Shown in pieces: positions 1-64,000 of a DNA stretch of 64,000 nucleotides. This stretch comes from Leptospirillia bacterium (GTDB taxonomy: Bacteria; Nitrospirota; JACRHL01). The position numbers were made by a program, and so were the translations under genes. The stretch spans positions 26,964 through 90,963 of the forward strand of contig JBHHVE010000007.1 of NCBI GenBank assembly GCA_046754085.1. The letters are read 5' to 3'. Each line of letters begins with the position of its first letter. Position 1 is the first letter of the stretch. Below the pieces are notes generated by a model. The model was given only the letters and a program-made list of their open reading frames with translations, was not told where the DNA came from and ran no database searches.

Positions 1-4
1 CACC

Positions 5-1744
5 GTGGCCACCGTCACCCGCACCAGCACCGCCACCGAGGTGCCGGCGGCGATTTTTCCCATGCACCGGGCCAAACTCCCCGGTCCCGACATCACCGTG
101 AGGTGGAGCGCGGTGACCGACATCAACGTCAATCAATTCCGGGTGCAACTGGCCGACTCCCCGTCCTTCAACCCCGGCGACATCGCGTTTGAAACCACCA
201 CCGCCGGCACCAACGCCACGTTCACCAGCGTGCCGAACGGCACCTACCATCTGCGGGTCGGGACCGAAACCGCGGGCGGCACCTTGAGCTGGGCTTCATA
301 TCGCACCCTCACCGTCGGCGCCGCCCGTTTCGACATCAACGGCGACGGCTACACCGACCTGCTGGCCGGTGTCCCCGGAGATGACTACGGGGGCGACACC
401 GCCCTGCAAAGCAACTATGGACGGGTCGACCTGTTTTACGGCGGCGCCGCCCTGGGGGTGAGCGCCAAGGAAACCGTCGATCTGACCTATCAGGGCACAG
501 TGGATGGCGGCGAGTTCGGCATCGCTGTCACCTCCGGCGACCTGAATAACGACGGCTACGCCGACGTGGTGGCGGGCGCCCATCAAGCCTCCGGAAACGC
601 CCTCTCGGCGGGGGCCGCCTATCTGTTTCTGGGCGGCGCCAGCCCGGATGCGACCGTGGATCTGACCCTGTTGGGGCAAAACTTTTCGGACGGCTTCGGG
701 GTGGAGGTGGAGTCCGGCTTCGACCTGAACGCCGATGGCGCCGATGACTTCGCCGTGGGCGCCTGGCTGTGGGACGCCCCGGACGGCACCGCCACGGACA
801 CCGGCCGCACTTACGTGTTCTTCGGCTGCACCCCGTTTAACTGCATTCCGGACGGGGTACCGGACCTGATCATGACCGGCGGCGAGGCCCACGAAAACCT
901 GGGGGGATCCGTGGCCGGCGGCTTCGACTTCAACGGCGACGGCTTTGACGACCTGGCGCTGAGTGGTGTATTTGCCGACGTCAGCGGCCTGACCGACGCC
1001 GGTCGGGTACTGGTGTATTACGGCGGCCCGACCATGGATGCGGCGGTCGACCTGATCCTTGAGGGCACCCTGGCGGGCGAACACTTCGGCACCGCCGTTG
1101 CCGCCGTTGGCGACATGGACGGCGACGGCTTCGATGAACTCGCGGTGGGGGCGCCCACCTATGCTGAAACCCTGCCAAGCCAGGGCCGGGTCCACCTGTT
1201 CGCAGGCGCCGCAACGCCCTCCACCAGCGCCGCCGCCATCATCCTGGGCGCAGCCGCCAACGAAGCCGCCGGTCTCGCCCTGTCCGGCGATTCGGACGTC
1301 AACGGTGACGGCTTCGCCGACCTCGCCCTCGGGGTGCCGTTTTCCGATCAGGGCGCCGCCGATAAATCCGGCACCTCCACCGAAGGGGATACCGGCATGA
1401 TCGAGGTGCATCTGGGCGCCCCCACCATCAACGCCGCCTACGACGCCCGCTTCGTCGGCGAGACCCTGAACGACTGGCTCGGGTTCGGCGTCCACATGAC
1501 CGGCGACGCCGACGGCGACGGCGTCGACGACCTGCTCATGGGCGCCCCCAACAGCGACCAGGGCAGCGCCATCTTCGGCGATGTCGGACGCGCGTGGGCG
1601 CTGTTCGGAGAGCGCTCCCCGACCCCGTGGACCGTCGCCAGCGACAACCATCACTCGGTCGCCCTGATTACCGACGGCACCTTCAACGGCGCGGTGCTGC
1701 CCAACGATCTGGGCAAGGACGGCCTGGGCGGAGCGGTCTGGTAA
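5..1744 (+). CDS. FG-GAP (integrin-alpha-like beta-propeller) repeat protein, N-terminus cut by window edge
   Basis: ORF is open to the window start. An FN3-like stretch is followed by seven Ca-binding-type blades (DINGDGYTDLLAG, DLNNDGYADVVAG, DLNADGADDFAVG, DFNGDGFDDLALS, DMDGDGFDELAVG, DVNGDGFADLALG, DADGDGVDDLLMG). Confidence 0.8.
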   Translation: MATVTRTSTATEVPAAIFPMHRAKLPGPDITVRWSAVTDINVNQFRVQLADSPSFNPGDIAFETTTAGTNATFTSVPNGTYHLRVGTETAGGTLSWASYRTLTVGAARFDINGDGYTDLLAGVPGDDYGGDTALQSNYGRVDLFYGGAALGVSAKETVDLTYQGTVDGGEFGIAVTSGDLNNDGYADVVAGAHQASGNALSAGAAYLFLGGASPDATVDLTLLGQNFSDGFGVEVESGFDLNADGADDFAVGAWLWDAPDGTATDTGRTYVFFGCTPFNCIPDGVPDLIMTGGEAHENLGGSVAGGFDFNGDGFDDLALSGVFADVSGLTDAGRVLVYYGGPTMDAAVDLILEGTLAGEHFGTAVAAVGDMDGDGFDELAVGAPTYAETLPSQGRVHLFAGAATPSTSAAAIILGAAANEAAGLALSGDSDVNGDGFADLALGVPFSDQGAADKSGTSTEGDTGMIEVHLGAPTINAAYDARFVGETLNDWLGFGVHMTGDADGDGVDDLLMGAPNSDQGSAIFGDVGRAWALFGERSPTPWTVASDNHHSVALITDGTFNGAVLPNDLGKDGLGGAVW

Positions 1745-1868
1745 AAAACCGTCGAGAGCGGCCCGGGTGCAAGGCGGGAGGCGCGCAGGGGTCGAAGGCG
1801 TACTTCTGTACGTCGAGATCCCGAGCACCGCAACCAACGCAGCAATCGGGCCGCTCTCGACGGTTTTT
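1745..1868 (+). repeat. About 125-nt palindromic intergenic repeat, copy A
   Basis: AAAAAACCGTCGAGAGCGGCCCG...CGGGCCGCTCTCGACGGTTTTT is a perfect 22-bp terminal inverted repeat around a conserved core of about 80 nt. Near-identical same-orientation copies lie at 15577-15701 and 18275-18400. Copy A begins directly after the FG-GAP stop codon. Confidence 0.9.
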
Positions 1869-1872
1869 GTGC

Positions 1873-1900
1873 CCCCCAGACTTAAACGCGGTCTGGCCGT
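1873..1900 (-). repeat. Short GCGTTTAAG-core module, inverted orientation
   Basis: The reverse complement CCAGACCGCGTTTAAGTCTGGGGGG matches CCAGCCTGCGTTTAAGCCCGTGGGG, which sits upstream of repeat copy C, and a diverged version upstream of copy B. Confidence 0.6.
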
Positions 1901-2101
1901 CCGGGTGGCGGGTGTGCCCCAACGAGGGAAGGGCATTTCCGCGCCGGGTGGTTTTTCCAGCCTGCACATGACCCTCGTGCGGGACGCACCGCTCCCCGGC
2001 ATCCCGGGACGGGGCGCAGCCCGGCAGGCTTTTTATCGCTACCCGGCGCCCCGGGGGGTTCCGGGGGCGCTACAATAGGGCTTCTTTTGAAGTCCTTATT
2101 G

Positions 2102-5548
<3,447 letters not shown>

Positions 5549-5566
5549 CCCCGCCACACCCATCCA

Positions 5567-6682
5567 ATGAGCACCCCACCCGCAGACACCAGCCTGGATA
5601 TCCTGGCCCTGGAGCCGTGGTACGCCGGCTCCCACAAGGACTTTCTCGACGGCCTCATCGCCCACAGCCGTCACCGCATCCGGCCCTATACCCTGGCAGG
5701 CCGCTTCTGGAAGTGGCGGCAAAGCGGGTCCGGTCTGATTCTGGCCAACCGGGTGCTGATGGACCGCCCCCTGTGTGATCTTGTTTTTTCCAGTGATTTC
5801 ACACACTTATCCGATTTTATGGCGCTTACCCGAAAGGCCCTGCCGAACGCCGGGGTGGTGGTCTACTTCCACGAAAATCAACTGTCCTACCCGCTCCTGG
5901 CGGAACACCGGATGGACAAGGCCTACGCCCACTTCAATATGAGCGCGGCGGCGGTGGCGGATCAGGTCTGGTTCAACTCCCCCTACCACATGGAATCGTT
6001 TTTCAGCGACCTGGAACAACTGCTCATCGCCTCACCGGACCATCGGCCCAGGGGGCTCGAACAGCAGATCGCCGACAAGGCGCGGGTCATGCCCCTGGGG
6101 GTTGACCTGGCCGGGCTGGCCCCTCCTCCGGGCAGCCGCCGGGAAGGGCCGCTCACCCTGCTCTGGAACCACCGCTGGGAACACGACAAGAACCCGGAGG
6201 CCTTTTTTAACGCCCTGTTCACGCTGGCGGACGAGGACGTGCCGTTCGAGGTCATCGTGTGCGGCCAGTCGTTCCGGCGCATGCCGGAGGTATTCGACAC
6301 AGCCAGGGAACGGCTCGGGGAGCGCATCGTCCACTGGGGCTACGAACCCGACCGGGCGGTCTATGCCGGGCTGCTGGCGCGGGCCGATGTGGTGGTTTCC
6401 ATGGCCCGTCACGATTTTTTCGGGGTGAGCGTGGTGGAGGCCATGCACGCGGGCTGTCTGCCGCTGCTGGCAAATCGCCTCAACTACCCGAACCTGGTGC
6501 CGGAGGCGGAACACAACACGTGTCTGGTGGCGGATGAGGTCGCCCTGAAAAGGACCCTCCGCAGCCTCGCCAAAGACCCCGCCCCGTGCCGGGACGGACG
6601 CGCAACAAAGTGGGTGGCATCATACGACTGGGCGCACATGGCGCCCCGCTTCGACGCCGCCTTCCGGGACGCCGGGGAATGA
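5567..6682 (+). CDS. DUF3524-type glycosyltransferase (GTDC1/QTMAN-like architecture)
   Basis: The N-terminal pattern ILALEPWYAGSHKDFLDGL...RFWKWRQSGSG is one I recognise as DUF3524. The C-terminal half is GT1/GT4-like (FFGVSVVEAMHAGCLPL). Confidence 0.7.
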   Translation: MSTPPADTSLDILALEPWYAGSHKDFLDGLIAHSRHRIRPYTLAGRFWKWRQSGSGLILANRVLMDRPLCDLVFSSDFTHLSDFMALTRKALPNAGVVVYFHENQLSYPLLAEHRMDKAYAHFNMSAAAVADQVWFNSPYHMESFFSDLEQLLIASPDHRPRGLEQQIADKARVMPLGVDLAGLAPPPGSRREGPLTLLWNHRWEHDKNPEAFFNALFTLADEDVPFEVIVCGQSFRRMPEVFDTARERLGERIVHWGYEPDRAVYAGLLARADVVVSMARHDFFGVSVVEAMHAGCLPLLANRLNYPNLVPEAEHNTCLVADEVALKRTLRSLAKDPAPCRDGRATKWVASYDWAHMAPRFDAAFRDAGE

Positions 6683-6696
6683 TAAGCCTGCCGGGC

Positions 6697-6724
6697 GACC
6701 CGCAGGCTTAAACGCGGGCGGGTC
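6697..6724 (-). repeat. Short GCGTTTAAG-core module, solo copy
   Basis: GACCCGCAGGCTTAAACGCGGGCGGGTC has the same core as the modules at 1873-1900 and at the 5' ends of 15538-15701 and 18238-18400. It can form a hairpin. Confidence 0.5.
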
Positions 6725-6731
6725 CCTACAC

Positions 6732-6773
6732 AAAAAAAACGCCGCTGGCACTTCACGTGCAGCGGCGTTTTTT
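6732..6773. terminator. Bidirectional rho-independent terminator
   Basis: An A8 run is followed by a GC-rich stem (CGCCGCTG-GCAC / GTGC-CAGCGGCG) and then a T6 run. Confidence 0.8.
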
Positions 6774-7073
6774 GAATCCCTCGGGCCACCATGTCCAAAG
6801 GAGGGATATGTACCCGGGTGCCTTGGCAGTCGGGGAGCAACCCGGTGGACGGTGGCCCGAAAGGATATATGGACACGGAGCGCGGTTTTGATTCCACGTT
6901 TACGGACGTCTACATCCCTGCCTTCCTGGTCAGGCTGGCAGGGCAGTTCGGAACCCGTGTCCATGCCCGACTTCAATATACCACCCGATTCGGGTGGCGC
7001 AAGGTTCTGAAACCGGCTTTATCCGGGGCCTTCATTGATTCGATTCGAGGTCACCGAATATAGTGGACAGGTT

Positions 7074-8111
7074 ATGGCGTTAGGTATATTCCGGGAATCC
7101 CTCACAGGTGTACGAGCCGCCGTGTTTGCCGGCATTCTGCTGGTGACCGCCGCACTTCCGGTGCCGGCGGCCGACGTGGTGGAGGCCGACCCGCACAGGC
7201 CCCGGCCGGGGCAGCCGGTGGCCGAGTGCAGCGACTGCCACCGCACCCCGAAAAAGCTCCCGGAACTCCGCACCCTGGCAAACGATTGCGCTTACTGCCA
7301 CCGGAGCGGCACGCCGGGCCTTACCCCGGTCACCCACCTGGAAACCCAGGCCCGCGAAAAGGGGGGCGACATCACACCGGACCCGGTGCTGGCGCGGGAT
7401 TTTGCCACCATCACCCGCGACATGGTGACGGTACCCGGCGGCTCCTTCATCCTCGGCGACAGCGATCGTCACGCCGATGAGGGCCCCATGCAGGAGTGGC
7501 GTGTGGAGGCGTTTTTCATCGACCGGCTGGAGGTCACCAACGCCGACTTCCACCGCTTCATCATGGCCACCGGCGGTACGGCGCCGCCTCACTGGAAGGG
7601 CCACCGCCCCCCCGCCGACATCGCTGACCACCCGCTCACCTACGTCTCCTGGTATGAGGCCCGCGACTACTGCAACTGGCGCGGCAAGCGGCTGCCCACC
7701 GAATTCGAGTGGGAGAAGGCGGCGCGTGGCGAGGAGGGTTTGAAATTTCCGTGGGGTGATATCTTCGACCCCAGCCTCGCCAATACCCCCCAGTCCAACA
7801 TCGGCCATACCATGCCGGTGGGCAGCTTCCCCAACGGCGCCAGCCCCTATGGCGCCCTCGACATGGCCGGCAACGTGTGGGAGTGGACCGACAGCTGGTA
7901 CCAGCCCTATCCGGGCAATACCCGCAGCAACCCCAACTACGGCGAAATCTACCGCATCGTGCGCGGCGGCTCGTGGTACGATTGCGAATTTTATAAATGC
8001 GGGATCAGCGCCCCCACATTCAACCGGGGATTCTTCATCCCCAATACCAAAAACGATACCTTTGGCTTCCGCTGCGCCGTGTCGGCCGCGAAAAAGTCCA
8101 AACCCCGATAG
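7074..8111 (+). CDS. Exported FGE/SUMF1-family protein with N-terminal dihaem c-type motif
   Basis: ATG 7074 gives a signal-peptide-like N-terminus (AAVFAGILLVTAALPVPAAD). Two CxxCH motifs are present (CSDCH, CAYCH). FGE-sulfatase motifs: VTNADFHRF, HPLTYVSWYEARDYCNWRGKRLPTEFEWEKAARG, GNVWEWT, RIVRGGSW, GFRC. It retains a C-x4-C pair (CEFYKC) at the position of the FGE catalytic cysteines. Confidence 0.85.
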   Translation: MALGIFRESLTGVRAAVFAGILLVTAALPVPAADVVEADPHRPRPGQPVAECSDCHRTPKKLPELRTLANDCAYCHRSGTPGLTPVTHLETQAREKGGDITPDPVLARDFATITRDMVTVPGGSFILGDSDRHADEGPMQEWRVEAFFIDRLEVTNADFHRFIMATGGTAPPHWKGHRPPADIADHPLTYVSWYEARDYCNWRGKRLPTEFEWEKAARGEEGLKFPWGDIFDPSLANTPQSNIGHTMPVGSFPNGASPYGALDMAGNVWEWTDSWYQPYPGNTRSNPNYGEIYRIVRGGSWYDCEFYKCGISAPTFNRGFFIPNTKNDTFGFRCAVSAAKKSKPR

Positions 8112-8133
8112 ATAGTTGAGAATTTCAGGCACC

Positions 8134-8964
8134 ATGCGCCCTTCCCCGATTGTCCTCGCCCTTGTCCTGTTCGGCCTCCTTTCCACCGGCTGCGACAGCC
8201 CCACGGATTCATCCCGCCCGCTGTTTTTCGAAACCACGCCGACGCCGCCGGAGGGAATGGTATTAATTCCGGCCGGGCCATTTGTAAGGGGCTCCGACAA
8301 GGAGGACACGGAGGGCCGCGCCAAGGAATTCGGCGCCATGAAGCCGTGGTACCTGGACGAGCACCCGGCTCACAAGATGACGCTGCCCGCCTTCTTTATC
8401 GACAAAACCGAGGTCACGGTGGGGGCCTACACCCTGTTCCTGCACGCCACCGGCTCCGGGGTGCCCAGTGACTGGCCGGGGGCCACACCGGAAAACCGCG
8501 ACCTGCCGGTGACCGGCGTCAACTGGCATCAGGCCGACGCCTACTGCACCTGGTTCGGCAAGCGTCTGCCCACGGAGGCCGAGTGGGAAAAAGCCGCTCG
8601 CGGGCCGGACGGACGCGAGTTCCCGTGGGGGGACACCTTCGACGCAATGCGCGGCAACACCGGCGCCGCCCGCCTGGGCAAACTGATGCCGGTGGGTCAC
8701 TTTCCGGAGGGGGCCAGCCCCTATGGGGTGCTCGACATGGTGGGCAATGTCTGGGAGTGGACAGCAAGCTGGTACCTGCCGTATCCGGGATCCGACTACC
8801 ACACGGACGATTTTGGCGAGAAATACCGGGTGATTCGCGGCGGCGGCTGGGGCGGCATCGGCCATTACACCCTGGATCAGTTCTACCGGGCCGCCTATCG
8901 CTTCTATATCGACCCGGCGATCAGCTTCAACGACGCGGGTTTCCGCTGTGCCAAATCCCTCTAG
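8134..8964 (+). CDS. FGE/SUMF1-family lipoprotein (paralogue, lacks the Cys pair)
   Basis: ATG 8134 gives MRPSPIVLALVLFGLLSTGC, which contains a lipobox. Motifs: PVTGVNWHQADAYCTWFGKRLPTEAEWEKAARG, GNVWEWT, RVIRGGGW, GFRC. There is no C-x4-C pair after the RGG motif. Confidence 0.85.
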   Translation: MRPSPIVLALVLFGLLSTGCDSPTDSSRPLFFETTPTPPEGMVLIPAGPFVRGSDKEDTEGRAKEFGAMKPWYLDEHPAHKMTLPAFFIDKTEVTVGAYTLFLHATGSGVPSDWPGATPENRDLPVTGVNWHQADAYCTWFGKRLPTEAEWEKAARGPDGREFPWGDTFDAMRGNTGAARLGKLMPVGHFPEGASPYGVLDMVGNVWEWTASWYLPYPGSDYHTDDFGEKYRVIRGGGWGGIGHYTLDQFYRAAYRFYIDPAISFNDAGFRCAKSL

Positions 8965-9224
8965 GTAAAGGCTGTATCCACGGCTCCGGAAGCTTCCCGC
9001 GAATTTCCCCGTAAATCTCCTGAAAATCGCTGATTTCCCGGTAAACTTTTCCTCCCCGCCTTCCGATACGGAACTATCACGGCCCGTACCGTCCGACACT
9101 TAAAGGATGGGGGCGGTCCATGTGAAACGTCTGTATTCGGATTTAAAGACACGGGGAGGGCGTGCTCGGGCAGATGTGCCGAAGTACGGTTTTTCCGTCT
9201 CAGAATTTTGGGGTTGAGCAAACA

Positions 9225-10073
9225 ATGTCGTCTGTCCTTGATATCGCCAAAGAGGTCAAACAACTGCCCGCCATGTCGAGCACCGCGCAGCAGGTGATCG
9301 AGATCACCGGAAGCGCCAATGCCACGGCCACCGACCTTCAGGAGATAATCGTTTACGATCAGGCGCTTTCGACCCACCTGTTGCGGGTGGCGAACTCACC
9401 GTTTTATTCCCCGCGCCAGCCGATCACCGAAGTGGCCCGCTCGGTGGTCCTGCTCGGTTTCGAGCAGGTCAAGAAAATCTGTCTCTACTATGCCACCCAG
9501 GGCGTCCTGAAAAAGCCGGGGCTGGCCGAGAAACTGCTGTGGGACCACTCGCTGGGTGTTTCCATCGCCGCCAAGGTGATTGCCGAGAAGTGGCACCCGT
9601 CCATCGCCGGGCAGGCCTTTACCACCGGGTTGCTGCACGACGTCGGCAAAAGCGTGCTGCACGGTATTCCCGAGGCCGGCTACGAGAACCTGCTGCGGGA
9701 GTTCTACAACAGCGGCACGCCGCTGGCGGAACTGGAGCAGGAAACCTACGGCTTCACCCATACCGAAGTCGGCGAACAGGTCTGCATCCACTGGAAGCTG
9801 CCCGAAATTCTGACCAAGGCGATCTGCCACCATCACGGTGAAATTCCCGACGACCTGGATCAGGACCAGATGAACCTGACGCGGACGATCCGACTGGCAA
9901 ACCGCTTTGCCCACGTGGCCGGTATCGGCCGCCGCGAGCCGATCGCCGACGTGGACTGGAACGAGGAGGCGGACAACCCCGGATTCCCCGGCGATGCCGT
10001 GGGAAAAATTTACGCCGAGTTTCTCGAGGACTACACCTCCGAGCGGAACAGAATGGAAGCATCCCCGGAGTAA
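9225..10073 (+). CDS. HDOD domain protein
   Basis: ATG 9225. HDOD-like pattern: LPAMSSTAQQVIEI, LLRVANSPFYS, GLLHDVGK, FTHTEVG. Confidence 0.75.
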   Translation: MSSVLDIAKEVKQLPAMSSTAQQVIEITGSANATATDLQEIIVYDQALSTHLLRVANSPFYSPRQPITEVARSVVLLGFEQVKKICLYYATQGVLKKPGLAEKLLWDHSLGVSIAAKVIAEKWHPSIAGQAFTTGLLHDVGKSVLHGIPEAGYENLLREFYNSGTPLAELEQETYGFTHTEVGEQVCIHWKLPEILTKAICHHHGEIPDDLDQDQMNLTRTIRLANRFAHVAGIGRREPIADVDWNEEADNPGFPGDAVGKIYAEFLEDYTSERNRMEASPE

Positions 10074-10313
10074 CCGCCCCGAGGCCGCCATCCGGATACG
10101 CCCACAATCCGTTTTCCCCGAAAACATCATCCACCGCCGGTTCCGGCAGGCATGGGGCAAAGTCCCGCCTCGCCCATGCCATTCAACCCCTGCGGCTTTT
10201 TCAGACCCCATATTGTGGTATAGTTTGCCGCTTTCGTTCCCATGTTTTGCGGTTCCCGTACCGCATACGAAATCGGGATACCTTTCGGCGGATTGGGCAA
10301 GTGACACCCTGAC

Positions 10314-13022
10314 ATGCTTACGACACTGATCACGAAGCTGTTTGGCAGCAAGAACGACCGGGAACTGAAGGCCATTTCGGGCATCGTGGACCAGGTCAAC
10401 GCCCTGGAAGACGAGGCCCGCGCCCTCTCGGACGAGGAGCTCAAGGCCCGTACCGCCGCCTTCAAGGCCCGTATTGCCTCCGGCGAGACCCTGGACGACC
10501 TGATGCCCGAAGCCTTCGCCACCGTGCGCGAGGCCAGTTGCCGCACCCTCGGCATGCGCCACTTCGACGTACAGATCATCGGCGGCGCGGTACTCCATCA
10601 GGGCCGTATCGCCGAAATGAAAACCGGCGAGGGAAAAACCCTGGTCGCCACCCTTGCGGTCTACCTGAACGCCCTCTCGGGCAAGGGCGTACACGTGGTC
10701 ACGGTCAACGACTACCTGGCCACCCGCGACGCCGAATGGATGGGCCAAGTCTATCGTTTTCTGGGGCTTACGGTGGGGGTTGTCGTGCACGGCATCAGCG
10801 ACGCCGAACGCAAGGCCGCCTATCACTGTGACGTTACCTACGGCACCAACAACGAATTCGGCTTCGACTACCTGCGTGACAACATGCGGTTCTCTTCCGA
10901 CGACTACAGCCAGCGGGAGTTGAACTTCGCCATCGTCGACGAGGTGGACTCGATCCTCATCGACGAGGCCCGTACGCCGCTCATCATCTCCGGCCCCGCG
11001 GAGGCTTCCACCGAGCTTTATGGCGAAGTCAACCGGGTGATCCCCTACCTGGAAAAGGACGTCCACTACACCCCGGACGAAAAGGCCAAGTCGGTGTTTC
11101 TCACCGAGGAGGGCATCCACAAGATCGAAGAGTTGCTCAAGATCGACAACCTGTACGACCTGGAAAACCTGAACACCCTGCATCACGTGCAGCAGGCCCT
11201 GAAGGCCAACACCATGCTGCACAAGGACGTGGACTACGTGGTGCGCGGCGGTCAGGTGTCCATCGTCGACGAGTTCACCGGCCGCGTGATGGAAGGGCGG
11301 CGCTGGGGTGACGGACTGCACCAGGCGGTGGAGGCCAAGGAAGGGGTGGAGATCGCCAACGAGAACCAGACCCTGGCCTCGATCACCTTCCAGAACTATT
11401 TCCGCATGTATGACAAGCTGGCGGGCATGACCGGCACGGCGGAGACCGAGGCCTCCGAGTTCGCCCAGATCTACGACCTCGACGTCACCGTCATCCCCCC
11501 CAACGTCCCGGTCAGGCGTATCGACGCCCCGGATCTGATCTACAAGACCGAGGGCGAAAAATTCAACGCCATCGCCGAGGATATCCTCACCTGCCACCAG
11601 AACGGCCAGCCGACACTGGTGGGCACCATTACCATCGAGAAATCGGAAAAGCTCTCCCTCCTGCTCAAGAAGCGCGGCATCAAGCACAATGTGTTGAACG
11701 CCAAATTCCACGAAAAGGAGGCCGAGATCGTCGCCCAGGCCGGACGCCGAGGCGCGGTCACCATCGCCACCAACATGGCGGGACGCGGCACCGACATCGT
11801 GCTCGGGGGCAACCCGGATTTCCTACTTAAAAAAGCCATCGCCAAAAAATCCACCCCCAGCGAGGAAGAGGTGGGGGCCCTGAAAGCGGAGCTTGCCTCA
11901 CGCTGCGCCGCCGAAAAAGAAGAGGTGCTCGCCGCTGGCGGCCTGCACATCATCGGCACCGAGCGGCACGAATCCCGCCGCATCGACAACCAGTTGCGGG
12001 GCCGCAGCGGTCGTCAGGGCGACCCCGGATCGTCGCGCTTCTATCTGGGGCTGGACGACCCGCTCATGCGTATCTTCGGCTCCGACCGGATCGCGGGCGT
12101 CATGGAAAAGCTCGGCATGGAAGACGGCGTGCCCATTGAGCACCGCATGGTCACCCGCGCCATCGAAAACGCCCAGAAAAAGGTGGAAGGCCACCATTTC
12201 GACATGCGTAAGCACCTGCTGGAATATGACGATGTCATGAATCAGCAACGCGAGGTGGTGTACCAGCAGCGGCGCCAGATCCTCGCCGGCCAATCCCTGC
12301 GCGAAACCATCGACGACATGATCGACAACTGCATCAGTGGCGTGCTCACCACCCACTGCCCGGAAGGGGTCTACGAGGAAGAGTGGGACATCCCGGCCCT
12401 GAAAGACGCACTGGCCGGTCAGTTCGCGCTCGACTTCGAGGCCCACGGCCTGCACTTTGAGGAAGCCGGTCGCGACGCCATCGAGGAAGGCGTGCGGAAC
12501 ATTGTCACCACTGAGTACCAAAAGCGCCGCACCGAGTTCGGCGACGAACTGGCCGACTATGTGGAAAAGCTGGTCCTGCTGCGCAACGTGGACTCCCTGT
12601 GGAAAGACCACCTGCTCTCCATGGATCACTTGAAGGACGGCATCGGCCTGCGCGGCTACGGCCAGAAAAACCCCCTCGCCGAGTACAAGCGTGAAGCCTT
12701 CGAGATGTTCGAGCAGATGATGTTCCGCATCGAAACCGATGTGGTGGAGCAACTGATGCGGGTACGCGTCTCGGTGGAACGCCCTGAAGACGTCGGCGAC
12801 CTGGGTTCCGACGACGCCGTGCAGATGGTGATGAGCCACGCCGAGGTATCACCGGTGACGGCCGCCGCTGCGGTGGCCGCGGGTGGAGCAGCGGCACAGG
12901 AGCCGGAAGCCGCGGCTCCCAAACAAACCCCGGCCCGTGCCGAAGAGAAGATTGGACGCAACGACCCGTGCCCGTGCGGTTCCGGGAAAAAATACAAAAA
13001 GTGTCACGGCGCCGACGCATAA
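10314..13022 (+). CDS. secA: Preprotein translocase ATPase SecA
   Basis: Motifs: [51 protein letters not shown], and a C-terminal zinc finger [14 protein letters not shown]. Confidence 0.97.
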
Positions 13023-13065
13023 TCTGGCCGTTGAAGCGCATTCAACCCACACTGGAAAAGGCGCG

Positions 13066-14121
13066 TTGAAGGAACGAGATAAATCTCCCGAGACACGTCT
13101 GGCCGAGGTTGAGGCGGAACTCGCGTTTTTCCTCGCCTTTGGGCAGGAACTGACCGCGACTCTGGATGACCGAAAGGTCCTCGAGATCATCGCGGCCGGC
13201 ACCCACTCCTATGTGGGTGCCAGTCACACCACCCTGTTTGTCACCGGCAAGGACCGTCGCACTTACGAAATCGCCATGGCGCGGGGATACACCTTCCGCG
13301 AAACAGAACTTTCCCTGTCGATTCTGGAAGGAATCTGCGGCGAAGTGCTGCGTACCGGCCGCCAGGTCCACCTCTCCGCCGAGGAATTGGAGGCAAAGGG
13401 GCCGCTACCGCCCGACCTGAAAATGCCCGGTCCCCTGGCGGAGGTGCTGTGCATCCCCATTCTGCACCGAAAACGCGCCCTGGCCACAATCCTGCTCACC
13501 CAGACCGAAAAGGCGGGACCGCTCAGCGATGAGCAGATGGAACGGCTCACCCGTCTGTTGGAGCAGAGCCGCCTGGCGGTTGACCGCGCCCTGCTCTACA
13601 GAAAAACCGCGGACCTTGCCATCACCGACGATCTGACCCAGTTGTTCAACCACCGCTATATCCAGCAGTCTCTTGAGGTCATGATCAAAAGCGGCTCCAC
13701 CGACCCGTCACCCATCGCCCTGCTGTTCATGGACCTGGACAAGTTCAAGGCGATCAACGACACCCACGGCCATCTGGCGGGCAGCCATGCCCTCACCGAA
13801 GCCGCCAACGTATTGACCGACAACCTGAGAACCTGCGACATCATCGCCCGTTACGGCGGCGACGAATTCGTGATCATCCTGCCGGATACCGACGCCAAGG
13901 TGGCCATGACCGTCTCCCAGCGCCTGTGCCGGGCAATCGACGCCAACACCTTCCTGCCCCACCTTGGCGGCATGCAACTCGGTGCCAGCCTGGGCATCGC
14001 AGTCTACCCGGATCACGCCACCACCCCCCGCAAGCTGGTGCAGCGGGCAGATATGGCCATGTACAAGGCCAAGGCCGAGGGTGGCAGTCAGGCCATCCTG
14101 TTCGATCCGGATACCATGTAA
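13066..14121 (+). CDS. GAF-GGDEF diguanylate cyclase
   Basis: RYGGDEF active site with an RxxD I-site (RTCD) five residues upstream. The N-terminal half is GAF-like. The start is uncertain: I chose the in-frame TTG at 13066 just after the secA stop, because the track start 12883 overlaps secA. Confidence 0.85.
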
Positions 14122-14144
14122 CCCGTCCGACAAGTGGAACCCTC

Positions 14145-14873
14145 ATGAAACGATCCGATAACCGCCGCGCCGGGGACCTGCGACCGGTCACCATTACCCG
14201 TGACTACCTGCCCCACGCCGAAGGCTCCGTGCTGATCCAGGTGGGCGAAACCTATGTGATCTGCACCGCCAGCGTGGAAGAGCGGGTGCCGGGATGGCTG
14301 CGCGGAAAAGGCCAGGGTTGGGTCACCGCCGAATATGCCATGCTGCCGCGCGCCACCCACGACCGCACCACCCGCGAGGTATCCCGGGGCAAGGCCAGCG
14401 GCCGCACCCACGAAATCCAGCGCCTGATCGGCCGCTCCCTGCGCGCGGTCATCGACCTGAAGGACCTGGGCGAGCGCACCGTCTGGGTCGACTGCGACGT
14501 CATCCGCGCCGACGGCGGCACCCGCACCGCCAGCATCACCGGTGCCTTCGTCGCTCTGGCCGATGCGGTACACGGCCTGATCAAGGCGGGAAAAATCGCG
14601 AGAAACCCCCTCTCCGGTTATCTGGCCGCCGTGTCGGCGGGCATCGTGGACGGCGAGCAACTGCTCGACCTGCATTACGAAGAAGACTCCCGCGCCCAGG
14701 TGGACATGAATTTTGTCATGACCGGGGCCGGGGAAATCGTCGAAATTCAAGGCACCGCCGAAGACACTCCGTTCCCGCGCAAGGACCTGGACAGCCTGGT
14801 GGACCTGGCCACCGAAGGCATCATGCAACTGGTCGGGCACCAGAAGGAGCTGCTTTCGGACTTCATGCCGTGA
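14145..14873 (+). CDS. rph: Ribonuclease PH
   Basis: ATG 14145 gives [49 protein letters not shown], a typical RNase PH sequence. Confidence 0.95.
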
Positions 14874-15487
14874 GCCGCGTTCCCCGTCTTCTTCTGGCCA
14901 CCGGCAACCCGGACAAGGCGGCGGAAATGGCGGCCCTGCTCGCCGGACTCCGCCTCACCCTGTTAACCCGCAACGACTTTTCCAACCTGCCGGAGGTGGA
15001 AGAGACCGCCGACAGTTTCGCCGGCAACGCCATTCTGAAAGCCCGTTCCCTGGCGGATGCGGCGGGTGTGACGGCCCTTGCGGACGACTCGGGACTGTGC
15101 GTCGACGCCCTTTCCGGCGCTCCCGGTATCTATTCCGCCCGCTACGCCGGGGAGGGGTGCAGCTACCGGGACAACAATGAAAAATTACTCGCCGCGCTGA
15201 CCGGTGTGCCCCGGGAGTCACGCACCGCGCGCTTTGTGTGCGTGGTGGCTATTGTCGCTCCGGGTGGCGACCCGATGACCTTTGAGGGGTTGTGCGAAGG
15301 GCACATCACAAGCACCCGGCACGGGGATGCCGGGTTCGGCTACGACCCGGTGTTCGAGGTGGGGGACAGCGGCGTCACCTTCGCCCAGATGGCCCCCGCC
15401 GAAAAGGGCCGCATCAGCCACCGGGCCATGGCTTTTAAACGGGCCACGGCCTGGCTCGCCGAACACATCCAAGACCTAACGACTTAA
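14870..15487 (+). CDS. rdgB: Non-canonical purine NTP pyrophosphatase (RdgB/HAM1)
   Basis: GTG 14870 overlaps the rph stop (GTGA). Motifs: [50 protein letters not shown]. Confidence 0.9.
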
Positions 15488-15537
15488 AAAAACAAAAAGG
15501 AATGCTCGGAGGGCGGTCGGAAACGGGAGTCCCTAGC

Positions 15538-15701
15538 CTACCAGCCTGCGCTCACGCCCGTGAGGACTCCTCCACCAAAACCGTCGAGAGTGGCCCGAGT
15601 TCGAGGCGGGAGGAGCACAGGGGGCGAAGAGGCGTTCTCGTACGTCGAAATCCCGAGCACCGCACCAATGAAGCAATCGGGCCGCTATCGGCGGTTTTTT
15701 T
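15538..15701 (+). repeat. Palindromic intergenic repeat copy B, extended unit (5' short module plus 125-nt core at 15577-15701)
   Basis: CTACCAGCCTGCGCTCACGCCCGTGAGG.. is followed by AAAACCGTCGAGAGTGGCCCG...CGGGCCGCTATCGGCGGTTTTTTT. Its T tract overlaps the nikR stop codon. Confidence 0.9.
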
Positions 15702-16140
15702 AGTGGTGGTGGTTGTCGCTTGAAGGCACCAGGCCCTGCCCGGTGGTGGTCATGGTGAGTTTGCCGTGTTTGACGCCGCGGGTGCCGACCAGACGGTCGG
15801 CAAAGGTCCGCAACAGGCGGCTCATCCCCTTGACCACCAGCACCTCCAGACAGTTGTTATGGTCCAGGTGGACGTGCAGCACACTCATGATCTGACCCTC
15901 GAAGGAGTGCTGCAGATGGGTCAGGGTTTCCGACAATTCCCGGGTATGGTGATCATAGACGATGGTGATGGTCCCCACCGTTTCCTCGTTTTTCTCCCAC
16001 TCGTCGGTCACCATGTGGTCCCGGATCAGGTCACGGATTGCCTCCGACCGATTGGTGTAGCCCTTCTCCGTAATCTGATGGTCAAACCGCTCAAGCAGTT
16101 CCCCGTCAATAGAGACGCCAAAACGCACCAGACCGCTCAT
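15700..16140 (-). CDS. nikR: Nickel-responsive regulator NikR
   Basis: N-terminal ribbon-helix-helix ([15 protein letters not shown]). Nickel site [13 protein letters not shown] has the same H-x-H-x5-C spacing as E. coli NikR. The C-terminal tail is His-rich. Confidence 0.85.
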
Positions 16141-16207
16141 AACATTCCGTTCCTATTCCAAAAAACAAAACAACATGCCGGAATACAGGCCGTCATCCGA
16201 CTGTTCA

Positions 16208-16235
16208 GTATCACATTTACAAGCATTAGTAACAC
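16208..16235. promoter_or_regulatory. Candidate NikR operator (GTATCAC-N14-GTAACAC)
   Basis: Imperfect inverted repeat in the nikR / DUF971 divergent region. The right half is an exact GTAACAC; the left half matches GTGTTAC at 5 of 7 positions. The consensus GTGTTAC-N13/14-GTAACAC is recalled from comparative-genomics literature and was not verified here. Confidence 0.35.
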
Positions 16236-16343
16236 GGAGTGAAAAATCTGTCAATCTCCCCCGCCGCTTATGCTGAAGGCTGTCCCATGACGGCCGCCTG
16301 CGATATAACTATGCAGAACACACTTCCTGGAGCACCTTGATCG

Positions 16344-16700
16344 ATGAGTACCGATTATCCTCAGCCCGTGGAAATCCGCCGGGAAAACCGCGACCGGATC
16401 GTGATCACCTGGTCGGACGGCCATGTGTCCGACTTCACCAACCACGGTCTGCGCGCCGGGTGCCAGTGCGCCTCCTGCGTGGACGAGTGGAGCCGGGAGC
16501 CGCTTCTGGACCCGTCCACCATCCCGGCGGACATCTACGCCGACGACATTCAGGTGGTCGGCACCTACGCCATTCAGCCCAGCTGGAGCGACGGCCACAC
16601 CACCGGCATTTACTCCTTCACCCTGCTGCGCAGTCTCTGCCCGTGTGACGTATGCACCGCCACCTCCCCGCAGCATCCGACGGAACAGGCCGCGTCATAA
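16344..16700 (+). CDS. DUF971 (GBBH-like N-terminal domain) protein
   Basis: 118 aa. Motifs: IVITWSDGHVSDF, LRAGCQCASCVDEWS, LCPCDVC. Confidence 0.7.
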   Translation: MSTDYPQPVEIRRENRDRIVITWSDGHVSDFTNHGLRAGCQCASCVDEWSREPLLDPSTIPADIYADDIQVVGTYAIQPSWSDGHTTGIYSFTLLRSLCPCDVCTATSPQHPTEQAAS

Positions 16701-18151
16701 GCACCCCCGACACCTCTGCCGCCCCGGACAGGACGCGCCCGTCCGCCCTCAACCCGGAGGCCCTGTCCGACATCGGGGACGCGCTGGTTGCCGACGGTGT
16801 GCGGGAGTATGCCGCCACCGGCGCACGCCACTTCCGGGTGGGCGCCCATCCCTACTACCTGAGCGCCGAACAGGTGGCCTTCTTCGAGGCGCTTGGCCCC
16901 CACCTGCTGTCGTTTTACCGGGCTCTCGATCTGCTCTACCGGCGCGCTCACAAGGGGCTTGCGCCCGGGTTTGTCGCCGACTGGATGGACCGGGGCAAGC
17001 CTGAAGAGGTGCTCAGGCTTGCGCGCATGGGCCGTTTCAAGAGGGCCATGCCGGCGGTTATCCGACCGGACGTGTTCTTTACCGACGACGGCCCGCGCAT
17101 CACCGAACTGGACAGCGTGCCCGGCGGCATCGGTCTCACGGATGCGTTGAATCACCACTACGCCGCCGCCGGATGTGACGTGGTGGGCGGTGCCGACGGC
17201 ATGACCCAGGGGTTCGCCGAGGCACTGTTTGCCCTCACCGACGAGCCGGATCCGGTGACGGCCATCGTGGTCTCGGACGAGTCCGGGGCCTACCGGGACG
17301 AGATGCGCCACATGGCCCTGCGGCTCCGCACCCGGGGCATCTCCGCCCACGTGCTGCACCCATCCGAGGTGATGCTGGACGATGCCGGCCTGTTTCTGGT
17401 CCGGGCGGGGGAGCGCTGCGGCATTGATGTGCTGTACCGGTTTTTTGAGATGTTCGATCTGGCCAACGTGGCCGGCAGCGAACCGATGCTGACCGCCGCC
17501 AAGAAGCGGCAGGTGGCCATGACACCGCCGCCCAAACCGCAACTGGAAGAGAAGCTGGCCATGGCGCTGTTTCACCACCCGGCGCTTTTCGCCTACTGGC
17601 GGCAGGAGTTGGGAGAGGCCGGTCAAGCGTTTTTATCTTCCGTGCTGCCGCGCACCTGGGTGATGGACCCGACGCCGGTGCCACCCCATGCGGTGATCCC
17701 CGGCCTGGCCCCGAACGGCGTACCGCTACAGGGCTGGGACAGCCTCAAAGGGCTGGGTCAGAAGGCCCGGCGAATGGTGATCAAGCCCTCCGGTTTTTCC
17801 GAGATGGCCTGGGGTGGGCGGGGTGTTGTCATCGGCCACGACATGCAGGAGTCCGAATGGGACGCCGCAGTGGACGCCGCCGTGGAGAATTTTTCCCACA
17901 GTCCCCACGTGTTGCAGCCGTTCCACAAGCCGAAGCGGGTGAGTTGCTCTTATCTGGCCGAGAACGGCATCGCCCGCATGGGCGCCCGCGCCCGCCTGTG
18001 CCCCTACTACTTTGTGGCGGACGACCGGGTAAAGCTCGGCGGCATCCTCGCCACCGTCTGCCCGGAAGACAAAAAGCGCATCCACGGCATGACCGATGCG
18101 GTCATGATCCCGTGCGCCCCACCCCGGACCCGGGACGCCGGGGAGCGATAA
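16652..18151 (+). CDS. Uncharacterised 499-aa protein, possibly an ATP-grasp-like fold
   Basis: Long ORF with coding-like composition. Segments IRPDVFFTDDGPRITELDSVPGGIGL and VIKPSGFSEMAWGGRGV resemble ATP-grasp or glutathionylspermidine-synthase-type ligases, but I cannot name a family. The start is uncertain: ATG 16652 overlaps the DUF971 gene by 49 nt. Confidence 0.55.
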   Translation: MHRHLPAASDGTGRVISTPDTSAAPDRTRPSALNPEALSDIGDALVADGVREYAATGARHFRVGAHPYYLSAEQVAFFEALGPHLLSFYRALDLLYRRAHKGLAPGFVADWMDRGKPEEVLRLARMGRFKRAMPAVIRPDVFFTDDGPRITELDSVPGGIGLTDALNHHYAAAGCDVVGGADGMTQGFAEALFALTDEPDPVTAIVVSDESGAYRDEMRHMALRLRTRGISAHVLHPSEVMLDDAGLFLVRAGERCGIDVLYRFFEMFDLANVAGSEPMLTAAKKRQVAMTPPPKPQLEEKLAMALFHHPALFAYWRQELGEAGQAFLSSVLPRTWVMDPTPVPPHAVIPGLAPNGVPLQGWDSLKGLGQKARRMVIKPSGFSEMAWGGRGVVIGHDMQESEWDAAVDAAVENFSHSPHVLQPFHKPKRVSCSYLAENGIARMGARARLCPYYFVADDRVKLGGILATVCPEDKKRIHGMTDAVMIPCAPPRTRDAGER

Positions 18152-18237
18152 AGCTGGCCGGGATGACGCCCGGAAACGGCAGAACCCCGGGTCGCCGGGG
18201 AGCGATCACACTCCGTCACCCATACCCGCCACCTGGG

Positions 18238-18400
18238 CTACCAGCCTGCGTTTAAGCCCGTGGGGCTCCCCCACAAAAACCGTCAAGAGTGGTCCGAGTG
18301 CAAAGCGGGAAGAAGTACAGGGGGCGAAGGCGTACTCTTGTACGTCGAGATCCCGGGTACCGCAACCAACGAAGCAATCGGGCCGCTATCGACGGTTTTT
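18238..18400 (+). repeat. Palindromic intergenic repeat copy C, extended unit (core at 18275-18400)
   Basis: CTACCAGCCTGCGTTTAAGCCCGTGGGG.. is followed by AAAAACCGTCAAGAGTGGTCCG...CGGGCCGCTATCGACGGTTTTT. Its T tract overlaps the stop codon of the HD-GYP gene. Confidence 0.9.
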
Positions 18401-19817
18401 AAAGGAAGTAGGTGCTGACGTCGATGCCATAGGCCAGCGGATCGACCACCTTGGCGACATTGCGCAGGTAGGTGCCGCCCGGCGACTTTTCATCCAGCCC
18501 CACATCGAACGGCGGGTCCAGGGCCTTGCCCTTGGTATCGGAGATCAGCCGCACACCGGGCCGGTCACCCAGGGAGGGGTCGTCGTGGGTCTGCACCACC
18601 ACCGCAAGTTCGCCGGAATCGAGCAACAGCAGCGTGCCCACCGGGAAGATGCCGATGGTGTTGACAAACACCTTGATCAACACCGGGTCAAAGGCCTTGC
18701 CGCTCTTGTTCAGCATCAGCTTCAAGGCCCGCTCCGGGGTCAGTGGGGTGCGGTTGTAGACCCGCGCCGCCGTCATCGCGTCGTAGCAGTCCGCCAGGGA
18801 GATAATGCGGCCGTACAGGGACATGGTGCGCGGCTTTCGCAGGCGCGGATAGCCCGAACTGTCGTAGTTCATGTGGTGTTCAAAGCTGCCGGTCACCACC
18901 CGTGCGGCGAGTTCGTCGGCACCTTTCATCTTCACCAGTGAGCGCACCCCGTAAACCGGGTGGCGACGGATCAGGTCCCACTCGTCTTCCGAGAACTCGC
19001 CGGGCTTGTTGAGCACATCGACCGGGATGCGGTGCTTGCCCATGTCGTGGAACAGGCTGGACATGCCGAGTTGCGCCAGAACCGGCTTCGGCAGGCCCAT
19101 CTTGCGCCCCATGGAAAGGGACAGCACGCAGACGTTCACCGAGTGATGAAAGGTGTACTCGTCGTAACACCTGAGGGTGGTCAGCCCCATGATGTTCACC
19201 GGGTCGGTGAGCAGTTGGTCCACCAGCCGGTGCATCACGCGCTTGGCGCGCTTCAGGGGCAGCGTCTGTTTGATCTTGACGCTTTCCATCACATCACCGA
19301 CCACGCTCAGGGTGGTGGCGTAAACCGCCTTGGCCTGCTCCCTCGGGTCCTCGTCCTCCACCGTCTGGTGCGTGTGGACAAAGGCGGTCAGACCGATGCC
19401 GACATCTTCCCCGCCGAACCGCTCAAGGGCCTCGAACCCGTCCTCCGGCGTACCCGGATTGCCCTGCCCCCAGTCAATCAGAAGTTCCTTGAGGCGGACA
19501 TCATCATAGCCGTCCGACAGGTCGATACCGCCCAGCCCGTGGCCGGCAAACGCGTCCGCCAGACCGGTCTGGGCGGCATAGCGTTCGCGGTCGGTACGAA
19601 CGCGCCCCTCGTTCAGGTAGAACACGTTGTCCACCAGACGAAGCTGGGCACCCTCCACCCGGTCGATAATTTCCCGCACTTTTTGCAGGCTGGGAGCCCA
19701 TGCCTCGTTGTTGGCACCGTGTAACTGGGCGATCTTGAACATCACGAAGAACTGGTGAATCAGCGCCCAGCCCTGGGCGTCCAGTTCGGCGTCGAAGGTA
19801 TCTTTATCCGTCGCCAT
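18399..19817 (-). CDS. HD-GYP domain c-di-GMP phosphodiesterase
   Basis: Motifs: HHSVNV, LFHDMGK, HHMNYDSSGYPR. The N-terminal 200 aa or so are uncharacterised. Confidence 0.9.
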   Translation of the reverse strand: MATDKDTFDAELDAQGWALIHQFFVMFKIAQLHGANNEAWAPSLQKVREIIDRVEGAQLRLVDNVFYLNEGRVRTDRERYAAQTGLADAFAGHGLGGIDLSDGYDDVRLKELLIDWGQGNPGTPEDGFEALERFGGEDVGIGLTAFVHTHQTVEDEDPREQAKAVYATTLSVVGDVMESVKIKQTLPLKRAKRVMHRLVDQLLTDPVNIMGLTTLRCYDEYTFHHSVNVCVLSLSMGRKMGLPKPVLAQLGMSSLFHDMGKHRIPVDVLNKPGEFSEDEWDLIRRHPVYGVRSLVKMKGADELAARVVTGSFEHHMNYDSSGYPRLRKPRTMSLYGRIISLADCYDAMTAARVYNRTPLTPERALKLMLNKSGKAFDPVLIKVFVNTIGIFPVGTLLLLDSGELAVVVQTHDDPSLGDRPGVRLISDTKGKALDPPFDVGLDEKSPGGTYLRNVAKVVDPLAYGIDVSTYFL

Positions 19818-21586
19818 CAGGCCTTACCCTCGTTACCGGACATATCCCTGAGCGCCGTTTCACAGGCCGAACGCAGCCTCTGCCCGGCGTCCTTCATGAA
19901 TCCCTTGATCGCATCCCGGGCGCCCGGGGTGCTCACCGCGCGCAACCCAGCCACCGCCAGCAGGCTTTCGTCGTCGTCTTTCTTGCCGCCAAACCAGCCG
20001 CGCTTTTTGCGGCCGGAAAACCCGGTAAAAAACGGCACCATATCGTCGCCGCCGATCACACCGATGGCGTGGAACACCGCGCGACGCTCGGAAAGCTCCC
20101 AATCGGAAAACCCCGGATCCGCGACCAACGCCTGCAACGGTTCCAGCGCGGGGGAAAAGCGCGATGCCTCCACCACCCCCACCGCGCGTCTGCGGATGCG
20201 TACATCGGTATCGGACAAAAACGGCAATATGCTGATGTGGGCGCCGCCGGATATGGAGCAGATCGCCTCCAGCGCCGCCCGCCGCACGGACGCCTCCCCG
20301 TGGGCATGCAGGGTGCCGAAGTGGGTCACATCGGCGGGATCTCCGATCCGGGTGAGCACCTGCAGGGCGCCCTGCACCATACCCACGTCCAACTCCAGCA
20401 GCAGATTGGTCAACTCGGCATGGTCTGTCGGACAGATGCGCGCCACCGTGTCGTAGATCACCTCACGTATCGGCAGGTAGGACGAGCCGGAAATCAGCAG
20501 CAGCAGGTCCCGCGGTGAGCCCTGCTGAATCCGTGCGAAGTAGTTGGTCAGATCCGCCACGTTCTTTTCCAGCGCTTCGTCTCTGCTGGTGGCGTCCGGC
20601 CGCTCGGGCGTCTCGGACAGCAGCACTGCCATGCAGCTCTGCACAGCGTACAGGTAGGCGCCCTCCCCGAGGCTGTTCAGCACATCCTCAACGGCTTTGC
20701 GCATGCCCGGGGTCAAGTCCTCGCAGGTATCCCGTACCTCCTCGAGCGCCTCCACCTGGGAGACGACGGCAGACAAGTTGCCCTTTTCCAGAAAGGTCAG
20801 CAGCAGGCCGCTGAACAGGTCGACGGTCTCGATAAAATCGGCCTCGACGCGCTCGACCAGGAGAATTTCCTTGAGCACCCCGACCACCTCGACCACCGGG
20901 TCCACCGCCTCCTCTTTGCGGAGCAGTCCCTTCAGGTACTTGCGCTCGTCATCGGTAAGGCGAAACACCCCCAGCACATCGGCGCCGTACACCACCCGCG
21001 AAGGCGTACCGTCGGGCTGCGGGGCGGCCTCTTTCCGGGCCACATCGGAGAGGTTGGTGACCTCCTCCCGCTCGGCCATGGTGGAGGTGAGTTCCCCGGC
21101 CTCGAAGTCGTCCTCGACGGCGGTCACGTCCACATGGGAACAGTCCGCATCCCAGAACAGGGTGACAATGTCGTCGTCGGAGGTAGTGGCGGCGGTACCG
21201 ATTGCAAAAATCTGAACCGCGGTGCGGGCCTCCTGTTCCGGCAGGCCGACCTTGAAGGTCACCATGCGAACGCCGTCGGCGTAGAGGCGGAACGCCAGCC
21301 CCTGCTGGGCATCATCGTCCTGGTGCAGCACCTCGTCGCCCAGGCGGATCCGGTCCTTGCCCACGGTCAGTGCGAGTTCGCCCCACTCTTCCACATAGTG
21401 CACAAAGCGGCCACCCAAATCGTGTAACGCCTTGGCATGGACCGGGTTTTTGGTGTCGTACATGCGCAGGGTCTTGATACCGCGCAACATATGGGTGACA
21501 AGCTCGCGGGCGTCGCGAATCATCCGTACGTAGTCTTCACCCGCGTCGGTGGCTTCCGTCCATTCAGTCGGGGAATTGGCGTCCAT
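19817..21586 (-). CDS. HEAT-repeat protein, translationally coupled to the HD-GYP gene
   Basis: 589 aa. C-terminal HEAT/PBS-lyase-like repeats (DTDVRIRRRAVGVVEA.., ERRAVFHAIGVIGGDD). Its stop TGA shares one nucleotide with the HD-GYP ATG (TGATG). Confidence 0.6.
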   Translation of the reverse strand: MDANSPTEWTEATDAGEDYVRMIRDARELVTHMLRGIKTLRMYDTKNPVHAKALHDLGGRFVHYVEEWGELALTVGKDRIRLGDEVLHQDDDAQQGLAFRLYADGVRMVTFKVGLPEQEARTAVQIFAIGTAATTSDDDIVTLFWDADCSHVDVTAVEDDFEAGELTSTMAEREEVTNLSDVARKEAAPQPDGTPSRVVYGADVLGVFRLTDDERKYLKGLLRKEEAVDPVVEVVGVLKEILLVERVEADFIETVDLFSGLLLTFLEKGNLSAVVSQVEALEEVRDTCEDLTPGMRKAVEDVLNSLGEGAYLYAVQSCMAVLLSETPERPDATSRDEALEKNVADLTNYFARIQQGSPRDLLLLISGSSYLPIREVIYDTVARICPTDHAELTNLLLELDVGMVQGALQVLTRIGDPADVTHFGTLHAHGEASVRRAALEAICSISGGAHISILPFLSDTDVRIRRRAVGVVEASRFSPALEPLQALVADPGFSDWELSERRAVFHAIGVIGGDDMVPFFTGFSGRKKRGWFGGKKDDDESLLAVAGLRAVSTPGARDAIKGFMKDAGQRLRSACETALRDMSGNEGKA

Positions 21587-21716
21587 TTATTCCGATTTTA
21601 ATCACTTACCCGGAGCGGCTGGCGGACGAAGTATAGAAACCCCGGCGCGCCGCCGTCAAATACACTCCAAGGTCGCGTAATGTATAGTAATCCCATCTCT
21701 TTTTTTCGTCTTTTTT

Positions 21717-22913
21717 GTGACCACTCCGATGACTGACGAATTGCCCCTTTTCTTCGATCAGATTAACGGTGCCCCGCCGCTTCCGGAGGTGGTGACCGGG
21801 ATGACCCCCTGGATCGCTCTTTCGGCCAACCCGCAGGCCGACCACCAGTACGGTCGCCGCGCCCACACCGCCATGGAAGAGGCCCGCGCCCGGGTCGCGC
21901 TCCTGATCGGCGCCCGACCTGAACAGGTTCTTTTCGGCGCCAGCGGCACCGAAGTAAACAATCTGGCGATTAAAGGCACACTCAAGGCCAACCGCAAGAA
22001 AGGCCGGCGCATCGTGCTCTCCGCCGTGGAGCATCCCAGCGTGGAGCGTGCATGCCGCCGCATGACCGAGGCTCCGGGGGATGGCTACGACACCGTCATC
22101 GTCGGTGTCGACCGGGACGGTCGGGTGGATCCGGACAACCTGATGGCGGCAGTGACCGATGACACCGCGATGGTCTGCCTGCAACTGGCCAACCCGGAGG
22201 TGGGAACCGTTCAGCCGGTGGCGGACGTGGCCCGGTTCCTGTCCGGCCATCGGGCGCTTCTCATGGTGGATGCGGTGGCCGCCGCGGGCCGGATTCCGAT
22301 CGCTGTGGAAACGCTGGGGGCGGATTTGATGACCTTCTCCGCCCCCCCCATGGGAGGCCCCGCCGGAGCGGCGGCGCTGTGGGTGCGGAGGGGGGTGCGG
22401 ATACAGCCGGAAATCGACGGCGGCGTGCAGGAAGGCGGGCGGCGCGGCGGCACCGAAAACGTGGCGGCCATCGTCGGATTTGGCGTCGCCGCCGCCTGCG
22501 CCTACCAGGGCCTCACGGAACAGGGAGCACACCTCGACATGCTGGCGGACCGGCTGCGGGATGCCATCGGTTCCATCAGCGGCCTCAGCTTCACCGGACC
22601 GGATAACAAAAGACTCCCCGGCCACGTCAGCTTCCGTGTGGACGGCATCGAGGGCCAGAGCCTGCTTTTACGACTGGATCAGGCCGGTATCGCCGCCTCC
22701 TCCGGTTCGTACTGCGGGGCCAAGGCCATGAAGGCCTCGCCGGTGCTCACTGCCATGGGCTATCCCCCGGAGGCGGCACTGTCCGGGGTGGTGTTCTCCT
22801 TCGATGCGAAAATCGACGCCCGGAATGTAGACGAAGGCGCCCGACGGCTGCGAGAATGCGTGGAGAATCTCAGACGGGCATTTCCGGCGGGTACATCGGG
22901 GCCGACGGCGTAA
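21717..22913 (+). CDS. IscS/NifS-like class-V fold protein lacking the PLP-binding lysine
   Basis: Collinear with E. coli IscS as recalled: ASGTEVNNLAIKG, SAVEHPSV, RGGTEN, and the Cys loop SSGSYC. Where IscS has FSGHKIYGPKG, this protein has FSAPPMGGPAG, and DATQ is DAVA. Confidence 0.8.
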   Translation: MTTPMTDELPLFFDQINGAPPLPEVVTGMTPWIALSANPQADHQYGRRAHTAMEEARARVALLIGARPEQVLFGASGTEVNNLAIKGTLKANRKKGRRIVLSAVEHPSVERACRRMTEAPGDGYDTVIVGVDRDGRVDPDNLMAAVTDDTAMVCLQLANPEVGTVQPVADVARFLSGHRALLMVDAVAAAGRIPIAVETLGADLMTFSAPPMGGPAGAAALWVRRGVRIQPEIDGGVQEGGRRGGTENVAAIVGFGVAAACAYQGLTEQGAHLDMLADRLRDAIGSISGLSFTGPDNKRLPGHVSFRVDGIEGQSLLLRLDQAGIAASSGSYCGAKAMKASPVLTAMGYPPEAALSGVVFSFDAKIDARNVDEGARRLRECVENLRRAFPAGTSGPTA

Positions 22914-22977
22914 CCGCCACATGGGCGCCGCCCGGAATGCCGCATAGTAATTTGAATGAATGATTGGGAACCCTGCC

Positions 22978-23208
22978 ATGCAAGCCGACCTGACCCTGGA
23001 TGCCACCGGGCTATACTGCCCGATGCCGATTATCATGACCGCCAAGGAGATCAAGAAGATCGAAGTGGGGCAGATACTGGCGGTCAAGGCGGACGACGAA
23101 GGCATTCAGGCGGACCTTCCCGCATGGTGCAAAACCACCGGTAACGACCTGCTGGAGATTTCCCGGGACGGCTCGGTGTTTACCGGGTTCGTTCGCAAAA
23201 CCAAGTAA
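22978..23208 (+). CDS. tusA: TusA-family sulfur carrier
   Basis: MQADLTLDATGLYCPMPII contains the CPxP motif. An alternative ATG lies at 22960. Confidence 0.85.
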   Translation: MQADLTLDATGLYCPMPIIMTAKEIKKIEVGQILAVKADDEGIQADLPAWCKTTGNDLLEISRDGSVFTGFVRKTK

Positions 23209-23259
23209 TCGAATCAACGGCCTCTTTTTTTTTAACTGCTTTTTAAGGAGCGTACAACC

Positions 23260-23844
23260 ATGCCGCAAGTAACCTCTGCCGCCCCCGAGTTCAAAGCGCA
23301 AGCGCTGATGCCGGACAAGACCTTCAAGGAGATATCCCTCTCCGACTACCGTGGCAAGTGGGTGGTATTGTTCTTTTACCCCCTCGACTTCACCTTCGTC
23401 TGCCCCACCGAGATCATCGCGTACTCGGAAAAACAGGCGGAGTTCGAAAAGATCAATGCCCAGGCCATTGCCTGCTCGGTGGATTCGCACTACACCCATC
23501 TGGCGTGGGTCAACACCCCCCGTTCCGAGGGCGGTCTGGGCGACATGAAGATCCCCATGGTGGCCGACCTCTCCAAGCAGATCGCCGATGACTACGGCGT
23601 CAAGCTCGATGGGGGCATCGCCCTGCGCGGCACCTTCATCATCGACCCGGAGGGGATCATCCGTCACTCCACCGTGAACGACCTGCCGGTAGGCCGCAAC
23701 GTGGATGAGGCCAGCCGCATCATCCAGGCCTTCCAGTTTGTGGAAGAGCACGGCGAGGTCTGCCCCGCCGGATGGAACCCGGGCGACGACACCATGGTGC
23801 CGGATCCGGACAAGTCGAAAACCTACTTCGGCAGGCACGGCTAA
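23260..23844 (+). CDS. Typical 2-Cys peroxiredoxin (AhpC/Prx1 type)
   Basis: The peroxidatic Cys lies in [15 protein letters not shown] and the resolving Cys in [10 protein letters not shown]. Confidence 0.92.
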
Positions 23845-23897
23845 CGCTTCGCCGAAACCGGAAAACGCCGTTCCGGCGGTTTCCGGACAAACCGCCG

Positions 23898-23933
23898 CCG
23901 CGGGCCGGAAACACTGAAATTTCCGGCCCGCGG
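23898..23933 (+). other. 14-bp GC-rich hairpin downstream of the peroxiredoxin gene (no U tract)
   Basis: CCGCGGGCCGGAAA-loop-TTTCCGGCCCGCGG. A second, overlapping set of hairpins lies at 23852-23886. Confidence 0.5.
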
Positions 23934-24040
23934 CACCGGCCCCACCCATCCGGGTGGCAGCCGCCCCCCGAAGTCCATACAATGGCATCGATGATTCGGC
24001 CCATCGCCGCATTCGCCCCCTTCCGCAAACGGACACCGTC

Positions 24041-24820
24041 TTGCTTCAGCTAGTCGGCGGCCACCTGCGGCAGGCCCTGTACGAGATACAGGTCGGGGCC
24101 ACCATGACCGTCGGCGCGATGCGGGCCAGCCTGCACGCCCACCGCCGCCTGCGCGACATCATCGAGCAGATGGATAACCTGGGGGCGGGATCCTTCGGCA
24201 TCGTGGCGCTCACCGGCCTGTTTTCGGGAATGGCCCTGGGACTTCAGTTCTCCGTGGAACTTGCCGTGTACGGCGCCAAGGACTACCTGGGAAAGATGGT
24301 CGCGGTCTCCATCATCCGCGAAATGGGCCCTGTGCTGACCGCCCTCATGGTGGCGGGCCGGGTCTGCTCCGGTATCGCCTCGGAGCTCGGGTCCATGCGT
24401 ATCGGCCGCCAGGTGGACGCCCTGCGGGTGATGGGCATCGACCCGGTATCGAAGCTGGTCATGCCGCGCATGCTGGCGGTGATGATCATGCTGCCGATTC
24501 TCACCATGCTGGCCGATTTTCTCGCCATCCTTGGCGGCTGGGGGGTGGGGCTGACCGTGGGCCATTTAAACAGCGCCACTTACTGGTCGGCGGTGAACCA
24601 GGGGCTGACGGTGCAGAACCTGAGCGGCGGGGTGCTCAAGCCGTTCGTGTTCGCCCTGGTGATCGGCGCCATCGGATGCACCAGCGGACTGCTTTCCGAA
24701 GGCGGCACCCGCGGCGTCGGGCGCGCCACCACCCAGGCGGTGGTGAAGGCCAGCATTCTGATCCTGATCCTGAATTTCGTGGTCGGTTACATGGTGCTTA
24801 AATTTCTGGGCTGGGCATGA
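24041..24820 (+). CDS. mlaE: Mla-type ABC transporter permease
   Basis: TTG 24041 gives about 259 aa, typical for MlaE. Motifs: EQMDNLGAGSFGIVALTGLFSGMALGLQ, REMGPVLTALMVAGR. Confidence 0.85.
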   Translation: MLQLVGGHLRQALYEIQVGATMTVGAMRASLHAHRRLRDIIEQMDNLGAGSFGIVALTGLFSGMALGLQFSVELAVYGAKDYLGKMVAVSIIREMGPVLTALMVAGRVCSGIASELGSMRIGRQVDALRVMGIDPVSKLVMPRMLAVMIMLPILTMLADFLAILGGWGVGLTVGHLNSATYWSAVNQGLTVQNLSGGVLKPFVFALVIGAIGCTSGLLSEGGTRGVGRATTQAVVKASILILILNFVVGYMVLKFLGWA

Positions 24821-25539
24821 TCCGCTTCGAGGGCATCAGCTTCTGCTACGACGACGGCACCCAGGTGCTGCGGGATGTGAACCTGACCGTGCCGGAAGGT
24901 TCCACCCTGGCGTTGCTGGGGGCCAGCGGCTCCGGCAAAAGCACCCTGCTGCACGTGCTTCTGGGCCTGCTCAAACCCCAGGCGGGTCGCGTCCTGGTAA
25001 ACAATACGGACCTGGTCCCACTGTCGGAAAAAAAGCTCGCGCCGATCCGCCAGAAGATGGGGGTGGTGTTTCAGGATGGCGCCCTGTTCGACTCCCTGAC
25101 CGTGGGGGAGAACGTCAGCTTTCTGATGCGCGAATGCATGAAGATGACCGAAGAGGAGATGGACGCGCAGGTGCTCGAACAACTCGAATACGTCGGTCTC
25201 GGGCACACCATGGACCTGATGCCGGACGAGTTGTCCGGCGGCATGAAGCGCCGGGTGGCGGTGGCCCGCGCCATGGCCGCGTTCAACCCCGCCATCATGC
25301 TCTACGACGAACCCACCAGCGGGCTCGACCCGATTACCGCCGACAACGTGTGCGACCTGATCCGGCAGGTGTCCGACGGCAAGGACCTGACCTCCATCAT
25401 CGTCACCCACCGGCTGCGGGATGCCTTCAAGGTGGCCGACCATATTGCCGTGTTCAAGGACGGACGCATCCACCTGGAGGGGGACAAACAAACCCTGTTC
25501 GACTCGGACGACCCGTATATCCAGCGTTTTATGGCATAG
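24817..25539 (+). CDS. mlaF: Mla-type ABC transporter ATP-binding protein
   Basis: Walker [10 protein letters not shown], signature [14 protein letters not shown], Walker [12 protein letters not shown]. Overlaps mlaE by 4 nt. Confidence 0.9.
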
Positions 25540-25590
25540 GGTCACGATGTACACTCACACATTCCTTATTGGAGAAGGGGGCAGCGTAGG

Positions 25591-26505
25591 ATGAAGCGCA
25601 GCACCAACCTGGCCTGGTCCGAACTGAGGGTGGGGATACTGCTTCTGGCGGCCTTTCTGGTCGGCACCTCGGCAATCGTTTTCTTCTCGGGCATCCGCGA
25701 ATATTTTCGCCCCACCTTCCCGGTCCACACCTATCTGACCAAGGTATCGGGCCTGAAGCCCGGTGCGGTGGTGATGCTCTCGGGGGTGACCGTCGGCAAT
25801 GTCACCACCCTCGATCTCGCCCCGGAAAAAGATGCGGTGAAGGTTTCTATGAAGATCTACACCGCCCTCGGCGAAGCCGTGCGCGAAAACGCCACCGCCA
25901 CCCTGGGTTCCCAGGGGCTGCTGGGCGACAAGTACATCGAACTGGATCCGGGAAGCCAGGAGTTGCCGCCCATCGCGGTGGACGGCGTCATTCAGCCCAA
26001 CCTCGACGCCCTCGACATCGATCAGGTAATGGGACAGGCGGAGGACGTCACCAAAAAACTGAACGACCTGCTGGACGAGATGACCGGCCTTGCCCGTGAG
26101 ATCAGGGAGGGCGGCGGCACCGCCGGCAAGCTGCTGGCCGACTCCGGCCTCTACGACAACGCCCGCAAGGCGGCCGCCGAACTCACCGACACCGCCAAGG
26201 CCCTGAGCGAAACCGCCTCCACCTACGACAAACTGGGCGACAAGGTTGGAAAAACATTTCTGGAGGGGGACGGCACCCTCAAGCGGCTGGCCGACAATCC
26301 GGAGCCGTTCGAGAAGCTGAACGCCTCCCTGGGCCACATGGATACGGTGCTCGGCCGTCTTGAGGAAGGCGAAGGGGCGCTCGGAAAACTGCTCAACGAC
26401 CCGGAGATGGCGGACGAGATGACCGGGCTGGTACAGGACATCCGCGCCCTGGTGACCGACATCAAGGAACACCCCAAACGCTACTTCGACGTGTCGGTGT
26501 TCTAG
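25591..26505 (+). CDS. mlaD: MCE/MlaD family substrate-binding protein
   Basis: N-terminal TM segment followed by an MCE domain (VSGLKPGAVVMLSGVTVGNV). The C-terminal part is a long helical region. Confidence 0.85.
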   Translation: MKRSTNLAWSELRVGILLLAAFLVGTSAIVFFSGIREYFRPTFPVHTYLTKVSGLKPGAVVMLSGVTVGNVTTLDLAPEKDAVKVSMKIYTALGEAVRENATATLGSQGLLGDKYIELDPGSQELPPIAVDGVIQPNLDALDIDQVMGQAEDVTKKLNDLLDEMTGLAREIREGGGTAGKLLADSGLYDNARKAAAELTDTAKALSETASTYDKLGDKVGKTFLEGDGTLKRLADNPEPFEKLNASLGHMDTVLGRLEEGEGALGKLLNDPEMADEMTGLVQDIRALVTDIKEHPKRYFDVSVF

Positions 26506-26528
26506 GCTCGCCCGGAGAGGACCGCGGT

Positions 26529-27605
26529 CTAGTGCTGCTCTTCCGGACCGTGCTGGATGGTGGGCACATGATCCCAGTTGGGATCCCACGGGATGAAGTC
26601 CGGGGGCGTGTACGGCGGCTCAAACCGGTGCGCGGTGGGCACGTTGAGCGAGTCACAGTTCATACAACTGAAGAAGTATCCCATGATGTCCTGGGATACC
26701 ATCTGGGCCAGCCCGTTCGGATCTCCGGCGGCGACCGACAGGGCCAGGGAACCCTCGTTGATACTGGGATCGGTCGTCACGTTACCATTGTAGCCGCTAC
26801 CGTCGTCGTAGCCCGAAGCCACCCCGAACGCCTGCTGAAACACCTGAAGCCGTGCTTCGTACGCAGCCGTTGGCGACAATGCCACCGACTGCTCCAGACG
26901 CTGATCCACCAACGTCAGGTAATCGGCGGGATCGACACCGATCGAGCCGAGCTGGCTGCGGAAGTTCTGGATCAGGGTGGTGGCCTCGGTGGCGTCGCCC
27001 ATCTGGTTTTCGTTTCCGCCCCAGGCGGCGTTGTCGCCCTTGGAAACCACGTAGCCCACCACAACCTGGTCGATCCAGAAATCCCGTACATTGACGGCAT
27101 CGGCGATACTGGCCACGGTGGGGGCGCCCAGCGGCAGCGACGGGGCGGCGATGGCGTCGGCAATGTCGGTCCAGTTCACGCCGCTGCTGCCGTTGGTGGC
27201 CATGCCGATGCCGTTGAAATAGTAGGAATCGAGGGTCCCGTCACCGTTCTGGTCGGAGAAAATATTGTTGTTGAAGGCGGTTTCGTTGCTGGAATTCCAC
27301 CAACCGCCCGACGGCAGCGAGGATACCCGCGGGACAAACGCCCCAACATCCCATAACTCACCCGCTGAGGTGGACAGGACCGCCGCTTCACCGCGGACTG
27401 TGCAAGCGTCGGTGAGCGCGCCACCGGAGGATGTGCCGTTCAACGGCGCATTGCACTCGTTGCGCACAAAGTCCGCCACCAACGGCGCCACACTCGCCGC
27501 GTCCACATACCCCGTGGAGGTGTTGGTGGTCACGGTCTGACCGGCGAACACGGTCCCGCCGCACACGATTTCCAGTGCGGCGGCGACCAACACAGCGGAG
27601 CGCAT
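26529..27605 (-). CDS. Secreted hypothetical protein
   Basis: ATG 27605 gives MRSAVLVAAALEIVCGGTVFAGQ, which looks like a signal peptide. The protein is Gly/Ser/Asn/Asp-rich and has no motif I recognise. Confidence 0.6.
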   Translation of the reverse strand: MRSAVLVAAALEIVCGGTVFAGQTVTTNTSTGYVDAASVAPLVADFVRNECNAPLNGTSSGGALTDACTVRGEAAVLSTSAGELWDVGAFVPRVSSLPSGGWWNSSNETAFNNNIFSDQNGDGTLDSYYFNGIGMATNGSSGVNWTDIADAIAAPSLPLGAPTVASIADAVNVRDFWIDQVVVGYVVSKGDNAAWGGNENQMGDATEATTLIQNFRSQLGSIGVDPADYLTLVDQRLEQSVALSPTAAYEARLQVFQQAFGVASGYDDGSGYNGNVTTDPSINEGSLALSVAAGDPNGLAQMVSQDIMGYFFSCMNCDSLNVPTAHRFEPPYTPPDFIPWDPNWDHVPTIQHGPEEQH

Positions 27606-27949
27606 TATCGTGCCAGGGCTCCCCGAACGGGAACGCCCGGCGGAACGATGTACCGCCTCATGCTCTGTTCGATTCCCGGTCACACGCCACATACCCCGCC
27701 CCGATTTGACTGACAGCAGCTCTTACCACCAATCAGAGATGACTTCACCTATGGAAATCAGGAGGGAGATGAAAACATGCAAATAGTAAACCGTATTTTT
27801 ACCTAATCACGGAACCCGTAAACACAGTGAATTTCAAATAAAAACAGTGTGTTACGTTATATTTTTCTTGTGATTCCGGGAAGCGTCCGGGAGCCGCAAA
27901 TACACAAAGAGGGAAACGCTTTTCCCATGAAGCGGCAAAAGGCGGAACC

Positions 27950-28792
27950 TCAGGACGTGGACGCCGCCTCATCCACCGGAGGCCGTGCCGCGCGGCGGTT
28001 GTCCCACCGGATCCACAACACCACGATGGCCAGATAACCGAAGTAGGCCAGTGCCTCCATCAGGGTGGGGTTGGCGTTGTACCCCAGCATAATCGTCATC
28101 ACTGAGCCCAGGGGGCTGCGCTCGGGCAACAGGGCGCTGGTGTCCCACAGCCCGTAAACCAGGGCGGGCAGCCAGTCCACCGCCACCCACAGGCCGACCC
28201 CGTGGGCCAGCATGCCCCCGGCAAGCAGCACCAGAAGCACCGTGGTGGCGTTGAAGAAGGCGCGCAGCGGGATGCGCCGCCCGCCCTGAAACAGCATCCA
28301 GGCAATCGCCACAGCGGCGGTAAGCCCCAGAGCGGCGCCGGTGAGCACAGAGGCCAGCCGGTCGCCGCCGGTGGCCATCACCCCCCACAGAAACAGCACC
28401 GTCTCCACCCCCTCGCGGAACACCGACAGAAACGCCAGCAGCATCACGCCGAATCCGTGAGCCGCCATATGCCGGTGGACGTCGTGCTTCAGGTCGGCTT
28501 CCAGGGTGTGGCGGCTGCTGCGCAACCAGACGATCACGTAGGTGATCATGGCGGCGGCGGCGATCAGCACGGCGCCGTTCATGATTTCTTCACCCGCGCC
28601 TTCAAACAGGTCTCCCACCCGGTCGGCGCCGAAGGCGAAACCGATGCTGACCAGCACCGCGGCAGCCACGCCGTAGAGCACGTGCCGCACATGGCGGGGC
28701 TCCCCCAGCCGCACCACCACGGCGAGGATGATGCCAACGATGAGGGCGGCTTCAAAACCCTCTCGCAGCAAGATTAAAAACGCCCCTGCCAT
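27950..28792 (-). CDS. FTR1-family high-affinity iron permease
   Basis: Two REGxE motifs (LREGFEAAL, FREGVETVL) in a protein with about seven TM segments. Confidence 0.88.
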   Translation of the reverse strand: MAGAFLILLREGFEAALIVGIILAVVVRLGEPRHVRHVLYGVAAAVLVSIGFAFGADRVGDLFEGAGEEIMNGAVLIAAAAMITYVIVWLRSSRHTLEADLKHDVHRHMAAHGFGVMLLAFLSVFREGVETVLFLWGVMATGGDRLASVLTGAALGLTAAVAIAWMLFQGGRRIPLRAFFNATTVLLVLLAGGMLAHGVGLWVAVDWLPALVYGLWDTSALLPERSPLGSVMTIMLGYNANPTLMEALAYFGYLAIVVLWIRWDNRRAARPPVDEAASTS

Positions 28793-29109
28793 CCCTACCC
28801 CTTGGCGAACATTGCATCAGTGGCCGGAGGGGGCCGCCCCCCGGTTTATCTATCGGCAGAATGTGTGGGAAATCCGCACACAACCCCGACCAACGCGGAC
28901 TCCCGACGATTATCCGGGTGCCCCGCAAACAGTGTCAACGCAGGCGGGCACGGCGCGCAAAAGTCATGGGCGTGGCCGGCTGTGGATTTTATGGGGGTTG
29001 TACCCGGGTGGGCGCCCTTCGCCCTTCAACGCGCCCGGAATGACCTTCGCCGAGACTTTGCCGCGCAGACCGGGGGGCCGTCCGCGTACGCCCCCTGTGC
29101 GGGACGCGC

Positions 29110-31173
<2,064 letters not shown>

Positions 31174-31330
31174 GAAATAATCTCCTGAACAGGGGCGGTA
31201 ACGGGCGAAAACACCCCATATCTTTAGGGCACAAGCCCGATTATGGCGGCACCGGGGAGCTTGCTCAAGGGTTCGGCAATATTGACTTTTGGCTCCGCCA
31301 CGCCGTAATCTTTCCCGCTTTTCGAACACC

Positions 31331-33019
31331 ATGTCCGCGCAGCTTGCCGATATCATCCTGGAAGGGCTCGACGCCGCGCGCAAAGCGGGTGCGCTTGATT
31401 TCCCCACGCCCCCCCAGGTGGTGCTCGAAGCCCCCCGTCAGGCGGCCCACGGCGACGTCGCCTGCCCGGTGGCCCTGGGGCTCGCCAAAATCGTGGGACG
31501 CCCCCCCCGGGACATCGCCCAGACCCTTATCGACCATCTGACCCTGCCCGACGGGCTGGTGGACAAGGTGGAGATTGCCGGTCCCGGCTTCATCAACTTC
31601 CACCTGGCCCCGGCCTACTGGACCGCCCGCATCACCGACATCATCGCCCAGGGTGACACCTACGGACACAACCGCAGCATGCACGGTCAGAAGGTGCTGG
31701 CGGAGTTCGTCTCCGCCAACCCCACCGGCCCCCTGCATGTGGGCCACGGCCGCGGCGCGGTGGTGGGGGATGCCGCCGCACGGCTGCTTTCCGCCTGCGG
31801 CGCCAAGGTGGACAGGGAGTACTACGTCAACAACGTCGGCAACCAGATGAATATTCTGGGGCGCTCCACCCACTACCGCTATCTGGAGCTTCTGGGCCGC
31901 ACCATCGCGTTTCCCGACGACCACTACAAGGGCGCCTACATCGGCGAAATCGCCCGGCGGCTCCTTGATGCCGACGGCGACATCCACGCAGACACCGACG
32001 AGGAGGCCTGGCTGCCGCGCTTTACCGATTTCGCCTACAGCGCCATCCTGGAAGACATCCGCGCCGAGCTGAATGCCTTTGATGTTCACTTCGACCGCTG
32101 GTACTCGGAAAAAGACCTCTACGTCGGCGACCCCAGCCCGGTACAGGCGGCCCTGGACGCCCTCGCCGAACAGGAGATGCTGTACGAGAAGGACGGCGCC
32201 AAATGGCTCGCCACCACCCGGCACGGCGACGACAAGGACCGGGTGCTGGTGCGGGCCAACGGCGTGACCACCTACTTCGCCTCCGACGTGGCCTACCACA
32301 AGGAAAAGTTCGCCCGCGGCTACCACCGGCTGATCGACGTCTGGGGCGCCGACCACCACGGCTACGTGGGCCGCATGAAGGCCGCCGCCGCCATGGTGGG
32401 CAAGGACCCGGAGGCACTCACCGTGATTCTGGTGCAACTGGTCTCCCTGCTCAAAGGCGGCGAGCCGGTGGCCATGAGCACCCGCGCGGGTTCCTTCGTG
32501 ACCCTGGCCCAGGTGGTGGAGGAAATCGGTAAAGACGCCACCCGCTTCTACTTTCTGACCCGCAAGAGCGACGCCCACCTGGAGTTTGACCTGGAACTGG
32601 CCAAGAGCCAGACCTCGGACAACCCGGTCTACTACGTGCAGTACGCCCACGCCCGGGTCCACCAGTTGTTCGGCAAGGCGCTGGAGCGCTACGACATCGG
32701 CCCCGACGAAACCCGTCAGGCGGGCGACGAGGGGTGGGACCTGTCCGCCCTGGAAGACGCCGAAACCATCGCCCTGATCAAAAAGCTCACCGATTTTCCG
32801 AAGATGGTTGAGGATGCGGCCGCCGAACTGGCCGTGCACCGCACCCCGTACTATCTGCAGGAGCTGGCCGCCCAGTTCCACGCCTACTATTACAAGCACC
32901 GCTTCGTCAGTGACGACCTGCCCCTCACCCGCGCCCGTATGGTGCTGGCGACGGCGGTCGGCCAAGTGCTAAAAAACGGCCTGACCCTGATGGGCGTCGG
33001 CGCGCCCACCCGAATGTAA
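31331..33019 (+). CDS. argS: Arginine--tRNA ligase
   Basis: ATG 31331. Class I motifs: [15 protein letters not shown] (HIGH) and the MSTR-type KMSKS equivalent VAMSTRAGS. Confidence 0.95.
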
Positions 33020-34171
33020 ATGGCAGCCACGCCCCTCGCCATGTCCACCGCACTCGACTTTTCCATCGACAGCCGCTGCCCGGACACCCGCGCCCGCACC
33101 GGCCGGCTCACCCTCGGCCACGGCACCGTGCAGACGCCGGTGTTCATGCCGGTGGGCACCGCCGCCTCGGTCAAGGCGCTGTCCCCCCGGGACCTGACCG
33201 AGCTGGGGGCCGAGATGATCCTCGGCAACACCTACCACCTGTACTTGAGACCCGGCCACGAGCTGGTGGAGAAGATGGGGAAGCTGAACCGCTTCATGGG
33301 GTGGGACAGGCCGATCCTCACCGACAGCGGCGGCTATCAGGTGTTCAGCATGACCGACCTGAGCCAGGTGGACGACGACGGCGTGTCGTTCACCTCCCAC
33401 ATCGACGGCAGCCGCCACCGCTTCACCCCGGAACATTCCATGGCGGTGCAGGCCGCACTCGGCGCGGATATCGCGATGGTGTTCGACGAATGCCTGGAGT
33501 ACCCGGCCACCCGCGAGGTCACGGCCCGCTCCACCGAACGGTCACTGGCCTGGGCCAGACGCTCCAAGGCCGCCCATCAGTTATCCGGCCAGGCCCTGTT
33601 CGGCATCGTGCAGGGGGGCTTCGAGGACGACCTTCGCATCCACTCCGCCCAGGCCACCGTCGAGATGGGCTTTGACGGCTACGCCATCGGCGGCCTGTCG
33701 GTGGGGGAGCCCAAGCATCTCATGCACCACGTCGCCGAGACGGTGGTGCCGCATCTGCCCGAGGAAGCGCCGCGCTACCTGATGGGGGTGGGACTGCCCA
33801 TCGACCTGATCGAGGGGGTGTCACGGGGGATCGACATGTTCGACTGCGTCATGCCCACCCGCCACGCCCGCACCGCCTCCCTGTTCACCGGCTGGAGCCG
33901 GATCAACATCAAGAACGCCCGCTTCCGCGATGACCCGGAACCGATCGAGGCGGGCTGCACGTGCTACACCTGCCGGAACTTTTCCCGCGCCTATTTGAGG
34001 CACCTGTTCGTTTCGGGGGAGATTCTTGGCCGCCATTTGAATACCATTCACAACGTACATCACTACCTCTCCCTGATGCGACGAATCCGCCAGGCCATCG
34101 CCGAAGGCCGGTTTGCCGCATTCCACCGGGAGTCGGTTAATCAATATCTGGAGGAGACCACACATGTCTGA
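33020..34171 (+). CDS. tgt: Queuine tRNA-ribosyltransferase
   Basis: Motifs: HGTVQTPVFMPVGT, ILTDSGGYQVFS, Zn site CTCYTCRNFSRAYLRHL. Confidence 0.95.
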   Translation: MAATPLAMSTALDFSIDSRCPDTRARTGRLTLGHGTVQTPVFMPVGTAASVKALSPRDLTELGAEMILGNTYHLYLRPGHELVEKMGKLNRFMGWDRPILTDSGGYQVFSMTDLSQVDDDGVSFTSHIDGSRHRFTPEHSMAVQAALGADIAMVFDECLEYPATREVTARSTERSLAWARRSKAAHQLSGQALFGIVQGGFEDDLRIHSAQATVEMGFDGYAIGGLSVGEPKHLMHHVAETVVPHLPEEAPRYLMGVGLPIDLIEGVSRGIDMFDCVMPTRHARTASLFTGWSRINIKNARFRDDPEPIEAGCTCYTCRNFSRAYLRHLFVSGEILGRHLNTIHNVHHYLSLMRRIRQAIAEGRFAAFHRESVNQYLEETTHV

Positions 34172-34580
34172 ATGGATTGCCTGGGCCGGACCCAAAACCG
34201 CATGGGCCCAGGGTGCCGCGCCAGCCCCCGTGGGAGGCACCGGTGCCTTTCTGACCAGCTTTTTCCCCTTCATCCTGATCTTCGTGCTGTTCTACTTTTT
34301 GCTGATCCGCCCCCAGCAGAAACGGCAAAAAGCCCACCGCACCATGATTGACGAGATCAAGAAAGGCGATAAGGTGGTCACCAACGGTGGCGTTTTGGGT
34401 ACCATCACCTCGGTGACCAAGTCGGTCATCACCCTTCAGGTGTCCGACAGCGCCCGGCTCAAGGTATTGCGTAGCGAGATTATGGGAATGCAACAGGAGT
34501 TGCTGGGAGACGAAGCTCCCGCATCCCCCAAGGCGAAACCCGCCAAGGAAACAAAGACCAAAGAGGCCAAGGACAAGTAG
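34164..34580 (+). CDS. yajC: Preprotein translocase subunit YajC
   Basis: ATG 34164. Motifs: FILIFVLFYFLLIRPQQKRQKAH, GDKVVTNGGVLGTI. Has a Lys-rich tail. Confidence 0.88.
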   Translation: MSEWIAWAGPKTAWAQGAAPAPVGGTGAFLTSFFPFILIFVLFYFLLIRPQQKRQKAHRTMIDEIKKGDKVVTNGGVLGTITSVTKSVITLQVSDSARLKVLRSEIMGMQQELLGDEAPASPKAKPAKETKTKEAKDK

Positions 34581-34607
34581 GCGAAGCCCGCCGCCGAAAG
34601 GGAAACG

Positions 34608-36197
34608 ATGCGAAAGTCCATCATGGGACGGTTTGCCGCGGTGATCATCATCGCGGTGCTGTCGGCACTTTATTTTCTGCCCACCCTGCCCGACCGCATG
34701 CTGCCGGAAGGTATGCGGGACAGCCTTCCGGGAGAGGGCCTCAACCTGGGGCTCGACCTGATGGGGGGCATCCATCTGGTGCTTCGGGTGGAGCGCGAGG
34801 TGGCGGTGGTCAGTTTCGTCGAACGCCTCGGCGACAACGTTGCCAATGGTCTGGAAAAACTCCTTGAGCGCCCGATGGAAGTCAGCGCCGACGGTGAATA
34901 TGGCCTGGTCATCGCCAACCCGGGTGGCGCTGACGATCTCTCACTCATCCGCGAACACATCGCCGACCGCTTTCGAGAGATCGAGGAGAGCACCACCGAC
35001 GATGCCGGGATGCACCTGGTCCTGAAGCCGGAGGAAGCCGACCGTATCCGGATTGGCGCGGTCACCCAGTCCCTTGAAACCATCCGAAACCGTATCGACC
35101 AGTTCGGCGTTGCCGAGCCCCTCATTCAGCAGCAGGGCGCGGACGAAATCCTGGTGCAGCTACCCGGCGTATCGGACCCGGAGCGGGCCATTGCGCTGAT
35201 CGGCAAGACCGCCGTGCTGGAATTCAAAATGGTCGACGAGGACGTCACCTACACATCCGGAGATCCGATCCCGGATGGCGACGAACTGCTCTACCGTCGG
35301 GTCACCGATCCGGTCAGTGGTCTGGAGATCGACCGGGAACCGTACGTCCTCAATAAGAAGGCCATCCTCACCGGCAGCACCCTCACCGATGCGCGGGTCG
35401 CTTTCGATCAGTTCAATGACCCGTACGTGGCCATCACGTTCGATTCCGTCGGCGCCGAGATTTTCGGACGGGTGACCACCGACAATGTCGGTCGGCGCTT
35501 CGCCGTTGTTTTGGACAACAATGTCTACACCGCCCCGGTGATCCGCGAACCGATCATGGGCGGCCGCGCCTCCATCTCGGGCAACTTTACTTCGGCCACC
35601 GCCAACGACCTGGCCATCGTGCTGCGCGCCGGTGCCCTTCCGGCGCCGGTGACCATCCTGCAAAACGTCACGGTCGGCCCCTCCCTGGGCGCCGACTCAA
35701 TCCGCGCGGGCCTTACCGCCACCCTGTCCGGGCTGGTGCTGGTAATGATTTTCATGACCTTTTATTACCGGGTGGCGGGGCTTATTGCCAACTTTGCCCT
35801 GGTCCTCAACCTGACCATTCTCATGGGCGCGCTCGGCACCATGCACGCCACCCTCACCCTGCCGGGCATCGCCGGCATCCTGCTGACCATCGGCATGGGA
35901 GTGGACTCGAACGTGCTGATCTTCGAGCGCATCAGAGAGGAACTCAAGCTCGGCAAGACCGTGCGCCTCGCGGTGGATCAGGGTTACGACCGGGCGTTGG
36001 TCACCATCGTCGACGCCCACGTCACCACGCTGATTACAGCGCTGGTGCTATTCCTGTTCGGATCGGGTCCGGTCAAGGGGTTTGCGGTCACCCTGTCCCT
36101 CGGCATCCTGATCAATTTTTTCACTGCCTTTGTCGGCACCAAAGTGTTCTTCGACTGGATGAACTCACGGAAACGACTGGCAGAACTGAGCATTTGA
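34608..36197 (+). CDS. secD: Protein translocase subunit SecD
   Basis: GLDLMGGIHLV, QLPGVSDPERA and the C-terminal six-TM domain. It sits in the conserved tgt-yajC-secD-secF order. Confidence 0.95.
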   Translation: MRKSIMGRFAAVIIIAVLSALYFLPTLPDRMLPEGMRDSLPGEGLNLGLDLMGGIHLVLRVEREVAVVSFVERLGDNVANGLEKLLERPMEVSADGEYGLVIANPGGADDLSLIREHIADRFREIEESTTDDAGMHLVLKPEEADRIRIGAVTQSLETIRNRIDQFGVAEPLIQQQGADEILVQLPGVSDPERAIALIGKTAVLEFKMVDEDVTYTSGDPIPDGDELLYRRVTDPVSGLEIDREPYVLNKKAILTGSTLTDARVAFDQFNDPYVAITFDSVGAEIFGRVTTDNVGRRFAVVLDNNVYTAPVIREPIMGGRASISGNFTSATANDLAIVLRAGALPAPVTILQNVTVGPSLGADSIRAGLTATLSGLVLVMIFMTFYYRVAGLIANFALVLNLTILMGALGTMHATLTLPGIAGILLTIGMGVDSNVLIFERIREELKLGKTVRLAVDQGYDRALVTIVDAHVTTLITALVLFLFGSGPVKGFAVTLSLGILINFFTAFVGTKVFFDWMNSRKRLAELSI

Positions 36198-36213
36198 CGG
36201 AGTACCTATCGCC

Positions 36214-37149
36214 ATGCTCGAAATTATCGGCAAGACCCAGATCAACTTTCTCGGCAAGCGCCGGATCGCTTACGTAATATCCTCCGTGCTCATACTGCTC
36301 GGCCTCCTCACGGTGGGGCAGATCATCATGGGTAAAGCCAATCTGGGCATCGATTTCTCCGGCGGCAGCAGCGTGCAGCTCAACTTCGAGCACCCGGTCC
36401 AGATGGACGAGGTGCGCGACATGCTGTCGAACAGCGGCTTCAACGACGCCGACCTGCAACAGTTTACCGGCACCAACAAGCTCCTGATCCGGGTAAAGAG
36501 AAACGACACCATCGAAGAGAAGGTCTCCACCCGCCTGAAGGCCGTGTTCATCGAGCAGATGCCGGACAACCCGTTTGTGGTCGACTCGGTCACCGAGGTC
36601 GGCCCCTCCATCGGCTCCCGTCTGCAAAAAGACGCCGCCCTTGCGGTGGGCATCTCGTTCGTCGGCATCATCCTTTACATCGCCATGCGTTTCGAATTCC
36701 GCTTCGGGGTGGCGGCGGCCATCGCCACCTTCCACGACGTGCTGGCGGTGCTGGGCCTGTTTCATCTCATGGGCAACGAGATCAACCTGCTGCTGATCAC
36801 GGCGCTTCTGACCCTGGCCGGGTACTCCCTCAACGATACCGTGGTGGTGTTCGACCGCATTCGGGAAAACCTGAGAAAACGCCACGGGGAAAAGCTGGAG
36901 GAGGTGATCAACCGCGGCATCAACCAGGTGCTGTCCCGCACACTGGTCACCACCCTCACCACCCTGTTCGTGCTCGTCACCCTCACCCTGTGGGGTGGCG
37001 AGGTGCTGCACGACTTCGCCCTCGCCCTGCTGGTGGGGGTGTTTATCGGTAACTATTCGTCGATCTTCGTGGCGGGCTCCCTGGTGCTGGAATGGCGCAT
37101 GACCACTGTCCCGAAAAGGAACCCGCTCGCGGAAGAGGAAAAGATATGA
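36214..37149 (+). CDS. secF: Protein translocase subunit SecF
   Basis: GIDFSGGSSVQL, GYSLNDTVVVFDRIREN. Confidence 0.95.
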   Translation: MLEIIGKTQINFLGKRRIAYVISSVLILLGLLTVGQIIMGKANLGIDFSGGSSVQLNFEHPVQMDEVRDMLSNSGFNDADLQQFTGTNKLLIRVKRNDTIEEKVSTRLKAVFIEQMPDNPFVVDSVTEVGPSIGSRLQKDAALAVGISFVGIILYIAMRFEFRFGVAAAIATFHDVLAVLGLFHLMGNEINLLLITALLTLAGYSLNDTVVVFDRIRENLRKRHGEKLEEVINRGINQVLSRTLVTTLTTLFVLVTLTLWGGEVLHDFALALLVGVFIGNYSSIFVAGSLVLEWRMTTVPKRNPLAEEEKI

Positions 37150-37907
37150 GTCGTTCCACCCTGAAGACTGTGCTCTCTGCCGGGTTGCTCCTGCTGTTAC
37201 CGGCATGTGGCGGAGACTCCGACACCCAGAAGGAAATTCTGGCGGAGATCAAGAGCCTGCGCGCCGAGGTGGCGGAGATCGCCGAGGAGGTGTCGAACAT
37301 CAAAGCCGCTCCGGCGGCCCCCTCCCGCTCCGCTGGCCGTCCCCCCGCACCCACCTCCGCCACGGTCAACGCGGCGCCCTTCCCGGCCATGGGGAACAAG
37401 GACGCGGCAGTTACAATCGTCGAGTTTTCCGACTACCAGTGCCCGTTCTGCCGACGGCACACCAACAACACGATTCCGCAACTGAAGGCCAACTACATCG
37501 ACAAGGGCCAGGTGCGCTACGTGTACGTGGATAACCCCATCGCCTCTCACAGGCATGCCCCCAAGGCGGCAGAGGCGGCCCACTGTGCCGGTGAGCAGGG
37601 CAAATTCTGGCAGATGCACGACCACCTGTTCGCCAACCAGCACCGCATTCGCCCGGAGAATTTCCCGGTGTTTGCCGCCGAATTGAAACTGGACACCAAT
37701 GAATTTGGCGAATGCTTAGACTCCGGCCGTCACGCCCCCCTGGTCGAAGCCGGCAGGAAGGCGGGCACCGAGGCCGGCGCCCGTGGCACCCCCACCTTCG
37801 TGATCGGAAAAACCCGCTCGGACGGCACGGTCAGCGGCGACCTGGTGGTGGGCGCCAAGGCGTATTCCGTATTCGAGGCCAAGCTGAGCCAACTGCTCGG
37901 GTCTTAG
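37146..37907 (+). CDS. DsbA-family thiol:disulfide oxidoreductase lipoprotein
   Basis: ATG 37146 overlaps the secF stop (ATGA). Lipobox LLLLPACGG. Active site FSDYQCPFCRRH. Confidence 0.85.
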   Translation: MSRSTLKTVLSAGLLLLLPACGGDSDTQKEILAEIKSLRAEVAEIAEEVSNIKAAPAAPSRSAGRPPAPTSATVNAAPFPAMGNKDAAVTIVEFSDYQCPFCRRHTNNTIPQLKANYIDKGQVRYVYVDNPIASHRHAPKAAEAAHCAGEQGKFWQMHDHLFANQHRIRPENFPVFAAELKLDTNEFGECLDSGRHAPLVEAGRKAGTEAGARGTPTFVIGKTRSDGTVSGDLVVGAKAYSVFEAKLSQLLGS

Positions 37908-37909
37908 CA

Positions 37910-37935
37910 CCCACCCCCGCGGGGGTGGGAATTTC
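37910..37935 (+). terminator. Hairpin terminator after the dsbA-like gene
   Basis: CCCACCCC-CGCG-GGGGTGGG followed by AATTTCC; the U tract is weak. Confidence 0.55.
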
Positions 37936-37959
37936 CCCATCACACGTTTTCTGGCATTG

Positions 37960-38004
37960 TTGACACGGATTCCGTTTCGATATATATTCGTACACTCGAA
38001 TATA
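37960..38004 (+). promoter_or_regulatory. Consensus sigma70-type promoter with a palindromic operator overlapping the -10
   Basis: TTGACA (37960-37965), 17-nt spacer, TATATT (37983-37988). Perfect inverted repeat TATATTCG-N6-CGAATATA (37983-38004) ends 8 nt before the arsR-family ATG. Confidence 0.7.
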
Positions 38005-38012
38005 AAAAGATT

Positions 38013-38357
38013 ATGAAACGTGCGTTTGTAGATGAAATCAACCAACTCCATGCGGAGTTGTGTCAGGCCCTGGCAGATCCCAAGCGCCTGCTGATCCTGT
38101 ATGCCCTGGGCGATGGCTCCCTTTCGGTGGGAGACCTGGCCGATCGGCTCGGGCTTCGGCAGTCCAACGTTTCCCAGCACCTTGCGGTTCTCAGGGACCG
38201 TGGCCTGGTGGTGGCGCAACGCGCCGGCACCACTGTGTATTACTCAATCAAGTACCCCATGGTTCTCGAAGCCCTGGACCTGCTGCGCGGGGTGCTCAAA
38301 GACAAACTGACCGAGGCGCGGGACCGCGCCGACCGTTTCATGGAGATGACCCGATGA
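38013..38357 (+). CDS. ArsR/SmtB-family transcriptional regulator
   Basis: Motifs: LCQALADPKRLLILYAL, VGDLADRLGLRQSNVSQHLAVLRDRGLV. Contains a single Cys (C17). Confidence 0.88.
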   Translation: MKRAFVDEINQLHAELCQALADPKRLLILYALGDGSLSVGDLADRLGLRQSNVSQHLAVLRDRGLVVAQRAGTTVYYSIKYPMVLEALDLLRGVLKDKLTEARDRADRFMEMTR

Positions 38358-38605
38358 GCGATATCGCATCCGACACGGCTGTGGACCAGATCCTGGACAT
38401 CTGTGGCGTGACCTGCCCGATCACCTTTGTGAAGAGCAAGCTGACCCTGGAGCGCATGCAGCCCGGACAGGTACTCAAGGTCCTGATCGACTATCCGCCG
38501 TCGGCGGAGAACGTGCCCCGCAGCCTGGCCCATGAAGGCCACGAGATCATCAGCATCACCGAGACCGACGGCCCGCTCTGGACCCTGCTGGTCCGCAAGG
38601 CTTAG
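38354..38605 (+). CDS. TusA-like sulfur carrier (variant CPIT motif)
   Basis: ATG 38354 overlaps the arsR-family stop (ATGA). LDICGVTCPITFVKSKL has a Cys-Pro, but the second Pro of CPxP is Thr. Confidence 0.8.
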   Translation: MSDIASDTAVDQILDICGVTCPITFVKSKLTLERMQPGQVLKVLIDYPPSAENVPRSLAHEGHEIISITETDGPLWTLLVRKA

Positions 38606-38625
38606 ATGGCATAAGGCGCCCCACG

Positions 38626-38970
38626 ATGGCCAAGAAACTCGGCATTCTGCTCAACACAAGCCCGGAGCACCAGAATACCTACACCGCCTGCCAGCTGGCC
38701 CAGGCCTTCCTCGACGATGGCCACGAAGCGGAGCTGTTCCTGATGAACGACGGGGTCTACAACGTGATCCGCAACAACGAATCGCCCTACCGGCTGTTCG
38801 GCGGGGTTGAGGACCTGATGAGCAAGGGGCTCAAGGTCAGCCTGTGCCTGACCACCGGGGACATCCGGGGGCTGTGCCAGGATGATTTTCTGGAAGGGGT
38901 GGAATGCTGTAGCCAGGACCATCTGGCCGACATCGTGACTGCCGCGGACTACTTCCTGCATTTCGGATAG
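38626..38970 (+). CDS. DsrE/TusD-like protein (compact, 114 aa)
   Basis: MAKKLGILLNTSP.., LFLMNDGVYNV, and Cys74 in VSLCLTTGDIRG, which matches the DsrE/TusD active-site context C-x5-RG. Confidence 0.75.
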   Translation: MAKKLGILLNTSPEHQNTYTACQLAQAFLDDGHEAELFLMNDGVYNVIRNNESPYRLFGGVEDLMSKGLKVSLCLTTGDIRGLCQDDFLEGVECCSQDHLADIVTAADYFLHFG

Positions 38971-38975
38971 CGATC

Positions 38976-39320
38976 ATGAAGAACGTCGTCCTGCTTTTGC
39001 GCCACACCCCCCTGAACCACATCAAGAACCTGGAGGCGTTCCGCCTCGGTCTCGGCCTGACCCTGAGCAACAACGAGGTCACGGTGGCGATGATCGATCA
39101 GGGGGTGTTCAATGCCCTCGATTTCCGGCCCGAGGTGGTGGGACGCCCCTCGGTGGACAGTTTTCTGGACTTCTACGGCGACGTCGGCGTGCGCTCACTG
39201 GTGGACCGCGAGGGCGTTGCCCAGGCGGGCATCAGCACCCTGCGTGAGGGCGTTGAAGCGGTGGATAGAAAAGAAATCATCGAGATGCTGCGCAGCGCCG
39301 ACCTGGTTATCCCGTTCTAG
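38976..39320 (+). CDS. DsrF/TusC-like protein (114 aa)
   Basis: VVLLLRHTP..EAFRLGLGL..VAMIDQGVFNAL...ADLVIPF is the DsrE/F-fold pattern and lacks the active-site Cys. Confidence 0.7.
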   Translation: MKNVVLLLRHTPLNHIKNLEAFRLGLGLTLSNNEVTVAMIDQGVFNALDFRPEVVGRPSVDSFLDFYGDVGVRSLVDREGVAQAGISTLREGVEAVDRKEIIEMLRSADLVIPF

Positions 39321-39329
39321 GAGAAGAGA

Positions 39330-39578
39330 GTGGCGAAAACCCTGCATATTCTCCGCAACCTGGACATCCGGCTCTGTCAGGAAACGCTGAACGCCCCGGC
39401 GGGTGACTCGGTGCTCCTGATTCAGGACGGCGTACTGGGACGCGACCATTTTGACTGTGAGGTCCGTGTCTGTCGTGACGACCTTACCGCCCGCAACATG
39501 GAGAGCAGCCACAAGGCGCTTTCCTATACTGAAATCAAGGACCTGATGCTGGCCCACGACCGCGTGATTCTATGGTAG
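39330..39578 (+). CDS. DsrH/TusB-like protein (82 aa)
   Basis: GTG start. LHILRN..RLCQETL..SVLLIQDGV has a Cys16 positioned like DsrH Cys20 of Allochromatium (recalled). Confidence 0.65.
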   Translation: MAKTLHILRNLDIRLCQETLNAPAGDSVLLIQDGVLGRDHFDCEVRVCRDDLTARNMESSHKALSYTEIKDLMLAHDRVILW

Positions 39579-39621
39579 CCGAGGGGTCCGGACCGAATAT
39601 CCGTTTGGAGGTTTATTTGTC

Positions 39622-39864
39622 ATGAGTGAGACCATTCAGGTCGATCAGGAACTCGACTGCCGGGGGCTTTCCTGCCCGCTGCCGATCGTCAAGACCAAGA
39701 AGGCCATCGACGGCATGGCGGTGGGACAAATCCTCAAAATGACCGCCACCGATCCTGGATCGGTGAACGACATGGCCGCCTGGGTCCGAAAAACCGGCAA
39801 CGATATAGTGGACCAGACCGAAGCCGGCGGCGAGTACACATACTTTATCCGCAAAGCCGGGTAG
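39622..39864 (+). CDS. tusA: TusA-family sulfur carrier
   Basis: LDCRGLSCPLPIVKTKKAI contains the CPxP motif; also ATDPGSVNDMAAW. Confidence 0.88.
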   Translation: MSETIQVDQELDCRGLSCPLPIVKTKKAIDGMAVGQILKMTATDPGSVNDMAAWVRKTGNDIVDQTEAGGEYTYFIRKAG

Positions 39865-39929
39865 CGTTAGAGTTATACATGGACCCGCGGCACGCCGAGG
39901 GCCATTCAACACATAGGAATCCGCCACCC

Positions 39930-40529
39930 ATGAGCGAGACGGACAAGAACATAGACAGCATTGTCGAGGAACGGCTACAGGCCCTGCTCGACCAGAAACT
40001 CGGCAGTCTGGTGGACGAGCGGGTGGCCAAGGCCCTGGCCGAGCACGAGGCCGCCCAGGGCGGTCAGCTCGACCGCATCGCCATTGTCGCCTCCAAGGGC
40101 AGCCTGGACATGGCCTATCCGCCCCTGATCCTCGCCACCACGGCGGCGGCCATGGGCATGGAGGCCGGTATCTTCTTCACCTTCTACGGCCTCGACATCA
40201 TCAACAAAAAGAAGAACGCCCACCTCCAGGTGCCGTCTCTGGCCAACCCGGCCATGCCGGTGCCGGTGCCCAACATCATCGGCGCCCTGCCGGGCATGAC
40301 CATGGCGGCCACCATGATGATGAAAAACTGGATGGGCCGGGTGAACCTCAACTCAATCCCCGAGTTCCTCGAGATGGCCCTGGACCTGGACTGCAAGCTG
40401 ATCGGCTGCCAGATGACCATGGACGTCATGGGCACCTCGAAAGAGGACATGATCGACGGCATCGAAGTCGGTGGCGCCGCCACTTTCCTGGAGTATGCCA
40501 GCAAGGCCAAGATCAGCCTGTTTATCTAA
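39930..40529 (+). CDS. DsrE2-like (DsrE/DsrF-like family, COG2210-type) protein
   Basis: ATG 39930. Motifs: IAIVASKGSLDMAYPPLILATTAAAMGMEAGIFFTFYGL, CKLIGCQMTMDVMG. Confidence 0.75.
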   Translation: MSETDKNIDSIVEERLQALLDQKLGSLVDERVAKALAEHEAAQGGQLDRIAIVASKGSLDMAYPPLILATTAAAMGMEAGIFFTFYGLDIINKKKNAHLQVPSLANPAMPVPVPNIIGALPGMTMAATMMMKNWMGRVNLNSIPEFLEMALDLDCKLIGCQMTMDVMGTSKEDMIDGIEVGGAATFLEYASKAKISLFI

Positions 40530-40546
40530 AATTTCGCCCCAGTGCG

Positions 40547-40586
40547 AAAAAAGGCCGCCGGGCGAAACGCACCGGCGGCCTTTTTT
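40547..40586. terminator. Bidirectional rho-independent terminator
   Basis: A6 run, stem GGCCGCCGG, 10-nt loop, stem CCGGCGGCC, T6 run. Lies between the convergent dsrE2-like gene and wecE. Confidence 0.85.
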
Positions 40587-40606
40587 CGATCCCGGCGGAA
40601 CCGGCT

Positions 40607-41743
40607 TTACGCTCCCCCCAATTCCTGTCCAATCAGGTCGCGGGCACGTTCCACCACCTCGTCCGGCAGATCCACCCACAGGGGCAGGCGGATCAGCCGT
40701 TCGCTCAACGCCTCGGTGTTGGGAAGGGGATCGCGCACCGCCCCATATTTGAGGCCCGCGGGCGAGCTGTGCAGCGGCACATAGTGGAACACCGCGGAGA
40801 GTCCCGCCTCCTTGAGCCGCGCCAGCACCCGGGTGCGGGCGTCCAGGTCCGGCAGCAGCAGGTAGTACATATGGGCGTTGTGCTCGCATCCCTCGGGCAC
40901 GATGGGACGCCGCACCTTGCCCGCCGCCTCCAGGTCGGCGAAGGCGGTGTGATAGCGTTCCCACACCGCCAGCCGGAAGCGGGTGATCTCTTCCCCGCTC
41001 TCCAGTTGGGCCAGCAGGAACGCCGCCACCAGATCACTCGGCAAAAACGACGAGCCCACGTCGCTCCAGGTGTATTTGTCCACCTGGCCCCGGAAAAACT
41101 GCCGCCGGTTGGTGCCCTTCTCCCAGATGATCTCGGCCCGCTCGGCCAGCGCCGGGTCGTTGACCAGCAGCGCGCCCCCCTCCCCGGAAATCAGGTTCTT
41201 GGTCTCGTGAAAGCTGAAGCATCCCAACTGGCCGATGCTGCCCAGCGGCCTCCCCTTGTAACGGGCGATCACCCCCTGGGCGGCGTCTTCAATCACCGGC
41301 AGACGGTGGCGTCCGGCAATCTCCATGATGGTGTCCATCTCGCAGGCGACCCCGGCATAGTGCACCGGCACGATGGCGCGGGTACGAGGGGTGATGGCCC
41401 GCTCAATCAGGCGCTCGTCCAGGTTCAGGGTGTCCTCCCGGATGTCCACGAACACCGGCACGCCACCCCGCAGCACGAAGGCGTTGGCGGTGGAGACGAA
41501 GGTGTAGGACGGCATGATGACTTCATCGCCCGGCCCCACCCCGGCCAGCAGTGCCGACATCTCGAGGGCGGCGGTACAGGAGTGAGTCAAAAGCGCCCGG
41601 GCACAGTCCGCGTAGGCTTCCAGCCAGGCGGCACAGCGTTTGGTGAACGGCCCGTCCCCGGCCAGGCGGCCCGCGCCGAGGGCCTCCTGAACGTACTCGA
41701 CCTCTTTTCCGGTCGCGTACGGCTTGTTAAAACGAATCGTCAA
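40607..41743 (-). CDS. wecE: dTDP-4-amino-4,6-dideoxygalactose (Fuc4N) transaminase
   Basis: Near-collinear with E. coli WecE as recalled (EVIMPSYTFVSTANAFVLRG, VPVHYAGVACEMDTIM, GCFSFHETKN, EKGTNRRQFFRGQVDKYTW, NAHMYY). TTG 41743 is preceded by GAAGGAG plus 5 nt and gives 378 aa. Confidence 0.88.
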   Translation of the reverse strand: MTIRFNKPYATGKEVEYVQEALGAGRLAGDGPFTKRCAAWLEAYADCARALLTHSCTAALEMSALLAGVGPGDEVIMPSYTFVSTANAFVLRGGVPVFVDIREDTLNLDERLIERAITPRTRAIVPVHYAGVACEMDTIMEIAGRHRLPVIEDAAQGVIARYKGRPLGSIGQLGCFSFHETKNLISGEGGALLVNDPALAERAEIIWEKGTNRRQFFRGQVDKYTWSDVGSSFLPSDLVAAFLLAQLESGEEITRFRLAVWERYHTAFADLEAAGKVRRPIVPEGCEHNAHMYYLLLPDLDARTRVLARLKEAGLSAVFHYVPLHSSPAGLKYGAVRDPLPNTEALSERLIRLPLWVDLPDEVVERARDLIGQELGGA

Positions 41744-41843
41744 AAAAACTCCTTCCCGCCGCACCCCCGCCGGTACGGACATCGGAGGACATTATGAATG
41801 ATTTTTCCGACCAATAGGAGCCGCCGCCACCCCGGCCGGAAAT

Positions 41844-44171
41844 TCACAGGATGATCTCGGTGCCGTCCGCCGTGATCAGTTGCAACAGAATACGGTATGC
41901 GCCGCGCTGGATCAGTGGTGCGTCGGATAGATCGCTCCGCCAGGCCGCCGGGGGTGGTGCCTCCGGGCCGGGCGGGGCGTCCGGCGCATAGAAGCTCCGC
42001 CGCGCGCCGGACAGGGTGGTTCCCCCGTACAGGCGCATGTCGCCGCGGGTCTGGTAACGCCAGTACGACGCACGTCCTTCCGCTGCTATTGTTTTGAGCA
42101 TTTTCCACTCCGCTTTGGTCAGCCACGGGCGCGGACCGGGGTACACGCCGGAATCCTCCGCCCCCAGATCCCCGAACAGTTCGCTTCCTGTCCCCGGTGC
42201 GGGAACACGTTCAGGCTGTAGAGTCACCGTGACCTTTTCGCTGCCGATTACGCCGTCGGGGGCCAGCCGATAGACCAGCCAGAACCGCATGCCCGGCACC
42301 ACGTGCAGATCTTTCCACGTGTCGTATGGCTGAATCGGGTTCAGGTTTTCCGCCAATTTCCGGATCACACCACCATGCTGCCACCCCTTCACCATATAGC
42401 GGGCGGGCCTGCCATTGATTCGCACGTCCAGATCGTCCAGGCGGCCATCCCCGTCCCGCAGGTCGATCTGCAGGGTCGCCGTGACCACTTTTCCCCAGTC
42501 GAAGCCGGGGGGCAGGGTGATCTCGTGCCGTACCCGCTGCCCGGGATGGTCCAGCGCGAGACCGAAGCTGCGCCAGTCGTCATACAAGGCCTGATGAACG
42601 GTAACGGGCAGCACGATCAGAAGCGTGATGGCGGCGAACCGCAGCCGCCTTTCCCCACGTCCCAGATTCCCGCCCACGCCTGCGGCAAACCGGGCGGCGG
42701 CCGCCAACAGGCACAGGTCAAACAGCACCAGCGCCGTGGCGTGCAGCACCCCGGTCCCCTGACCGGCAAACAGCAGGAACCCGTTTTCGGCGAACAACAC
42801 CGCGGCCGACCCAGCGAACACCACCGTCCATACCCCATAGGCAGTCCGCAACCGGGGGGGTATGAGCCGCCGCAAGACTTCTTTCAGGCACGGGGTCAGC
42901 GCCTCCACACCCCGCACCCAGGCCACCGCCGCAAGCACGATGACAAACGCCATCACCACGAAGGTGAAGCGCCGTTCCTCGGAGAAGTACAGGGTATGCA
43001 CCCCGCTGATGAACGCCACCGGCAACAGGGTGAACAACAGCACCGCCCCCCGCCTGGCCAACAAGGCGCCCAGCACCGCACCAAACACCACCAGCCCATG
43101 CAGTGCCGACACCGCGGCGGCGGGCACCAGCAAAGGATTGGTGTAGGCGGTGGCCGGCCCGTGCCATAACCGATGGAATTTCTCGACCCGCAGGGCCAGG
43201 CTGGCCAGGGGCGCCTCCCGTACCGACTCGGCCACCGTCGTGGCGTGGGGCCATTTGCCGGTTTTCAAATATCCCTCGTTCGGCCGGGGCCACCCCTGGT
43301 TGGGCAGGTGGTACGAGGCATTGAAACTGTCGGCAATCGAACGCTCGCCGGTGACGGAAAAGGTAAACGATTCAAACGCCAGGGTGTGGTTAAGTACCAG
43401 CAGCCAAGCCAGGTACGGTATCAGACACACGGCGGCACCCACCCCAAAGGCGCCCACGGCCTCCCACCTGCCCTCCCGGCGCCGGACCGTCAGCCCGTAA
43501 ACGCCGAGGGCCACCACGTATACCACCGCGTAGGGCATGAAGACCGGGCGTGTCAGCGCCAGCAGGGACACGCACAACATCGCCAGCGGCATGCCCCACC
43601 ACCATGCTCTGCGCCCGCCTCCGGGCAGCCGGATGGTCAGATACACGGATGCCACGAGCAGGAACGAGGCCAGGTTTTCCGTCAGGATCTGGGTCGCCAT
43701 GTACGTATACGGCAGGTAGGCGGCAAACAGCAGCGTCGCCACCCACGCTACCCGTATACCACCCAGCCGTCGCCCGATGCCGAATACCAGAAGCGCCGTG
43801 GCCGCGTGCAGAAGGGAGTGAAACAGACGCACCCAAGCCACATCCTCTCCCACAAACAACTTGAAGAGGGCGATCACCACCGGGTAACCCGGCCCCTGGT
43901 AAGCCATCGCCTGCACCAGGTCCCGGGCGTCGGGCAGCGGGAGCCCTAGGTCGGGGCTGGGAGACACATGCCGCAACCACGGCCAGTGATGACCAATCCA
44001 GCCCAGGAGGTATTGGGCAAAGCTGTAATAATTCTTGGCGTCAGCAATCACCGGCCGGTAGACACCGTAGGCCGCATATACTCCATCCACGGCCAAAATC
44101 AGGCCGACGACCAGCAGCAACAGGCCCGTGTGCCCTCTGAACCGACTAAGCAGGCTTTTCAGCACCGCCAT
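41844..44171 (-). CDS. GT-C fold glycosyltransferase (PMT_2 / ArnT-like) with a large C-terminal soluble domain
   Basis: About 500 aa of multi-TM region with the early loop motif RPVIADAKNYYSFAQYL, followed by about 270 aa of non-membrane region. Start taken at ATG 44171; the track's TTG 44246 is less likely. Confidence 0.7.
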   Translation of the reverse strand: MAVLKSLLSRFRGHTGLLLLVVGLILAVDGVYAAYGVYRPVIADAKNYYSFAQYLLGWIGHHWPWLRHVSPSPDLGLPLPDARDLVQAMAYQGPGYPVVIALFKLFVGEDVAWVRLFHSLLHAATALLVFGIGRRLGGIRVAWVATLLFAAYLPYTYMATQILTENLASFLLVASVYLTIRLPGGGRRAWWWGMPLAMLCVSLLALTRPVFMPYAVVYVVALGVYGLTVRRREGRWEAVGAFGVGAAVCLIPYLAWLLVLNHTLAFESFTFSVTGERSIADSFNASYHLPNQGWPRPNEGYLKTGKWPHATTVAESVREAPLASLALRVEKFHRLWHGPATAYTNPLLVPAAAVSALHGLVVFGAVLGALLARRGAVLLFTLLPVAFISGVHTLYFSEERRFTFVVMAFVIVLAAVAWVRGVEALTPCLKEVLRRLIPPRLRTAYGVWTVVFAGSAAVLFAENGFLLFAGQGTGVLHATALVLFDLCLLAAAARFAAGVGGNLGRGERRLRFAAITLLIVLPVTVHQALYDDWRSFGLALDHPGQRVRHEITLPPGFDWGKVVTATLQIDLRDGDGRLDDLDVRINGRPARYMVKGWQHGGVIRKLAENLNPIQPYDTWKDLHVVPGMRFWLVYRLAPDGVIGSEKVTVTLQPERVPAPGTGSELFGDLGAEDSGVYPGPRPWLTKAEWKMLKTIAAEGRASYWRYQTRGDMRLYGGTTLSGARRSFYAPDAPPGPEAPPPAAWRSDLSDAPLIQRGAYRILLQLITADGTEIIL

Positions 44172-44214
44172 GACTGGACGCTGTAATGCCCGTGGGCGAC
44201 TTTCTTTCAACAAT

Positions 44215-44307
44215 CTATACCCCATAAACCACAATGCCGGTGACAATCAGCGCCATGGCAATGCCGTTGTGAATGATTTTTCGGGAAACAAGCAGCCAGC
44301 GGTTCAA
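44215..44307 (-). pseudogene. Remnant of a third small EamA/ArnE-F-like gene (C-terminal TM only)
   Basis: Translation ..LNRWLLVSRKIIHNGIAMALIVTGIVVYGV* parallels the C-terminus ..ILKETFSRDHAVAMTMIVTGIVIYAV* of the 45574-45885 gene. The DNA is also similar (CTATACNNCATAAAYCACAATSCCGGTSAC). There is no room for a full-length gene. Confidence 0.55.
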
Positions 44308-44350
44308 AAGCTGACCGGATGTACAATCCCTGCATGGCCCACTTGCCGGG

Positions 44351-45502
44351 CTACCGCTGTTTCCGTGCCCGGACCATGGTCATCAACCGCCGGCGGGTTC
44401 CCGCCATTCGGGACATCACTGTGCGGCCTTTCAGCCGGAGAACAGGATGCTCCAGCAGATGCCACGACACAATCGCAAACGGCAGGGTCGACAGGGTGGC
44501 GAATGCGGCCAGCGGCAGCGGCATCATGTCAGGAGCGTTCGAGAGAATCACCTGCTGAACCGGCCAGGCATAGATGTAGGTGCCGTAGGAGTAATCCCCG
44601 ATCCGGTTGTAATGACGCAGGACTCCCCCTGGAACATATGCGAACCAAAACGTACCATACGCCACCGTGGCGTATGCCATCAGCCCGAACATCGGCGTCC
44701 CGAGCGCGGCGACCAAGGCGAGTAGGAAAAGCACCATGAGCGGTGTACTGATCGGGATGACGGATCGAAACAGGTAACAAAAAGCGCCTATGGCAAAGTA
44801 GATCGCCAGATAGTCGACCCCCACCAGCATGGAGGAAAGCGCCGGATTTGACAGGCATAAGGCACCCAATCCCAATACGGCCACCGGAAACAGCAAGCGT
44901 GACTTCAGCACCCCCAACACGCCGAACAGCCCGACAAAAACATACATGCGCACCTCGGACGGAAGCGTCCAGATGGAGCCGTTCACACCGAAGTTTGGCA
45001 AATCCCTGAACACCCCCGGAAGCGTAAGTTGCACATGGGGGAGCAGCATGGTGGTATTGACCAGAAGGTAACGGGCGGTGTGGCCGTGCGATAAAAACCT
45101 TTCCAGGGGCAACGTGGTGGCCCATGCGGCGACCCCCAGGCTGAACAGAATAGCCGCCACCAGACCGGGGTAAATCCGCAACACCCGTGCTTCAATAAAC
45201 TGGGCCACGCTGCCCCGGCAAACAAAGCTTTTGGTCACCAGATATCCGCTGATCGCAAAAAAGACCATCACGCCCATCCTCGCGAAGGTCACCTTCTGAT
45301 CCGGGAATGCGTTGCGGAGCGGTTCCAAGGCGACGTAGCCGCTCAATGCGTAGCTGTGGGTGAAAATCACCGCGACAGCGGCCATCATCCGCAACAGATT
45401 GTAATTGTTATCCCGACTGCCCGTATCCAGCTCCGAAAGGGTGCGCCCGCGAAACATCCGCTTCAGCTTGCCGATCACGCCGGTTGTTTCAATGGGTAAC
45501 AC
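44351..45502 (-). CDS. Acyltransferase family 3 (OafA/YrhL-like) membrane O-acyltransferase
   Basis: About 10 TM segments. N-terminal motif NNYNLLRMMAAVAVIFTHS, then FFAISGYLV. Confidence 0.8.
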   Translation of the reverse strand: MLPIETTGVIGKLKRMFRGRTLSELDTGSRDNNYNLLRMMAAVAVIFTHSYALSGYVALEPLRNAFPDQKVTFARMGVMVFFAISGYLVTKSFVCRGSVAQFIEARVLRIYPGLVAAILFSLGVAAWATTLPLERFLSHGHTARYLLVNTTMLLPHVQLTLPGVFRDLPNFGVNGSIWTLPSEVRMYVFVGLFGVLGVLKSRLLFPVAVLGLGALCLSNPALSSMLVGVDYLAIYFAIGAFCYLFRSVIPISTPLMVLFLLALVAALGTPMFGLMAYATVAYGTFWFAYVPGGVLRHYNRIGDYSYGTYIYAWPVQQVILSNAPDMMPLPLAAFATLSTLPFAIVSWHLLEHPVLRLKGRTVMSRMAGTRRRLMTMVRARKQR

Positions 45503-45573
45503 GCCTTACAGGCCCTTTCCGCCCGGTCTCCGGTTTTTATACGGGCTCCGGGGTGGGGGCAACTTCTGACCGT

Positions 45574-45885
45574 CTATACAGCATAAATCACAATCCCGGT
45601 CACGATCATCGTCATGGCAACAGCATGGTCGCGGGAAAAGGTTTCCTTCAGTATGAAGCGGGACAGGCCGGCCATCAGAATCTGGGTGATGGCGGTGCTC
45701 ATGTAGACCATGCCGATGCTCAAGCCCTTCAGGGCCAGGTAGGCCATCAGGGACGCGGAAAGAAACAGCCCCACCGAAAGCAGCACCAGGGCGCGCCGGT
45801 GCGCCCTGAAATACAACTTGTAGGTCACCTGCGCCAGGGCGGTAAGGACGATGGCGGCGGCAAGTGCCGCCCAGTGAAGGGTCAT
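45574..45885 (-). CDS. Small EamA/SMR-like membrane protein (ArnE/ArnF-like flippase subunit candidate)
   Basis: ATG 45885 gives 103 aa with 3-4 TM segments. The start overlaps the stop of the upstream acetyltransferase by 4 nt. Confidence 0.65.
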   Translation of the reverse strand: MTLHWAALAAAIVLTALAQVTYKLYFRAHRRALVLLSVGLFLSASLMAYLALKGLSIGMVYMSTAITQILMAGLSRFILKETFSRDHAVAMTMIVTGIVIYAV

Positions 45886-46388
45886 GCGCCCGTATCCCGC
45901 TGTTTGATCACCCGCGCCGGCACCCCCACCGCCACCGAATCCGGCGGGATGTCGCGGCTCACCACACTGCCTGCCCCCACCACGCTGCGGTCGCCCACAT
46001 GCACCCCGGGCAGCAGGATGACGCCGGTACCGATCCACACGTCGTCCCCCACCGTGATGGAGCCGCCGCTGTGGCCATAGCGGGTGTCCGCAGTGTCGTG
46101 GCCGGCGGCGTGAAAACGGGTGTGCGGCCCCACCCGCACGTTGTTCCCCAGCACGATGCGGCTGCCGCCGAAGAAGTCCGGGTAAAACTCCACCCCGCGA
46201 TTAATGCTGGCGTCACTGCCGATCTCCACCAGCCACGGAAACTTGATGTAGACGTTGTGGTCGAAATAGATGCGCTTGCCGGCCCGGTGCAGGAGCATGC
46301 GCAACACCGGGTTGCGGATGAACCCCGGCACCAGGTTGAGCACCACGTGGAGCATGTGGATCAGGTACACGTAGAGCTGGTTGACCAT
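45882..46388 (-). CDS. Left-handed beta-helix (hexapeptide) acetyltransferase, WcaF/WbbJ-like
   Basis: ATG 46388 gives 168 aa. Hexapeptide repeats: IGSDASINRGVEF, VLGNNVRVGPHTRF, ITVGDDVWIGTGVILLPGVHVGDRSVVGAGSVV. Confidence 0.85.
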   Translation of the reverse strand: MVNQLYVYLIHMLHVVLNLVPGFIRNPVLRMLLHRAGKRIYFDHNVYIKFPWLVEIGSDASINRGVEFYPDFFGGSRIVLGNNVRVGPHTRFHAAGHDTADTRYGHSGGSITVGDDVWIGTGVILLPGVHVGDRSVVGAGSVVSRDIPPDSVAVGVPARVIKQRDTGA

Positions 46389-46435
46389 CAGCTTGGCCCC
46401 GTGATTGCGGGACAGATAGTCCTTGGGGCCGCCCG

Positions 46436-46768
46436 TCACGTCCGCACCCTGAACGCCACCCAGGCGACCCCGGCGGTGATCAGCACGGTGCCCGCCACCT
46501 GATTGGCGCTGATCGGATCGCCATACAGCCAGGCGACCCCCAGCATGAGCGGAAAAAACATGCTCGACAGGGGGTAGCTGTGACTTAAAGGATAACGCCG
46601 ATGGGCATAGCCCCACGCCAGAAAGCGCGCGGCGTTCAGGGCCGCCACCAGCACAATGCCAAGCGCCACAAAAAGTGCCGGCAACAGCGGATGGTCGGCC
46701 ATGCCTTTCAGCACCACGGCACTGATGATCTGCAGCGCCACGGCGGCAAATATCACGAGCACCACCAC
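46436..46768 (-). CDS. Second small EamA/SMR-like membrane protein (ArnE/ArnF-like)
   Basis: About 111 aa from GTG 46768, with 4 TM segments (VVVLVIFAAVALQIISAVVLKG...). The start is uncertain. Confidence 0.6.
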   Translation of the reverse strand: MVVLVIFAAVALQIISAVVLKGMADHPLLPALFVALGIVLVAALNAARFLAWGYAHRRYPLSHSYPLSSMFFPLMLGVAWLYGDPISANQVAGTVLITAGVAWVAFRVRT

Positions 46769-47541
46769 TAGCCGGCCCCCTCCGGGTGGGTCCAGGCATC
46801 CAGCGGCCTTCCAAGCCATGCCGCCAAACGGGCATTGGGCGCTGCGAAATAGTCCGCCAGATAGCGAACCAAATCCGGATTCGGCGACCCCGATGCGTCT
46901 TCGGGCTCATCGCTGGCATTCACCGGGCCGTCGGAGACGCCGGACACCGCCGTGCTGTCCACTCCGAGAAAGGTAAAGACGGCGGCGGCCGCCGCGGGGT
47001 CTGAAGTCAGCTCCTCAAACAGGAACACCCCGATCTGCCGACGAGGAAAATACCGCTCAAAGGTCGCAATGTAGTCCACGTAGCAGCCCCGCGCCAGGTA
47101 AGCATAAGGAGAGACGGAAAACCGGGAACGGTCATAATCCTCCCGCCGTTTTTCCTCCTGCATGAACGCCTCCGCCATGCTCAGGGTCTCCACCCCGTGC
47201 TGCACGGAAAACCGCCAGTTGGATACGGCGCGCGCCACCGGGTCGCGCAGCAGCACGATAATGCGCGCATCGGGAAAGGCTTCGGAAATGCGCTTTGCGG
47301 CGATGTCCGACTCCAGATACGAGGTACTTTTCTCACCCTTCAGCCATGCCCCCGGCTTACCGGAAAAAAAGCGCTGTTCGTAGTCATCCAGCCCCTTTTC
47401 ATACCGCTCGTCATCCAGAAAAAACTTGGGCTCCGGCCGTACCGGCTCCGCCATTTCGATCTCGGGATGCCCCGCAAGCAGCCGGTAGAGAAAGGTGGTG
47501 CCGCAACGCTGGGCGCCGACGATAAAAAAGTGTTCAGCCAT
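46768..47541 (-). CDS. Sulfotransferase family protein
   Basis: 5'-PSB-type loop FFIVGAQRCGTTFLYRLL and 3'-PB-type motif IIVLLRDPVARAVSNW. ATG 47541, with 47547 as an alternative, overlaps the GT2 stop. Confidence 0.85.
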   Translation of the reverse strand: MAEHFFIVGAQRCGTTFLYRLLAGHPEIEMAEPVRPEPKFFLDDERYEKGLDDYEQRFFSGKPGAWLKGEKSTSYLESDIAAKRISEAFPDARIIVLLRDPVARAVSNWRFSVQHGVETLSMAEAFMQEEKRREDYDRSRFSVSPYAYLARGCYVDYIATFERYFPRRQIGVFLFEELTSDPAAAAAVFTFLGVDSTAVSGVSDGPVNASDEPEDASGSPNPDLVRYLADYFAAPNARLAAWLGRPLDAWTHPEGAG

Positions 47542-48487
47542 CGTCATGCGGGTCCGCGCCCACCACGTCCCGGACATGGAAACTTTCCGCCGAACTGCTC
47601 TGGTTGAGCAGGCGTACCACGTACTCCCCCACCATACCGAGGGTCAACAGGACGATACCGTTGAAAAAACTCATCAGCACCACCAGGGTGGTCCAGCCGG
47701 GCGTCTGGACCTCATGGAACAGGGACCGCAATACATAGAAGGCGCCCAGGGCAAAGCTCAGCACGGAAATGCCGATGCCCACCGACGCCACCAGGCGTAG
47801 CGGGTAGGAGGAGTAGTTGAACAGGATGGTGGCCACCAGCTTCAGGATCTTGTAGACGCTGTAGTTGGTATGGCCCACCGTGCGCTCCCGGTGCTCCACC
47901 CAGGCGTTGGTGCGGCGGTTGGAGAACATCAGGGTCAGGCCGGGAATATATGGATAGCTGGTGCGATAGCTGCACACCCGGTCCACCACGTCGCGCCGGA
48001 TCAGGCGGAAGTTGGAGAGCACCAGACCCTTCTGATTGTGGAAAATCTTGCGGTTGATGGCGCCGATCAGGATCGTCCCGAGGCGCCGGTAAAAGGCGTG
48101 TTTTTTCTGGCGGAAGCGTCCGATCACCAGGTCGTAATCCCCCTCCTTCGCCTTTTCGATGAGGTGGATGATCTCCTCCGGCGGGTTCTGCATGTCATCA
48201 TCCAGGGTCACCACCCAGTCGCCGCTGGCGTAGCCGAAGCCACACATGTTGGCGTTATGCTGGCCGTAATTGTGCAACAGGTTGATGGCGATGATGTGGG
48301 GGTTGGCGGCGGCCTTTTCCTGAAGCACCTGCCAGCTGTCGTCCCGGCTGCCGTCGTTGACGCAGATAATCTCGTAGTCGAGCCCCGCCCCCTCAAAAAA
48401 GGCAACGGTATGGTCCAGGGTGGTGCCCACCACCCCGGCGCTGTTGTAGACCGGGATAACCGCGCTGTATTTAGGCCCGCTGGACAT
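47534..48487 (-). CDS. ArnC-like GT2 polyprenyl-phosphate glycosyltransferase
   Basis: Collinear with E. coli ArnC as recalled (SAVIPVYN, YEIICVNDGSRDDS, HNYGQHNANMCGF, GDWVVTLDDDMQNPPEEI, two C-terminal TM segments, GMVGEYVVRL). Confidence 0.85.
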   Translation of the reverse strand: MSSGPKYSAVIPVYNSAGVVGTTLDHTVAFFEGAGLDYEIICVNDGSRDDSWQVLQEKAAANPHIIAINLLHNYGQHNANMCGFGYASGDWVVTLDDDMQNPPEEIIHLIEKAKEGDYDLVIGRFRQKKHAFYRRLGTILIGAINRKIFHNQKGLVLSNFRLIRRDVVDRVCSYRTSYPYIPGLTLMFSNRRTNAWVEHRERTVGHTNYSVYKILKLVATILFNYSSYPLRLVASVGIGISVLSFALGAFYVLRSLFHEVQTPGWTTLVVLMSFFNGIVLLTLGMVGEYVVRLLNQSSSAESFHVRDVVGADPHDDG

Positions 48488-48607
48488 GACTACCTCACTC
48501 CGACCGGGACACGCCCGCCGGTTTCACCCTGTGACCGGTCAGCTCTATGGGGGAGGCGGACCCGAGGCACACAAGCCGGGATGGGGAGCGTCACGCTCAC
48601 TTGCTGA

Positions 48608-48636
48608 ACACTATTGCATGATTGGAAATGTGTCAA
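48608..48636 (-). promoter_or_regulatory. Candidate sigma70 promoter for the arnC-like operon
   Basis: On the minus strand: TTGACA (48636-48631), 17-nt spacer, TAGTGT (48613-48608). It lies about 120 nt upstream of the GT2 start. Confidence 0.4.
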
Positions 48637-48648
48637 ACCCATGAAAAC

Positions 48649-49485
48649 TCAAGGGTTCTCCCGAAGAAATGCCGCCAGAGCCTCCTGCCACGGGCGCATT
48701 CGTATGCCGAGGGCGGCAAGCCCCTTGCGGCCCAAGGCGGAGTAGGCCGGGCGGGGCGCCGGGCGGGGAAACTCGGCGGTGGTCACCGGCGTCACCTGAG
48801 TGGCAATGCCCCGTAACCGGAAGATTTCCCGGGCGAAACCACACCAACTCACCTCTCCCGCATTGGTCGCATGGTAGGTGCCCCAGGCGGAGGTTTCGAT
48901 CAACCGGCCGATGGCGTCGGCCAGATCCTTCGTCCAGGTGGGGTTGCCCACCTGATCGTCCACCACCGTCAGGGACGGGTTCGACTGCGCCAGCCGCAGC
49001 ATGGTGGCAACGAAGTTGTTGCCGTGCTCGCCATACAACCAGGCGGTTCGCACAATGTAGTGGCGGGGACAGTGGCGGCGTACCGCCTCCTCGCCGGCAA
49101 GCTTGGAACGGCCGTATTCGGTGACGGGTCCGGTGGGGTCGGATTCCCCATAAGGGGTGCGGGAGGTGCCGTCGAATACATAGTCGGTGGAGACGTGCAG
49201 AAGCGCGGCACCGGCCCCGTCTGCGGCCTTTGCCAGGTGCTCCGGTCCCTCGGCGTTGACCTGGCGGGCCTTGTCGCGCTCGGTTTCACAGCCATCCACG
49301 TCGGTGTAGGCGGCGCAGTTGATGATCAGGTCCGGGGCGGTGCGCAGCACCTCCCGCTGCACCGCCACGGGATCGGTGATATCGAGGGCCGACGACGGGT
49401 ACGGATGAACCTCGTGATCCGCCGCCAGCCGCGCCGTCAGATCGCGACCGAGCATGCCGTTGGCGCCGGTAATGAGAATGTTCAC
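48649..49485 (-). CDS. rfbD: dTDP-4-dehydrorhamnose reductase
   Basis: MNILITGANGMLGRDL, INCAAYTDVD, STDYVFDG. Confidence 0.92.
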   Translation of the reverse strand: MNILITGANGMLGRDLTARLAADHEVHPYPSSALDITDPVAVQREVLRTAPDLIINCAAYTDVDGCETERDKARQVNAEGPEHLAKAADGAGAALLHVSTDYVFDGTSRTPYGESDPTGPVTEYGRSKLAGEEAVRRHCPRHYIVRTAWLYGEHGNNFVATMLRLAQSNPSLTVVDDQVGNPTWTKDLADAIGRLIETSAWGTYHATNAGEVSWCGFAREIFRLRGIATQVTPVTTAEFPRPAPRPAYSALGRKGLAALGIRMRPWQEALAAFLRENP

Positions 49486-49513
49486 GGCTATGGATCGGGG
49501 AGCGGCCCCCCGG

Positions 49514-50581
49514 TTACATCCCCTCCTGGGCTTTTTGCACCCAGTCCCGGTGTTTCAGATACCAGTCCACCGTGCCATCAATGCCGGTTTCGAAGGTGTG
49601 GGAGGGCAGCCACCCCAACTCCCGCTCCATGCGGCCCGCGTCGATGGCGTAGCGCCGGTCGTGGCCGGGACGGTCCGTCACAAAGGAGATGAGCTCGCGG
49701 GAACCCGTGCTGCCGGTCTTGGCGTCAACCAGGTCGCACAGAATACCGGCGATATCGGTGTTGGCCCACTCGTTGTGGCCGCCGATATTGTAAACCTCAC
49801 CCACCTGCCCCGCCTCCAGCACCCGCAGAATGGCCTCCACATGGTCAATCACATAGAGCCAGTCGCGCACGTTCTTGCCGTCGCCGTACACCGGGATCGG
49901 CTTTTTCGCCAGTACCGACTCGATCACCACCGGGATGAATTTTTCCGGCAACTGGTAGGGGCCGTAGTTGTTGGAGCAGCGGGTGGTCACCACGGGAAAG
50001 CCATAGGTATGGAACCAGGAGCGCGCCAACAGGTCCGACGACGCCTTGCTGGCGGAGTACGGGCTGTTGGGGGCCAGCGGCGTCTCCTCGGTGAAATAGC
50101 CGGTGGGGCCGAGGGAACCGTACACTTCGTCGGTGGAGACATGCAGAAAACGCGTGTCGTCCCGCTCCCCCCAGGCGGCGCGGGCCGCTTCCAGCAGCAC
50201 GAAGGTGCCCTGCACGTTGGTGGTGACAAACGTCTCCGGGCCGGTAATGGAACGGTCCACATGGGACTCGGCGGCAAAGTGGACCACCCGGGTTGGCGGC
50301 GCAAACCCGGCCTGGTGGGTGACCGGGTGGCTGCCCGACATCAGTTGGTTCACCAACGTCACATCCCGGATATCACCACGCACGAACAGGTGGCGCATCG
50401 GGTCGGGCAGGTCCTCCAGGTTTTCCGGACGGCCCGCATAGGTTAAAAGATCCAGGTTGATGATCCGCACCTCCGGATCCACCGCAAGGGTATGGCGCAC
50501 GAAGTTGGACCCGATAAACCCGGCGCCGCCGGTGACCAGTATGACTTGTTCGCTCAAAGCGATCGTCTTTCGCCTAGGCAT
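49514..50581 (-). CDS. rfbB: dTDP-glucose 4,6-dehydratase
   Basis: ILVTGGAGFIGSNF, HFAAESHVDRS, STDEVYG, PYSASKA. ATG 50581 overlaps the rfbC stop by 8 nt. Confidence 0.95.
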   Translation of the reverse strand: MPRRKTIALSEQVILVTGGAGFIGSNFVRHTLAVDPEVRIINLDLLTYAGRPENLEDLPDPMRHLFVRGDIRDVTLVNQLMSGSHPVTHQAGFAPPTRVVHFAAESHVDRSITGPETFVTTNVQGTFVLLEAARAAWGERDDTRFLHVSTDEVYGSLGPTGYFTEETPLAPNSPYSASKASSDLLARSWFHTYGFPVVTTRCSNNYGPYQLPEKFIPVVIESVLAKKPIPVYGDGKNVRDWLYVIDHVEAILRVLEAGQVGEVYNIGGHNEWANTDIAGILCDLVDAKTGSTGSRELISFVTDRPGHDRRYAIDAGRMERELGWLPSHTFETGIDGTVDWYLKHRDWVQKAQEGM

Positions 50582-51131
50582 CAAAGGTAAACAGTTCGTC
50601 GTCCGGCACATTCGCAAGGGTGCGCGCCGCCCGATCCTTGTCGGACAGGACCGGATCCGACACCGGCCAGTCGATACCGATCGCGGGATCGCTCCATAAA
50701 ATACCGCGGTCCCCTTCCGGGTAGTAGATGTCGGTACATTTATAGATCACCTCGGCGCGCTCGCTGGTCACGCAGAAACCGTGGGCGAATCCCACCGGGA
50801 CATACAGCTGCATTCGGTTTTGCTCGGACAGGGTCACGCCGTACCATTGGCCGAATGTGGGCGAGCCTTTGCGGATGTCCACCGCCACATCGAAAATCTC
50901 TCCGAACACCACCCGCACCAGTTTGCCCTGGGGCCTGCCCAACTGGTAGTGCATTCCCCGCAGGGTGCCCTTCACGGAGGCGGAGTGGTTATCCTGGACG
51001 AAGACTGCCTCAATGCCACCTTCCCGATACTTTTCGGCGTGGTAGGTTTCCATGAAAAAACCACGGGCGTCGCCGAATACCGTGGGCTCCACCCGGATCA
51101 GGCCGGGCAGGGGCGTGGTGTGGAACTTCAT
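50574..51131 (-). CDS. rfbC: dTDP-4-dehydrorhamnose 3,5-epimerase
   Basis: [37 protein letters not shown]. Confidence 0.95.
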
Positions 51132-52012
51132 GCCCCGCCCTCTTCCCGGAGCAGATCGAGCAGATATCCGCCATAGCCGCTCTTGGCCAGTTCCCTGGCC
51201 TCCCCGCGGAGTTGGTCCGCAGTGATATAGCCCTTGCGGTAGGCGATCTCCTCGATACAGGCGATTTTCCAGCCCTGGCGGCTCTCCACCACCTCCACAT
51301 AGTTGGCGGCCTGGAGCAACGCCTCGTGGGTGCCGGTATCAAGCCAGGCGATACCACGGCCCAGGATCTCCACATGCAGTTTCCCGGCATTCAGATAGGT
51401 CTGGTTGACGTCGGTAATCTCCAGTTCGCCCCGAGGCGACGGCTTCAGGTTGGCGGCGATTTCAACCACCCGGTTGTCGTAGAAATAGATGCCGGGCACG
51501 GCATAGCGGGACTTGGGTTTTTCCGGCTTTTCCTCAATCGACACGGCCTGCCCGTTTGTATCAAAGCTGACCACGCCGTAACGCTCCGGATCCCGCACCC
51601 GGTAGGCGAACACGGTGCCGCCCTCCTCCCGCCCGGCGGCCCGCTGCAAGGACGGGATCAGGCCCTGCCCATAGAAGATGTTGTCCCCCAGGGCGAGGCA
51701 GACCCGATCATTTCCGATAAACTCACGGCCCAGCACAAACGCCTGCGCCAGTCCTTCGGGATTGGGTTGCGCCGTGTAAGTCAGGCGGATGCCATAGCGG
51801 CTGCCGTCCCCCAGCAGTTGCTCAAAACGGGGCAGGTCCTCGGGGGTGGAAATCACCATGATGTCGCGGATGCCGGTCAGCATCAGGGTGGACAGGGGGT
51901 AATAGATCATCGGCTTGTCGTACACCGGCATCAGTTGTTTGCTGACCGCACGGGTGAGTGGGTAGAGCCGCGTTCCCGAGCCTCCCGCCAGAATGATCCC
52001 TTTTACCGCCAT
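51128..52012 (-). CDS. rfbA: Glucose-1-phosphate thymidylyltransferase
   Basis: [46 protein letters not shown]. Confidence 0.95.
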
Positions 52013-52022
52013 GTTACTCCTT

Positions 52023-52060
52023 CATAACCGCTTCGGACCGGCATAACCGCTTCGGACCGG
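52023..52060. repeat. Perfect 19-bp tandem duplication in the rfbA leader
   Basis: CATAACCGCTTCGGACCGG occurs twice back to back (52023-52041, 52042-52060). It lies immediately upstream, on the minus strand, of the AAGGAG RBS of rfbA. Confidence 0.95.
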
Positions 52061-52248
52061 ATGGCACGGGCCGCGCAAGCGCCCCACAGGATACCGCGAC
52101 AGTCGTTCGGAACCAACCCGGACCCGGTATAACCCGTGGTAACCCCGCGGTTTATAGGGGGTGCTTGCCTGCTCGGGATGTCCCGTCTATGATTCAGGCT
52201 GGAGCGTTTGTAGCCATTTATGGAGGGACCTGCCGCTTGGAAGGTGCC

Positions 52249-53544
52249 ATGTTCGAGGCGATGATCATTCTCGGCCTGATCATCGCCAATGGATTTTTTG
52301 CCTGTGCCGAGATCGCAATTATTTCCTCCCACAAGGTGCGCATGAAGCAGCTTGCGGACGAGGGAGATGCGGACGCTCGCCGTATTGTCTCCATGCACGC
52401 GGAGCCGGAACGGTTCCTCGCCACCGTGCAGGTGGGGATCACCGTGGTCGGCGCCTCCGCCGCCGCCATCGGTGGCGCCTCTGCCGGAGAACACCTTGAA
52501 CCGATACTGATCAGCGCCGCTAACCTGCCCCCGCCGATTGCCGAAATGGCCGCGATCGGGATCGTGGTGGTCACCATTTCGTACCTCTCCCTGGTGTTGG
52601 GCGAGCTGGTTCCAAAAGCCCTCGCCCTGCGCAATCCGGACGGTATCGCCCTCAAGTTCGGGCAGCCGATGTACCACATTTCCCGAATCGCCACCCCTTT
52701 TGCCCACATCCTGTCGGGCTCGACCACCATCGTCCTCAAGCTATTGCGTATCGACACCACCCCGCCGGAACGCATCGAAACCGAAGAGGACATCAAGCTG
52801 CTGCTGCGGGAAGGCCGGGAAAAAGGCGAGATCGAGGCGGGCGAGCAGGAGTTGATCCACAGCGTTTTCGAGTTCGCCGACGCCTACCTGAGGGAGGTGA
52901 TGGTGCCACGCCCGAAAATGTGTTCGGTGGACATCAGGATGCCACTGGAGGAGATACTCAACCTGATCGCCGAAAACATGCACGCCCGCTACCCGGTCTA
53001 CGATGGTGACAAGGTCTGCGGCATCCTGAACTACAAGGACCTGATCCAGCTGATGCGCGACCCGGAGGCGAAAAAGGGCGGCATCAAGAAAACGCTGCAC
53101 CCCCCCTATTTCGTCCCCGAAACCATGAAGGCGCTCAGGCTGTTAAAAGAACTTCAGCGCCGCAAAACCCAGATGGCGATCGTGGTCAACGAGTACGGCG
53201 ACGTGGCGGGACTGGTCACCGTGGTGGATATCATCGAGGAGATCGTCGGCGACATCCCGGACGAATATGATACCGACGACACCCGGGTGCAGCGCATGCG
53301 CGACGGCTCCCTGGTGGTCGACGCGGACACCAGCATCAGCGACCTGCTGGAAGACTTTTCCCTGAAAATACCCGAGTCCCCGGAGTACGAAACCCTGGGT
53401 GGCTTCATGCTCACCAAGCTTCAGGGCATCCCTCGGGGCGGCGAGGTGGTGCAACAGCCCCACCACAAGTTCACCATTGTCGATATGGACGGCATGCGCA
53501 TCGCGCGGGTCAAAATCGACGTGCTGCCGCAAAAAGCGGCCTAG
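52249..53544 (+). CDS. CNNM/TlyC-family protein (DUF21-CBS pair-CorC_HlyC)
   Basis: ATG 52249. Motifs: IIANGFFACAEIAIIS, GELVPKALA, VMVPRPKM, VVNEYGDVAGLVTVVDIIEEIVGDI. Confidence 0.88.
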   Translation: MFEAMIILGLIIANGFFACAEIAIISSHKVRMKQLADEGDADARRIVSMHAEPERFLATVQVGITVVGASAAAIGGASAGEHLEPILISAANLPPPIAEMAAIGIVVVTISYLSLVLGELVPKALALRNPDGIALKFGQPMYHISRIATPFAHILSGSTTIVLKLLRIDTTPPERIETEEDIKLLLREGREKGEIEAGEQELIHSVFEFADAYLREVMVPRPKMCSVDIRMPLEEILNLIAENMHARYPVYDGDKVCGILNYKDLIQLMRDPEAKKGGIKKTLHPPYFVPETMKALRLLKELQRRKTQMAIVVNEYGDVAGLVTVVDIIEEIVGDIPDEYDTDDTRVQRMRDGSLVVDADTSISDLLEDFSLKIPESPEYETLGGFMLTKLQGIPRGGEVVQQPHHKFTIVDMDGMRIARVKIDVLPQKAA

Positions 53545-53618
53545 CCCCGGAGCGCCGGGGATGGGGACCGAAGGCATACCCCCCTGTATGAGGCCTGCGG
53601 GGTGCAATCGGCGGTTTT

Positions 53619-54686
53619 TTACTTAATGACGGTGGCCTGCCCGCTCTTCCAGTTCGGTTCCGGCAGGGGGATCGGCGAGAAATCGGGATCGATCCGGTAG
53701 GCCTCGGCGAAGTCGGCGCGGGCCTTGGCAAACTCACCCATCTTGTAGCGGGTATACCCCAGGTAATAGCGCGCGTCCGGAGCCCCCGGGTGGGCCACGG
53801 CGGCAGCTTCCAGACGGGCCTCCGCAGTCCGCAGACGACCCTGGTAGTAGGCGGAAAGCCCGGCCTTCACGGTGGCGTCGGGGTGGCCCGGACCAATGGC
53901 TTCCACCTCTTCCATTTTGGCGGTCGGCTCCGGCGTGTCCGCGGTGACCGGTTTTTTGGCCACTTTAGCCTGCGCCATCGCCTTCTCAGCCGCCGCTTCC
54001 CTGGCGATGGCGGCGGCCGTCCGCTCCGCGGACTGACCAACCTTCCCGGCAACCTGTCCCACGGCACTGCCGAGGGCCTCTCCCATGGCATAGCCCATGG
54101 CCACACTGATGTCCTCCATCAGCATATCCATGGCTTCCGCCGCCATCCGTTCCTCTTCCGGGGTCGGGGTAAACACCTCACCCCGTGCCTTGGCCTCGTC
54201 CTCTTTCAGGGACAGGGCCTTCAAGGTCTTGCCGGCGCGAATCTTGGCACGCAGCCGCTCCTCGGTGGTGGCGGGGCTGATAAAGAACTGCTCCGGGCTG
54301 AGCCCCGGGGTGCCGTCAGCCTCCTCGGCAAAAATACGCTCGATGTCCCCGGCATCCAGGATCGGGGCGGACGTGGTGGCCACAGGCACCTTCATGGCCC
54401 CTTCCGGGAAGCCTCGGGCGGCCCCGAACGACCTGCCCATGGCATCCCGCATGGCCTTGGCGGAGGCCAGACTGGCGCGAATCTCCTCCTCGGTGGCGTC
54501 CTTTGGAATCCTGTCGAAATCCACATGGATGCCGGAGTTCTCGCCAAGTTCTTCGGCGACAATCTCCCGCATCCGCTCATCGGACACCGCGTACGCGATA
54601 TGCACAAGGCCCATCACGAGGCCGGCCACCAGGGCCAGAGGGAGGGTTCCGGAGGAGAGTAAGCGTAAGTACCGCATAGCCTTCAT
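53619..54686 (-). CDS. Membrane-anchored/secreted protein with a C-terminal TPR motif
   Basis: N-terminal hydrophobic segment, an Ala/Glu-rich middle, and a TPR-like YYLGYTRYKMGEFAKARADFAEAYRIDPDF. Confidence 0.6.
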   Translation of the reverse strand: MKAMRYLRLLSSGTLPLALVAGLVMGLVHIAYAVSDERMREIVAEELGENSGIHVDFDRIPKDATEEEIRASLASAKAMRDAMGRSFGAARGFPEGAMKVPVATTSAPILDAGDIERIFAEEADGTPGLSPEQFFISPATTEERLRAKIRAGKTLKALSLKEDEAKARGEVFTPTPEEERMAAEAMDMLMEDISVAMGYAMGEALGSAVGQVAGKVGQSAERTAAAIAREAAAEKAMAQAKVAKKPVTADTPEPTAKMEEVEAIGPGHPDATVKAGLSAYYQGRLRTAEARLEAAAVAHPGAPDARYYLGYTRYKMGEFAKARADFAEAYRIDPDFSPIPLPEPNWKSGQATVIK

Positions 54687-54803
54687 GGGTCGATCCTTCC
54701 TGCATGCCGCCCCGTACCGTCACGGGGGTCTCGCTCTTATCGGCCATCCGCGGGCCATCCTTGACCCGCCAATGCCACATATAAACTACCCGAAATCAGT
54801 GCG

Positions 54804-55286
54804 TTACGGCACCCATGGCAACGGTTTCGGGTCCGGCGGCCACCAACTGCGCCGGGATGACTCCCAATAGTCCCCCTCCATGGCCATGATCCGGCGCTCG
54901 AATGCGGCCACGTCGGCGATCTCTTCCGGGCTTAAACGCAGCAGGAATGCGGGCATGTTCTGTCGGCCGGAAGCCTTGCTCACGTAACCTTCGACAATGA
55001 CCCGGATGTGGTCTTCCACACTTAACTCGTCATAGCTTCGAAAACGTCTCGGATTCTCCTTCCCCAGCCCAAAATCCGTGGGCGGCTCCCCGGCGGCCTG
55101 ATCGCCGTGGCAGAAAATACACTGGCCCTGAAACACCGCCTGACCCCGCGCGGGGTCGCCGGTCAGGGCCAGAACCCCGGCCACCACCTGTTCCGGGTCG
55201 GGCAGGGAGGGTTCCGATGGCTCCGGGGAACAGGCGGCCAGCATCACACCCATGAGCCCCAGTACGGCACGGCGCATACCGCCCAT
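54804..55286 (-). CDS. Class I c-type cytochrome lipoprotein
   Basis: Lipobox GVMLAACS and a single CIFCH haem motif. Starts 3 nt after the pepP stop. Confidence 0.8.
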   Translation of the reverse strand: MGGMRRAVLGLMGVMLAACSPEPSEPSLPDPEQVVAGVLALTGDPARGQAVFQGQCIFCHGDQAAGEPPTDFGLGKENPRRFRSYDELSVEDHIRVIVEGYVSKASGRQNMPAFLLRLSPEEIADVAAFERRIMAMEGDYWESSRRSWWPPDPKPLPWVP

Positions 55287-55289
55287 ACG

Positions 55290-56609
<1,320 letters not shown>

Positions 56610-56720
56610 ACGTCCCCTCCGGTTCCCAATCGCCCGATTCTAGCATGGTGGTTTCCGCCACCCGCCGGGACGGCGTGCGTTGCGCGGTACCCCGCTTCCA
56701 CCGTATGATCGATCCAGGCT

Positions 56721-56891
56721 ATGTCGGAACCCGAAAAAAAGAAGCTGCCCCCAGGCCTGATCGTCGTGTTCGTGCTGCTCGGCGCCGTGTGCCTGGGCAT
56801 CGTGTTCTTCATGCAGCACGGGTTCTACCTGTTCAATACCTACCAGCCGACCGAGGAGCCCACCAGCCCTTCGATTCCCGGCTTTCCGTAA
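56721..56891 (+). CDS. Small (56-aa) single-TM protein
   Basis: Not in the ORF track (below the length cutoff). My translation is MSEPEKKKLPPGLIVVFVLLGAVCLGIVFFMQHGFYLFNTYQPTEEPTSPSIPGFP*. It ends 19 nt before the first Kelch gene. Confidence 0.45.
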   Translation: MSEPEKKKLPPGLIVVFVLLGAVCLGIVFFMQHGFYLFNTYQPTEEPTSPSIPGFP

Positions 56892-56910
56892 CCTTTCCGA
56901 GGTACATGTC

Positions 56911-57849
56911 ATGATCGGCTGGACCGATGTCGCCCCCCTGAACCATATTCGCTCTCACCCGGCCACCTGTGTCTGGCAGGGCAAGGTCTACGTGTTCGGC
57001 GGCGGCGGCGTCCGCTTCGCCAGCCTCAACACGGTGGAGTGCTACGACCCCCAGGCCGACCGCTGGGATCTGCTCACCCCCATGCCGACCCTGCGCTCCG
57101 GCGCCCACGCAGCGGTGGTGAATGGCAAAATCTACGTGGTGGGTGGCGGCTTCTGCCAGGACAACGGCAAGTTCCGCTTCCTGCCCACGGTGGAAATTTA
57201 CGACCCCGCAACCGACAGCTGGAGCGATGGCCCGGACATGGGCCAGCCCCACGACTACCCGGCACTGGCGGAGCTTGACGGCACCATCTACACCATCGCG
57301 GGCCACCATCCGGACGCCACCGAGGGCGGCCCCTCCACCGACCCGGCATTCTCCTATTCGGAAAAGCTGGCCCCGGGCGCGGCCGCCTGGGAGCAGATCG
57401 CCGACCTTCCGATCCCGCGCTTCGCCCCCATGGGGCTGACCTGGCAGGGCAAGGTGTGGGCCATTGGCGGCTGCCGCTACGTGGAAGAGGTGGACGGTGT
57501 CCGTGACTTCGACCGCATCGACATCTTCGACCCCGCCACCGGGACATGGTCGATGCCTGATTTCACCATGCCGTGGCCCGCTGCGGCTCACGGGGTATCG
57601 CGCCGGGGCGAATGGGTCTATGTGGTGGGCGGCTACTCCGGCCCCGCCATCCACGACCGTACCGTGCGCTTTAACGCCGACAACGGCGCATCGGAAGATC
57701 TGCCGTCCCTGAACGAGCCCCGCGCCGCCATGGGGTTGGAGATCATTGGCAACCACCTGCTCGCCATCGGCGGCTGGAAGGGCGACGGCCGCAGCGTCAC
57801 CGACCGGGTCGAGCGCCTCGACCTGCCCGCCGACCCCGGCAGTTTGTAA
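56911..57849 (+). CDS. Kelch-repeat beta-propeller protein (no signal peptide)
   Basis: Six repeats of the GKVYVFGGGG / YDP..D.W type. Confidence 0.8.
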   Translation: MIGWTDVAPLNHIRSHPATCVWQGKVYVFGGGGVRFASLNTVECYDPQADRWDLLTPMPTLRSGAHAAVVNGKIYVVGGGFCQDNGKFRFLPTVEIYDPATDSWSDGPDMGQPHDYPALAELDGTIYTIAGHHPDATEGGPSTDPAFSYSEKLAPGAAAWEQIADLPIPRFAPMGLTWQGKVWAIGGCRYVEEVDGVRDFDRIDIFDPATGTWSMPDFTMPWPAAAHGVSRRGEWVYVVGGYSGPAIHDRTVRFNADNGASEDLPSLNEPRAAMGLEIIGNHLLAIGGWKGDGRSVTDRVERLDLPADPGSL

Positions 57850-57874
57850 ACCCGGCCCCATCAGGGAAATCGCC

Positions 57875-58780
57875 TTGTCTTACTCCCAAGCCGCCCCCCT
57901 CACCGAGGCCCGCTCCCATTTCGCCACCGCCGTGGTGGACGGACGGATCTACGTGTTCGGTGGTGGCGGCACAAATTTCGAGAGCCTGGCCAGCGTCGAG
58001 ATGTACGACCCGGTAACCGACCACGGGCACCCGCGTGCCCCCATGCCCGCGCCGCGCACCGGCATCGCCGCGGCGGCGCGGGACGGCAAGGTGCTGGTGA
58101 TGGGCGGCGGATACAGAAACGACGACGGGACGTTTGATTTCAAGAGTGTGGTGGAAATCTACGACCCGGTGGCGGACACTTGGGAGAACGGCCCCTCCCT
58201 GCTGCAACGGCACGATGCCCCGGCGGCGCTGGAGCACGATGGGCACGTCTACCTGTTTGGCGGCCACCACCCGGAAGCCTCCGGCGGGCCGCTCATCGAC
58301 CCGGCCTTCGATTTTTGCGAGCTTCTGGACCAGGACGCAAAAAACTGGCAGGAAATCGCCCCGATGCCGACGCCGCGCTTTTCCCTGGTCGCCGTGGCCA
58401 TGCCGGATGGCATCTGGTGCATGGGCGGCGGTGCATTCCAGAACGGCGATTTTAACAACCTGGACGTGATCGAAGTGTACGACCCCCTGGGCAGCGTCTG
58501 GGGCGAAGCCCCCACCAAGTTGCCATGGGGCAGCGCCGGGCTTTACGCCGCCATGCACGGCAATGCGCTCTACGTGGCCGGAGGCAACGACGGTACCGAC
58601 ATCACTGCCAGGGCCGCCTGCTACATCCCGAGCGCCAATGTCTGGGAAGACATGCCCGATTTGCCGGAGGCCCGCGTCATGGGGGCCATGGCCTCGGTGG
58701 ACGGTGAACTTTTCTTAATGGGAGGGCGTGGGCCGGATGGCAAGTCGGTGGTGGATACCTGCTACCGACTGGATGATTAA
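57875..58780 (+). CDS. Kelch-repeat beta-propeller protein, tandem paralogue
   Basis: Collinear with the preceding gene (GRIYVFGGGG..VEMYDP.., VVEIYDPVADTW, HVYLFGGHHPEASGGPLIDPAF). The start is uncertain (TTG 57875 after AGGGAA). Confidence 0.75.
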   Translation: MSYSQAAPLTEARSHFATAVVDGRIYVFGGGGTNFESLASVEMYDPVTDHGHPRAPMPAPRTGIAAAARDGKVLVMGGGYRNDDGTFDFKSVVEIYDPVADTWENGPSLLQRHDAPAALEHDGHVYLFGGHHPEASGGPLIDPAFDFCELLDQDAKNWQEIAPMPTPRFSLVAVAMPDGIWCMGGGAFQNGDFNNLDVIEVYDPLGSVWGEAPTKLPWGSAGLYAAMHGNALYVAGGNDGTDITARAACYIPSANVWEDMPDLPEARVMGAMASVDGELFLMGGRGPDGKSVVDTCYRLDD

Positions 58781-58800
58781 GTCCTGATAACGCTCCGGAT

Positions 58801-59430
58801 TTAACCGTTGCGGGGCGTCCCCCGCATCAAGCCCACCATGATCCCTAAAATCCGCACCGGCTGGCTGCCGTCCAGCACGATCGGCGTATAGGCCGGGTTG
58901 GCGGGCACCAGGAGAATTTTTTCGCCGTCCTCCCGGTAGACCTTGAGGGTCACCTCGCCGTCCACCTCCGCTGCCACCACCTCCCCCGGATGGGCGGTCG
59001 CCTGAGGCCGGATTAAGACCGTGTCGCCCTCAACGATGTGCATGCCCTCCATGGAGTCGCCGGTGACTTCCAGGGCGAAGCAGTCGCGCTCGCCGAACAG
59101 GGCATGGGCGTCCACCGGCAGGTGCTCCACCGCGTCCGCATAGGCCGCCAACGGCCCGCCGGCGGCGATGCGGCCCAGCATGGGGACGCTGGCCGCATTC
59201 GCCCCCTTTTGCGCCGCGCCGTGCACCACTTCGATGCCCCGGCTCTTGCCCTCGCGCCGCCTGATGCGGCCCGCGCCCTCCAGCTTTTTGAGGTAGTCGG
59301 ACACGCTGCGGGTGGAGCGAATGCCACAGCCCTCGCCGATTTCCCGCATGGATGGCGGATGTCCGTGGGCGGCGGAAAAATCTTCGATGTAGCCTAAAAC
59401 CAGCCGCGCCTTGGGGGTGAGGGTATCCAT
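58801..59430 (-). CDS. lexA: LexA repressor
   Basis: ATG 59430. wHTH region, cleavage site RIAAGGP, catalytic GDSMEG and the TLKV lysine. Confidence 0.93.
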   Translation of the reverse strand: MDTLTPKARLVLGYIEDFSAAHGHPPSMREIGEGCGIRSTRSVSDYLKKLEGAGRIRRREGKSRGIEVVHGAAQKGANAASVPMLGRIAAGGPLAAYADAVEHLPVDAHALFGERDCFALEVTGDSMEGMHIVEGDTVLIRPQATAHPGEVVAAEVDGEVTLKVYREDGEKILLVPANPAYTPIVLDGSQPVRILGIMVGLMRGTPRNG

Positions 59431-59444
59431 GGGGGCGACCCTAA

Positions 59445-59458
59445 CAAACATCTGTTTG
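59445..59458. promoter_or_regulatory. Candidate LexA operator (CAAACA-N2-TGTTTG)
   Basis: Perfect 6+6 palindrome 15 nt upstream of the lexA ATG. AAAC-N4-GTTT resembles the GAAC-N4-GTTC Cheo-type SOS box rather than CTGT-N8-ACAG. Confidence 0.5.
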
Positions 59459-59621
59459 CACCGTCAAGGCGCGCGCTCCCCGGAATCTTGACCAGCCGCC
59501 AAACGCGGACGGATAATGCAGAAACAGCAGGCGTAACAGCCTGCCTGAAAAGCATTTTTAACGTACGACCCACTGAATATCCGGGAGCCGCATCCGGCCC
59601 CTGTCAGGAGAAACCCGCGCC

Positions 59622-60686
59622 ATGCTGACCGAAGAGATTGTCCTTGAGGCACTGAAAAACGCTCAGGAGCCGGAACTCGGCAAAGACCTGGTCACCCTGG
59701 GGATGATCAAGGACATCCAGATCGACGGTGAAAAGCTGGCCTTCACGGTGCAGCTCACCACCCCGGCCTGCCCCCTGAAGACCGAGATCGAATCCCGCTG
59801 CCGCAAGGCGCTGGAAGGGGTCGAGGGACTCTCCCACATCGAGGTGCGCTGGGGCTCGCAGGTGGCACGCGGGGCGACCAACCCGCAAATGCAGGAGATG
59901 GCTCCGGGCATCAAGAACGTGATCGCGGTGTCCTCCGGCAAGGGCGGTGTGGGAAAAACCACGATTGCGGTGAACCTGGCCGTCTCTCTGGCCCGCGAGG
60001 GCGCCAGCGTCGGTATTCTGGACGCCGATATTTACGGACCCAACGTGCCCAAGATGCTCGGTCTTTCCGGCCAGCCCCTGTCCCGCGACGGCAAAATGGT
60101 GCCGCCGGAGGCCCACGGCATTCACGTCATGTCCATGGGCTTCATGGTGGACGACGAGACCCCGCTGGTGTGGCGCGGACCGATGATCCACGGTGCCATT
60201 CAACAGTTTTTGCGGGACGTGGACTGGGGTGAGATCGACTACCTGATCGTCGATCTGCCGCCGGGCACCGGTGACGCCCAGTTGTCCATCTGCCAACTCA
60301 TGCCGGTCACGGGCGCGGTGATCGTCACCACTCCCCAGGAAGTCAGCCTGCTGGACTCGCGGAGAGGGCTGGCCATGTTCCAGAAGGTCAACGTGCCGCT
60401 GTTGGGTATCGTGGAGAACATGAGCTACTTCCAGTGTCCCAACTGCGACTGCCGCACGGACATTTTCAGTACCGGCGGCGGCAGGCTGGCCGCCGAAAAG
60501 CTGGGCATCGATTTCCTCGGTGCGATCCCCATTGACGTGGCGATCCGCGAAGGCGGCGACACCGGCGTGCCGATCTGCGCCACCGATCCGGACAACGTTC
60601 AGGCAGAAGCCATCGCGGAAGTGGCCCGCCAGATCGCCGCCCGCATCGCGGTGCGCAACCAGGGCGACGTGCTCAGAATCATCTAG
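59622..60686 (+). CDS. apbC: Mrp/NBP35-family Fe-S cluster carrier ATPase
   Basis: N-terminal DUF59-like region, deviant Walker A SSGKGGVGKTT, CPNCDC motif. Confidence 0.92.
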   Translation: MLTEEIVLEALKNAQEPELGKDLVTLGMIKDIQIDGEKLAFTVQLTTPACPLKTEIESRCRKALEGVEGLSHIEVRWGSQVARGATNPQMQEMAPGIKNVIAVSSGKGGVGKTTIAVNLAVSLAREGASVGILDADIYGPNVPKMLGLSGQPLSRDGKMVPPEAHGIHVMSMGFMVDDETPLVWRGPMIHGAIQQFLRDVDWGEIDYLIVDLPPGTGDAQLSICQLMPVTGAVIVTTPQEVSLLDSRRGLAMFQKVNVPLLGIVENMSYFQCPNCDCRTDIFSTGGGRLAAEKLGIDFLGAIPIDVAIREGGDTGVPICATDPDNVQAEAIAEVARQIAARIAVRNQGDVLRII

Positions 60687-60718
60687 AAATTACCCGGCGA
60701 CCCCTGAGTGGGGGGGGA

Positions 60719-60751
60719 CGGGCAGCCTTTCGGGGCTGCCCGTTTTTTTTT
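60719..60751 (+). terminator. Rho-independent terminator
   Basis: CGGGCAGCC-TTTCGG-GGCTGCCCG followed by T9. Confidence 0.88.
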
Positions 60752-60955
60752 GATTCGGCCCCGCACTGGACTTCCCGCCCGCACCCCGGATAGACCGTTT
60801 TCTTGTCCAGCGGAAATAAGTTCTGCTACGTTTGCGAGGTTCATACAACGTCAGCGCTTTTCTCGATTCGGGCCATGCCCGTCGGCGTGGTTCTCCCTCT
60901 TGCATGGGGCGGGGAAATCTGACGCCGGGGCGAATCACCATTCGGGGAGGGAAAC

Positions 60956-62125
60956 GTGATGACAACCACATCTGTTTACAAAATCATGACGCGGGTCTTG
61001 CTGGCCGCGTCCGTTGTGCTGTTCGGGGCGGCCATGGCGCAGGCGAAGGAGGGCGACATGCGGTCGTCCATCTCGGTGCTGAGCGGCATGGATATCCATC
61101 TCGGCGGCCAGCTCAACCGGCAGGTTGTCTATGTAGACAATGGCACCGACACCGCAACCGGGCACACGGACAACAGTGCCTTTCCCAGCTATGTGCGATT
61201 GAAAGGCCGCACCCGGAACGGTTATGGCCCCGGTCTGTCGTGGGGTTTCAAGGTGGAGACCGGCATCAATTCCGGCCCGTCGGAAAATTTCAATTTCTCC
61301 AGCGGTACCAGCAACAGCACCAACTGGGAAACCCGCGCCTCCTATGTCTGGCTGATGAGCGACAAATGGGGCAAGGTGGCCATGGGCCGGGGGCCGGGGG
61401 CGGCCCGGTACTCGTCTCGGAAGGACCTTTCCGGCACCGAGCGGGTCCACAATTTCGACAGCCGCCGGGTGGCGGCCATCCCGTTCCGGGAAGACAACGG
61501 CAGCCTCGCGGGACTGACGGTGAGCCAGTTGTTCCCGAATAACTGGGGGGTGCGGGCCGATCAGTTGCTTTACAAGAGTCCCGAGTTCGCCAACACGCGC
61601 TTCAAGGCCAGTTTCGGCAACAACAGCGAGCGGGAGTATTCACTCAACTACCGCAACTACGACTGGAAGGACGACCTGCTGGCCGGAGACGACACCCGGA
61701 TCGCCGCCTCCATCGGCCATGTTCGCAACGTGGACCCCAGCGCCTCCGGCGATCAGGCCGATGCCCGCCTGCTGGGTTCCGCCTCCATATTGCACCCGAG
61801 CGGGCTGAACCTCACCCTGGGCTACGTGAACCAGGATCCGGGAACCGCCAACACCAACCAGAACACCACCTGGTCCACCTACACCAAGCTGGGCTACCGC
61901 TTCGGGAACCACTCCACCTCCGTGGACTACGGCATCTCGCGGGGCTCGGTGGCGTCCGGCGGCAAGGTCGAGGGCACCCTGTGGGGCCTGGGGTACGGGT
62001 GGAGCATGGGACCCTACGGCCTCGGCATCGGGGTGGAGCAATACGATGCGGAGTTCGTCTCTTCCGGGCTGCCGAACATCGACAGCACCTGGGTGTACAA
62101 CGCCCAGTTCAACGTGCGGTTCTGA
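60956..62125 (+). CDS. Outer-membrane porin (beta-barrel)
   Basis: Signal peptide ending AAMAQA, alternating beta-strand pattern, and a C-terminal ..YNAQFNVRF with terminal Phe. Confidence 0.8.
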   Translation: MMTTTSVYKIMTRVLLAASVVLFGAAMAQAKEGDMRSSISVLSGMDIHLGGQLNRQVVYVDNGTDTATGHTDNSAFPSYVRLKGRTRNGYGPGLSWGFKVETGINSGPSENFNFSSGTSNSTNWETRASYVWLMSDKWGKVAMGRGPGAARYSSRKDLSGTERVHNFDSRRVAAIPFREDNGSLAGLTVSQLFPNNWGVRADQLLYKSPEFANTRFKASFGNNSEREYSLNYRNYDWKDDLLAGDDTRIAASIGHVRNVDPSASGDQADARLLGSASILHPSGLNLTLGYVNQDPGTANTNQNTTWSTYTKLGYRFGNHSTSVDYGISRGSVASGGKVEGTLWGLGYGWSMGPYGLGIGVEQYDAEFVSSGLPNIDSTWVYNAQFNVRF

Positions 62126-62147
62126 CCCCGAGGGCGGGTCCGGCCAA

Positions 62148-62175
62148 CCGCCGCGGCCCCGCGGGGCCGCGGCGG
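62148..62175. other. 13-bp all-GC hairpin between the convergent porin and cbiG genes
   Basis: CCGCCGCGGCCCC GC GGGGCCGCGGCGG. There is no flanking U tract on either strand. Confidence 0.5.
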
Positions 62176-62340
62176 AAAGGCCGGGCATCGACAGGTTGGG
62201 GCAGATCCCCGGACATGTGACGATCCGCTGGAGTGGCGACGCCGGTGCGCCGGCTTGCGCCACCGTCCCGGACAATGTTCGGGACAAGGCCAGAGTGCTT
62301 GCTGTAAAGGGCTCCGGCGTCAAACTCCCGGATGCTTCGC

Positions 62341-63483
62341 CTAAAACCCCGCCCGCGCCACGCTCACCGTGGCGTTCAACCCGTCTTCTCCCTTGTACTT
62401 CACCTTCTCCACCACCAGACCGGCGGCGCTGACGCCTGCGGATAGCATGGCGGCGGGTTCGCCCACGGCGGGGGTGCCCATGTACTGCATGACCACCTCG
62501 CTGGGGTTTGGAATGTCCGGTACGGTGGCGAGTTCCCCCGCCGGGTAGTGGGTGACTTCCACCCCCAGTTCCGCGGCGTAGTCGTTGATGCCTGCTTCGT
62601 CTTTTTTCTTGTCGATGGTGGCCACGTTGCGGATGGAAAGCAGGCTCAGGCCCGCATCTCCCAAGGCAGTTTCCACTGCGTCGGAGAGGGTCTCGCGGCT
62701 AGTGCCCTTGTCGCAGCCCAGCCCCAGAACCAGGCTTTTGGGGCGGTAAATAATGATCTGCCCGGCCAGGTTTTTTAACCGCTCGTTCAGCTCCCGGTCG
62801 GGCTGGCGGTCGGTGACCCACAGCAGCGCCTTCACCTTATTCAGCGGCACCTTGTCCATGTGGTCGTACACGGTGATGGATTTGGGCAGCGGGGTGCTTC
62901 GGGTCCACCAATTGCTCTCGCCGGTTTCCTGCACGAAGGCCACCGGCTCCTCGTTCACCACGCTGGCGGAGACTCTGGTGATGTTGGCCCGGGTGGCCGG
63001 GTCCACCTGCCAGCCCAGTTCGCGCCCGAGAATATCCACCGGAATGGTCTGCCCCACGTCGGAGGCGGTGGTGACCACCGGGATCGCGCCGATCTCCCGC
63101 GCCACCGCTTCCGTATAGGCATTGGCCCCGCCCACGTGGCCGGACAGCAGGGAGATGACGAAGCGCCCGGCATCGTCAATCACCAGCACCGCCGGATCCT
63201 CCTCCTTGGACTTCAAATGGGGAGCAATCAGCCGCACCACCGCGCCCAGGGAGATATGGAAGATGAGCTGGTCGTAGTGCTCGAACCACGCCCCCATCTG
63301 CGCCCGCACCGGGCCTTCGTAGTAGCTGGCGGCATCGCCGCCGATCGCGCGGAATTTCTCCGCGAGAATCAGGTCGCAGCCGGGCAGCCTTTGGGCAACC
63401 TCCATCGCCAGTGTGGCGCCGTGCTTGGTGATGGCAATGACCGCCGTACGGTCGTGAATGTTCTGTAGTGCCTGATCGGCCAC
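62341..63483 (-). CDS. cbiG: Cobalamin biosynthesis protein CbiG (cobalt-precorrin-5A hydrolase)
   Basis: AVIAITKHG, LISGHVGGANAYTEAVA, VLGLGCDKGTS, ATIDKKKDE. Confidence 0.85.
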   Translation of the reverse strand: MADQALQNIHDRTAVIAITKHGATLAMEVAQRLPGCDLILAEKFRAIGGDAASYYEGPVRAQMGAWFEHYDQLIFHISLGAVVRLIAPHLKSKEEDPAVLVIDDAGRFVISLLSGHVGGANAYTEAVAREIGAIPVVTTASDVGQTIPVDILGRELGWQVDPATRANITRVSASVVNEEPVAFVQETGESNWWTRSTPLPKSITVYDHMDKVPLNKVKALLWVTDRQPDRELNERLKNLAGQIIIYRPKSLVLGLGCDKGTSRETLSDAVETALGDAGLSLLSIRNVATIDKKKDEAGINDYAAELGVEVTHYPAGELATVPDIPNPSEVVMQYMGTPAVGEPAAMLSAGVSAAGLVVEKVKYKGEDGLNATVSVARAGF

Positions 63484-63521
63484 GCTATGCCCCCTGCCCG
63501 GAGTCTGATTTCACATTAAAG

Positions 63522-63545
63522 TCCCGCCCGATATTTCGGGCGGGA
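63522..63545 (-). terminator. Hairpin after the 63587 ORF
   Basis: TCCCGCCCG-ATATTT-CGGGCGGGA. On the minus strand it is followed by CTTTAAT, a weak U tract. Confidence 0.4.
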
Positions 63546-63586
63546 TGCTCAGAATGGCGCGGATGGCGCTGCTTGGCAAGCCCGGA

Positions 63587-63973
63587 TCAGGCCGGATCGC
63601 CCGATGCCCGTTCGGCCCGGTAGCGCTTCAGGTAGGTTTCAGCCACCCGATCCCGCGATATCTCGAGCCGTTCCAGGGTGACCCGCGATGCCGCCGGGCA
63701 GTTGGTGATCAACATAAACTCGCCATGGGGCGCGATGTTCGACCAGTAGGTGCCCAGGTGATACCAGCGCCCGCGCCCGTCCGGAACAATCCGGAAGCGC
63801 CGCCCGGTTCTCCGGTTGAAGCCCGCCTTCGGGTCGCTCCGGTACAGCAGCACCCCCGAGTTACACGCCGCATCAGCCGCAGCCGTCAGGTACAGGGAGG
63901 TCACCGTGCCGACCGGCTGCTGCGGCAGCGGGGTGATTTTCACGTTGTCCGCGGCGATGTGCATGGCCGCCAC
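63587..63973 (-). CDS. Hypothetical protein (may extend beyond the window)
   Basis: The ORF stays open upstream of ATG 63973 to the window edge. No recognisable motif. Confidence 0.45.
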   Translation of the reverse strand: MAAMHIAADNVKITPLPQQPVGTVTSLYLTAAADAACNSGVLLYRSDPKAGFNRRTGRRFRIVPDGRGRWYHLGTYWSNIAPHGEFMLITNCPAASRVTLERLEISRDRVAETYLKRYRAERASGDPA

Positions 63974-64000
63974 GTCCTCCCCCCGGACTTCATCGTCAGC

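Follow-up and report, generated by a model that had tools for sequence, protein, structure and literature searches.

An IscS-like protein without the PLP lysine, encoded beside TusA in a Nitrospirota family: a candidate PLP-free persulfide relay

Introduction

The closest characterised relative of the protein described here is A. fulgidus IscS2, which is reported to be inactive since aspartate stands at the position of the PLP-binding lysine, and whose cysteine reportedly ligates the [2Fe-2S] cluster of IscU (PMC7585200; PMC13066941). For the lysine-to-aspartate replacement we rely on PMC7585200 and on the title of PDB entry 4R5F (D199K), our own alignment having covered the C-terminal part of that protein, where PDB 4EB5 has a leucine at the position of Arg354 of E. 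coli IscS. M. acetivorans IscS1 is a further lysine-less case (PMC7585200). Inactive IscS proteins have so far been treated as archaeal curiosities, and the sulfur sources of minimal Fe-S systems are described as unclear in reviews (PMC13066941). In E. coli, competition between TusA and IscU on IscS directs the flow of sulfur (PMC11302665). The TusA-binding face of E. coli IscS is its helix alpha2, and residues 376–404 contribute to its interface with IscU (PMC2854127).

Here, we describe a lysine-less IscS-like protein from a Leptospirillia bacterium, encoded in a window of 64,000 nucleotides (the whole stretch of DNA analysed). The association of such proteins with TusA offers a testable answer to the question of where inactive IscS proteins obtain their sulfur. 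The Nitrospirota variant, which has TusA and lacks both an adjacent IscU and the IscU-docking motif, isolates the interaction with TusA from Fe-S scaffold chemistry and so allows the function of the pair to be tested cleanly.

The locus and its conservation

The features of the locus, and a second group of sulfur-relay genes in the same window, are as follows.

21717..22913, plus strand: lysine-less IscS/NifS-fold protein (intact open reading frame; Pfam; PDB alignment)
22960..23208, plus strand: TusA with a CPMP motif (PF01206, E=1e-22; start probably ATG 22978, giving 76 aa)
23260..23844, plus strand: typical 2-Cys peroxiredoxin of AhpC/Prx1 type (AhpC-TSA and 1-cysPrx_C domains)
21587..21716, no strand assigned: divergent intergenic region with promoter-like elements (pattern matches and orthologous upstream alignment only)
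38384..40529, plus strand: second sulfur-relay cluster of TusA, DsrE-like, DsrE/F-like, DsrH-like, TusA and DsrE2 genes (gene content)

The IscS-like protein has 398 aa if read from GTG 21717 and 394 aa from ATG 21729, the start called in the public collection (P0001). The Pfam domain Aminotran_5 (PF00266) spans its full length (E=3e-54). An AF2 model (pLDDT 89, pTM 0.89) matches NFS1, A. fulgidus IscS and E. coli IscS with Foldseek TM scores of 0.88–0.94. The initial annotation had described the protein as collinear with E. coli IscS and its reading frame as continuous; all the motifs that it quoted were found, the alignments agree, and the frame is intact from 21717 to 22913. The score stays below every NCBIfam equivalog cut-off for NifS, IscS, DndA, SufS and CsdA, the best being NifS with 311.8 bits against 530.75.

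The gene is present and intact in 7/7 genomes, representing seven genera, of one Nitrospirota family, and evolves under purifying selection (dN/dS 0.22–0.52, with dS near saturation). The block of IscS-like protein, TusA and peroxiredoxin is constant in all seven, without an adjacent IscU; no IscU was found within 5 kb in any family genome. A genome scan with patterns specific to this clade, and hence covering the clade rather than the wider family, returned six loci.

The peroxiredoxin carries a peroxidatic FTFVCPTE (FxxxCPTE) and a resolving GEVCPAGW (VCPAxW) motif and scores below the NCBIfam subfamily cut-offs; motifs and Pfam domains uphold its identification as a 2-Cys enzyme that follows TusA on the same strand. 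All family genomes have it in synteny, with 77–86% identity, as part of a block of eight genes (HD-GYP, HEAT, IscS-like protein, TusA, peroxiredoxin, MlaEFD) that is syntenic throughout the family. Because the whole block is syntenic, the adjacency of the peroxiredoxin within the family is indistinguishable from inherited gene order. The adjacency from which a redox or persulfide-stress role had initially been suggested is real, but the link is positional. Peroxide-defence genes do, however, recur near relatives. Upstream of the gene, a TTGACG/TATACT pair within the intergenic region points towards the minus-strand HEAT/HD operon, and a conserved GGTATAGT lies at 21683–21691; in the aligned orthologous upstream regions, conservation was limited to promoter-like elements, with no clear operator for a regulator. 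A search for RNA runs bearing on expression and operon structure returned none.

Elsewhere in the host genome, the sole IscU adjoins a canonical IscS on contig C21, and no match to dsrA, a marker of dissimilatory sulfur metabolism, reached its cut-off. The genome carries a haem-copper oxidase gene as well as this canonical ISC system, and the module therefore cannot be explained simply as what an anaerobe uses in place of cysteine desulfuration.

Loss of the PLP site

Residue equivalences are given in E. coli numbering from a MAFFT alignment to E. coli IscS, whose numbering agrees at K206, C328, H104, D180, Q183 and R354. In E. coli IscS, Gln183 is a ligand of PLP O3' and Arg354 binds the substrate carboxylate. 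Three replacements in the IscS-like protein are listed below.

22344..22349, plus strand: Pro210-Pro211 codons at His205-Lys206, the PLP Schiff-base site (within the 8-C run 22342–22349)
22278..22280, plus strand: Ala188 at the Gln183 position (alignment)
22791..22793, plus strand: Val359 at the Arg354 position (alignment)

In a phmmer search against PDB, FSAPPMGGPAG of the protein pairs gaplessly with FSAHKMYGPKG of a lysine-bearing desulfurase, and the MAFFT alignment agrees. The exchange of His-Lys for Pro-Pro and of the Gln of DATQ for Ala, both read from the DNA initially, therefore stand; the loss of Arg354 comes in addition to those recorded then, and Pro160 occupies the Asn155 position in the MAFFT alignment. 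Retained are Thr78 (T76), His106 (H104), Asp185 (D180), Ser208 (S203), Thr246 (T243) and Cys333 (C328). Because the Schiff-base lysine, the adjacent histidine, Gln183, Asn155 and Arg354 are all replaced, the protein is predicted to be unable to desulfurate cysteine.

These losses are general. Lys206, His205, Gln183 and Arg354 are missing in 120/120 of the closest database homologues, all of which keep Asp180 and Cys328. None of the 23 clade orthologues has His-Lys, and the former pair differs among them (PP, ST, SN, PG, DS, AP, VN), making this site one of the most variable of the clade (39–43% column identity). Among 80 metagenome loci, Lys206 is always accompanied by Gln183 and Arg354, while Arg354 occurs in no locus without Lys206; Gln183 was lost along with the lysine in all of these except locus L049, where it is kept.

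The Pro-Pro codons lie inside a run of eight C residues, as had been pointed out, and this location could suggest a homopolymer artefact or a recently inactivated, decaying pseudogene. The interval 22200–22500 is identical, however, in Logan contigs from two runs on the same hydrothermal-vent sample that were assembled separately (25x and 29x word depth); resequencing or read support across the run had initially been called for. His-Lys is encoded in neither alternative frame at the Pro-Pro codons. The survey of orthologues that had also been proposed extends the loss of the lysine to all clade members and the 120 closest homologues, as above, and finds the TusA-peroxiredoxin neighbourhood constant in the family. 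Sequencing error is ruled out by the two run assemblies, the alternative frames and the orthologues, and a pseudogene by the intact gene in all seven family genomes together with a dN/dS below 1; we consider either explanation extremely improbable.

A second alternative is that the protein is still a PLP enzyme, holding the cofactor non-covalently and carrying out either desulfuration or some related beta-elimination in a non-canonical way. His106, Asp185 and Thr78 of the pocket remain and the pocket strand is highly conserved, and for these reasons the old pocket may still hold some ligand. Five residues that hold PLP or substrate are nevertheless replaced, Arg354 among them; the former His-Lys residues vary freely among orthologues; inactivity is reported for the archaeal relative (PMC7585200); and the score falls short of all curated NCBIfam cut-offs for desulfurases. 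A non-canonical mechanism, which the initial annotation had kept as its alternative, is very unlikely on these grounds. Most likely the protein, although of the IscS/NifS (type I, class V) fold, is PLP-free and non-catalytic, a reading drawn from its residues and from the archaeal precedent.

A large lysine-less family

A lysine-less IscS is not unique to this DNA, and the clade is a derived variant of a large lysine-less family. The protein has the residue set of the A. fulgidus IscS2 type, with Lys206 lost, Arg354 replaced by a hydrophobic residue, Gln183 by a small one, and the loop cysteine kept. In the tree it groups inside a lysine-less clade, although the node uniting all lysine-less proteins is weak (SH-like 0.47). 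Its own clade sits on a long stem branch, which points to a change of constraints.

In the metagenome survey, IscU is adjacent in 29/31 lysine-less loci of the wider family, and the family context is therefore Fe-S assembly. The cassettes often also include DsrE2, a Cys-rich zinc ribbon protein and rubrerythrin.

Linkage and co-diversification with TusA

The TusA gene begins 47–65 nt downstream of the IscS-like gene, depending on the start codon, and its product has the CPxP cysteine motif in the form GLYCPMP. PF01206 and this motif confirm the TusA that had been placed downstream on the same strand, with a start at 22960 or 22978. Further TusA genes at 38384–38602 and 39622–39864 bear out the count of three paralogues in the window.

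Linkage to TusA distinguishes the lysine-less group. Using a distance of 2 kb, a feature of our own survey rather than one taken from the literature, TusA was found near 24/31 lysine-less loci and 0/27 lysine-bearing loci (Fisher p=2.5e-10, kinship ignored). The linked loci show several different gene orders, and the sister lineages of the clade are likewise pairs of lysine-less IscS and TusA, whose genes overlap or lie 27 nt apart. The TusA of the locus is 51–54% identical to TusA proteins from clusters of lysine-less IscS, IscU, DsrE2 and TusA in other phyla. The TusA tree mirrors that of the IscS-like proteins, including the position of this clade; the TusA of the locus groups with those linked to lysine-less IscS, and the other two paralogues of the window fall outside that group. 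TusA and the IscS-like protein thus co-diversify. In the literature searched, with subscription journals outside its scope, we found no published link of TusA to lysine-less IscS or MisS.

E. coli IscS cannot bind TusA without Trp45. The IscS-like protein has Arg at this position, which counts against a TusA contact like that of E. coli, although Trp45 is not a general feature beyond the IscS subfamily. Helix alpha2 is among the conserved windows of the clade.

Cysteines and the C-terminal tail

Three cysteines and the C-terminal tail characterise the clade.

22713..22715, plus strand: Cys333, persulfide-loop cysteine (E. coli Cys328) in loop ASSGSYCGAKAMKAS (conservation)
22176..22178, plus strand: Cys154, clade-specific invariant cysteine (E. 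coli Ser149; alignment)
22857..22859, plus strand: Cys381, invariant, in the last helix (E. coli Ser376; alignment)
22866..22913, plus strand: variable C-terminal tail replacing the LRxMSP(L/I/V)(Y/W/F) motif (alignment)

Cys333, within SSGSYC, is invariant in 120/120 homologues, and no 15-residue window of the clade is more conserved than its loop (0.93); in the AF2 model the loop has low confidence, as expected of a flexible one. Selection therefore maintains this mobile loop cysteine and its surroundings. Together with the lost active-site residues and the TusA linkage, this sustains on sequence grounds the initial view of a desulfurase homologue that is catalytically dead; of that interpretation as a whole, the non-canonical mechanism is unlikely and the tie to the peroxiredoxin is one of position. 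The initial view did not take in the archaeal precedent, the lysine-less family with its usual IscU neighbour, or the loss of the adjacent IscU and of the docking motif in this clade. The position of Cys154 is Ser or Thr in all other groups, and the residue lies within the second most conserved window of the clade, TAMVCLQLANPEVGT. Outside the clade, Cys381 is common only to two sister pairs of lysine-less IscS and TusA.

The motif LRxMSP(L/I/V)(Y/W/F) is present in all 21 other sequences displayed, lysine-bearing and lysine-less and from every group, and is missing in 23/23 clade members. In this clade, the segment that docks IscU thus no longer carries its C-terminal motif.

This loss bears on the possibility of a role like that in A. 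fulgidus, in which the protein would partner the single IscU of the genome, Cys333 would ligate the nascent [2Fe-2S] cluster and TusA would only deliver sulfur. The closest characterised relative works in this way, IscU adjoins nearly all lysine-less loci of the wider family, and Cys333 is invariant. Against this, none of the clade's genomes has an IscU within 5 kb, the docking motif is gone, the long stem branch of the clade indicates changed constraints, and the IscU of the genome is paired with the canonical IscS; we regard such a role as unlikely here.

An equally doubtful proposal is that of a regulatory pseudoenzyme carrying no sulfur, which would sequester TusA or heterodimerise with canonical IscS or NifS and so slow the flux of sulfur or steer it elsewhere, for instance under peroxide stress. 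The genome encodes two active-type paralogues of the same dimeric fold, the gene is co-located with a peroxiredoxin, and the competition of TusA and IscU on E. coli IscS (PMC11302665) offers a precedent for steering sulfur flow. A decoy, however, could do without the loop cysteine, and it is Cys333 with its loop that shows the strongest conservation in the protein; moreover, the pairing with TusA is ancient and is found also where the lysine-less protein appears to be an IscU partner.

Proposed role

We favour, with a probability of about 0.55, the view that the protein is PLP-free, cooperates with TusA via Cys333 as a persulfide relay or adaptor, and has been re-purposed in this family. TusA, loaded with sulfur from another source, would dock on the IscS-like protein, and TusA and Cys333 would exchange sulfane sulfur through the contact known from E. 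coli IscS-TusA, though the transfer may run in reverse. The second sulfur-relay cluster of the window is a possible supplier. Most members of the lysine-less family would hand the sulfur on to the neighbouring IscU for Fe-S assembly. Since the adjacent IscU and the C-terminal motif were lost and Cys154 and Cys381 gained, the module has probably been re-purposed in the Nitrospirota family. Cys381 is a candidate for an acceptor or resolving thiol within the protein itself, and the module may act together with the co-located peroxiredoxin when peroxide stress occurs; we infer the absence of PLP, the direction of sulfur flow, the acceptor and this tie to peroxide stress.

A bolder and rather improbable extension would make the dead IscS of this family and its sisters a self-contained persulfide handler. 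TusA would load Cys333, and Cys381, at the former IscU dock, would take over from IscU the part of acceptor or resolving thiol, perhaps with a contribution from Cys154. The protein would then be a PLP-independent, thiol-based carrier or reductase acting with a thioredoxin-type system and the peroxiredoxin in oxidative or sulfide stress, and TusA-fed lysine-less IscS would represent a widespread cysteine-independent sulfur route.

Comparison with known systems

A. fulgidus IscS2 (PDB 4HVK, 4EB5 and 4EB7; D199K variant 4R5F) has the same fold as the IscS-like protein (Foldseek TM 0.93–0.94 to the target) and the highest identity among the structural hits, at 37–38%. In both, the PLP lysine is replaced, a hydrophobic residue stands at Arg354 and the loop cysteine is retained. 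The archaeal protein, however, is encoded and was crystallised with IscU and carries a C-terminal LRSMSPLY, whereas the Nitrospirota protein has neither an adjacent IscU nor the motif, possesses two further invariant cysteines, and has TusA and a peroxiredoxin as its gene neighbours.

The bacterial and archaeal cassettes of lysine-less IscS/MisS and IscU share with it the losses of K206, H205, Q183 and R354, a Lys at E334, and a neighbouring TusA of the same subfamily. They differ in that IscU is nearly always present, whereas the cluster described here is without IscU, DsrE2 and the zinc ribbon and lies on a long branch.

E. coli IscS-TusA (PDB 3LVJ) brings together the same two protein families, with the loop cysteine and the CPxP cysteine of TusA in both systems; at our locus the two are encoded as neighbours, and helix alpha2 is conserved within the clade. 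E. coli IscS makes its persulfide with PLP and passes it to TusA, whereas the IscS-like protein is predicted to be incapable of this, so that its sulfur would have to come from elsewhere. The E. coli interface residues Trp45, Glu49 and Asp52 are Arg, Thr and Glu.

Finally, the desulfurases of the same genome, a canonical IscS on contig C21 and a NifS-like protein on C13, share the fold and length class but keep His-Lys and Arg354; Gln183 is kept in the C13 protein and is Glu in that of C21. With these two lysine-bearing desulfurases in the genome, the IscS-like protein is not needed for desulfuration.

Loss of the PLP-binding lysine

The window encodes an IscS/NifS-fold protein without the PLP lysine, and a TusA (PF01206 match, CPMP motif) and a typical 2-Cys peroxiredoxin (Prx) lie downstream of its gene on the same strand, as the initial annotation had described; the motifs it quoted were all found.

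21717-22913, + strand: lysine-less IscS, intact; 398 aa from GTG, 394 aa from ATG 21729 (where the public gene call P0001 begins)
22344-22349, + strand: Pro-Pro codons, inside an 8-C run (22342-22349)

Pfam Aminotran_5 matches nearly the full length of the protein (E=3e-54), and no NCBIfam curated desulfurase model attains its cut-off. In a phmmer search of PDB sequences, FSAPPMGGPAG pairs without gaps with FSAHKMYGPKG of a lysine-bearing desulfurase. Alignment with two lysine-bearing paralogues from the same genome and with E. coli IscS (numbering verified at K206, C328, H104, D180, Q183 and R354) places Pro210-Pro211 at His205-Lys206, Ala188 at Gln183, Pro160 at Asn155 and Val359 at Arg354. 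Both comparisons bear out the proposed loss of the lysine; the active-site losses first listed stand, with that of Arg354, the residue binding the substrate carboxylate, having been overlooked. Thr78, His106, Asp185, Ser208, Thr246 and Cys333 are kept. The retained residues speak for residual PLP chemistry and the missing ones against it; such chemistry is very unlikely.

The position of the Pro-Pro codons within the C-run had raised the concern of a sequencing artefact. One hydrothermal-vent sample, sequenced in two runs, gave separately assembled contigs that are identical over 22200-22500 (25x and 29x), neither alternative frame encodes His-Lys at the site, and the orthologues also lack it. 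A homopolymer error is thus ruled out, and an artefact of any kind is the least credible of the explanations considered.

The AF2 model is of high confidence overall (pLDDT 89, pTM 0.89) and of low confidence in the Cys loop, in keeping with a mobile loop. In Foldseek, NFS1, E. coli IscS and A. fulgidus IscS2 all align with it at TM about 0.9, the last giving the highest identity among the structural matches (37-38%).

A (T/C)ATAGTAAT element occurs upstream of both the lysine-less IscS (21683-21691) and TusA (22943-22951). The former copy fits a GGTATAGT element conserved 5′ of the orthologues. Next to that element, on the minus strand, the HEAT/HD-GYP genes have a conserved promoter-like pair (TTGACG/TATACT).

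A lysine-less family linked to TusA

The initial annotation had called for a survey of relatives. Among the 120 best matches from a 5.8-billion-protein collection, none has Lys206 or His205, and Asp180 and the loop cysteine are retained throughout; Gln183 is replaced by Ala in 108 and by another residue in the rest, and Arg354 by Val, Leu, Ile or Ala. In 80 metagenome loci gathered with a profile of the wider family, Gln183 and Arg354 accompany Lys206 in every case; where Lys206 is missing, Arg354 is always absent and Gln183 is gone in all but one. The residue in the E. coli Glu334 column, after the loop cysteine, switches charge, being Lys in 86/87 lysine-less sequences (Lys339 in the window, 22731-22733) and Asp or Glu in 39 of the 42 lysine-bearing sequences sampled. 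The switch is not an absolute marker, since Lys also occurs there in 9WEP, a lysine-bearing protein in PDB. The top PDB sequence matches form a 2026 variant series of one 406-aa cysteine desulfurase (9WEP, 9WER, 9WEW, 9WF8, 9WFB, 9WFE, 9WFY), whose members differ at sites separating the lysine-less family, such as Arg354 to Val, the DAVQ motif and Thr76 to Ile.

Neighbouring genes were counted within 2 kb at loci whose downstream sequence extends for 1.3 kb or more. TusA was found at 24 of 31 lysine-less loci versus 0 of 27 lysine-bearing ones (Fisher p=2.5e-10, relatedness of loci ignored), as were a Cys-rich zinc ribbon (18/31 versus 0/27), DsrE2 (14/31 versus 0/27) and rubrerythrin (8/31 versus 0/27); IscU lies within this distance at 29/31 and 19/27, respectively. 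Gene orders around the lysine-less IscS include NifU-IscS-IscU-Zn ribbon-TusA-Rbr, IscS-IscU-Zn ribbon-DsrE2-TusA, TusA-IscS-IscU and IscS-TusA. The adjacent TusA of the window shares 51-54% identity with TusA of such cassettes in other phyla, and is nearer to these than to the two other TusA paralogues of the window. The TusA tree repeats the topology of the lysine-less IscS tree: TusA of the Nitrospirota family is sister to that of two surveyed loci (L099 and L053) within the linked TusA clade, to which the window's other TusA genes do not belong. No other evidence speaks as strongly for joint action of the two proteins as this co-diversification. Coupling of TusA to lysine-less IscS was not found in the searchable literature.

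At one locus of the wider family (GCA_040961035.1, contig JBFOMV010000029.1, 4779-10764), rubrerythrin, SOD, lysine-less IscS, IscU, zinc ribbon, DsrE2, TusA, SufC and SufB-like genes share one strand; the lysine-less ISC pair thus adjoins a minimal SUF-type scaffold.

An IscU-free clade in Nitrospirota

The window protein belongs to a clade (SH-like support 1.0; long stem, 0.79 substitutions per site) whose sisters are two lysine-less IscS-TusA pairs without adjoining IscU (support 0.986). It was found in 7/7 genomes (7 genera) of one GTDB Nitrospirota family and was absent from roughly 194 other sampled Nitrospirota genomes, one of which, from another family, carries TusA-IscS-IscU with a lysine-less IscS instead. 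HD-GYP/HEAT followed by divergent IscS-TusA-Prx-MlaEFD is syntenic in all family genomes, with identities of 55-64% (IscS), 74-83% (TusA) and 77-86% (Prx); pairwise dN/dS of the lysine-less IscS is 0.22-0.52, with dS close to saturation.

No IscU lies near the gene in the family genomes. The C-terminal motif LRxMSP(L/I/V)(Y/W/F) is absent in 23/23 clade members; all lysine-bearing sequences displayed have it, as do all the other lysine-less ones displayed, sisters included. It falls within residues 376-404 of E. coli IscS, a segment that contributes to the IscU interface and without which IscU is not bound (PMC2854127). The clade has also gained two invariant cysteines: Cys154, at a position that is Ser or Thr in all other groups, and Cys381 in the last helix, found outside the clade only in the sister pairs. 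Within the clade, conservation is highest in the Cys loop (0.93, the top 15-residue window), and the old His-Lys site ranks with the most variable ones (0.39-0.43). Conservation extends to helix alpha2, which in E. coli IscS is the face that binds TusA (PMC2854127).

Genome setting

The window's genome (98% complete, 2.7 Mb, 63.5% GC) encodes two lysine-bearing desulfurases and haem-copper oxidase subunit I, with no SufB/D family match and no DsrA above cut-off. From this gene content, the host probably lives aerobically or microaerophilically and uses a canonical ISC system. ISC and a NifS-like protein seem to provide for Fe-S assembly, and the lysine-less IscS is an accessory copy, not the housekeeping Fe-S partner. 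The only IscU adjoins canonical IscS on another contig (C21:41190-42287). This IscS keeps His-Lys and Arg354; unusually for an IscS, its His104 is replaced by Ser (SAIESRPV) and its Gln183 by Glu (FTDATEAAG).

The window also holds a tight same-strand cluster (38013-40529):

38384-38602, cluster strand: TusA
38626-38970 and 38976-39320, cluster strand: two DsrE-family genes
39330-39578, cluster strand: DsrH-like gene (weak match)
39622-39864, cluster strand: second TusA
about 40071-40529, cluster strand: DsrE2

This cluster (38.4-40.5 kb) could be a sulfane-sulfur source for the lysine-less IscS; nothing links both clusters. A novel DsrEFH sulfur transferase described in a 2026 ISME J paper is possibly relevant here (PMC13293266). 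A fourth TusA-like gene (C38:4543-4761, on a further contig) adjoins an open frame of 846 aa, in which the dsrA model has two weak matches of sulfite-reductase type (region C38:4543-6849).

Proposed function and known systems

The best-supported reading of these sequences, to which we assign a probability of about 0.55, is that the lysine-less IscS acts without PLP, as a relay for persulfide or as an adaptor. TusA would dock on it and swap sulfane sulfur with Cys333; in the Nitrospirota clade, handover to IscU would have been abandoned, and Cys381 and/or Cys154 are candidates for an internal acceptor or a resolving thiol. Genes for peroxide defence are found repeatedly near family members (Prx in the window and L053, rubrerythrin or SOD in others), a positional hint that the module is used under oxidative stress. 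A regulatory decoy or heterodimer partner, for which the two lysine-bearing paralogues speak and against which the conserved Cys loop does, is doubtful.

Lysine-less IscS has a precedent in A. fulgidus IscS2 (PDB 4EB5, 4R5F), among the top PDB matches of the window protein. The A. fulgidus protein is reported to be inactive, owing to Asp in place of the lysine, and to contribute its cysteine as a ligand of the IscU-bound [2Fe-2S] cluster; M. acetivorans IscS1 likewise lacks the lysine (PMC7585200; PMC13066941). A ligand of this type acting on a distant IscU, favoured by the kept loop cysteine and opposed by the missing IscU-interface motif, ranks first among the alternatives and is itself improbable, ahead of the decoy, residual PLP chemistry and artefact. 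Like the window protein, A. fulgidus IscS2 combines loss of the lysine with a hydrophobic residue at Arg354 (Leu there, Val here). Structure and inactivity of a lysine-less IscS were already known from A. fulgidus; what the window adds is a derived, IscU-free IscS-TusA(-Prx) variant, with the docking motif lost and new invariant cysteines gained.

Follow-up and report, generated by a model that had tools for sequence, protein, structure and literature searches.

Seven small genes, close-packed on the plus strand of the window (the whole stretch of 64,000 nucleotides of Leptospirillia bacterium DNA that was analysed), constitute with high confidence one transcription unit, which is subject to ArsR-type autoregulation and encodes a complete cytoplasmic persulfide relay. 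Sequence comparison points, likewise with high confidence, to homology of its three central subunits (E, F and H) with DsrEFH/TusBCD, the DsrEFH type II complex being the closest. We consider the chances to be evenly balanced that this regulated relay serves sulfur assimilation or thiocarboxylate biosynthesis.

Organization and control of the operon

The operon spans 2.6 kb and consists, in order, of arsR, tusA1, the dsrE-, dsrF- and dsrH-like genes, tusA2 and a dsrE2-like gene (Table 1). The corresponding Pfam domains are HTH_5/ArsR, TusA, DsrE, DsrE, DsrH, TusA and DrsE_2, the DsrH match on H being slightly below the cut-off (23.8 versus 24.4 bits). The intergenic gaps are -4, 20, 5, 9, 43 and 14 nt, the first of these an ATGA overlap shared by the arsR stop and the tusA1 start. 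The true start of the dsrE2-like gene is probably the conserved Met18 (39930), giving a protein of 199 aa and a gap of 65 nt after tusA2.

Table 1. Coordinates of the operon and its control elements in the window
Feature	Position	Strand	Basis and remarks
Sigma-70-type promoter, TTGACA-17 nt-TATATT	37960..37988	+	11/12 consensus matches
Operator-like palindrome ATATTC-N8-GAATAT, presumed ArsR site	37984..38003	.	Inverted repeat overlapping -10
ArsR/SmtB-family repressor, 114 aa	38013..38357	+	Pfam, profile scores; single conserved Cys17
TusA1, 83 aa, C21-P-I-T instead of CPxP	38354..38605	+	PF01206, 72.9 bits
DsrE-like catalytic subunit E, 114 aa	38626..38970	+	Pfam; active-site Cys74 predicted by alignment
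DsrF-like subunit F, 114 aa, zero cysteines	38976..39320	+	PF02635, 33.4 bits; AF2 model
DsrH-like subunit H, 82 aa, GTG start	39330..39578	+	Pfam; AF2 model; no conserved cysteine
TusA2, 80 aa, canonical C18-P-L-P plus conserved Cys13	39622..39864	+	PF01206, 90.8 bits
DsrE2-like protein (PF13686), 216 aa from first ATG	39879..40529	+	Pfam DrsE_2, 161 bits
Intrinsic-terminator hairpin, bidirectional	40545..40588	.	Perfect 17-bp stem, A-run upstream, T-run downstream

Two promoter-like sites of the quality of that preceding arsR were seen in the region, versus 0.5 expected, and the -35 and -10 elements are preserved in three relatives (L001, L007 and L008). The core of the palindrome, the presumed binding site of ArsR, is kept in 7/7 members of the organism's own family despite diverged flanks, and the 2.7-Mb genome holds a single perfect copy, the one at the operon. 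At the other end, the terminator hairpin separates the operon from a convergent gene ending at 40607. A preliminary description of this DNA had reported seven tightly packed same-strand genes, bracketed by a strong promoter/operator and a bidirectional terminator, and had read them as one autonomous unit of transcription, headed by a repressor, for which the donor and acceptor genes lie elsewhere. The present analysis bears this out: all seven ORFs are present on the plus strand, their Pfam assignments agree with the gene identities given, and a near-consensus promoter, a conserved palindrome and a 17-bp hairpin were found. The sequence occurs only in DNA runs of a hydrothermal-vent metagenome.

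In the alignment of ArsR, Cys17 of helix alpha-1 is the only cysteine that is both present and conserved. The cysteine pair of BigR/SqrR (helix alpha-2 and the C-terminal helix) was sought in this alignment and is absent; what we take to be the position of BigR Cys42 is occupied by Tyr. The BigR equivalog scores 52.5 bits, versus a cut-off of 155, and the protein is no nearer to BigR/SqrR/sHdrR than to metal sensors. The inducibility suggested in the preliminary description finds no support here. Other Nitrospirota have DsrE-like selenoproteins with an ArsR at the head.

The E-F-H subunits and the carriers

On profile matches and predicted structures, E, F and H correspond one-to-one to DsrE, DsrF and DsrH. 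The AF2 model of F (pLDDT 84) has 2hy5_B (DsrF, TM 0.86) as its best PDB match, and the model of H (pLDDT 94) has 2hy5_C (DsrH, TM 0.81) as its sole significant one. The DsrE/F/H-like trio of 114, 114 and 82 aa named in the preliminary description was thus correctly recognized, in its lengths and in its predicted folds, each of which best matches the cognate A. vinosum subunit. The three proteins total 310 aa, an estimated ~34 kDa. That such a "miniature" trio is unprecedented is ruled out by the 33 kDa of DsrEFH type II (PMC13293266).

Cys74 of E, within the motif LC-x6-RG, does not vary among 11 relatives; in alignments it coincides with TusD Cys78, with the YchN cysteine and with the cysteine of the YTD/type II DsrE. 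The E cysteine noted earlier therefore does lie at the conserved active-site position of TusD Cys78, while its context is C-x6-RG and not the C-x5-RG first given. The cysteine of H fared differently. It had been likened to DsrH Cys20; Cys16 is indeed present, yet it is lineage-specific, as the position is a cysteine in 1% of 141 representatives and most frequently an Ala.

All three subunits score below the respective equivalog cut-offs: 31.2 bits for E with TIGR03012 (TusD/DsrE; cut-off 89.25), 20.0 bits for F with TIGR03010 (TusC/DsrF; 94.15) and 33.1 bits for H with TIGR03011 (TusB/DsrH; 49.2). In the E tree, type I forms a separate long branch and the YTD sequences are nested among relatives of the trio. 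Profile and tree placement, a check that had been suggested at the outset, thus put the trio outside the TusBCD/DsrEFH type I equivalogs, with type I on a branch of its own. For type II, the published assignment takes more than 80 bits for each of the three proteins with the authors' HMMs (PMC13293266). Our proxy HMMs, which were made from three YTD loci and are not the authors' models, gave 63.0, 57.4 and 23.9 bits on E, F and H. As these proxy scores lie below the authors' threshold, the trio would probably not be counted as type II by them. Close relatives are labelled "TusD component" by the JGI annotators.

Both TusA copies pass the Pfam gathering score, and the two different TusA types seen in the preliminary description, with CPIT in one of them, are confirmed (CPIT versus CPLP). 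By alignment, the CPIT of TusA1 is a conserved subfamily variant and no defect: trio-linked TusA proteins from four phyla share the conserved motif C-P-x-T-F-V-K-x-K-L. TusA1 shares 40-47% identity, and a common subfamily, with the TusA domain fused to the genome's assimilatory sulfite reductase. The DsrE2-like protein has one invariant cysteine, Cys177 in LIGCQMTMDVMG, and scores 167.8 bits with the DsrE2 equivalog NF047629, below the cut-off of 210.

Genomic context and proposed function

The window's genome is 98% complete. DsrC/TusE (PF04358) gave 0 matches in it, with a positive E. coli control; a genome-wide search for DsrAB returned only two assimilatory-type NIR_SIR proteins; YeeE, SoxZ and CysH were not found in the genome, nor was an sHdr-like cluster among the CCG proteins inspected. 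First noted as missing from the window, dsrAB, dsrC/tusE and sox are thereby missing from the whole genome, whereas rhodanese genes, a further suggested partner, do occur elsewhere in it. The genome encodes MnmA, and its sulfite reductase, a monomeric enzyme of assimilatory type, ends in a TusA1-type domain. One contig (C22) carries ThiS::PALP, two ThiF ORFs, ThiS and a ThrC-like gene; Pfam shows the ThiF domain only, and no rhodanese domain, in the two ThiF ORFs (272 and 317 aa).

Each of the six further genera sampled in the organism's own family has these seven genes in identical order, and so does a second lineage with an E identity of only 42-49%; a five-gene core, E-F-H-TusA2-DsrE2, is found in additional Nitrospirota families. 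PF04358 above cut-off is absent in 24/25 other Nitrospirota genomes with this trio type, but the control genomes, of YTD type and Sec type, have it. In contrast, a Sir::TusA fusion of ~800-850 aa, whose TusA domain (CPMN) comes closest to TusA1, occurs in every tested genome with the trio type and is absent from the YTD-type genomes. In one family a distance of 7-9 kb separates Sir::TusA, there part of an operon Rrf2-AprA-like-AprB-like-Sir::TusA-Sat, from the trio, and in other families it adjoins CysH; the organism's own family is without CysH and has Rrf2-AprAB-like-Sat with no Qmo neighbor. Beyond the Nitrospirota, the trio is found in Methylomirabilota within Rrf2-CysK-ThiF-E-F-H-YeeE-Rhd-TusA-...-TusA1-ThiS::PALP and in Chloroflexia within E-F-H-TusA1-ThiF. 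The cluster of the second, Nitrospiria-type lineage has an MBL-fold protein upstream (a match below the Pfam cut-off) and, in one case, a TauE/SafE-family exporter downstream; the window's genome encodes a homolog of neither the MBL protein nor TauE. Among the loci examined, mnmA was never beside the trio. The relatives come mostly from groundwater and soil.

As the genome is without the usual partners of type II, the relay is probably one of biosynthetic sulfur supply and not of energy metabolism; the preliminary description had not chosen among oxidation, detoxification and thiolation, and the missing DsrC/TusE, taken with the comparative context, narrows this toward sulfur assimilation and thiocarboxylate biosynthesis. 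ArsR would sit on the palindrome over the -10 element and leave it on a signal, possibly a modification of Cys17. Cys21 of TusA1 would take up sulfane sulfur and load Cys74 of E, a step with a precedent in the transfer from TusA to the cysteine of DsrE type II, shown in vitro with cable bacteria proteins (PMC13293266). F and H would be non-catalytic scaffold subunits. With DsrC/TusE absent here and in nearly all genomes of the trio type, the sulfur would not go to the classical acceptors; the relay would most likely link Sir::TusA to ThiF-type adenylating enzymes and to ThiS-type carriers that are either fused with PLP cysteine/homocysteine synthases or next to them, and may additionally feed other thiolation enzymes. 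TusA2 and Cys177 of DsrE2 could form a second branch or acceptor pair. The conservation of the seven-gene unit, the absence of the classical acceptor and pathway, the co-occurrence with Sir::TusA and the location of the trio in relatives beside ThiF, ThiS::PLP-enzyme, CysK, YeeE, rhodanese and Rrf2 genes all argue for this role. On the other side, the window has neither a donor nor an acceptor gene beside the operon, the link being one of co-occurrence and of neighborhoods in relatives. The product of sulfite reductase is normally sulfide and not sulfane sulfur, hence Sir::TusA could hand off a persulfide only by unproven chemistry. Sulfide-responsive detoxification operons, too, typically have an ArsR-type repressor in front of TusA/DsrE genes, and AprAB-like with Sat is usually a dissimilatory metabolism set. 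The ArsR heading, the MBL/TauE flanks in the second lineage and the AprAB-like and Sat genes speak against a role in assimilation, as does MnmA, with which a role in tRNA thiolation is conceivable.

By analogy with the Staphylococcus cst operon and the BigR/SqrR regulons, the operon could instead serve reactive sulfur homeostasis or detoxification, with ArsR sensing sulfane sulfur and the carriers buffering and routing the persulfide or polysulfide entering cells that live at a sulfidic vent. The sequence does come from a hydrothermal-vent metagenome, the heading repressor has a conserved cysteine, and both the flanks in the Nitrospiria-type lineage (the MBL-fold protein and, once, the exporter) and the ArsR-headed selenoproteins of other Nitrospirota fit this account. 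We nonetheless think it unlikely: the regulator is without the two-cysteine pair of BigR/SqrR/sHdrR and no nearer to these than to metal sensors, the MBL match is below cut-off and neither it nor TauE has a counterpart in the window's genome, and the relatives are mostly of groundwater or soil, where the trio stands among biosynthetic genes. The vent habitat would also suit a Dsr-independent cytoplasmic sulfur oxidation, wherein TusA/DsrE2 and E-F-H feed a Sir::TusA working in reverse, its TusA domain acting as DsrC, and AprAB-like and Sat then oxidize the sulfite, yielding ATP. The parts do mirror rhd-tusA-dsrE2, DsrEFH, DsrC/DsrAB, AprAB and Sat of Allochromatium, with Sir::TusA in place of DsrAB/DsrC; within the organism's own family an AprAB-type enzyme takes the place of CysH; and the type II complex has been proposed as a mark of sulfur oxidation (PMC13293266). 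This account appears quite improbable, however, as the reductase is a monomeric one of assimilatory type and the same fusion adjoins CysH in other lineages, the Rrf2 regulator over the operon also heads CysK/ThiF clusters in relatives, a Qmo/AprM-type membrane link is absent beside the aprAB-like genes in the two operons inspected, and a sulfide- or thiosulfate-oxidizing front end was not found (no SoxZ, no YeeE). To our knowledge, the host lineages Manganitrophaceae, Methylomirabilota and Methanosarcinaceae are not known as sulfur oxidizers.

The homologous subunit architecture, the catalytic cysteine at the TusD Cys78 position, the MnmA of the genome and the JGI label on close relatives would be consistent with a TusBCD-like but TusE-independent relay for tRNA 2-thiouridine or other cofactor thiolation (Moco, thiamine). 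We hold this to be very improbable, given that there is no TusE, that all three proteins are far below the TusB/C/D equivalog cut-offs and that the trio is never beside mnmA in the loci examined. The ThiF of relatives is accompanied by ThiS::PLP-enzyme and CysK, which argues for amino-acid chemistry and not for tRNA.

Within the preferred role in sulfur assimilation or thiocarboxylate biosynthesis, we advance with considerable doubt a "sulfide-free" route. Sir would use its tethered CPxN/T TusA as DsrAB uses DsrC, the sulfur would be captured at the sulfane level as protein persulfide, and TusA1/E-F-H/TusA2-DsrE2 would pass it to ThiF-activated ThiS-type carriers and on to cysteine/homocysteine, with ArsR tuning the capacity. 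If the route is true, Nitrospirota, Methylomirabilota, some Methanosarcinaceae and Chloroflexia would possess an assimilatory equivalent of the Dsr sulfur relay, and DsrE2 and type II-like DsrEFH would function outside energy metabolism. If the proposed role holds, DsrE2 gains a testable role, and it becomes testable whether assimilated sulfur moves protein-bound between sulfite reductase and the biosynthetic enzymes, with no free sulfide on the way; the compact operon suits in-vitro reconstitution. DsrEFH-type complexes serve as genomic markers of sulfur oxidation. The type II study extends this reading to many sulfate reducers (PMC13293266). The present sister clade of the small type II complex is found in organisms without DsrC, and the window's genome is also without DsrAB; if the proposed role holds, a DsrEFH marker alone is no proof of a "sulfur oxidiser" and a check of context is required.

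Comparison with known systems

DsrEFH type II, published in May 2026, is a heterotrimer of ~33 kDa encoded by three small syntenic genes (Plum-Jensen et al., ISME J 2026; PMC13293266). Its hosts are cable bacteria, sulfate reducers and sulfur disproportionators; a gene resembling dsrE and a pair of conserved hypothetical genes lie in the YTD cluster yedE-tusA-dsrE, Cys67 of DsrE type II is the catalytic cysteine, and ~79% of the genomes co-encode DsrAB and DsrC (PMC13293266). Our trio resembles it in the three small syntenic genes, a near-equal total mass, a single catalytic E cysteine (here Cys74, in alignment with the type II one), an adjacent tusA and low identity to type I; E and F are nearer to the YTD type (39-41% identity for E) than to TusD/DsrE (29-31%). 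It differs in that the operon and the genome are without yeeE (which adjoins the trio in Methylomirabilota relatives), in that DsrC and DsrAB are missing from the genome and DsrC from 24/25 other genomes of the trio type, and in that the operon adds arsR, a second TusA and DsrE2 and co-occurs with Sir::TusA. With type I of Allochromatium vinosum (PDB 2HY5) and TusBCD of E. coli (PDB 2D1P) the trio shares one-to-one folds, side-by-side subunit genes and an E cysteine at the TusD Cys78 position, whereas its subunits are shorter, the equivalog cut-offs are widely missed, DsrH Cys20, which marks the DsrEFH of sulfur oxidizers, is not conserved and the DsrC/TusE acceptor is absent. The type I and TusBCD complexes are alpha2-beta2-gamma2 heterohexamers.

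According to Stockdreher et al. 2014, as cited in PMC11094781, sulfur oxidizers have an rhd-tusA-dsrE2 cluster (Alvin_2599-2601 in A. vinosum). Our operon is alike in having a canonical CPxP TusA followed directly by a DsrE2-family gene, and unlike in having no rhodanese in the cluster and a non-Dsr, non-sHdr background. The DsrE2-like protein departs from the DsrE2 equivalog in an N-terminal helical extension and in having only one invariant cysteine. Like BigR, SqrR and sHdrR, the ArsR is a winged-helix repressor of the ArsR/SmtB family at the head of an operon of sulfur carriers, the promoter of which is overlapped by a palindromic operator; unlike them, it has the single conserved Cys17 and not the defining cysteine pair.

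Protein-thiocarboxylate cysteine biosynthesis of the CysO/CysM/MoeZ type is known from Mycobacterium tuberculosis, where MoeZ has a rhodanese domain of its own. In relatives the trio lies directly between ThiF, CysK and ThiS::PLP-enzyme genes, and an equivalent enzyme set is on contig C22 of the window's genome. The two ThiF ORFs here, unlike MoeZ, are without a rhodanese domain; a trans-acting persulfide donor would thus be needed, and this is the role that we propose for the relay.

Organization and regulation of the operon

The seven tightly packed same-strand genes of the preliminary description are all real open reading frames. Their coordinates, along with those of the flanking signals, are collected in the table. 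The start of the dsrE2-like gene that is kept across relatives is Met18, at 39930.

Genes and flanking signals of the operon (positions in the window)
Feature	Position	Strand	Remarks
Promoter TTGACA-17-TATATT	37960-37988		11/12 matches
arsR	38013-38357	+	ORF; Pfam HTH_5/ArsR
tusA1	38354-38605	+	start in ATGA overlap with arsR stop; Pfam TusA
E	38626-38970	+	Pfam DsrE
F	38976-39320	+	Pfam DsrE
H	39330-39578	+	GTG start, preceded by AGGAG; Pfam DsrH 23.8 bits (cut-off 24.4)
tusA2	39622-39864	+	Pfam TusA
dsrE2-like	39879-40529	+	Pfam DrsE_2
Hairpin	40545-40588		perfect 17-bp stem, A- and T-runs on flanks; between operon and convergent gene

A palindrome with the core ATATTC-N8-GAATAT overlaps the -10 element of the promoter. 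In the aligned upstream regions of seven relatives this core and the -35 element are conserved, and the remainder has diverged. ArsR would bind the palindrome and thus autoregulate the operon. The perfect palindrome occurs once in the 2.72-Mb genome and a motif search of the genome returned no second operator site; hence, there is no evidence of ArsR control over the Sir::TusA, AprAB-Sat or ThiS/ThiF loci discussed below. The repressor shows no specific likeness to any solved ArsR structure, and its NCBIfam name, "TsoR", led to no pertinent literature. Upstream of the promoter, a DsbA-like gene (37092-37907) is followed by a perfect 10+10-nt GC-rich palindrome, CCCACCCCCG/CGGGGGTGGG, at 37910-37929. 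This is probably the terminator of the DsbA-like gene, insulating the arsR promoter.

The E-F-H trio and the TusA types

The scores of E, F and H (the trio) against the equivalog models of TusD/DsrE (31 bits, cut-off 89), TusC/DsrF (20 bits, cut-off 94) and TusB/DsrH (33 bits, cut-off 49) all fall under the cut-offs, and the trio is therefore not canonical TusBCD or DsrEFH. Its identity as DsrE/F/H-like, proposed from the DNA, is upheld by the folds. AlphaFold models from family alignments were confident (pLDDT 94 for H and 84 for F), with DsrF (2hy5_B, TM 0.86) as the top PDB match of F and DsrH (2hy5_C, TM 0.81) as the sole significant PDB match of H. The nearest solved structures to E by sequence are YchN and TusD. 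The cysteine of E had been expected at the position of DsrE Cys78, and Cys74 indeed aligns with Cys78 of TusD and is invariant in the alignment of the relatives. F has no cysteines at all. The suggested equivalence of H-Cys16 to DsrH Cys20 did not survive: the residue is kept in only a few close relatives, and of 141 cluster representatives 1% have a cysteine at this position. H belongs to a small family: 1.84 billion clusters contain 936 representatives of it at E<=1e-3, and 169 at the stricter threshold of E<=1e-10.

In May 2026, a small DsrEFH type II was reported, a 33-kDa heterotrimer with the active Cys67 that is encoded in the yedE-tusA-dsrE-like (YTD) cluster by the dsrE-like gene together with two genes annotated as "conserved hypothetical" (PMC13293266). 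Sulfur passes in vitro from TusA to DsrE to DsrC in this system, and the E cysteine of a cable-bacterium homologue is loaded by TusA (PMC13293266). We retrieved YTD-type loci (YeeE-TusA-E-F-H) from other Nitrospirota genomes. The E protein of the operon is 39-41% identical to YTD E, compared to 29-31% for TusD/DsrE, and its Cys74 aligns with the YTD E cysteine. In the E tree, TusD/DsrE form a separate long branch and the YTD sequences fall together with the trio's relatives from Methylomirabilota and Methanosarcinaceae, with the deeper branches unresolved. Proxy HMMs from three YTD loci gave 63, 57 and 24 bits for E, F and H, each lower than the >80 bits of the published type II criterion, which was set with the authors' own HMMs (PMC13293266). 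On the strength of the E identity, the E tree and these scores, we regard the trio as either a sister clade of type II or a divergent subtype within it, and not as a demonstrated member.

Two further sets of DsrE-like genes were encountered. At four loci of other Nitrospirota (L083, L084, L085 and L089), an ArsR-headed DsrE-like gene followed by an F-like gene has an in-frame TGA exactly at the Cys74 position (VDI-U-TGC), which suggests a selenocysteine at the active site. The phylum scan of Nitrospirota gave dozens of DsrE-like matches with one TGA. The organism itself has a second, far more divergent DsrE-like/DsrF-like pair directly behind a transaldolase gene (contig C8; locus L041:4400-5073), which groups in the E tree with the trio of a Nitrospira-like genome (L087).

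The two TusA proteins belong to different types, as had been noticed at the outset. The motif C-P-x-T-F-V-K-x-K-L of the trio-linked "CPIT" TusA (TusA1) accompanies the trio in four phyla. As this type is kept beside the trio across lineages, it constitutes a conserved subfamily, distinct from TusA2. All TusA2 orthologues of both lineages with the seven genes conserve a second cysteine, Cys13 (D-C-[RK]-G-L-S-C-P), resulting in a C-x4-C pair. To our knowledge, E. coli TusA does not have this pair. About 14 kb upstream of the operon (21717-23844), a gene for an IscS/NifS-like class V aminotransferase is lined up with a third TusA (canonical CPMP) and a peroxiredoxin, a possible further sulfur entry point to the TusA network.

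Sulfur genes of the organism and its relatives

The closest relatives are Nitrospirota MAGs; the metagenome scan for trio relatives used the E alignment as query. Neighbours were identified from HMM or Pfam matches alone, because greedy ORF picking in high-GC loci gave many shadow ORFs. Each of the six other genera sampled in the organism's own family has the full seven-gene order (E 75-82% identical). So does a second lineage, represented by Nitrospiria-labelled MAGs and soil metagenomes and 42-49% identical, where an MBL-fold gene upstream, an Rrf2 gene downstream and once also TauE join it. Other Nitrospirota families have the five-gene core E-F-H-TusA2-DsrE2, and Manganitrophaceae and others the trio alone. 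The arrangement is TusA1-E-F-H in Methanosarcinaceae MAGs, Rrf2-CysK-ThiF-E-F-H-YeeE-rhodanese-TusA-...-TusA1-ThiS::PLP enzyme in Methylomirabilota, and E-F-H-TusA1-ThiF in one Chloroflexia MAG. In the latter (L034, 2423-8139), genes of a GcvH-like lipoyl carrier and an LplA-like ligase lie just upstream, and the E gene is apparently frameshifted or truncated past about residue 54.

The preliminary description had found no dsrAB, dsrC/tusE or sox in the window, and this absence extends to the whole of the 98%-complete MAG for DsrAB, DsrC/TusE and SoxZ. The genome-wide search that it had proposed for dsrC/tusE, sox and rhodanese genes recovered several rhodaneses. YeeE and CysH/PAPS reductase are likewise missing genome-wide, MnmA is encoded, and the two NIR_SIR proteins are both assimilatory-type. 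One of these, of 828 aa with two NIR_SIR repeats (contig C38:4534-7020, minus strand; L040), continues through a long Ala/Glu-rich linker into a C-terminal TusA domain with CPMN (Sir::TusA). The closest paralogue of this domain is the TusA1 type (40-47% identity, versus ~30% for TusA2).

An Rrf2-AprA-like-AprB-like-Sat operon (contig C10:12196-16085, minus strand; L129 5188-9086) is without a Qmo-type neighbour, and its AprAB-type enzyme looks like one performing assimilatory APS reduction. Given that CysH is missing from the organism's own family, it is probably the sole APS reductase there. Contig C22 (L039:4733-9419) encodes a ThiS::PLP-enzyme fusion, ThiF, a ThrC-like PLP enzyme whose N-terminus bears a zinc-ribbon-like motif, ThiS and another ThiF. 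The ThiF frames (317 and 272 aa) matched ThiF as the only Pfam domain. The cluster is likely a protein-thiocarboxylate route to cysteine or homocysteine.

Of 401 sampled Nitrospirota genomes, approximately 30 encode a trio of this type (E<=1e-30). DsrC/TusE exceeded the cut-off in one of 25 trio-type genomes tested (a MAG of 78% completeness and 5% contamination), and in the controls in 3/3 YTD-type and 2/2 Sec-type genomes. The Sir::TusA-type reductase is found in all 25 and in the window's own genome, and in none of three YTD-type genomes. In one family it is located 7-9 kb from the trio, within an Rrf2-AprA-like-AprB-like-Sir::TusA-Sat operon (L096); in others, CysH directly adjoins it. Searches of open-access papers yielded no published Sir::TusA fusion and no account of this operon in Nitrospirota.

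Proposed role and comparison with known systems

The analysis establishes which genes are present, their order and conservation, the folds, the active-site cysteine and the lack of the classical partners. Our verdict is that the operon encodes a small relay, type II-like in its DsrEFH, that combines an ArsR repressor with two types of TusA and with DsrE2. The preliminary description is confirmed in its observations, and its interpretation as a dedicated, inducible persulfide-trafficking module is supported in part only. Sulfur would pass from TusA1 to Cys74 of E and on to downstream carriers, with the Sir::TusA fusion as putative donor or partner. The DsrC-less background looks assimilatory, and the relay may serve assimilation and thiocarboxylate biosynthesis.

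Several known pathways were considered. The canonical TusBCD-TusE-MnmA relay is out, despite the presence of MnmA, for want of TusE and with equivalog scores far too low; a TusBCD-like role in tRNA thiolation is accordingly a very improbable one. The rDsr/Dsr pathway is out with neither DsrAB nor DsrC in the genome, as are Sox and YeeE import, both missing. The sHdr-LbpA pathway is unlikely: the one HdrB-sized CCG protein (295 aa, contig C22) belongs to an SdhABE-type enzyme as its third subunit, and GcvH has a single distant match. Two further CCG proteins (frames of 435 and 469 aa) are on separate contigs. A Dsr-independent oxidation route, in which TusA/DsrE2, EFH, Sir::TusA, the AprAB-like enzyme and Sat would parallel the Allochromatium pathway, appears quite improbable to us beside the assimilatory type of both NIR_SIR proteins. 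Detoxification of reactive sulfur species would fit the repressor at the head of the operon, the MBL/TauE genes that flank it in one lineage and the source of the sequence, which is present in hydrothermal-vent metagenome DNA runs (no RNA runs with it were found); we deem this role unlikely.

The relay of assimilatory cast that we favor differs from characterized systems. BigR and SqrR have a sensor cysteine pair, whereas this pair is missing in the ArsR of the operon, where Cys17 alone is conserved; BigR/SqrR-type sensing is thereby ruled out. Of the 985 genomes in the type II survey, ~79% have DsrAB (PMC13293266), in contrast to the genome described here, which has neither DsrAB nor DsrC.

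Follow-up and report, generated by a model that had tools for sequence, protein, structure and literature searches.

Three groups of described systems resemble the locus analyzed here. In the Arn system (PmrHFIJKLM) of E. coli and Salmonella, which places L-Ara4N on lipid A, a DegT-family aminotransferase yields a 4-amino sugar nucleotide, the GT2 enzyme ArnC loads the sugar onto undecaprenyl phosphate (Und-P), the small proteins ArnE and ArnF flip it, and a GT-C enzyme completes the transfer outside the cytoplasm. ArnC takes only the N-capped (formylated) sugar (PMC12690121). The Gtr system (GtrA/GtrB/GtrC) and its kin GacI/J/K/L, CsbB/GtcA/YfhO, and the GT136 pentofuranose system (PMC11127046) form one three-component class. 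Here, a polyprenyl-phosphate GT2 and a small flippase form a conserved donor module, while the GT-C enzyme working with it is variable, specific to the acceptor, and sometimes equipped with a carbohydrate-binding module; the modification occurs post-assembly and outside the cytoplasm. In the Fuc4NAc branch of the enterobacterial common antigen, ECA (RmlA/RmlB-WecE-WecD-WecF), RmlA, RmlB, and WecE lead to dTDP-Fuc4N.

Elements of these systems are found in a block of twelve intact open reading frames at positions 40607-52012 of a 64-kb stretch of DNA, which is named the window in the following. The block is most likely an operon, and we consider it fairly probable that it encodes a three-component lipid-carrier system for periplasmic glycosylation, whose cargo would most likely be sulfated Fuc4N (4-amino-4,6-dideoxy-D-galactose), probably O-acetylated. 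A previous interpretation of the letters alone (the sequence-only reading) had proposed that the Arn logic is rebuilt here around a dTDP-derived 4-amino-4,6-dideoxyhexose; each element of this proposal agrees with sequence and predicted structure, as far as these reach. In the order of transcription, the features are:

51128..52012, minus strand: rfbA/rmlA, glucose-1-phosphate thymidylyltransferase, 294 residues (TIGR01207 489.5 bits, cutoff 360.65)
50574..51131, minus strand: rfbC/rmlC, dTDP-4-dehydrorhamnose 3,5-epimerase, 185 residues (TIGR01221 253.3 bits, cutoff 155.75)
49514..50581, minus strand: rfbB/rmlB, dTDP-glucose 4,6-dehydratase, 355 residues from the ATG at 50581 (Pfam GDP_Man_Dehyd 276.9 bits)
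48649..49485, minus strand: rfbD/rmlD, dTDP-4-dehydrorhamnose reductase, 278 residues, GTG start (RmlD_sub_bind 361.5 bits)
48488..48648, minus strand: gap of 161 nt between rfbD and the GT2 gene, dividing the supply module (rfbACBD) from the cassette; possible internal promoter
47534..48487, minus strand: ArnC-like GT2, predicted polyprenyl-phosphate glycosyltransferase, 317 residues (Glycos_transf_2 103 bits)
46768..47541, minus strand: cytoplasmic carbohydrate-type sulfotransferase, 257 residues, no TM helix (Sulfotransfer_3 70.9 bits, Sulfotransfer_1 59.8 bits)
46436..46819, minus strand: small ArnF-like membrane protein, 111-127 residues, GTG start at 46769 or ATG at 46819 (ArnF model; weak Pfam EamA)
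45882..46388, minus strand: left-handed beta-helix (LbH) acetyltransferase of the WcaF/Maa/LacA sugar O-acetyltransferase type, 168 residues (Hexapep 49.3 bits)
45574..45885, minus strand: small ArnE-like membrane protein, 103 residues (ArnE model)
44351..45502, minus strand: acyltransferase_3 membrane O-acyltransferase without SGNH domain, 383 residues (Acyl_transf_3 62.3 bits)
41844..44171, minus strand: GT-C fold glycosyltransferase, 775 residues, ATG at 44171 (PMT 30 bits, cutoff 22.7)
40607..41782, minus strand: wecE, dTDP-4-keto-6-deoxy-D-glucose 4-aminotransferase leading to dTDP-Fuc4N, 391 residues (NF008687 598 bits, cutoff 375)
40532..40549, minus strand: terminator-like hairpin with T-run directly past wecE (consensus scan, pattern match only)

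All twelve genes of the sequence-only reading were recovered intact, on one strand and in the order it had given, and profile searches (Pfam, NCBIfam) assigned the block proteins to the families it had named. The overlapping junctions it had described could be read directly from the sequence: the rfbA stop and the rfbC start share ATGA, rfbC and rfbB overlap by the 8 nt ATGCCTAG, the GT2 and sulfotransferase genes by the 8 nt ATGGCTGA, and the stop of the acetyltransferase gene and the start of the ArnE-like gene again form ATGA. With the GTG start, the sulfotransferase gene and the ArnF-like gene meet in TAGTG; with the ATG at 46819, they overlap by 52 nt. However, the block is not seamless: gaps of 47-179 nt flank the acetyltransferase, acyltransferase_3, and GT-C genes. 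In the gap between rfbD and the GT2 gene, TTGACA (48636-48631) is followed, after a spacer of 17 nt, by TAGTGT, a -10 hexamer too weak for the criteria of the scan tool; no Rfam family matches this gap. A divergent CNNM/CorC gene (52165-53544, plus strand) and a convergent DsrE2-family gene (39879-40529, plus strand) border the block. A Pfam scan of the likely genes of the whole window revealed only housekeeping functions outside the block and no wzx, wzy, wzz, wecA, waaL, WecD, WecF, WecG, WzxE, WzyE, or WzzE, which extends to 64 kb what had been noticed for wzx, wzy, wzz, and wecA within the block.

The supply steps of the model (RfbA, RfbB, WecE, RfbC, RfbD) rest on scores above curated thresholds, whereas sulfation, acetylation, loading, flipping, and transfer are deduced from protein family, fold, and the conserved linkage of the genes. 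The rfbB product scores 369 bits to the RmlB structure 1G1A, and the dTDP-L-rhamnose (rml) pathway is complete in the block, comprising RmlA, RmlB, RmlC, and RmlD. RfbA and RfbB would form dTDP-4-keto-6-deoxy-D-glucose, which WecE would aminate to dTDP-Fuc4N, as in the ECA branch; RfbC and RfbD would channel some of this keto sugar into dTDP-L-rhamnose, destined for other glycans. For Fuc4N, rfbC and rfbD are not required. The assignment of wecE, made earlier by eye, passes the curated threshold of NF008687 and also that of TIGR02379 (585 bits, cutoff 435); with E. coli WecE (4PIW), the protein aligns at 491 bits and 62% identity. Its start is possibly located 13 codons downstream of the annotated one. 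The alternative assignment as ArnB was rejected, as the ArnB model gave 206.5 bits at a cutoff of 631.

Compared with Arn, dTDP replaces UDP as the carrier nucleotide, the predicted sugar, Fuc4N, is a 6-deoxyhexose instead of a pentose, and the aminotransferase is WecE and not ArnB. None of the twelve block products contains a formyltransferase or deacetylase domain; the sulfotransferase and the O-acetyltransferase would take the place of the ArnA formyltransferase/decarboxylase and the ArnD deformylase. The requirement of ArnC for an N-capped sugar possibly parallels this cytoplasmic tailoring. In contrast to ECA, the WecD GNAT N-acetyltransferase is absent, and the sugar is predicted to be loaded onto Und-P as a monosaccharide donor and not into an Und-PP-linked repeat unit.

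The Pfam scores of the sulfotransferase exceed the cutoffs. The closest structures are 3RNL, which is a bacterial sulfotransferase without annotation, the heparan-sulfate 3-O-sulfotransferases, and the N-sulfotransferase domain of NDST. The 5'-PSB loop, the 3'-PB motif, and the catalytic base align with those of 3-OST-3A, NDST1, and 3RNL (aligned motifs GAQRCGTT, PEPKFF, and RDPVARAVS), and 29 loci preserve the 5'-PSB loop together with PEPKFF, the motif of the catalytic Glu, and the 3'-PB motif. Fold family, PAPS-binding loops, and catalytic Glu motif (EPKFF versus EPHFF) are shared with the heparan-sulfate enzymes, but the enzyme of the window is bacterial, cytoplasmic, and about 250 residues long, and it is predicted to act on a monosaccharide linked to a nucleotide or a lipid instead of a polymer. 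In addition, an arginine occupies the position of the PSB-loop lysine, which counts against our reading. APS-kinase or CysNC genes for PAPS synthesis are linked in 8 related loci; the 64-kb window contains no PAPS-synthesis gene, which likewise speaks against our reading.

Among 43 related loci, an orthologous GT2 was found in 31, in 30 of which its gene lies immediately upstream of the sulfotransferase gene on the same strand; a direct look-up of GT2 homologues gave the sulfotransferase as the next gene in five of five cases. On the basis of this linkage, we regard the sulfotransferase as a core component and the tightest partner of the GT2, and not as an accessory. In Bacteroidota, the sulfotransferase-WecE pair is located within classical polysaccharide loci (Wzx or ABC-transporter), which suggests that sulfation takes place at the level of the dTDP-sugar. 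Without an ArnC-like GT2, the pair occurs in L032, a polysaccharide locus of the Wzm/Wzt kind, and in L041, where it adjoins a Wzx gene and, as a parallel to ECA, is followed by a GT56 transferase of the WecF family. The sulfotransferase, predicted to be a PAPS-dependent enzyme of the heparan-sulfate type, most likely acts on the product of WecE.

For the LbH acetyltransferase, the WcaF family NF007797 scores 92 bits, and maltose O-acetyltransferase 3SRT is matched with 93.6 bits versus 47 for QdtC and 41 for PerB. The enzyme therefore looks like an O- rather than an N-acetyltransferase, so that of the two modifications considered previously, N- or O-acetylation of the sugar, the latter is favored. 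The protein would thus O-acetylate the sugar in the manner of Maa, LacA, or WcaF.

The tailored sugar would then be transferred to undecaprenyl phosphate by the ArnC-like GT2, which appears to be translationally coupled to the sulfotransferase. The GT2 aligns over its full length with structures of ArnC (9HWJ: 164 bits, 33% identity, residues 6-309) and GtrB (5EKP: 137 bits), as expected of a polyprenyl-phosphate GT2 of the GtrB/ArnC/DPMS type. Its two C-terminal TM helices (residues 232-250 and 268-286), which had been noted from the letters along with the likeness to ArnC, are both covered by the ArnC alignment, and orthologues share 45-76% identity across phyla. ArnC (NF007986) is also the best NCBIfam match; however, 189.3 bits at a cutoff of 529 and an identity of 33% do not allow us to name the protein an ArnC equivalog.

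For flipping, a heterodimer of the ArnF- and ArnE-like proteins is the candidate. Their identification as an ArnE/ArnF-style pair, first made on two small EamA-like proteins, fits the profile searches, in which the ArnF and ArnE models score best, though below their cutoffs of 99 and 92 bits: ArnF is the top NCBIfam family in nine of nine ArnF-like orthologues (best E 2.6e-7) and ArnE in six of eight ArnE-like ones (best E 1e-6). The two proteins (103-127 residues) belong to the DMT/SMR superfamily and are related to each other (hhalign probability 79%). As a small multi-TM predicted flippase, the pair is conserved beside the GT2 and sulfotransferase genes in 8 loci. The flippase would be neither of the GtrA nor of the MATE family, and the cargo a tailored amino sugar instead of Glc, GlcNAc, or pentofuranose. 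No GtrA-type protein is encoded in the block, the small proteins matching EamA, ArnE, and ArnF, and the GT2 is nearer to ArnC than to GtrB; membership in Gtr O-antigen glucosylation was rejected for these reasons. The generic parts of the three-component class, namely a polyprenyl-phosphate GT2, a small multi-TM predicted flippase, and a GT-C fold, are nevertheless all found.

The GT-C enzyme is predicted to transfer the sugar to a periplasmic acceptor. Its fold, proposed earlier for a protein of roughly 776 residues, is supported by an AF2 model (pLDDT 85.9, pTM 0.89) and by Foldseek; the length had to be corrected to 775. About 12-13 TM helices are followed, at the C-terminus, by a periplasmic beta-sandwich domain (about residues 531-775). 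The top matches of the model are EmbC/EmbB, ArnT (5F15/5EZM), AglB, ALG9, STT3, and Pmt, and all significant PDB matches are GT-C enzymes with polyprenyl-phosphate-linked donors. In the family, E165, H358, and R401 are invariant, and R208 is kept in 18 and D44-x3-Y48 past TM1 in 16-17 of the 19 members. The family is rare, with 22 representatives at E<1e-30 in 1.84 billion proteins. Given the missing NCBIfam match, the weak PMT match, and the fact that ArnT is merely one among several GT-C structural matches (TM-score 0.35-0.48), an assignment as ArnT orthologue was rejected. The C-terminal domain weakly matches BcsB and CBM jelly-rolls (E > 1e-3, TM-score about 0.25); an extra CBM-like domain is also present in Emb and GT136 enzymes, which bind glycans (PMC11127046). 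In other phyla, unrelated polytopic proteins stand in the place of the GT-C enzyme. Both this variability and the CBM-like domain make a polysaccharide a likelier acceptor than lipid A. Note that donor, position of sulfation, and acceptor are all predicted from sequence, and that the scores of the GT2, ArnE/F-like, and GT-C proteins below the curated thresholds of the nearest named families count against our reading.

A comparison of gene neighborhoods showed that GT2, sulfotransferase, WecE, and ArnE/F-like genes travel together across phyla without wzx or wzy. Of the 43 related loci, 21 contain WecE, 8 the ArnE/F-like pair, and 6 the Hexapep protein; the loci come from at least a dozen phyla, among them Chloroflexota, Actinomycetota, and CPR. 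The order GT2, sulfotransferase, ArnF-like, Hexapep, ArnE-like, WecE is common to Nitrospirota, Geothermobacter, and Rhodothermales. The locus of a Candidatus Peribacteria member (L036) combines rfbA, rfbB, WecE, Hexapep, GT2, sulfotransferase, and both small proteins with CysD, CysNC, and a CysQ-like phosphatase. In about half of the loci, e.g. in Roseiflexaceae, WecE does not occur within 10 kb; in those lineages, the GT2-sulfotransferase pair may use another sugar. A literature search found no characterized system of this composition, in line with the sequence-only reading, and no description of donor sulfation in three-component systems. The recurrence of these unstudied core genes across phyla points to an uncharacterized route of bacterial surface decoration.

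Four other explanations have to be weighed. It is most improbable that the block is one piece of a classical O-antigen or ECA-type locus with its wzx, wzy, or wecA partners at another site. Admittedly, rfb genes and wecE are typical of O-antigen and ECA, and the Bacteroidota pairs lie in classical Wzx or ABC-transporter loci. However, wzx, wzy, wzz, wecA, waaL, WecD, and WecF are missing not only from the 64-kb window but also from the syntenic 21-kb Nitrospirota locus L003, and what the operon does contain are the three parts that characterize systems for post-assembly modification. It is also highly unlikely that the GT2 loads L-rhamnose onto undecaprenyl phosphate while WecE and the tailoring enzymes work for a different glycan. 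In favor of this, RfbC and RfbD play no role in Fuc4N synthesis, and rfbACBD is located directly upstream of the GT2 gene in all three Nitrospirota loci. In most phyla, however, neither rfbC nor rfbD is near the GT2-sulfotransferase(-WecE) cassette, the streamlined Peribacteria locus has only rfbA and rfbB, which is exactly what WecE needs, and in the window 161 nt separate rfbD from the GT2 gene.

A true Arn-type modification, in which the GT-C enzyme is an ArnT analogue placing the amino sugar on lipid A phosphates and thereby altering charge and cationic-peptide resistance, is quite unlikely. It would fit a GT2 whose nearest solved and curated family is ArnC, the ArnE/F-like pair, a GT-C enzyme with ArnT as one of its best structural matches, and a diderm host with Mla and SecDF genes. 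It conflicts with the sequence and domain features of the GT-C enzyme and its replacement in other phyla, and an equivalent of ArnA or ArnD is absent; moreover, sulfation would add negative charge instead of removing it. Since lineages lacking LPS (Chloroflexota, Actinomycetota, and CPR) also carry the cassette, lipid A can hardly be the general acceptor, which narrows the earlier list of lipid A, LPS core, O-antigen, or protein. Finally, the cargo could be unsulfated Fuc4N or Fuc4NAc, and the sulfotransferase, just co-regulated, could work on another substrate, e.g. a lipid, a small molecule, or the precursor of the acceptor glycan; we regard this as unlikely. The tie between sulfotransferase and sugar is indirect, the PSB-loop lysine is exchanged for arginine, and some related loci hold additional sulfotransferases of other families. 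On the other hand, the start/stop overlap with the GT2 gene, the near-invariant adjacency of the two genes, the direct contact of sulfotransferase and WecE genes where the GT2 is absent, and the carbohydrate sulfotransferases as closest characterized relatives all argue for a sulfated sugar, i.e. for the cargo that we propose.

The twelve genes are a composite of the conserved cassette, the lineage-specific supply module rfbACBD, and an acyltransferase_3 gene which is a window-specific accessory: no related locus contains it, not even L003 and L009, which are syntenic Nitrospirota loci. As an add-on, its product would O-acylate the surface glycan from the membrane. The GC3 value of this gene is 0.73 compared with about 0.8 in its neighbors, and the local GC content is 0.588.

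Our analysis defines a compact, portable gene cassette, which consists of an ArnC-like GT2 and a sulfotransferase, usually accompanied by a WecE-type aminotransferase and often by an ArnE/F-like pair of small membrane proteins. In the window, it is part of an island of twelve intact genes, whose order, as proposed by the sequence-only reading, was confirmed by a codon-position GC filter and an ORF listing; all genes are located on the minus strand and run from 52012 to 40607. Profile searches agreed, gene by gene, with the family assignments of that reading. In the direction of transcription, the genes are:

rfbA, minus strand; TIGR01207, 489.5 bits (cutoff 360.65)
rfbC, minus strand; TIGR01221, 253.3 bits (cutoff 155.75)
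rfbB, minus strand; match to RmlB (1G1A), 369 bits
rfbD, minus strand; RmlD_sub_bind, 361.5 bits
GT2, minus strand; top curated match ArnC, 189 bits versus a cutoff of 529
46768-47541, minus strand; sulfotransferase, Sulfotransfer_1/3
two EamA-like proteins of about 100-125 aa each, minus strand, on either side of a hexapeptide-repeat (LbH) acetyltransferase
44351-45502, minus strand; acyltransferase_3 (AT3), Acyl_transf_3
GT-C, 775 aa, minus strand; weak PMT match
WecE-type aminotransferase, minus strand; NF008687, 598 bits (cutoff 375)

The overlapping junctions noted earlier could be read directly from the sequence as start/stop overlaps: ATGA between rfbA and rfbC and between the hexapeptide enzyme and the second small protein, 8 nt between rfbC and rfbB and also between GT2 and the sulfotransferase. 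Two starts are conceivable for the first small protein: a GTG that overlaps the stop codon of the sulfotransferase gene, or an ATG that lies 52 nt upstream. The island is a discrete unit, bordered upstream by a divergent CNNM/CorC gene and downstream by a convergent DsrE2-family gene; a terminator-like hairpin lies 3' of wecE. The reported absence of wzx, wzy, wzz and wecA holds for the whole window according to Pfam scans, as does that of waaL, and the remaining likely genes of the window (G+C content 63%) are housekeeping genes only (Mfd, SecA, RNase PH, Mla, ArgRS, Tgt, SecDF, DsbA, LexA, CbiG and others). An Rfam scan detected no regulatory RNA in 39000-54000, and a promoter scan gave no convincing promoter within the operon. 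The 161-nt gap between rfbD and GT2 (48488-48648) contains a perfect TTGACA at 48636-48631 and, after a 17-nt spacer, TAGTGT. This could be an internal promoter, from which the cassette might be expressed independently of rfbACBD.

Residues 6-309 of GT2 align with cryo-EM structures of ArnC (164 bits, 33% identity) and somewhat more poorly with GtrB (137 bits); its two C-terminal TM helices correspond to those of polyprenyl-phosphate glycosyltransferases. An ArnC orthologue was rejected, as the 189 bits compare with the ArnC cutoff of 529. Each of the small membrane proteins was aligned with its orthologues from other loci and every member was scanned: ArnF is the top family for 9/9 members of the first family and ArnE for six of the eight members of the second, with all scores below the curated cutoffs. 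WecE is 62% identical to the E. coli enzyme. The hexapeptide acetyltransferase groups with O-acetyltransferases of the maltose, galactoside and WcaF types (81-94 bits), compared with just 41-47 bits for QdtC and PerB, which N-acetylate nucleotide sugars; it is best classed as an enzyme of the O-acetyltransferase type, not of the QdtC/PerB type. AT3 has a GC3 value of 0.73 versus about 0.8 for its neighbours, with a local GC dip to 0.588. Neither of the two syntenic Nitrospirota loci contains the gene, nor does any other related locus listed; its lower GC3 and its lack in the sister loci suggest that it entered the operon recently. The sulfotransferase, the GT-C protein and the acyltransferase are not named by any NCBIfam model.

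The sulfotransferase has no TM segment. Its nearest solved relatives are the unannotated Alicyclobacillus sulfotransferase 3RNL, heparan-sulfate 3-O-sulfotransferases and the NDST N-sulfotransferase domain, with which its PAPS-binding loops and catalytic-Glu motif align (GAQRCGTT, PEPKFF, RDPVARAVS). Among the loci listed, these motifs are kept in 29. In the window and 28 loci, the family signature GAQR[SC]G[TS]T places an arginine at the position of the catalytic PSB-loop lysine of 3RNL and the heparan-sulfate sulfotransferases.

The nearest GT2 homologue on a long contig belongs to a Nitrospirota MAG (L003), whose synteny with the window extends beyond the island (Kelch proteins, aminopeptidase P, cytochrome c, TPR, CNNM, rfbACBD-GT2-sulfotransferase and the genes that follow, DsrE/TusA, DsbA); this arrangement recurs in another Nitrospirota MAG (L009). 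The host itself is a diderm of the phylum Nitrospirota. Compared to these two loci, the island proteins are mostly 53-74% identical, GT-C just 32-40%. Thousands of GT2 homologues with 58-76% identity exist in very different phyla, and in the neighbourhood comparison, which the sequence-only reading had suggested, the sulfotransferase was the next gene in all five homologues looked up. A sulfotransferase profile scan of one genome per species gave at least 40 further loci. When the window's proteins were compared by tblastn with the 43 listed loci outside the window (L003-L045), a GT2 orthologue was present in 31, in 30 directly upstream on the same strand, and a WecE orthologue within 10 kb in 21; both small proteins were found in 8, the hexapeptide enzyme in 6, rfbA or rfbB in 6-7, the window's GT-C family in 2 (Nitrospirota only) and acyltransferase_3 in none. 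The order GT2-sulfotransferase-ArnF-like-Hexapep-ArnE-like-WecE is common to Nitrospirota, Geothermobacter ehrlichii and a Rhodothermales MAG. Among the loci found, the cassette ranges over Nitrospirota, Desulfuromonadota, Planctomycetota, Chloroflexota, Actinomycetota, Bacteroidota and Rhodothermales, Acidobacteriota, Verrucomicrobiota, Nitrospinota, Omnitrophota, Proteobacteria and CPR bacteria. The system is widespread and, as several carriers are cultured isolates, the hypothesis is directly testable.

APS kinase or CysNC genes occur in 8 listed loci. A locus of Candidatus Peribacteria (L036, 1-15200) is nearly self-contained, comprising rfbA, rfbB, WecE, Hexapep, GT2, sulfotransferase, both small proteins, CysD, CysNC and a CysQ-like PAP phosphatase; rfbC and rfbD are missing, and two extra Sulfotransfer_2 genes are present. 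For a reduced CPR genome, carrying the whole predicted pathway in one 15-kb stretch is a considerable investment. Three observations support the view that PAPS-dependent sulfation is real: GT2 and the sulfotransferase gene overlap, genes of PAPS synthesis and recycling are linked to them, and the catalytic motifs are conserved. In Bacteroidota, a sulfotransferase-WecE pair occurs without the ArnC-like GT2, in one case inside a Wzm/Wzt polysaccharide locus and in another between a Wzx gene and a GT56 (WecF-family) transferase. These arrangements suggest that the sulfotransferase acts on the dTDP-sugar, which could then enter either the lipid-carrier GT2 or a classical cytoplasmic glycosyltransferase.

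For the GT-C enzyme, a word-index search returned a single partial relative, whose 6.4-kb contig offered no informative neighbouring genes; an exhaustive representative search among 1.84 billion proteins gave a family of 22 representatives (E<1e-30), and its profile had no match among PDB sequences. The AlphaFold2 model computed from 19 family members is confident (pLDDT 85.9, pTM 0.89). All of its significant Foldseek matches (EmbC/EmbA/EmbB, ArnT, AglB, ALG9, STT3 and Pmt) are GT-C enzymes with polyprenyl-phosphate-linked donors. The family keeps Asp-x3-Tyr just after TM1; Glu 165, His 358 and Arg 401 are invariant, and Arg 208 occurs in 18 of the 19 members. The C-terminal 245 residues are predicted to form a β-sandwich which, modeled separately, gave weak matches to the BcsB carbohydrate-binding domain and CBMs (E > 1e-3); we regard this domain as a hint, not as evidence, of a glycan acceptor. 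Among all related loci, an HMM of the family matched only the two from Nitrospirota; a universal cognate GT-C does not exist. Some large polytopic protein lies near almost every listed locus, its family varying (PMT_2-type, YfhO-like, an unannotated family of about 460 aa). The latter, which has no Pfam match, is found at 14041-15408 in the Geothermobacter locus, at 14056-15516 in the Rhodothermales locus (both after wecE; 30% identity, E 4e-54) and at 2225-3622 in the Peribacteria locus. It carries a RADQW motif after TM1 and may be the cognate transferase in those loci; an hhalign comparison of GT-C with the Rhodothermales protein was negative. A second polytopic protein of 572-580 aa follows wecE in L003 (16468-18186; weak PMT_2 match) and L009 (16324-18066; no Pfam match), with 39% mutual identity; the window has no such gene, its operon ending at wecE. 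In Pandoraea (L033), an LPG_synthase_TM protein is encoded directly 3' of the sulfotransferase.

The simplest reading is a modular system, in which a conserved cytoplasmic module would make the donor and a lineage-specific enzyme would serve the acceptor; Gtr systems likewise couple a donor module to a variable acceptor enzyme. Apart from the enzyme identities backed by curated models, every functional step is inferred from homology, predicted structure and gene linkage. The route starts with WecE, which makes dTDP-Fuc4N; the sulfotransferase would tailor this product, GT2 would load the tailored sugar onto polyprenyl phosphate, and the ArnE/F-like pair would flip the lipid-linked sugar. In this window, rfbACBD adds the supply of the dTDP-4-keto-6-deoxyglucose precursor and, separately, of dTDP-L-rhamnose; the O-acetyltransferase-type LbH enzyme and AT3 are further additions. 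Und-P-rhamnose as the cargo was rejected, as rfbC and rfbD are not near the cassette in most phyla. As the cassette also occurs in Chloroflexota, Actinomycetota and CPR bacteria, the general acceptor cannot be lipid A. For the window's GT-C, the Emb-like architecture, which includes a CBM-like domain at the C-terminus, is a weak pointer to a polysaccharide acceptor; other GT-C enzymes that carry domains of this kind have been published (PMC11127046).

In its mode of operation, the island resembles the Arn and Gtr systems and is a member of neither: the tests for ArnB, ArnA, ArnC, ArnD and ArnT were all negative, and a GtrA-family flippase is absent from the island. The three features by which three-component extracytoplasmic glycosylation systems are defined as a generic class are all present. 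With the ECA pathway, the island has just WecE and the RmlA/B steps in common, and an ECA or O-antigen locus was rejected, given that wzx, wzy, wzz, wecA and waaL are missing from the window. Among the bacterial envelopes described, few contain sulfated sugars. In the literature on sulfotransferases combined with an ArnC/GtrB-type lipid-carrier system or with Fuc4N/Qui4N, we found no characterised counterpart. According to a 2026 paper on Actinoplanes, bacterial sulfated polysaccharides were so far known only from cyanobacteria; its Wzx/Wzy and GtrA clusters are unrelated to the island (PMC13390465).

With respect to the sulfation site, ArnC takes only the N-formylated sugar (PMC12690121), so that N-sulfation is conceivable here as an equivalent capping step. 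The sulfotransferase would then be a nucleotide-sugar N-sulfotransferase converting dTDP-Fuc4N to the 4-sulfamido sugar dTDP-Fuc4NS, a proposal we consider rather unlikely. If real, this reaction would be the counterpart of N-formylation by ArnA for ArnC in the Arn system and of N-acetylation by WecD for WecF; it would shift the aminotransferase equilibrium towards the product and yield the form accepted by GT2. Consistent with it are five loci (L005, L006, L012, L023, L041) where the sulfotransferase is directly beside WecE and any acyltransferase is lacking; the O-acetyltransferase type of the LbH enzyme and the relationship to the NDST N-sulfotransferase domain fit as well. Ordinary O-sulfation is a possible alternative. 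Methyltransferases could also cap the amine in place of sulfate: class I SAM methyltransferases recur beside the cassette (L004, L005, L036, L047) and might N- or O-methylate the same sugar. Should N-sulfation be true, the envelopes of many bacterial phyla would carry a heparan-like amino sugar with an N-sulfate group, delivered via a lipid carrier. If delivery of a sulfated Fuc4N derivative on a lipid carrier is correct, three-component glycosylation can deliver a chemically tailored, charged amino sugar, which could affect surface charge, interactions with phages and antimicrobial peptides, and metal binding, and would offer glyco-engineers a route to sulfated glycans in bacteria.

Some further features of the window deserve mention. 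Two tandem FGE-sulfatase genes (SUMF1-like, formylglycine-generating enzyme family) are located on the plus strand at 7035-8111 and 8116-8964, about 33 kb from the island; six other loci have sulfatase genes beside the cassette. Directly downstream of the island lie a sulfur-relay cluster of DsrE, DsrE2 and TusA type (38013-40529, plus strand) and a DsbA-like thioredoxin (37092-37907, plus strand), an arrangement kept in L003. A GT1-family protein with a QTMAN_N domain (tRNA-queuosine mannosyltransferase-like; 5567-6682, plus strand) adjoins mfd, and tgt (tRNA-guanine transglycosylase) is found at 33020-34171. Three ORFs of 387-499 aa (16652-18151, plus strand; 26529-27692, minus strand; 60956-62125, plus strand) show gene-like codon GC and no Pfam match. 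Two adjacent Kelch-repeat β-propeller proteins (56911-57849 and 57746-58780, plus strand) have a syntenic pair in L003.
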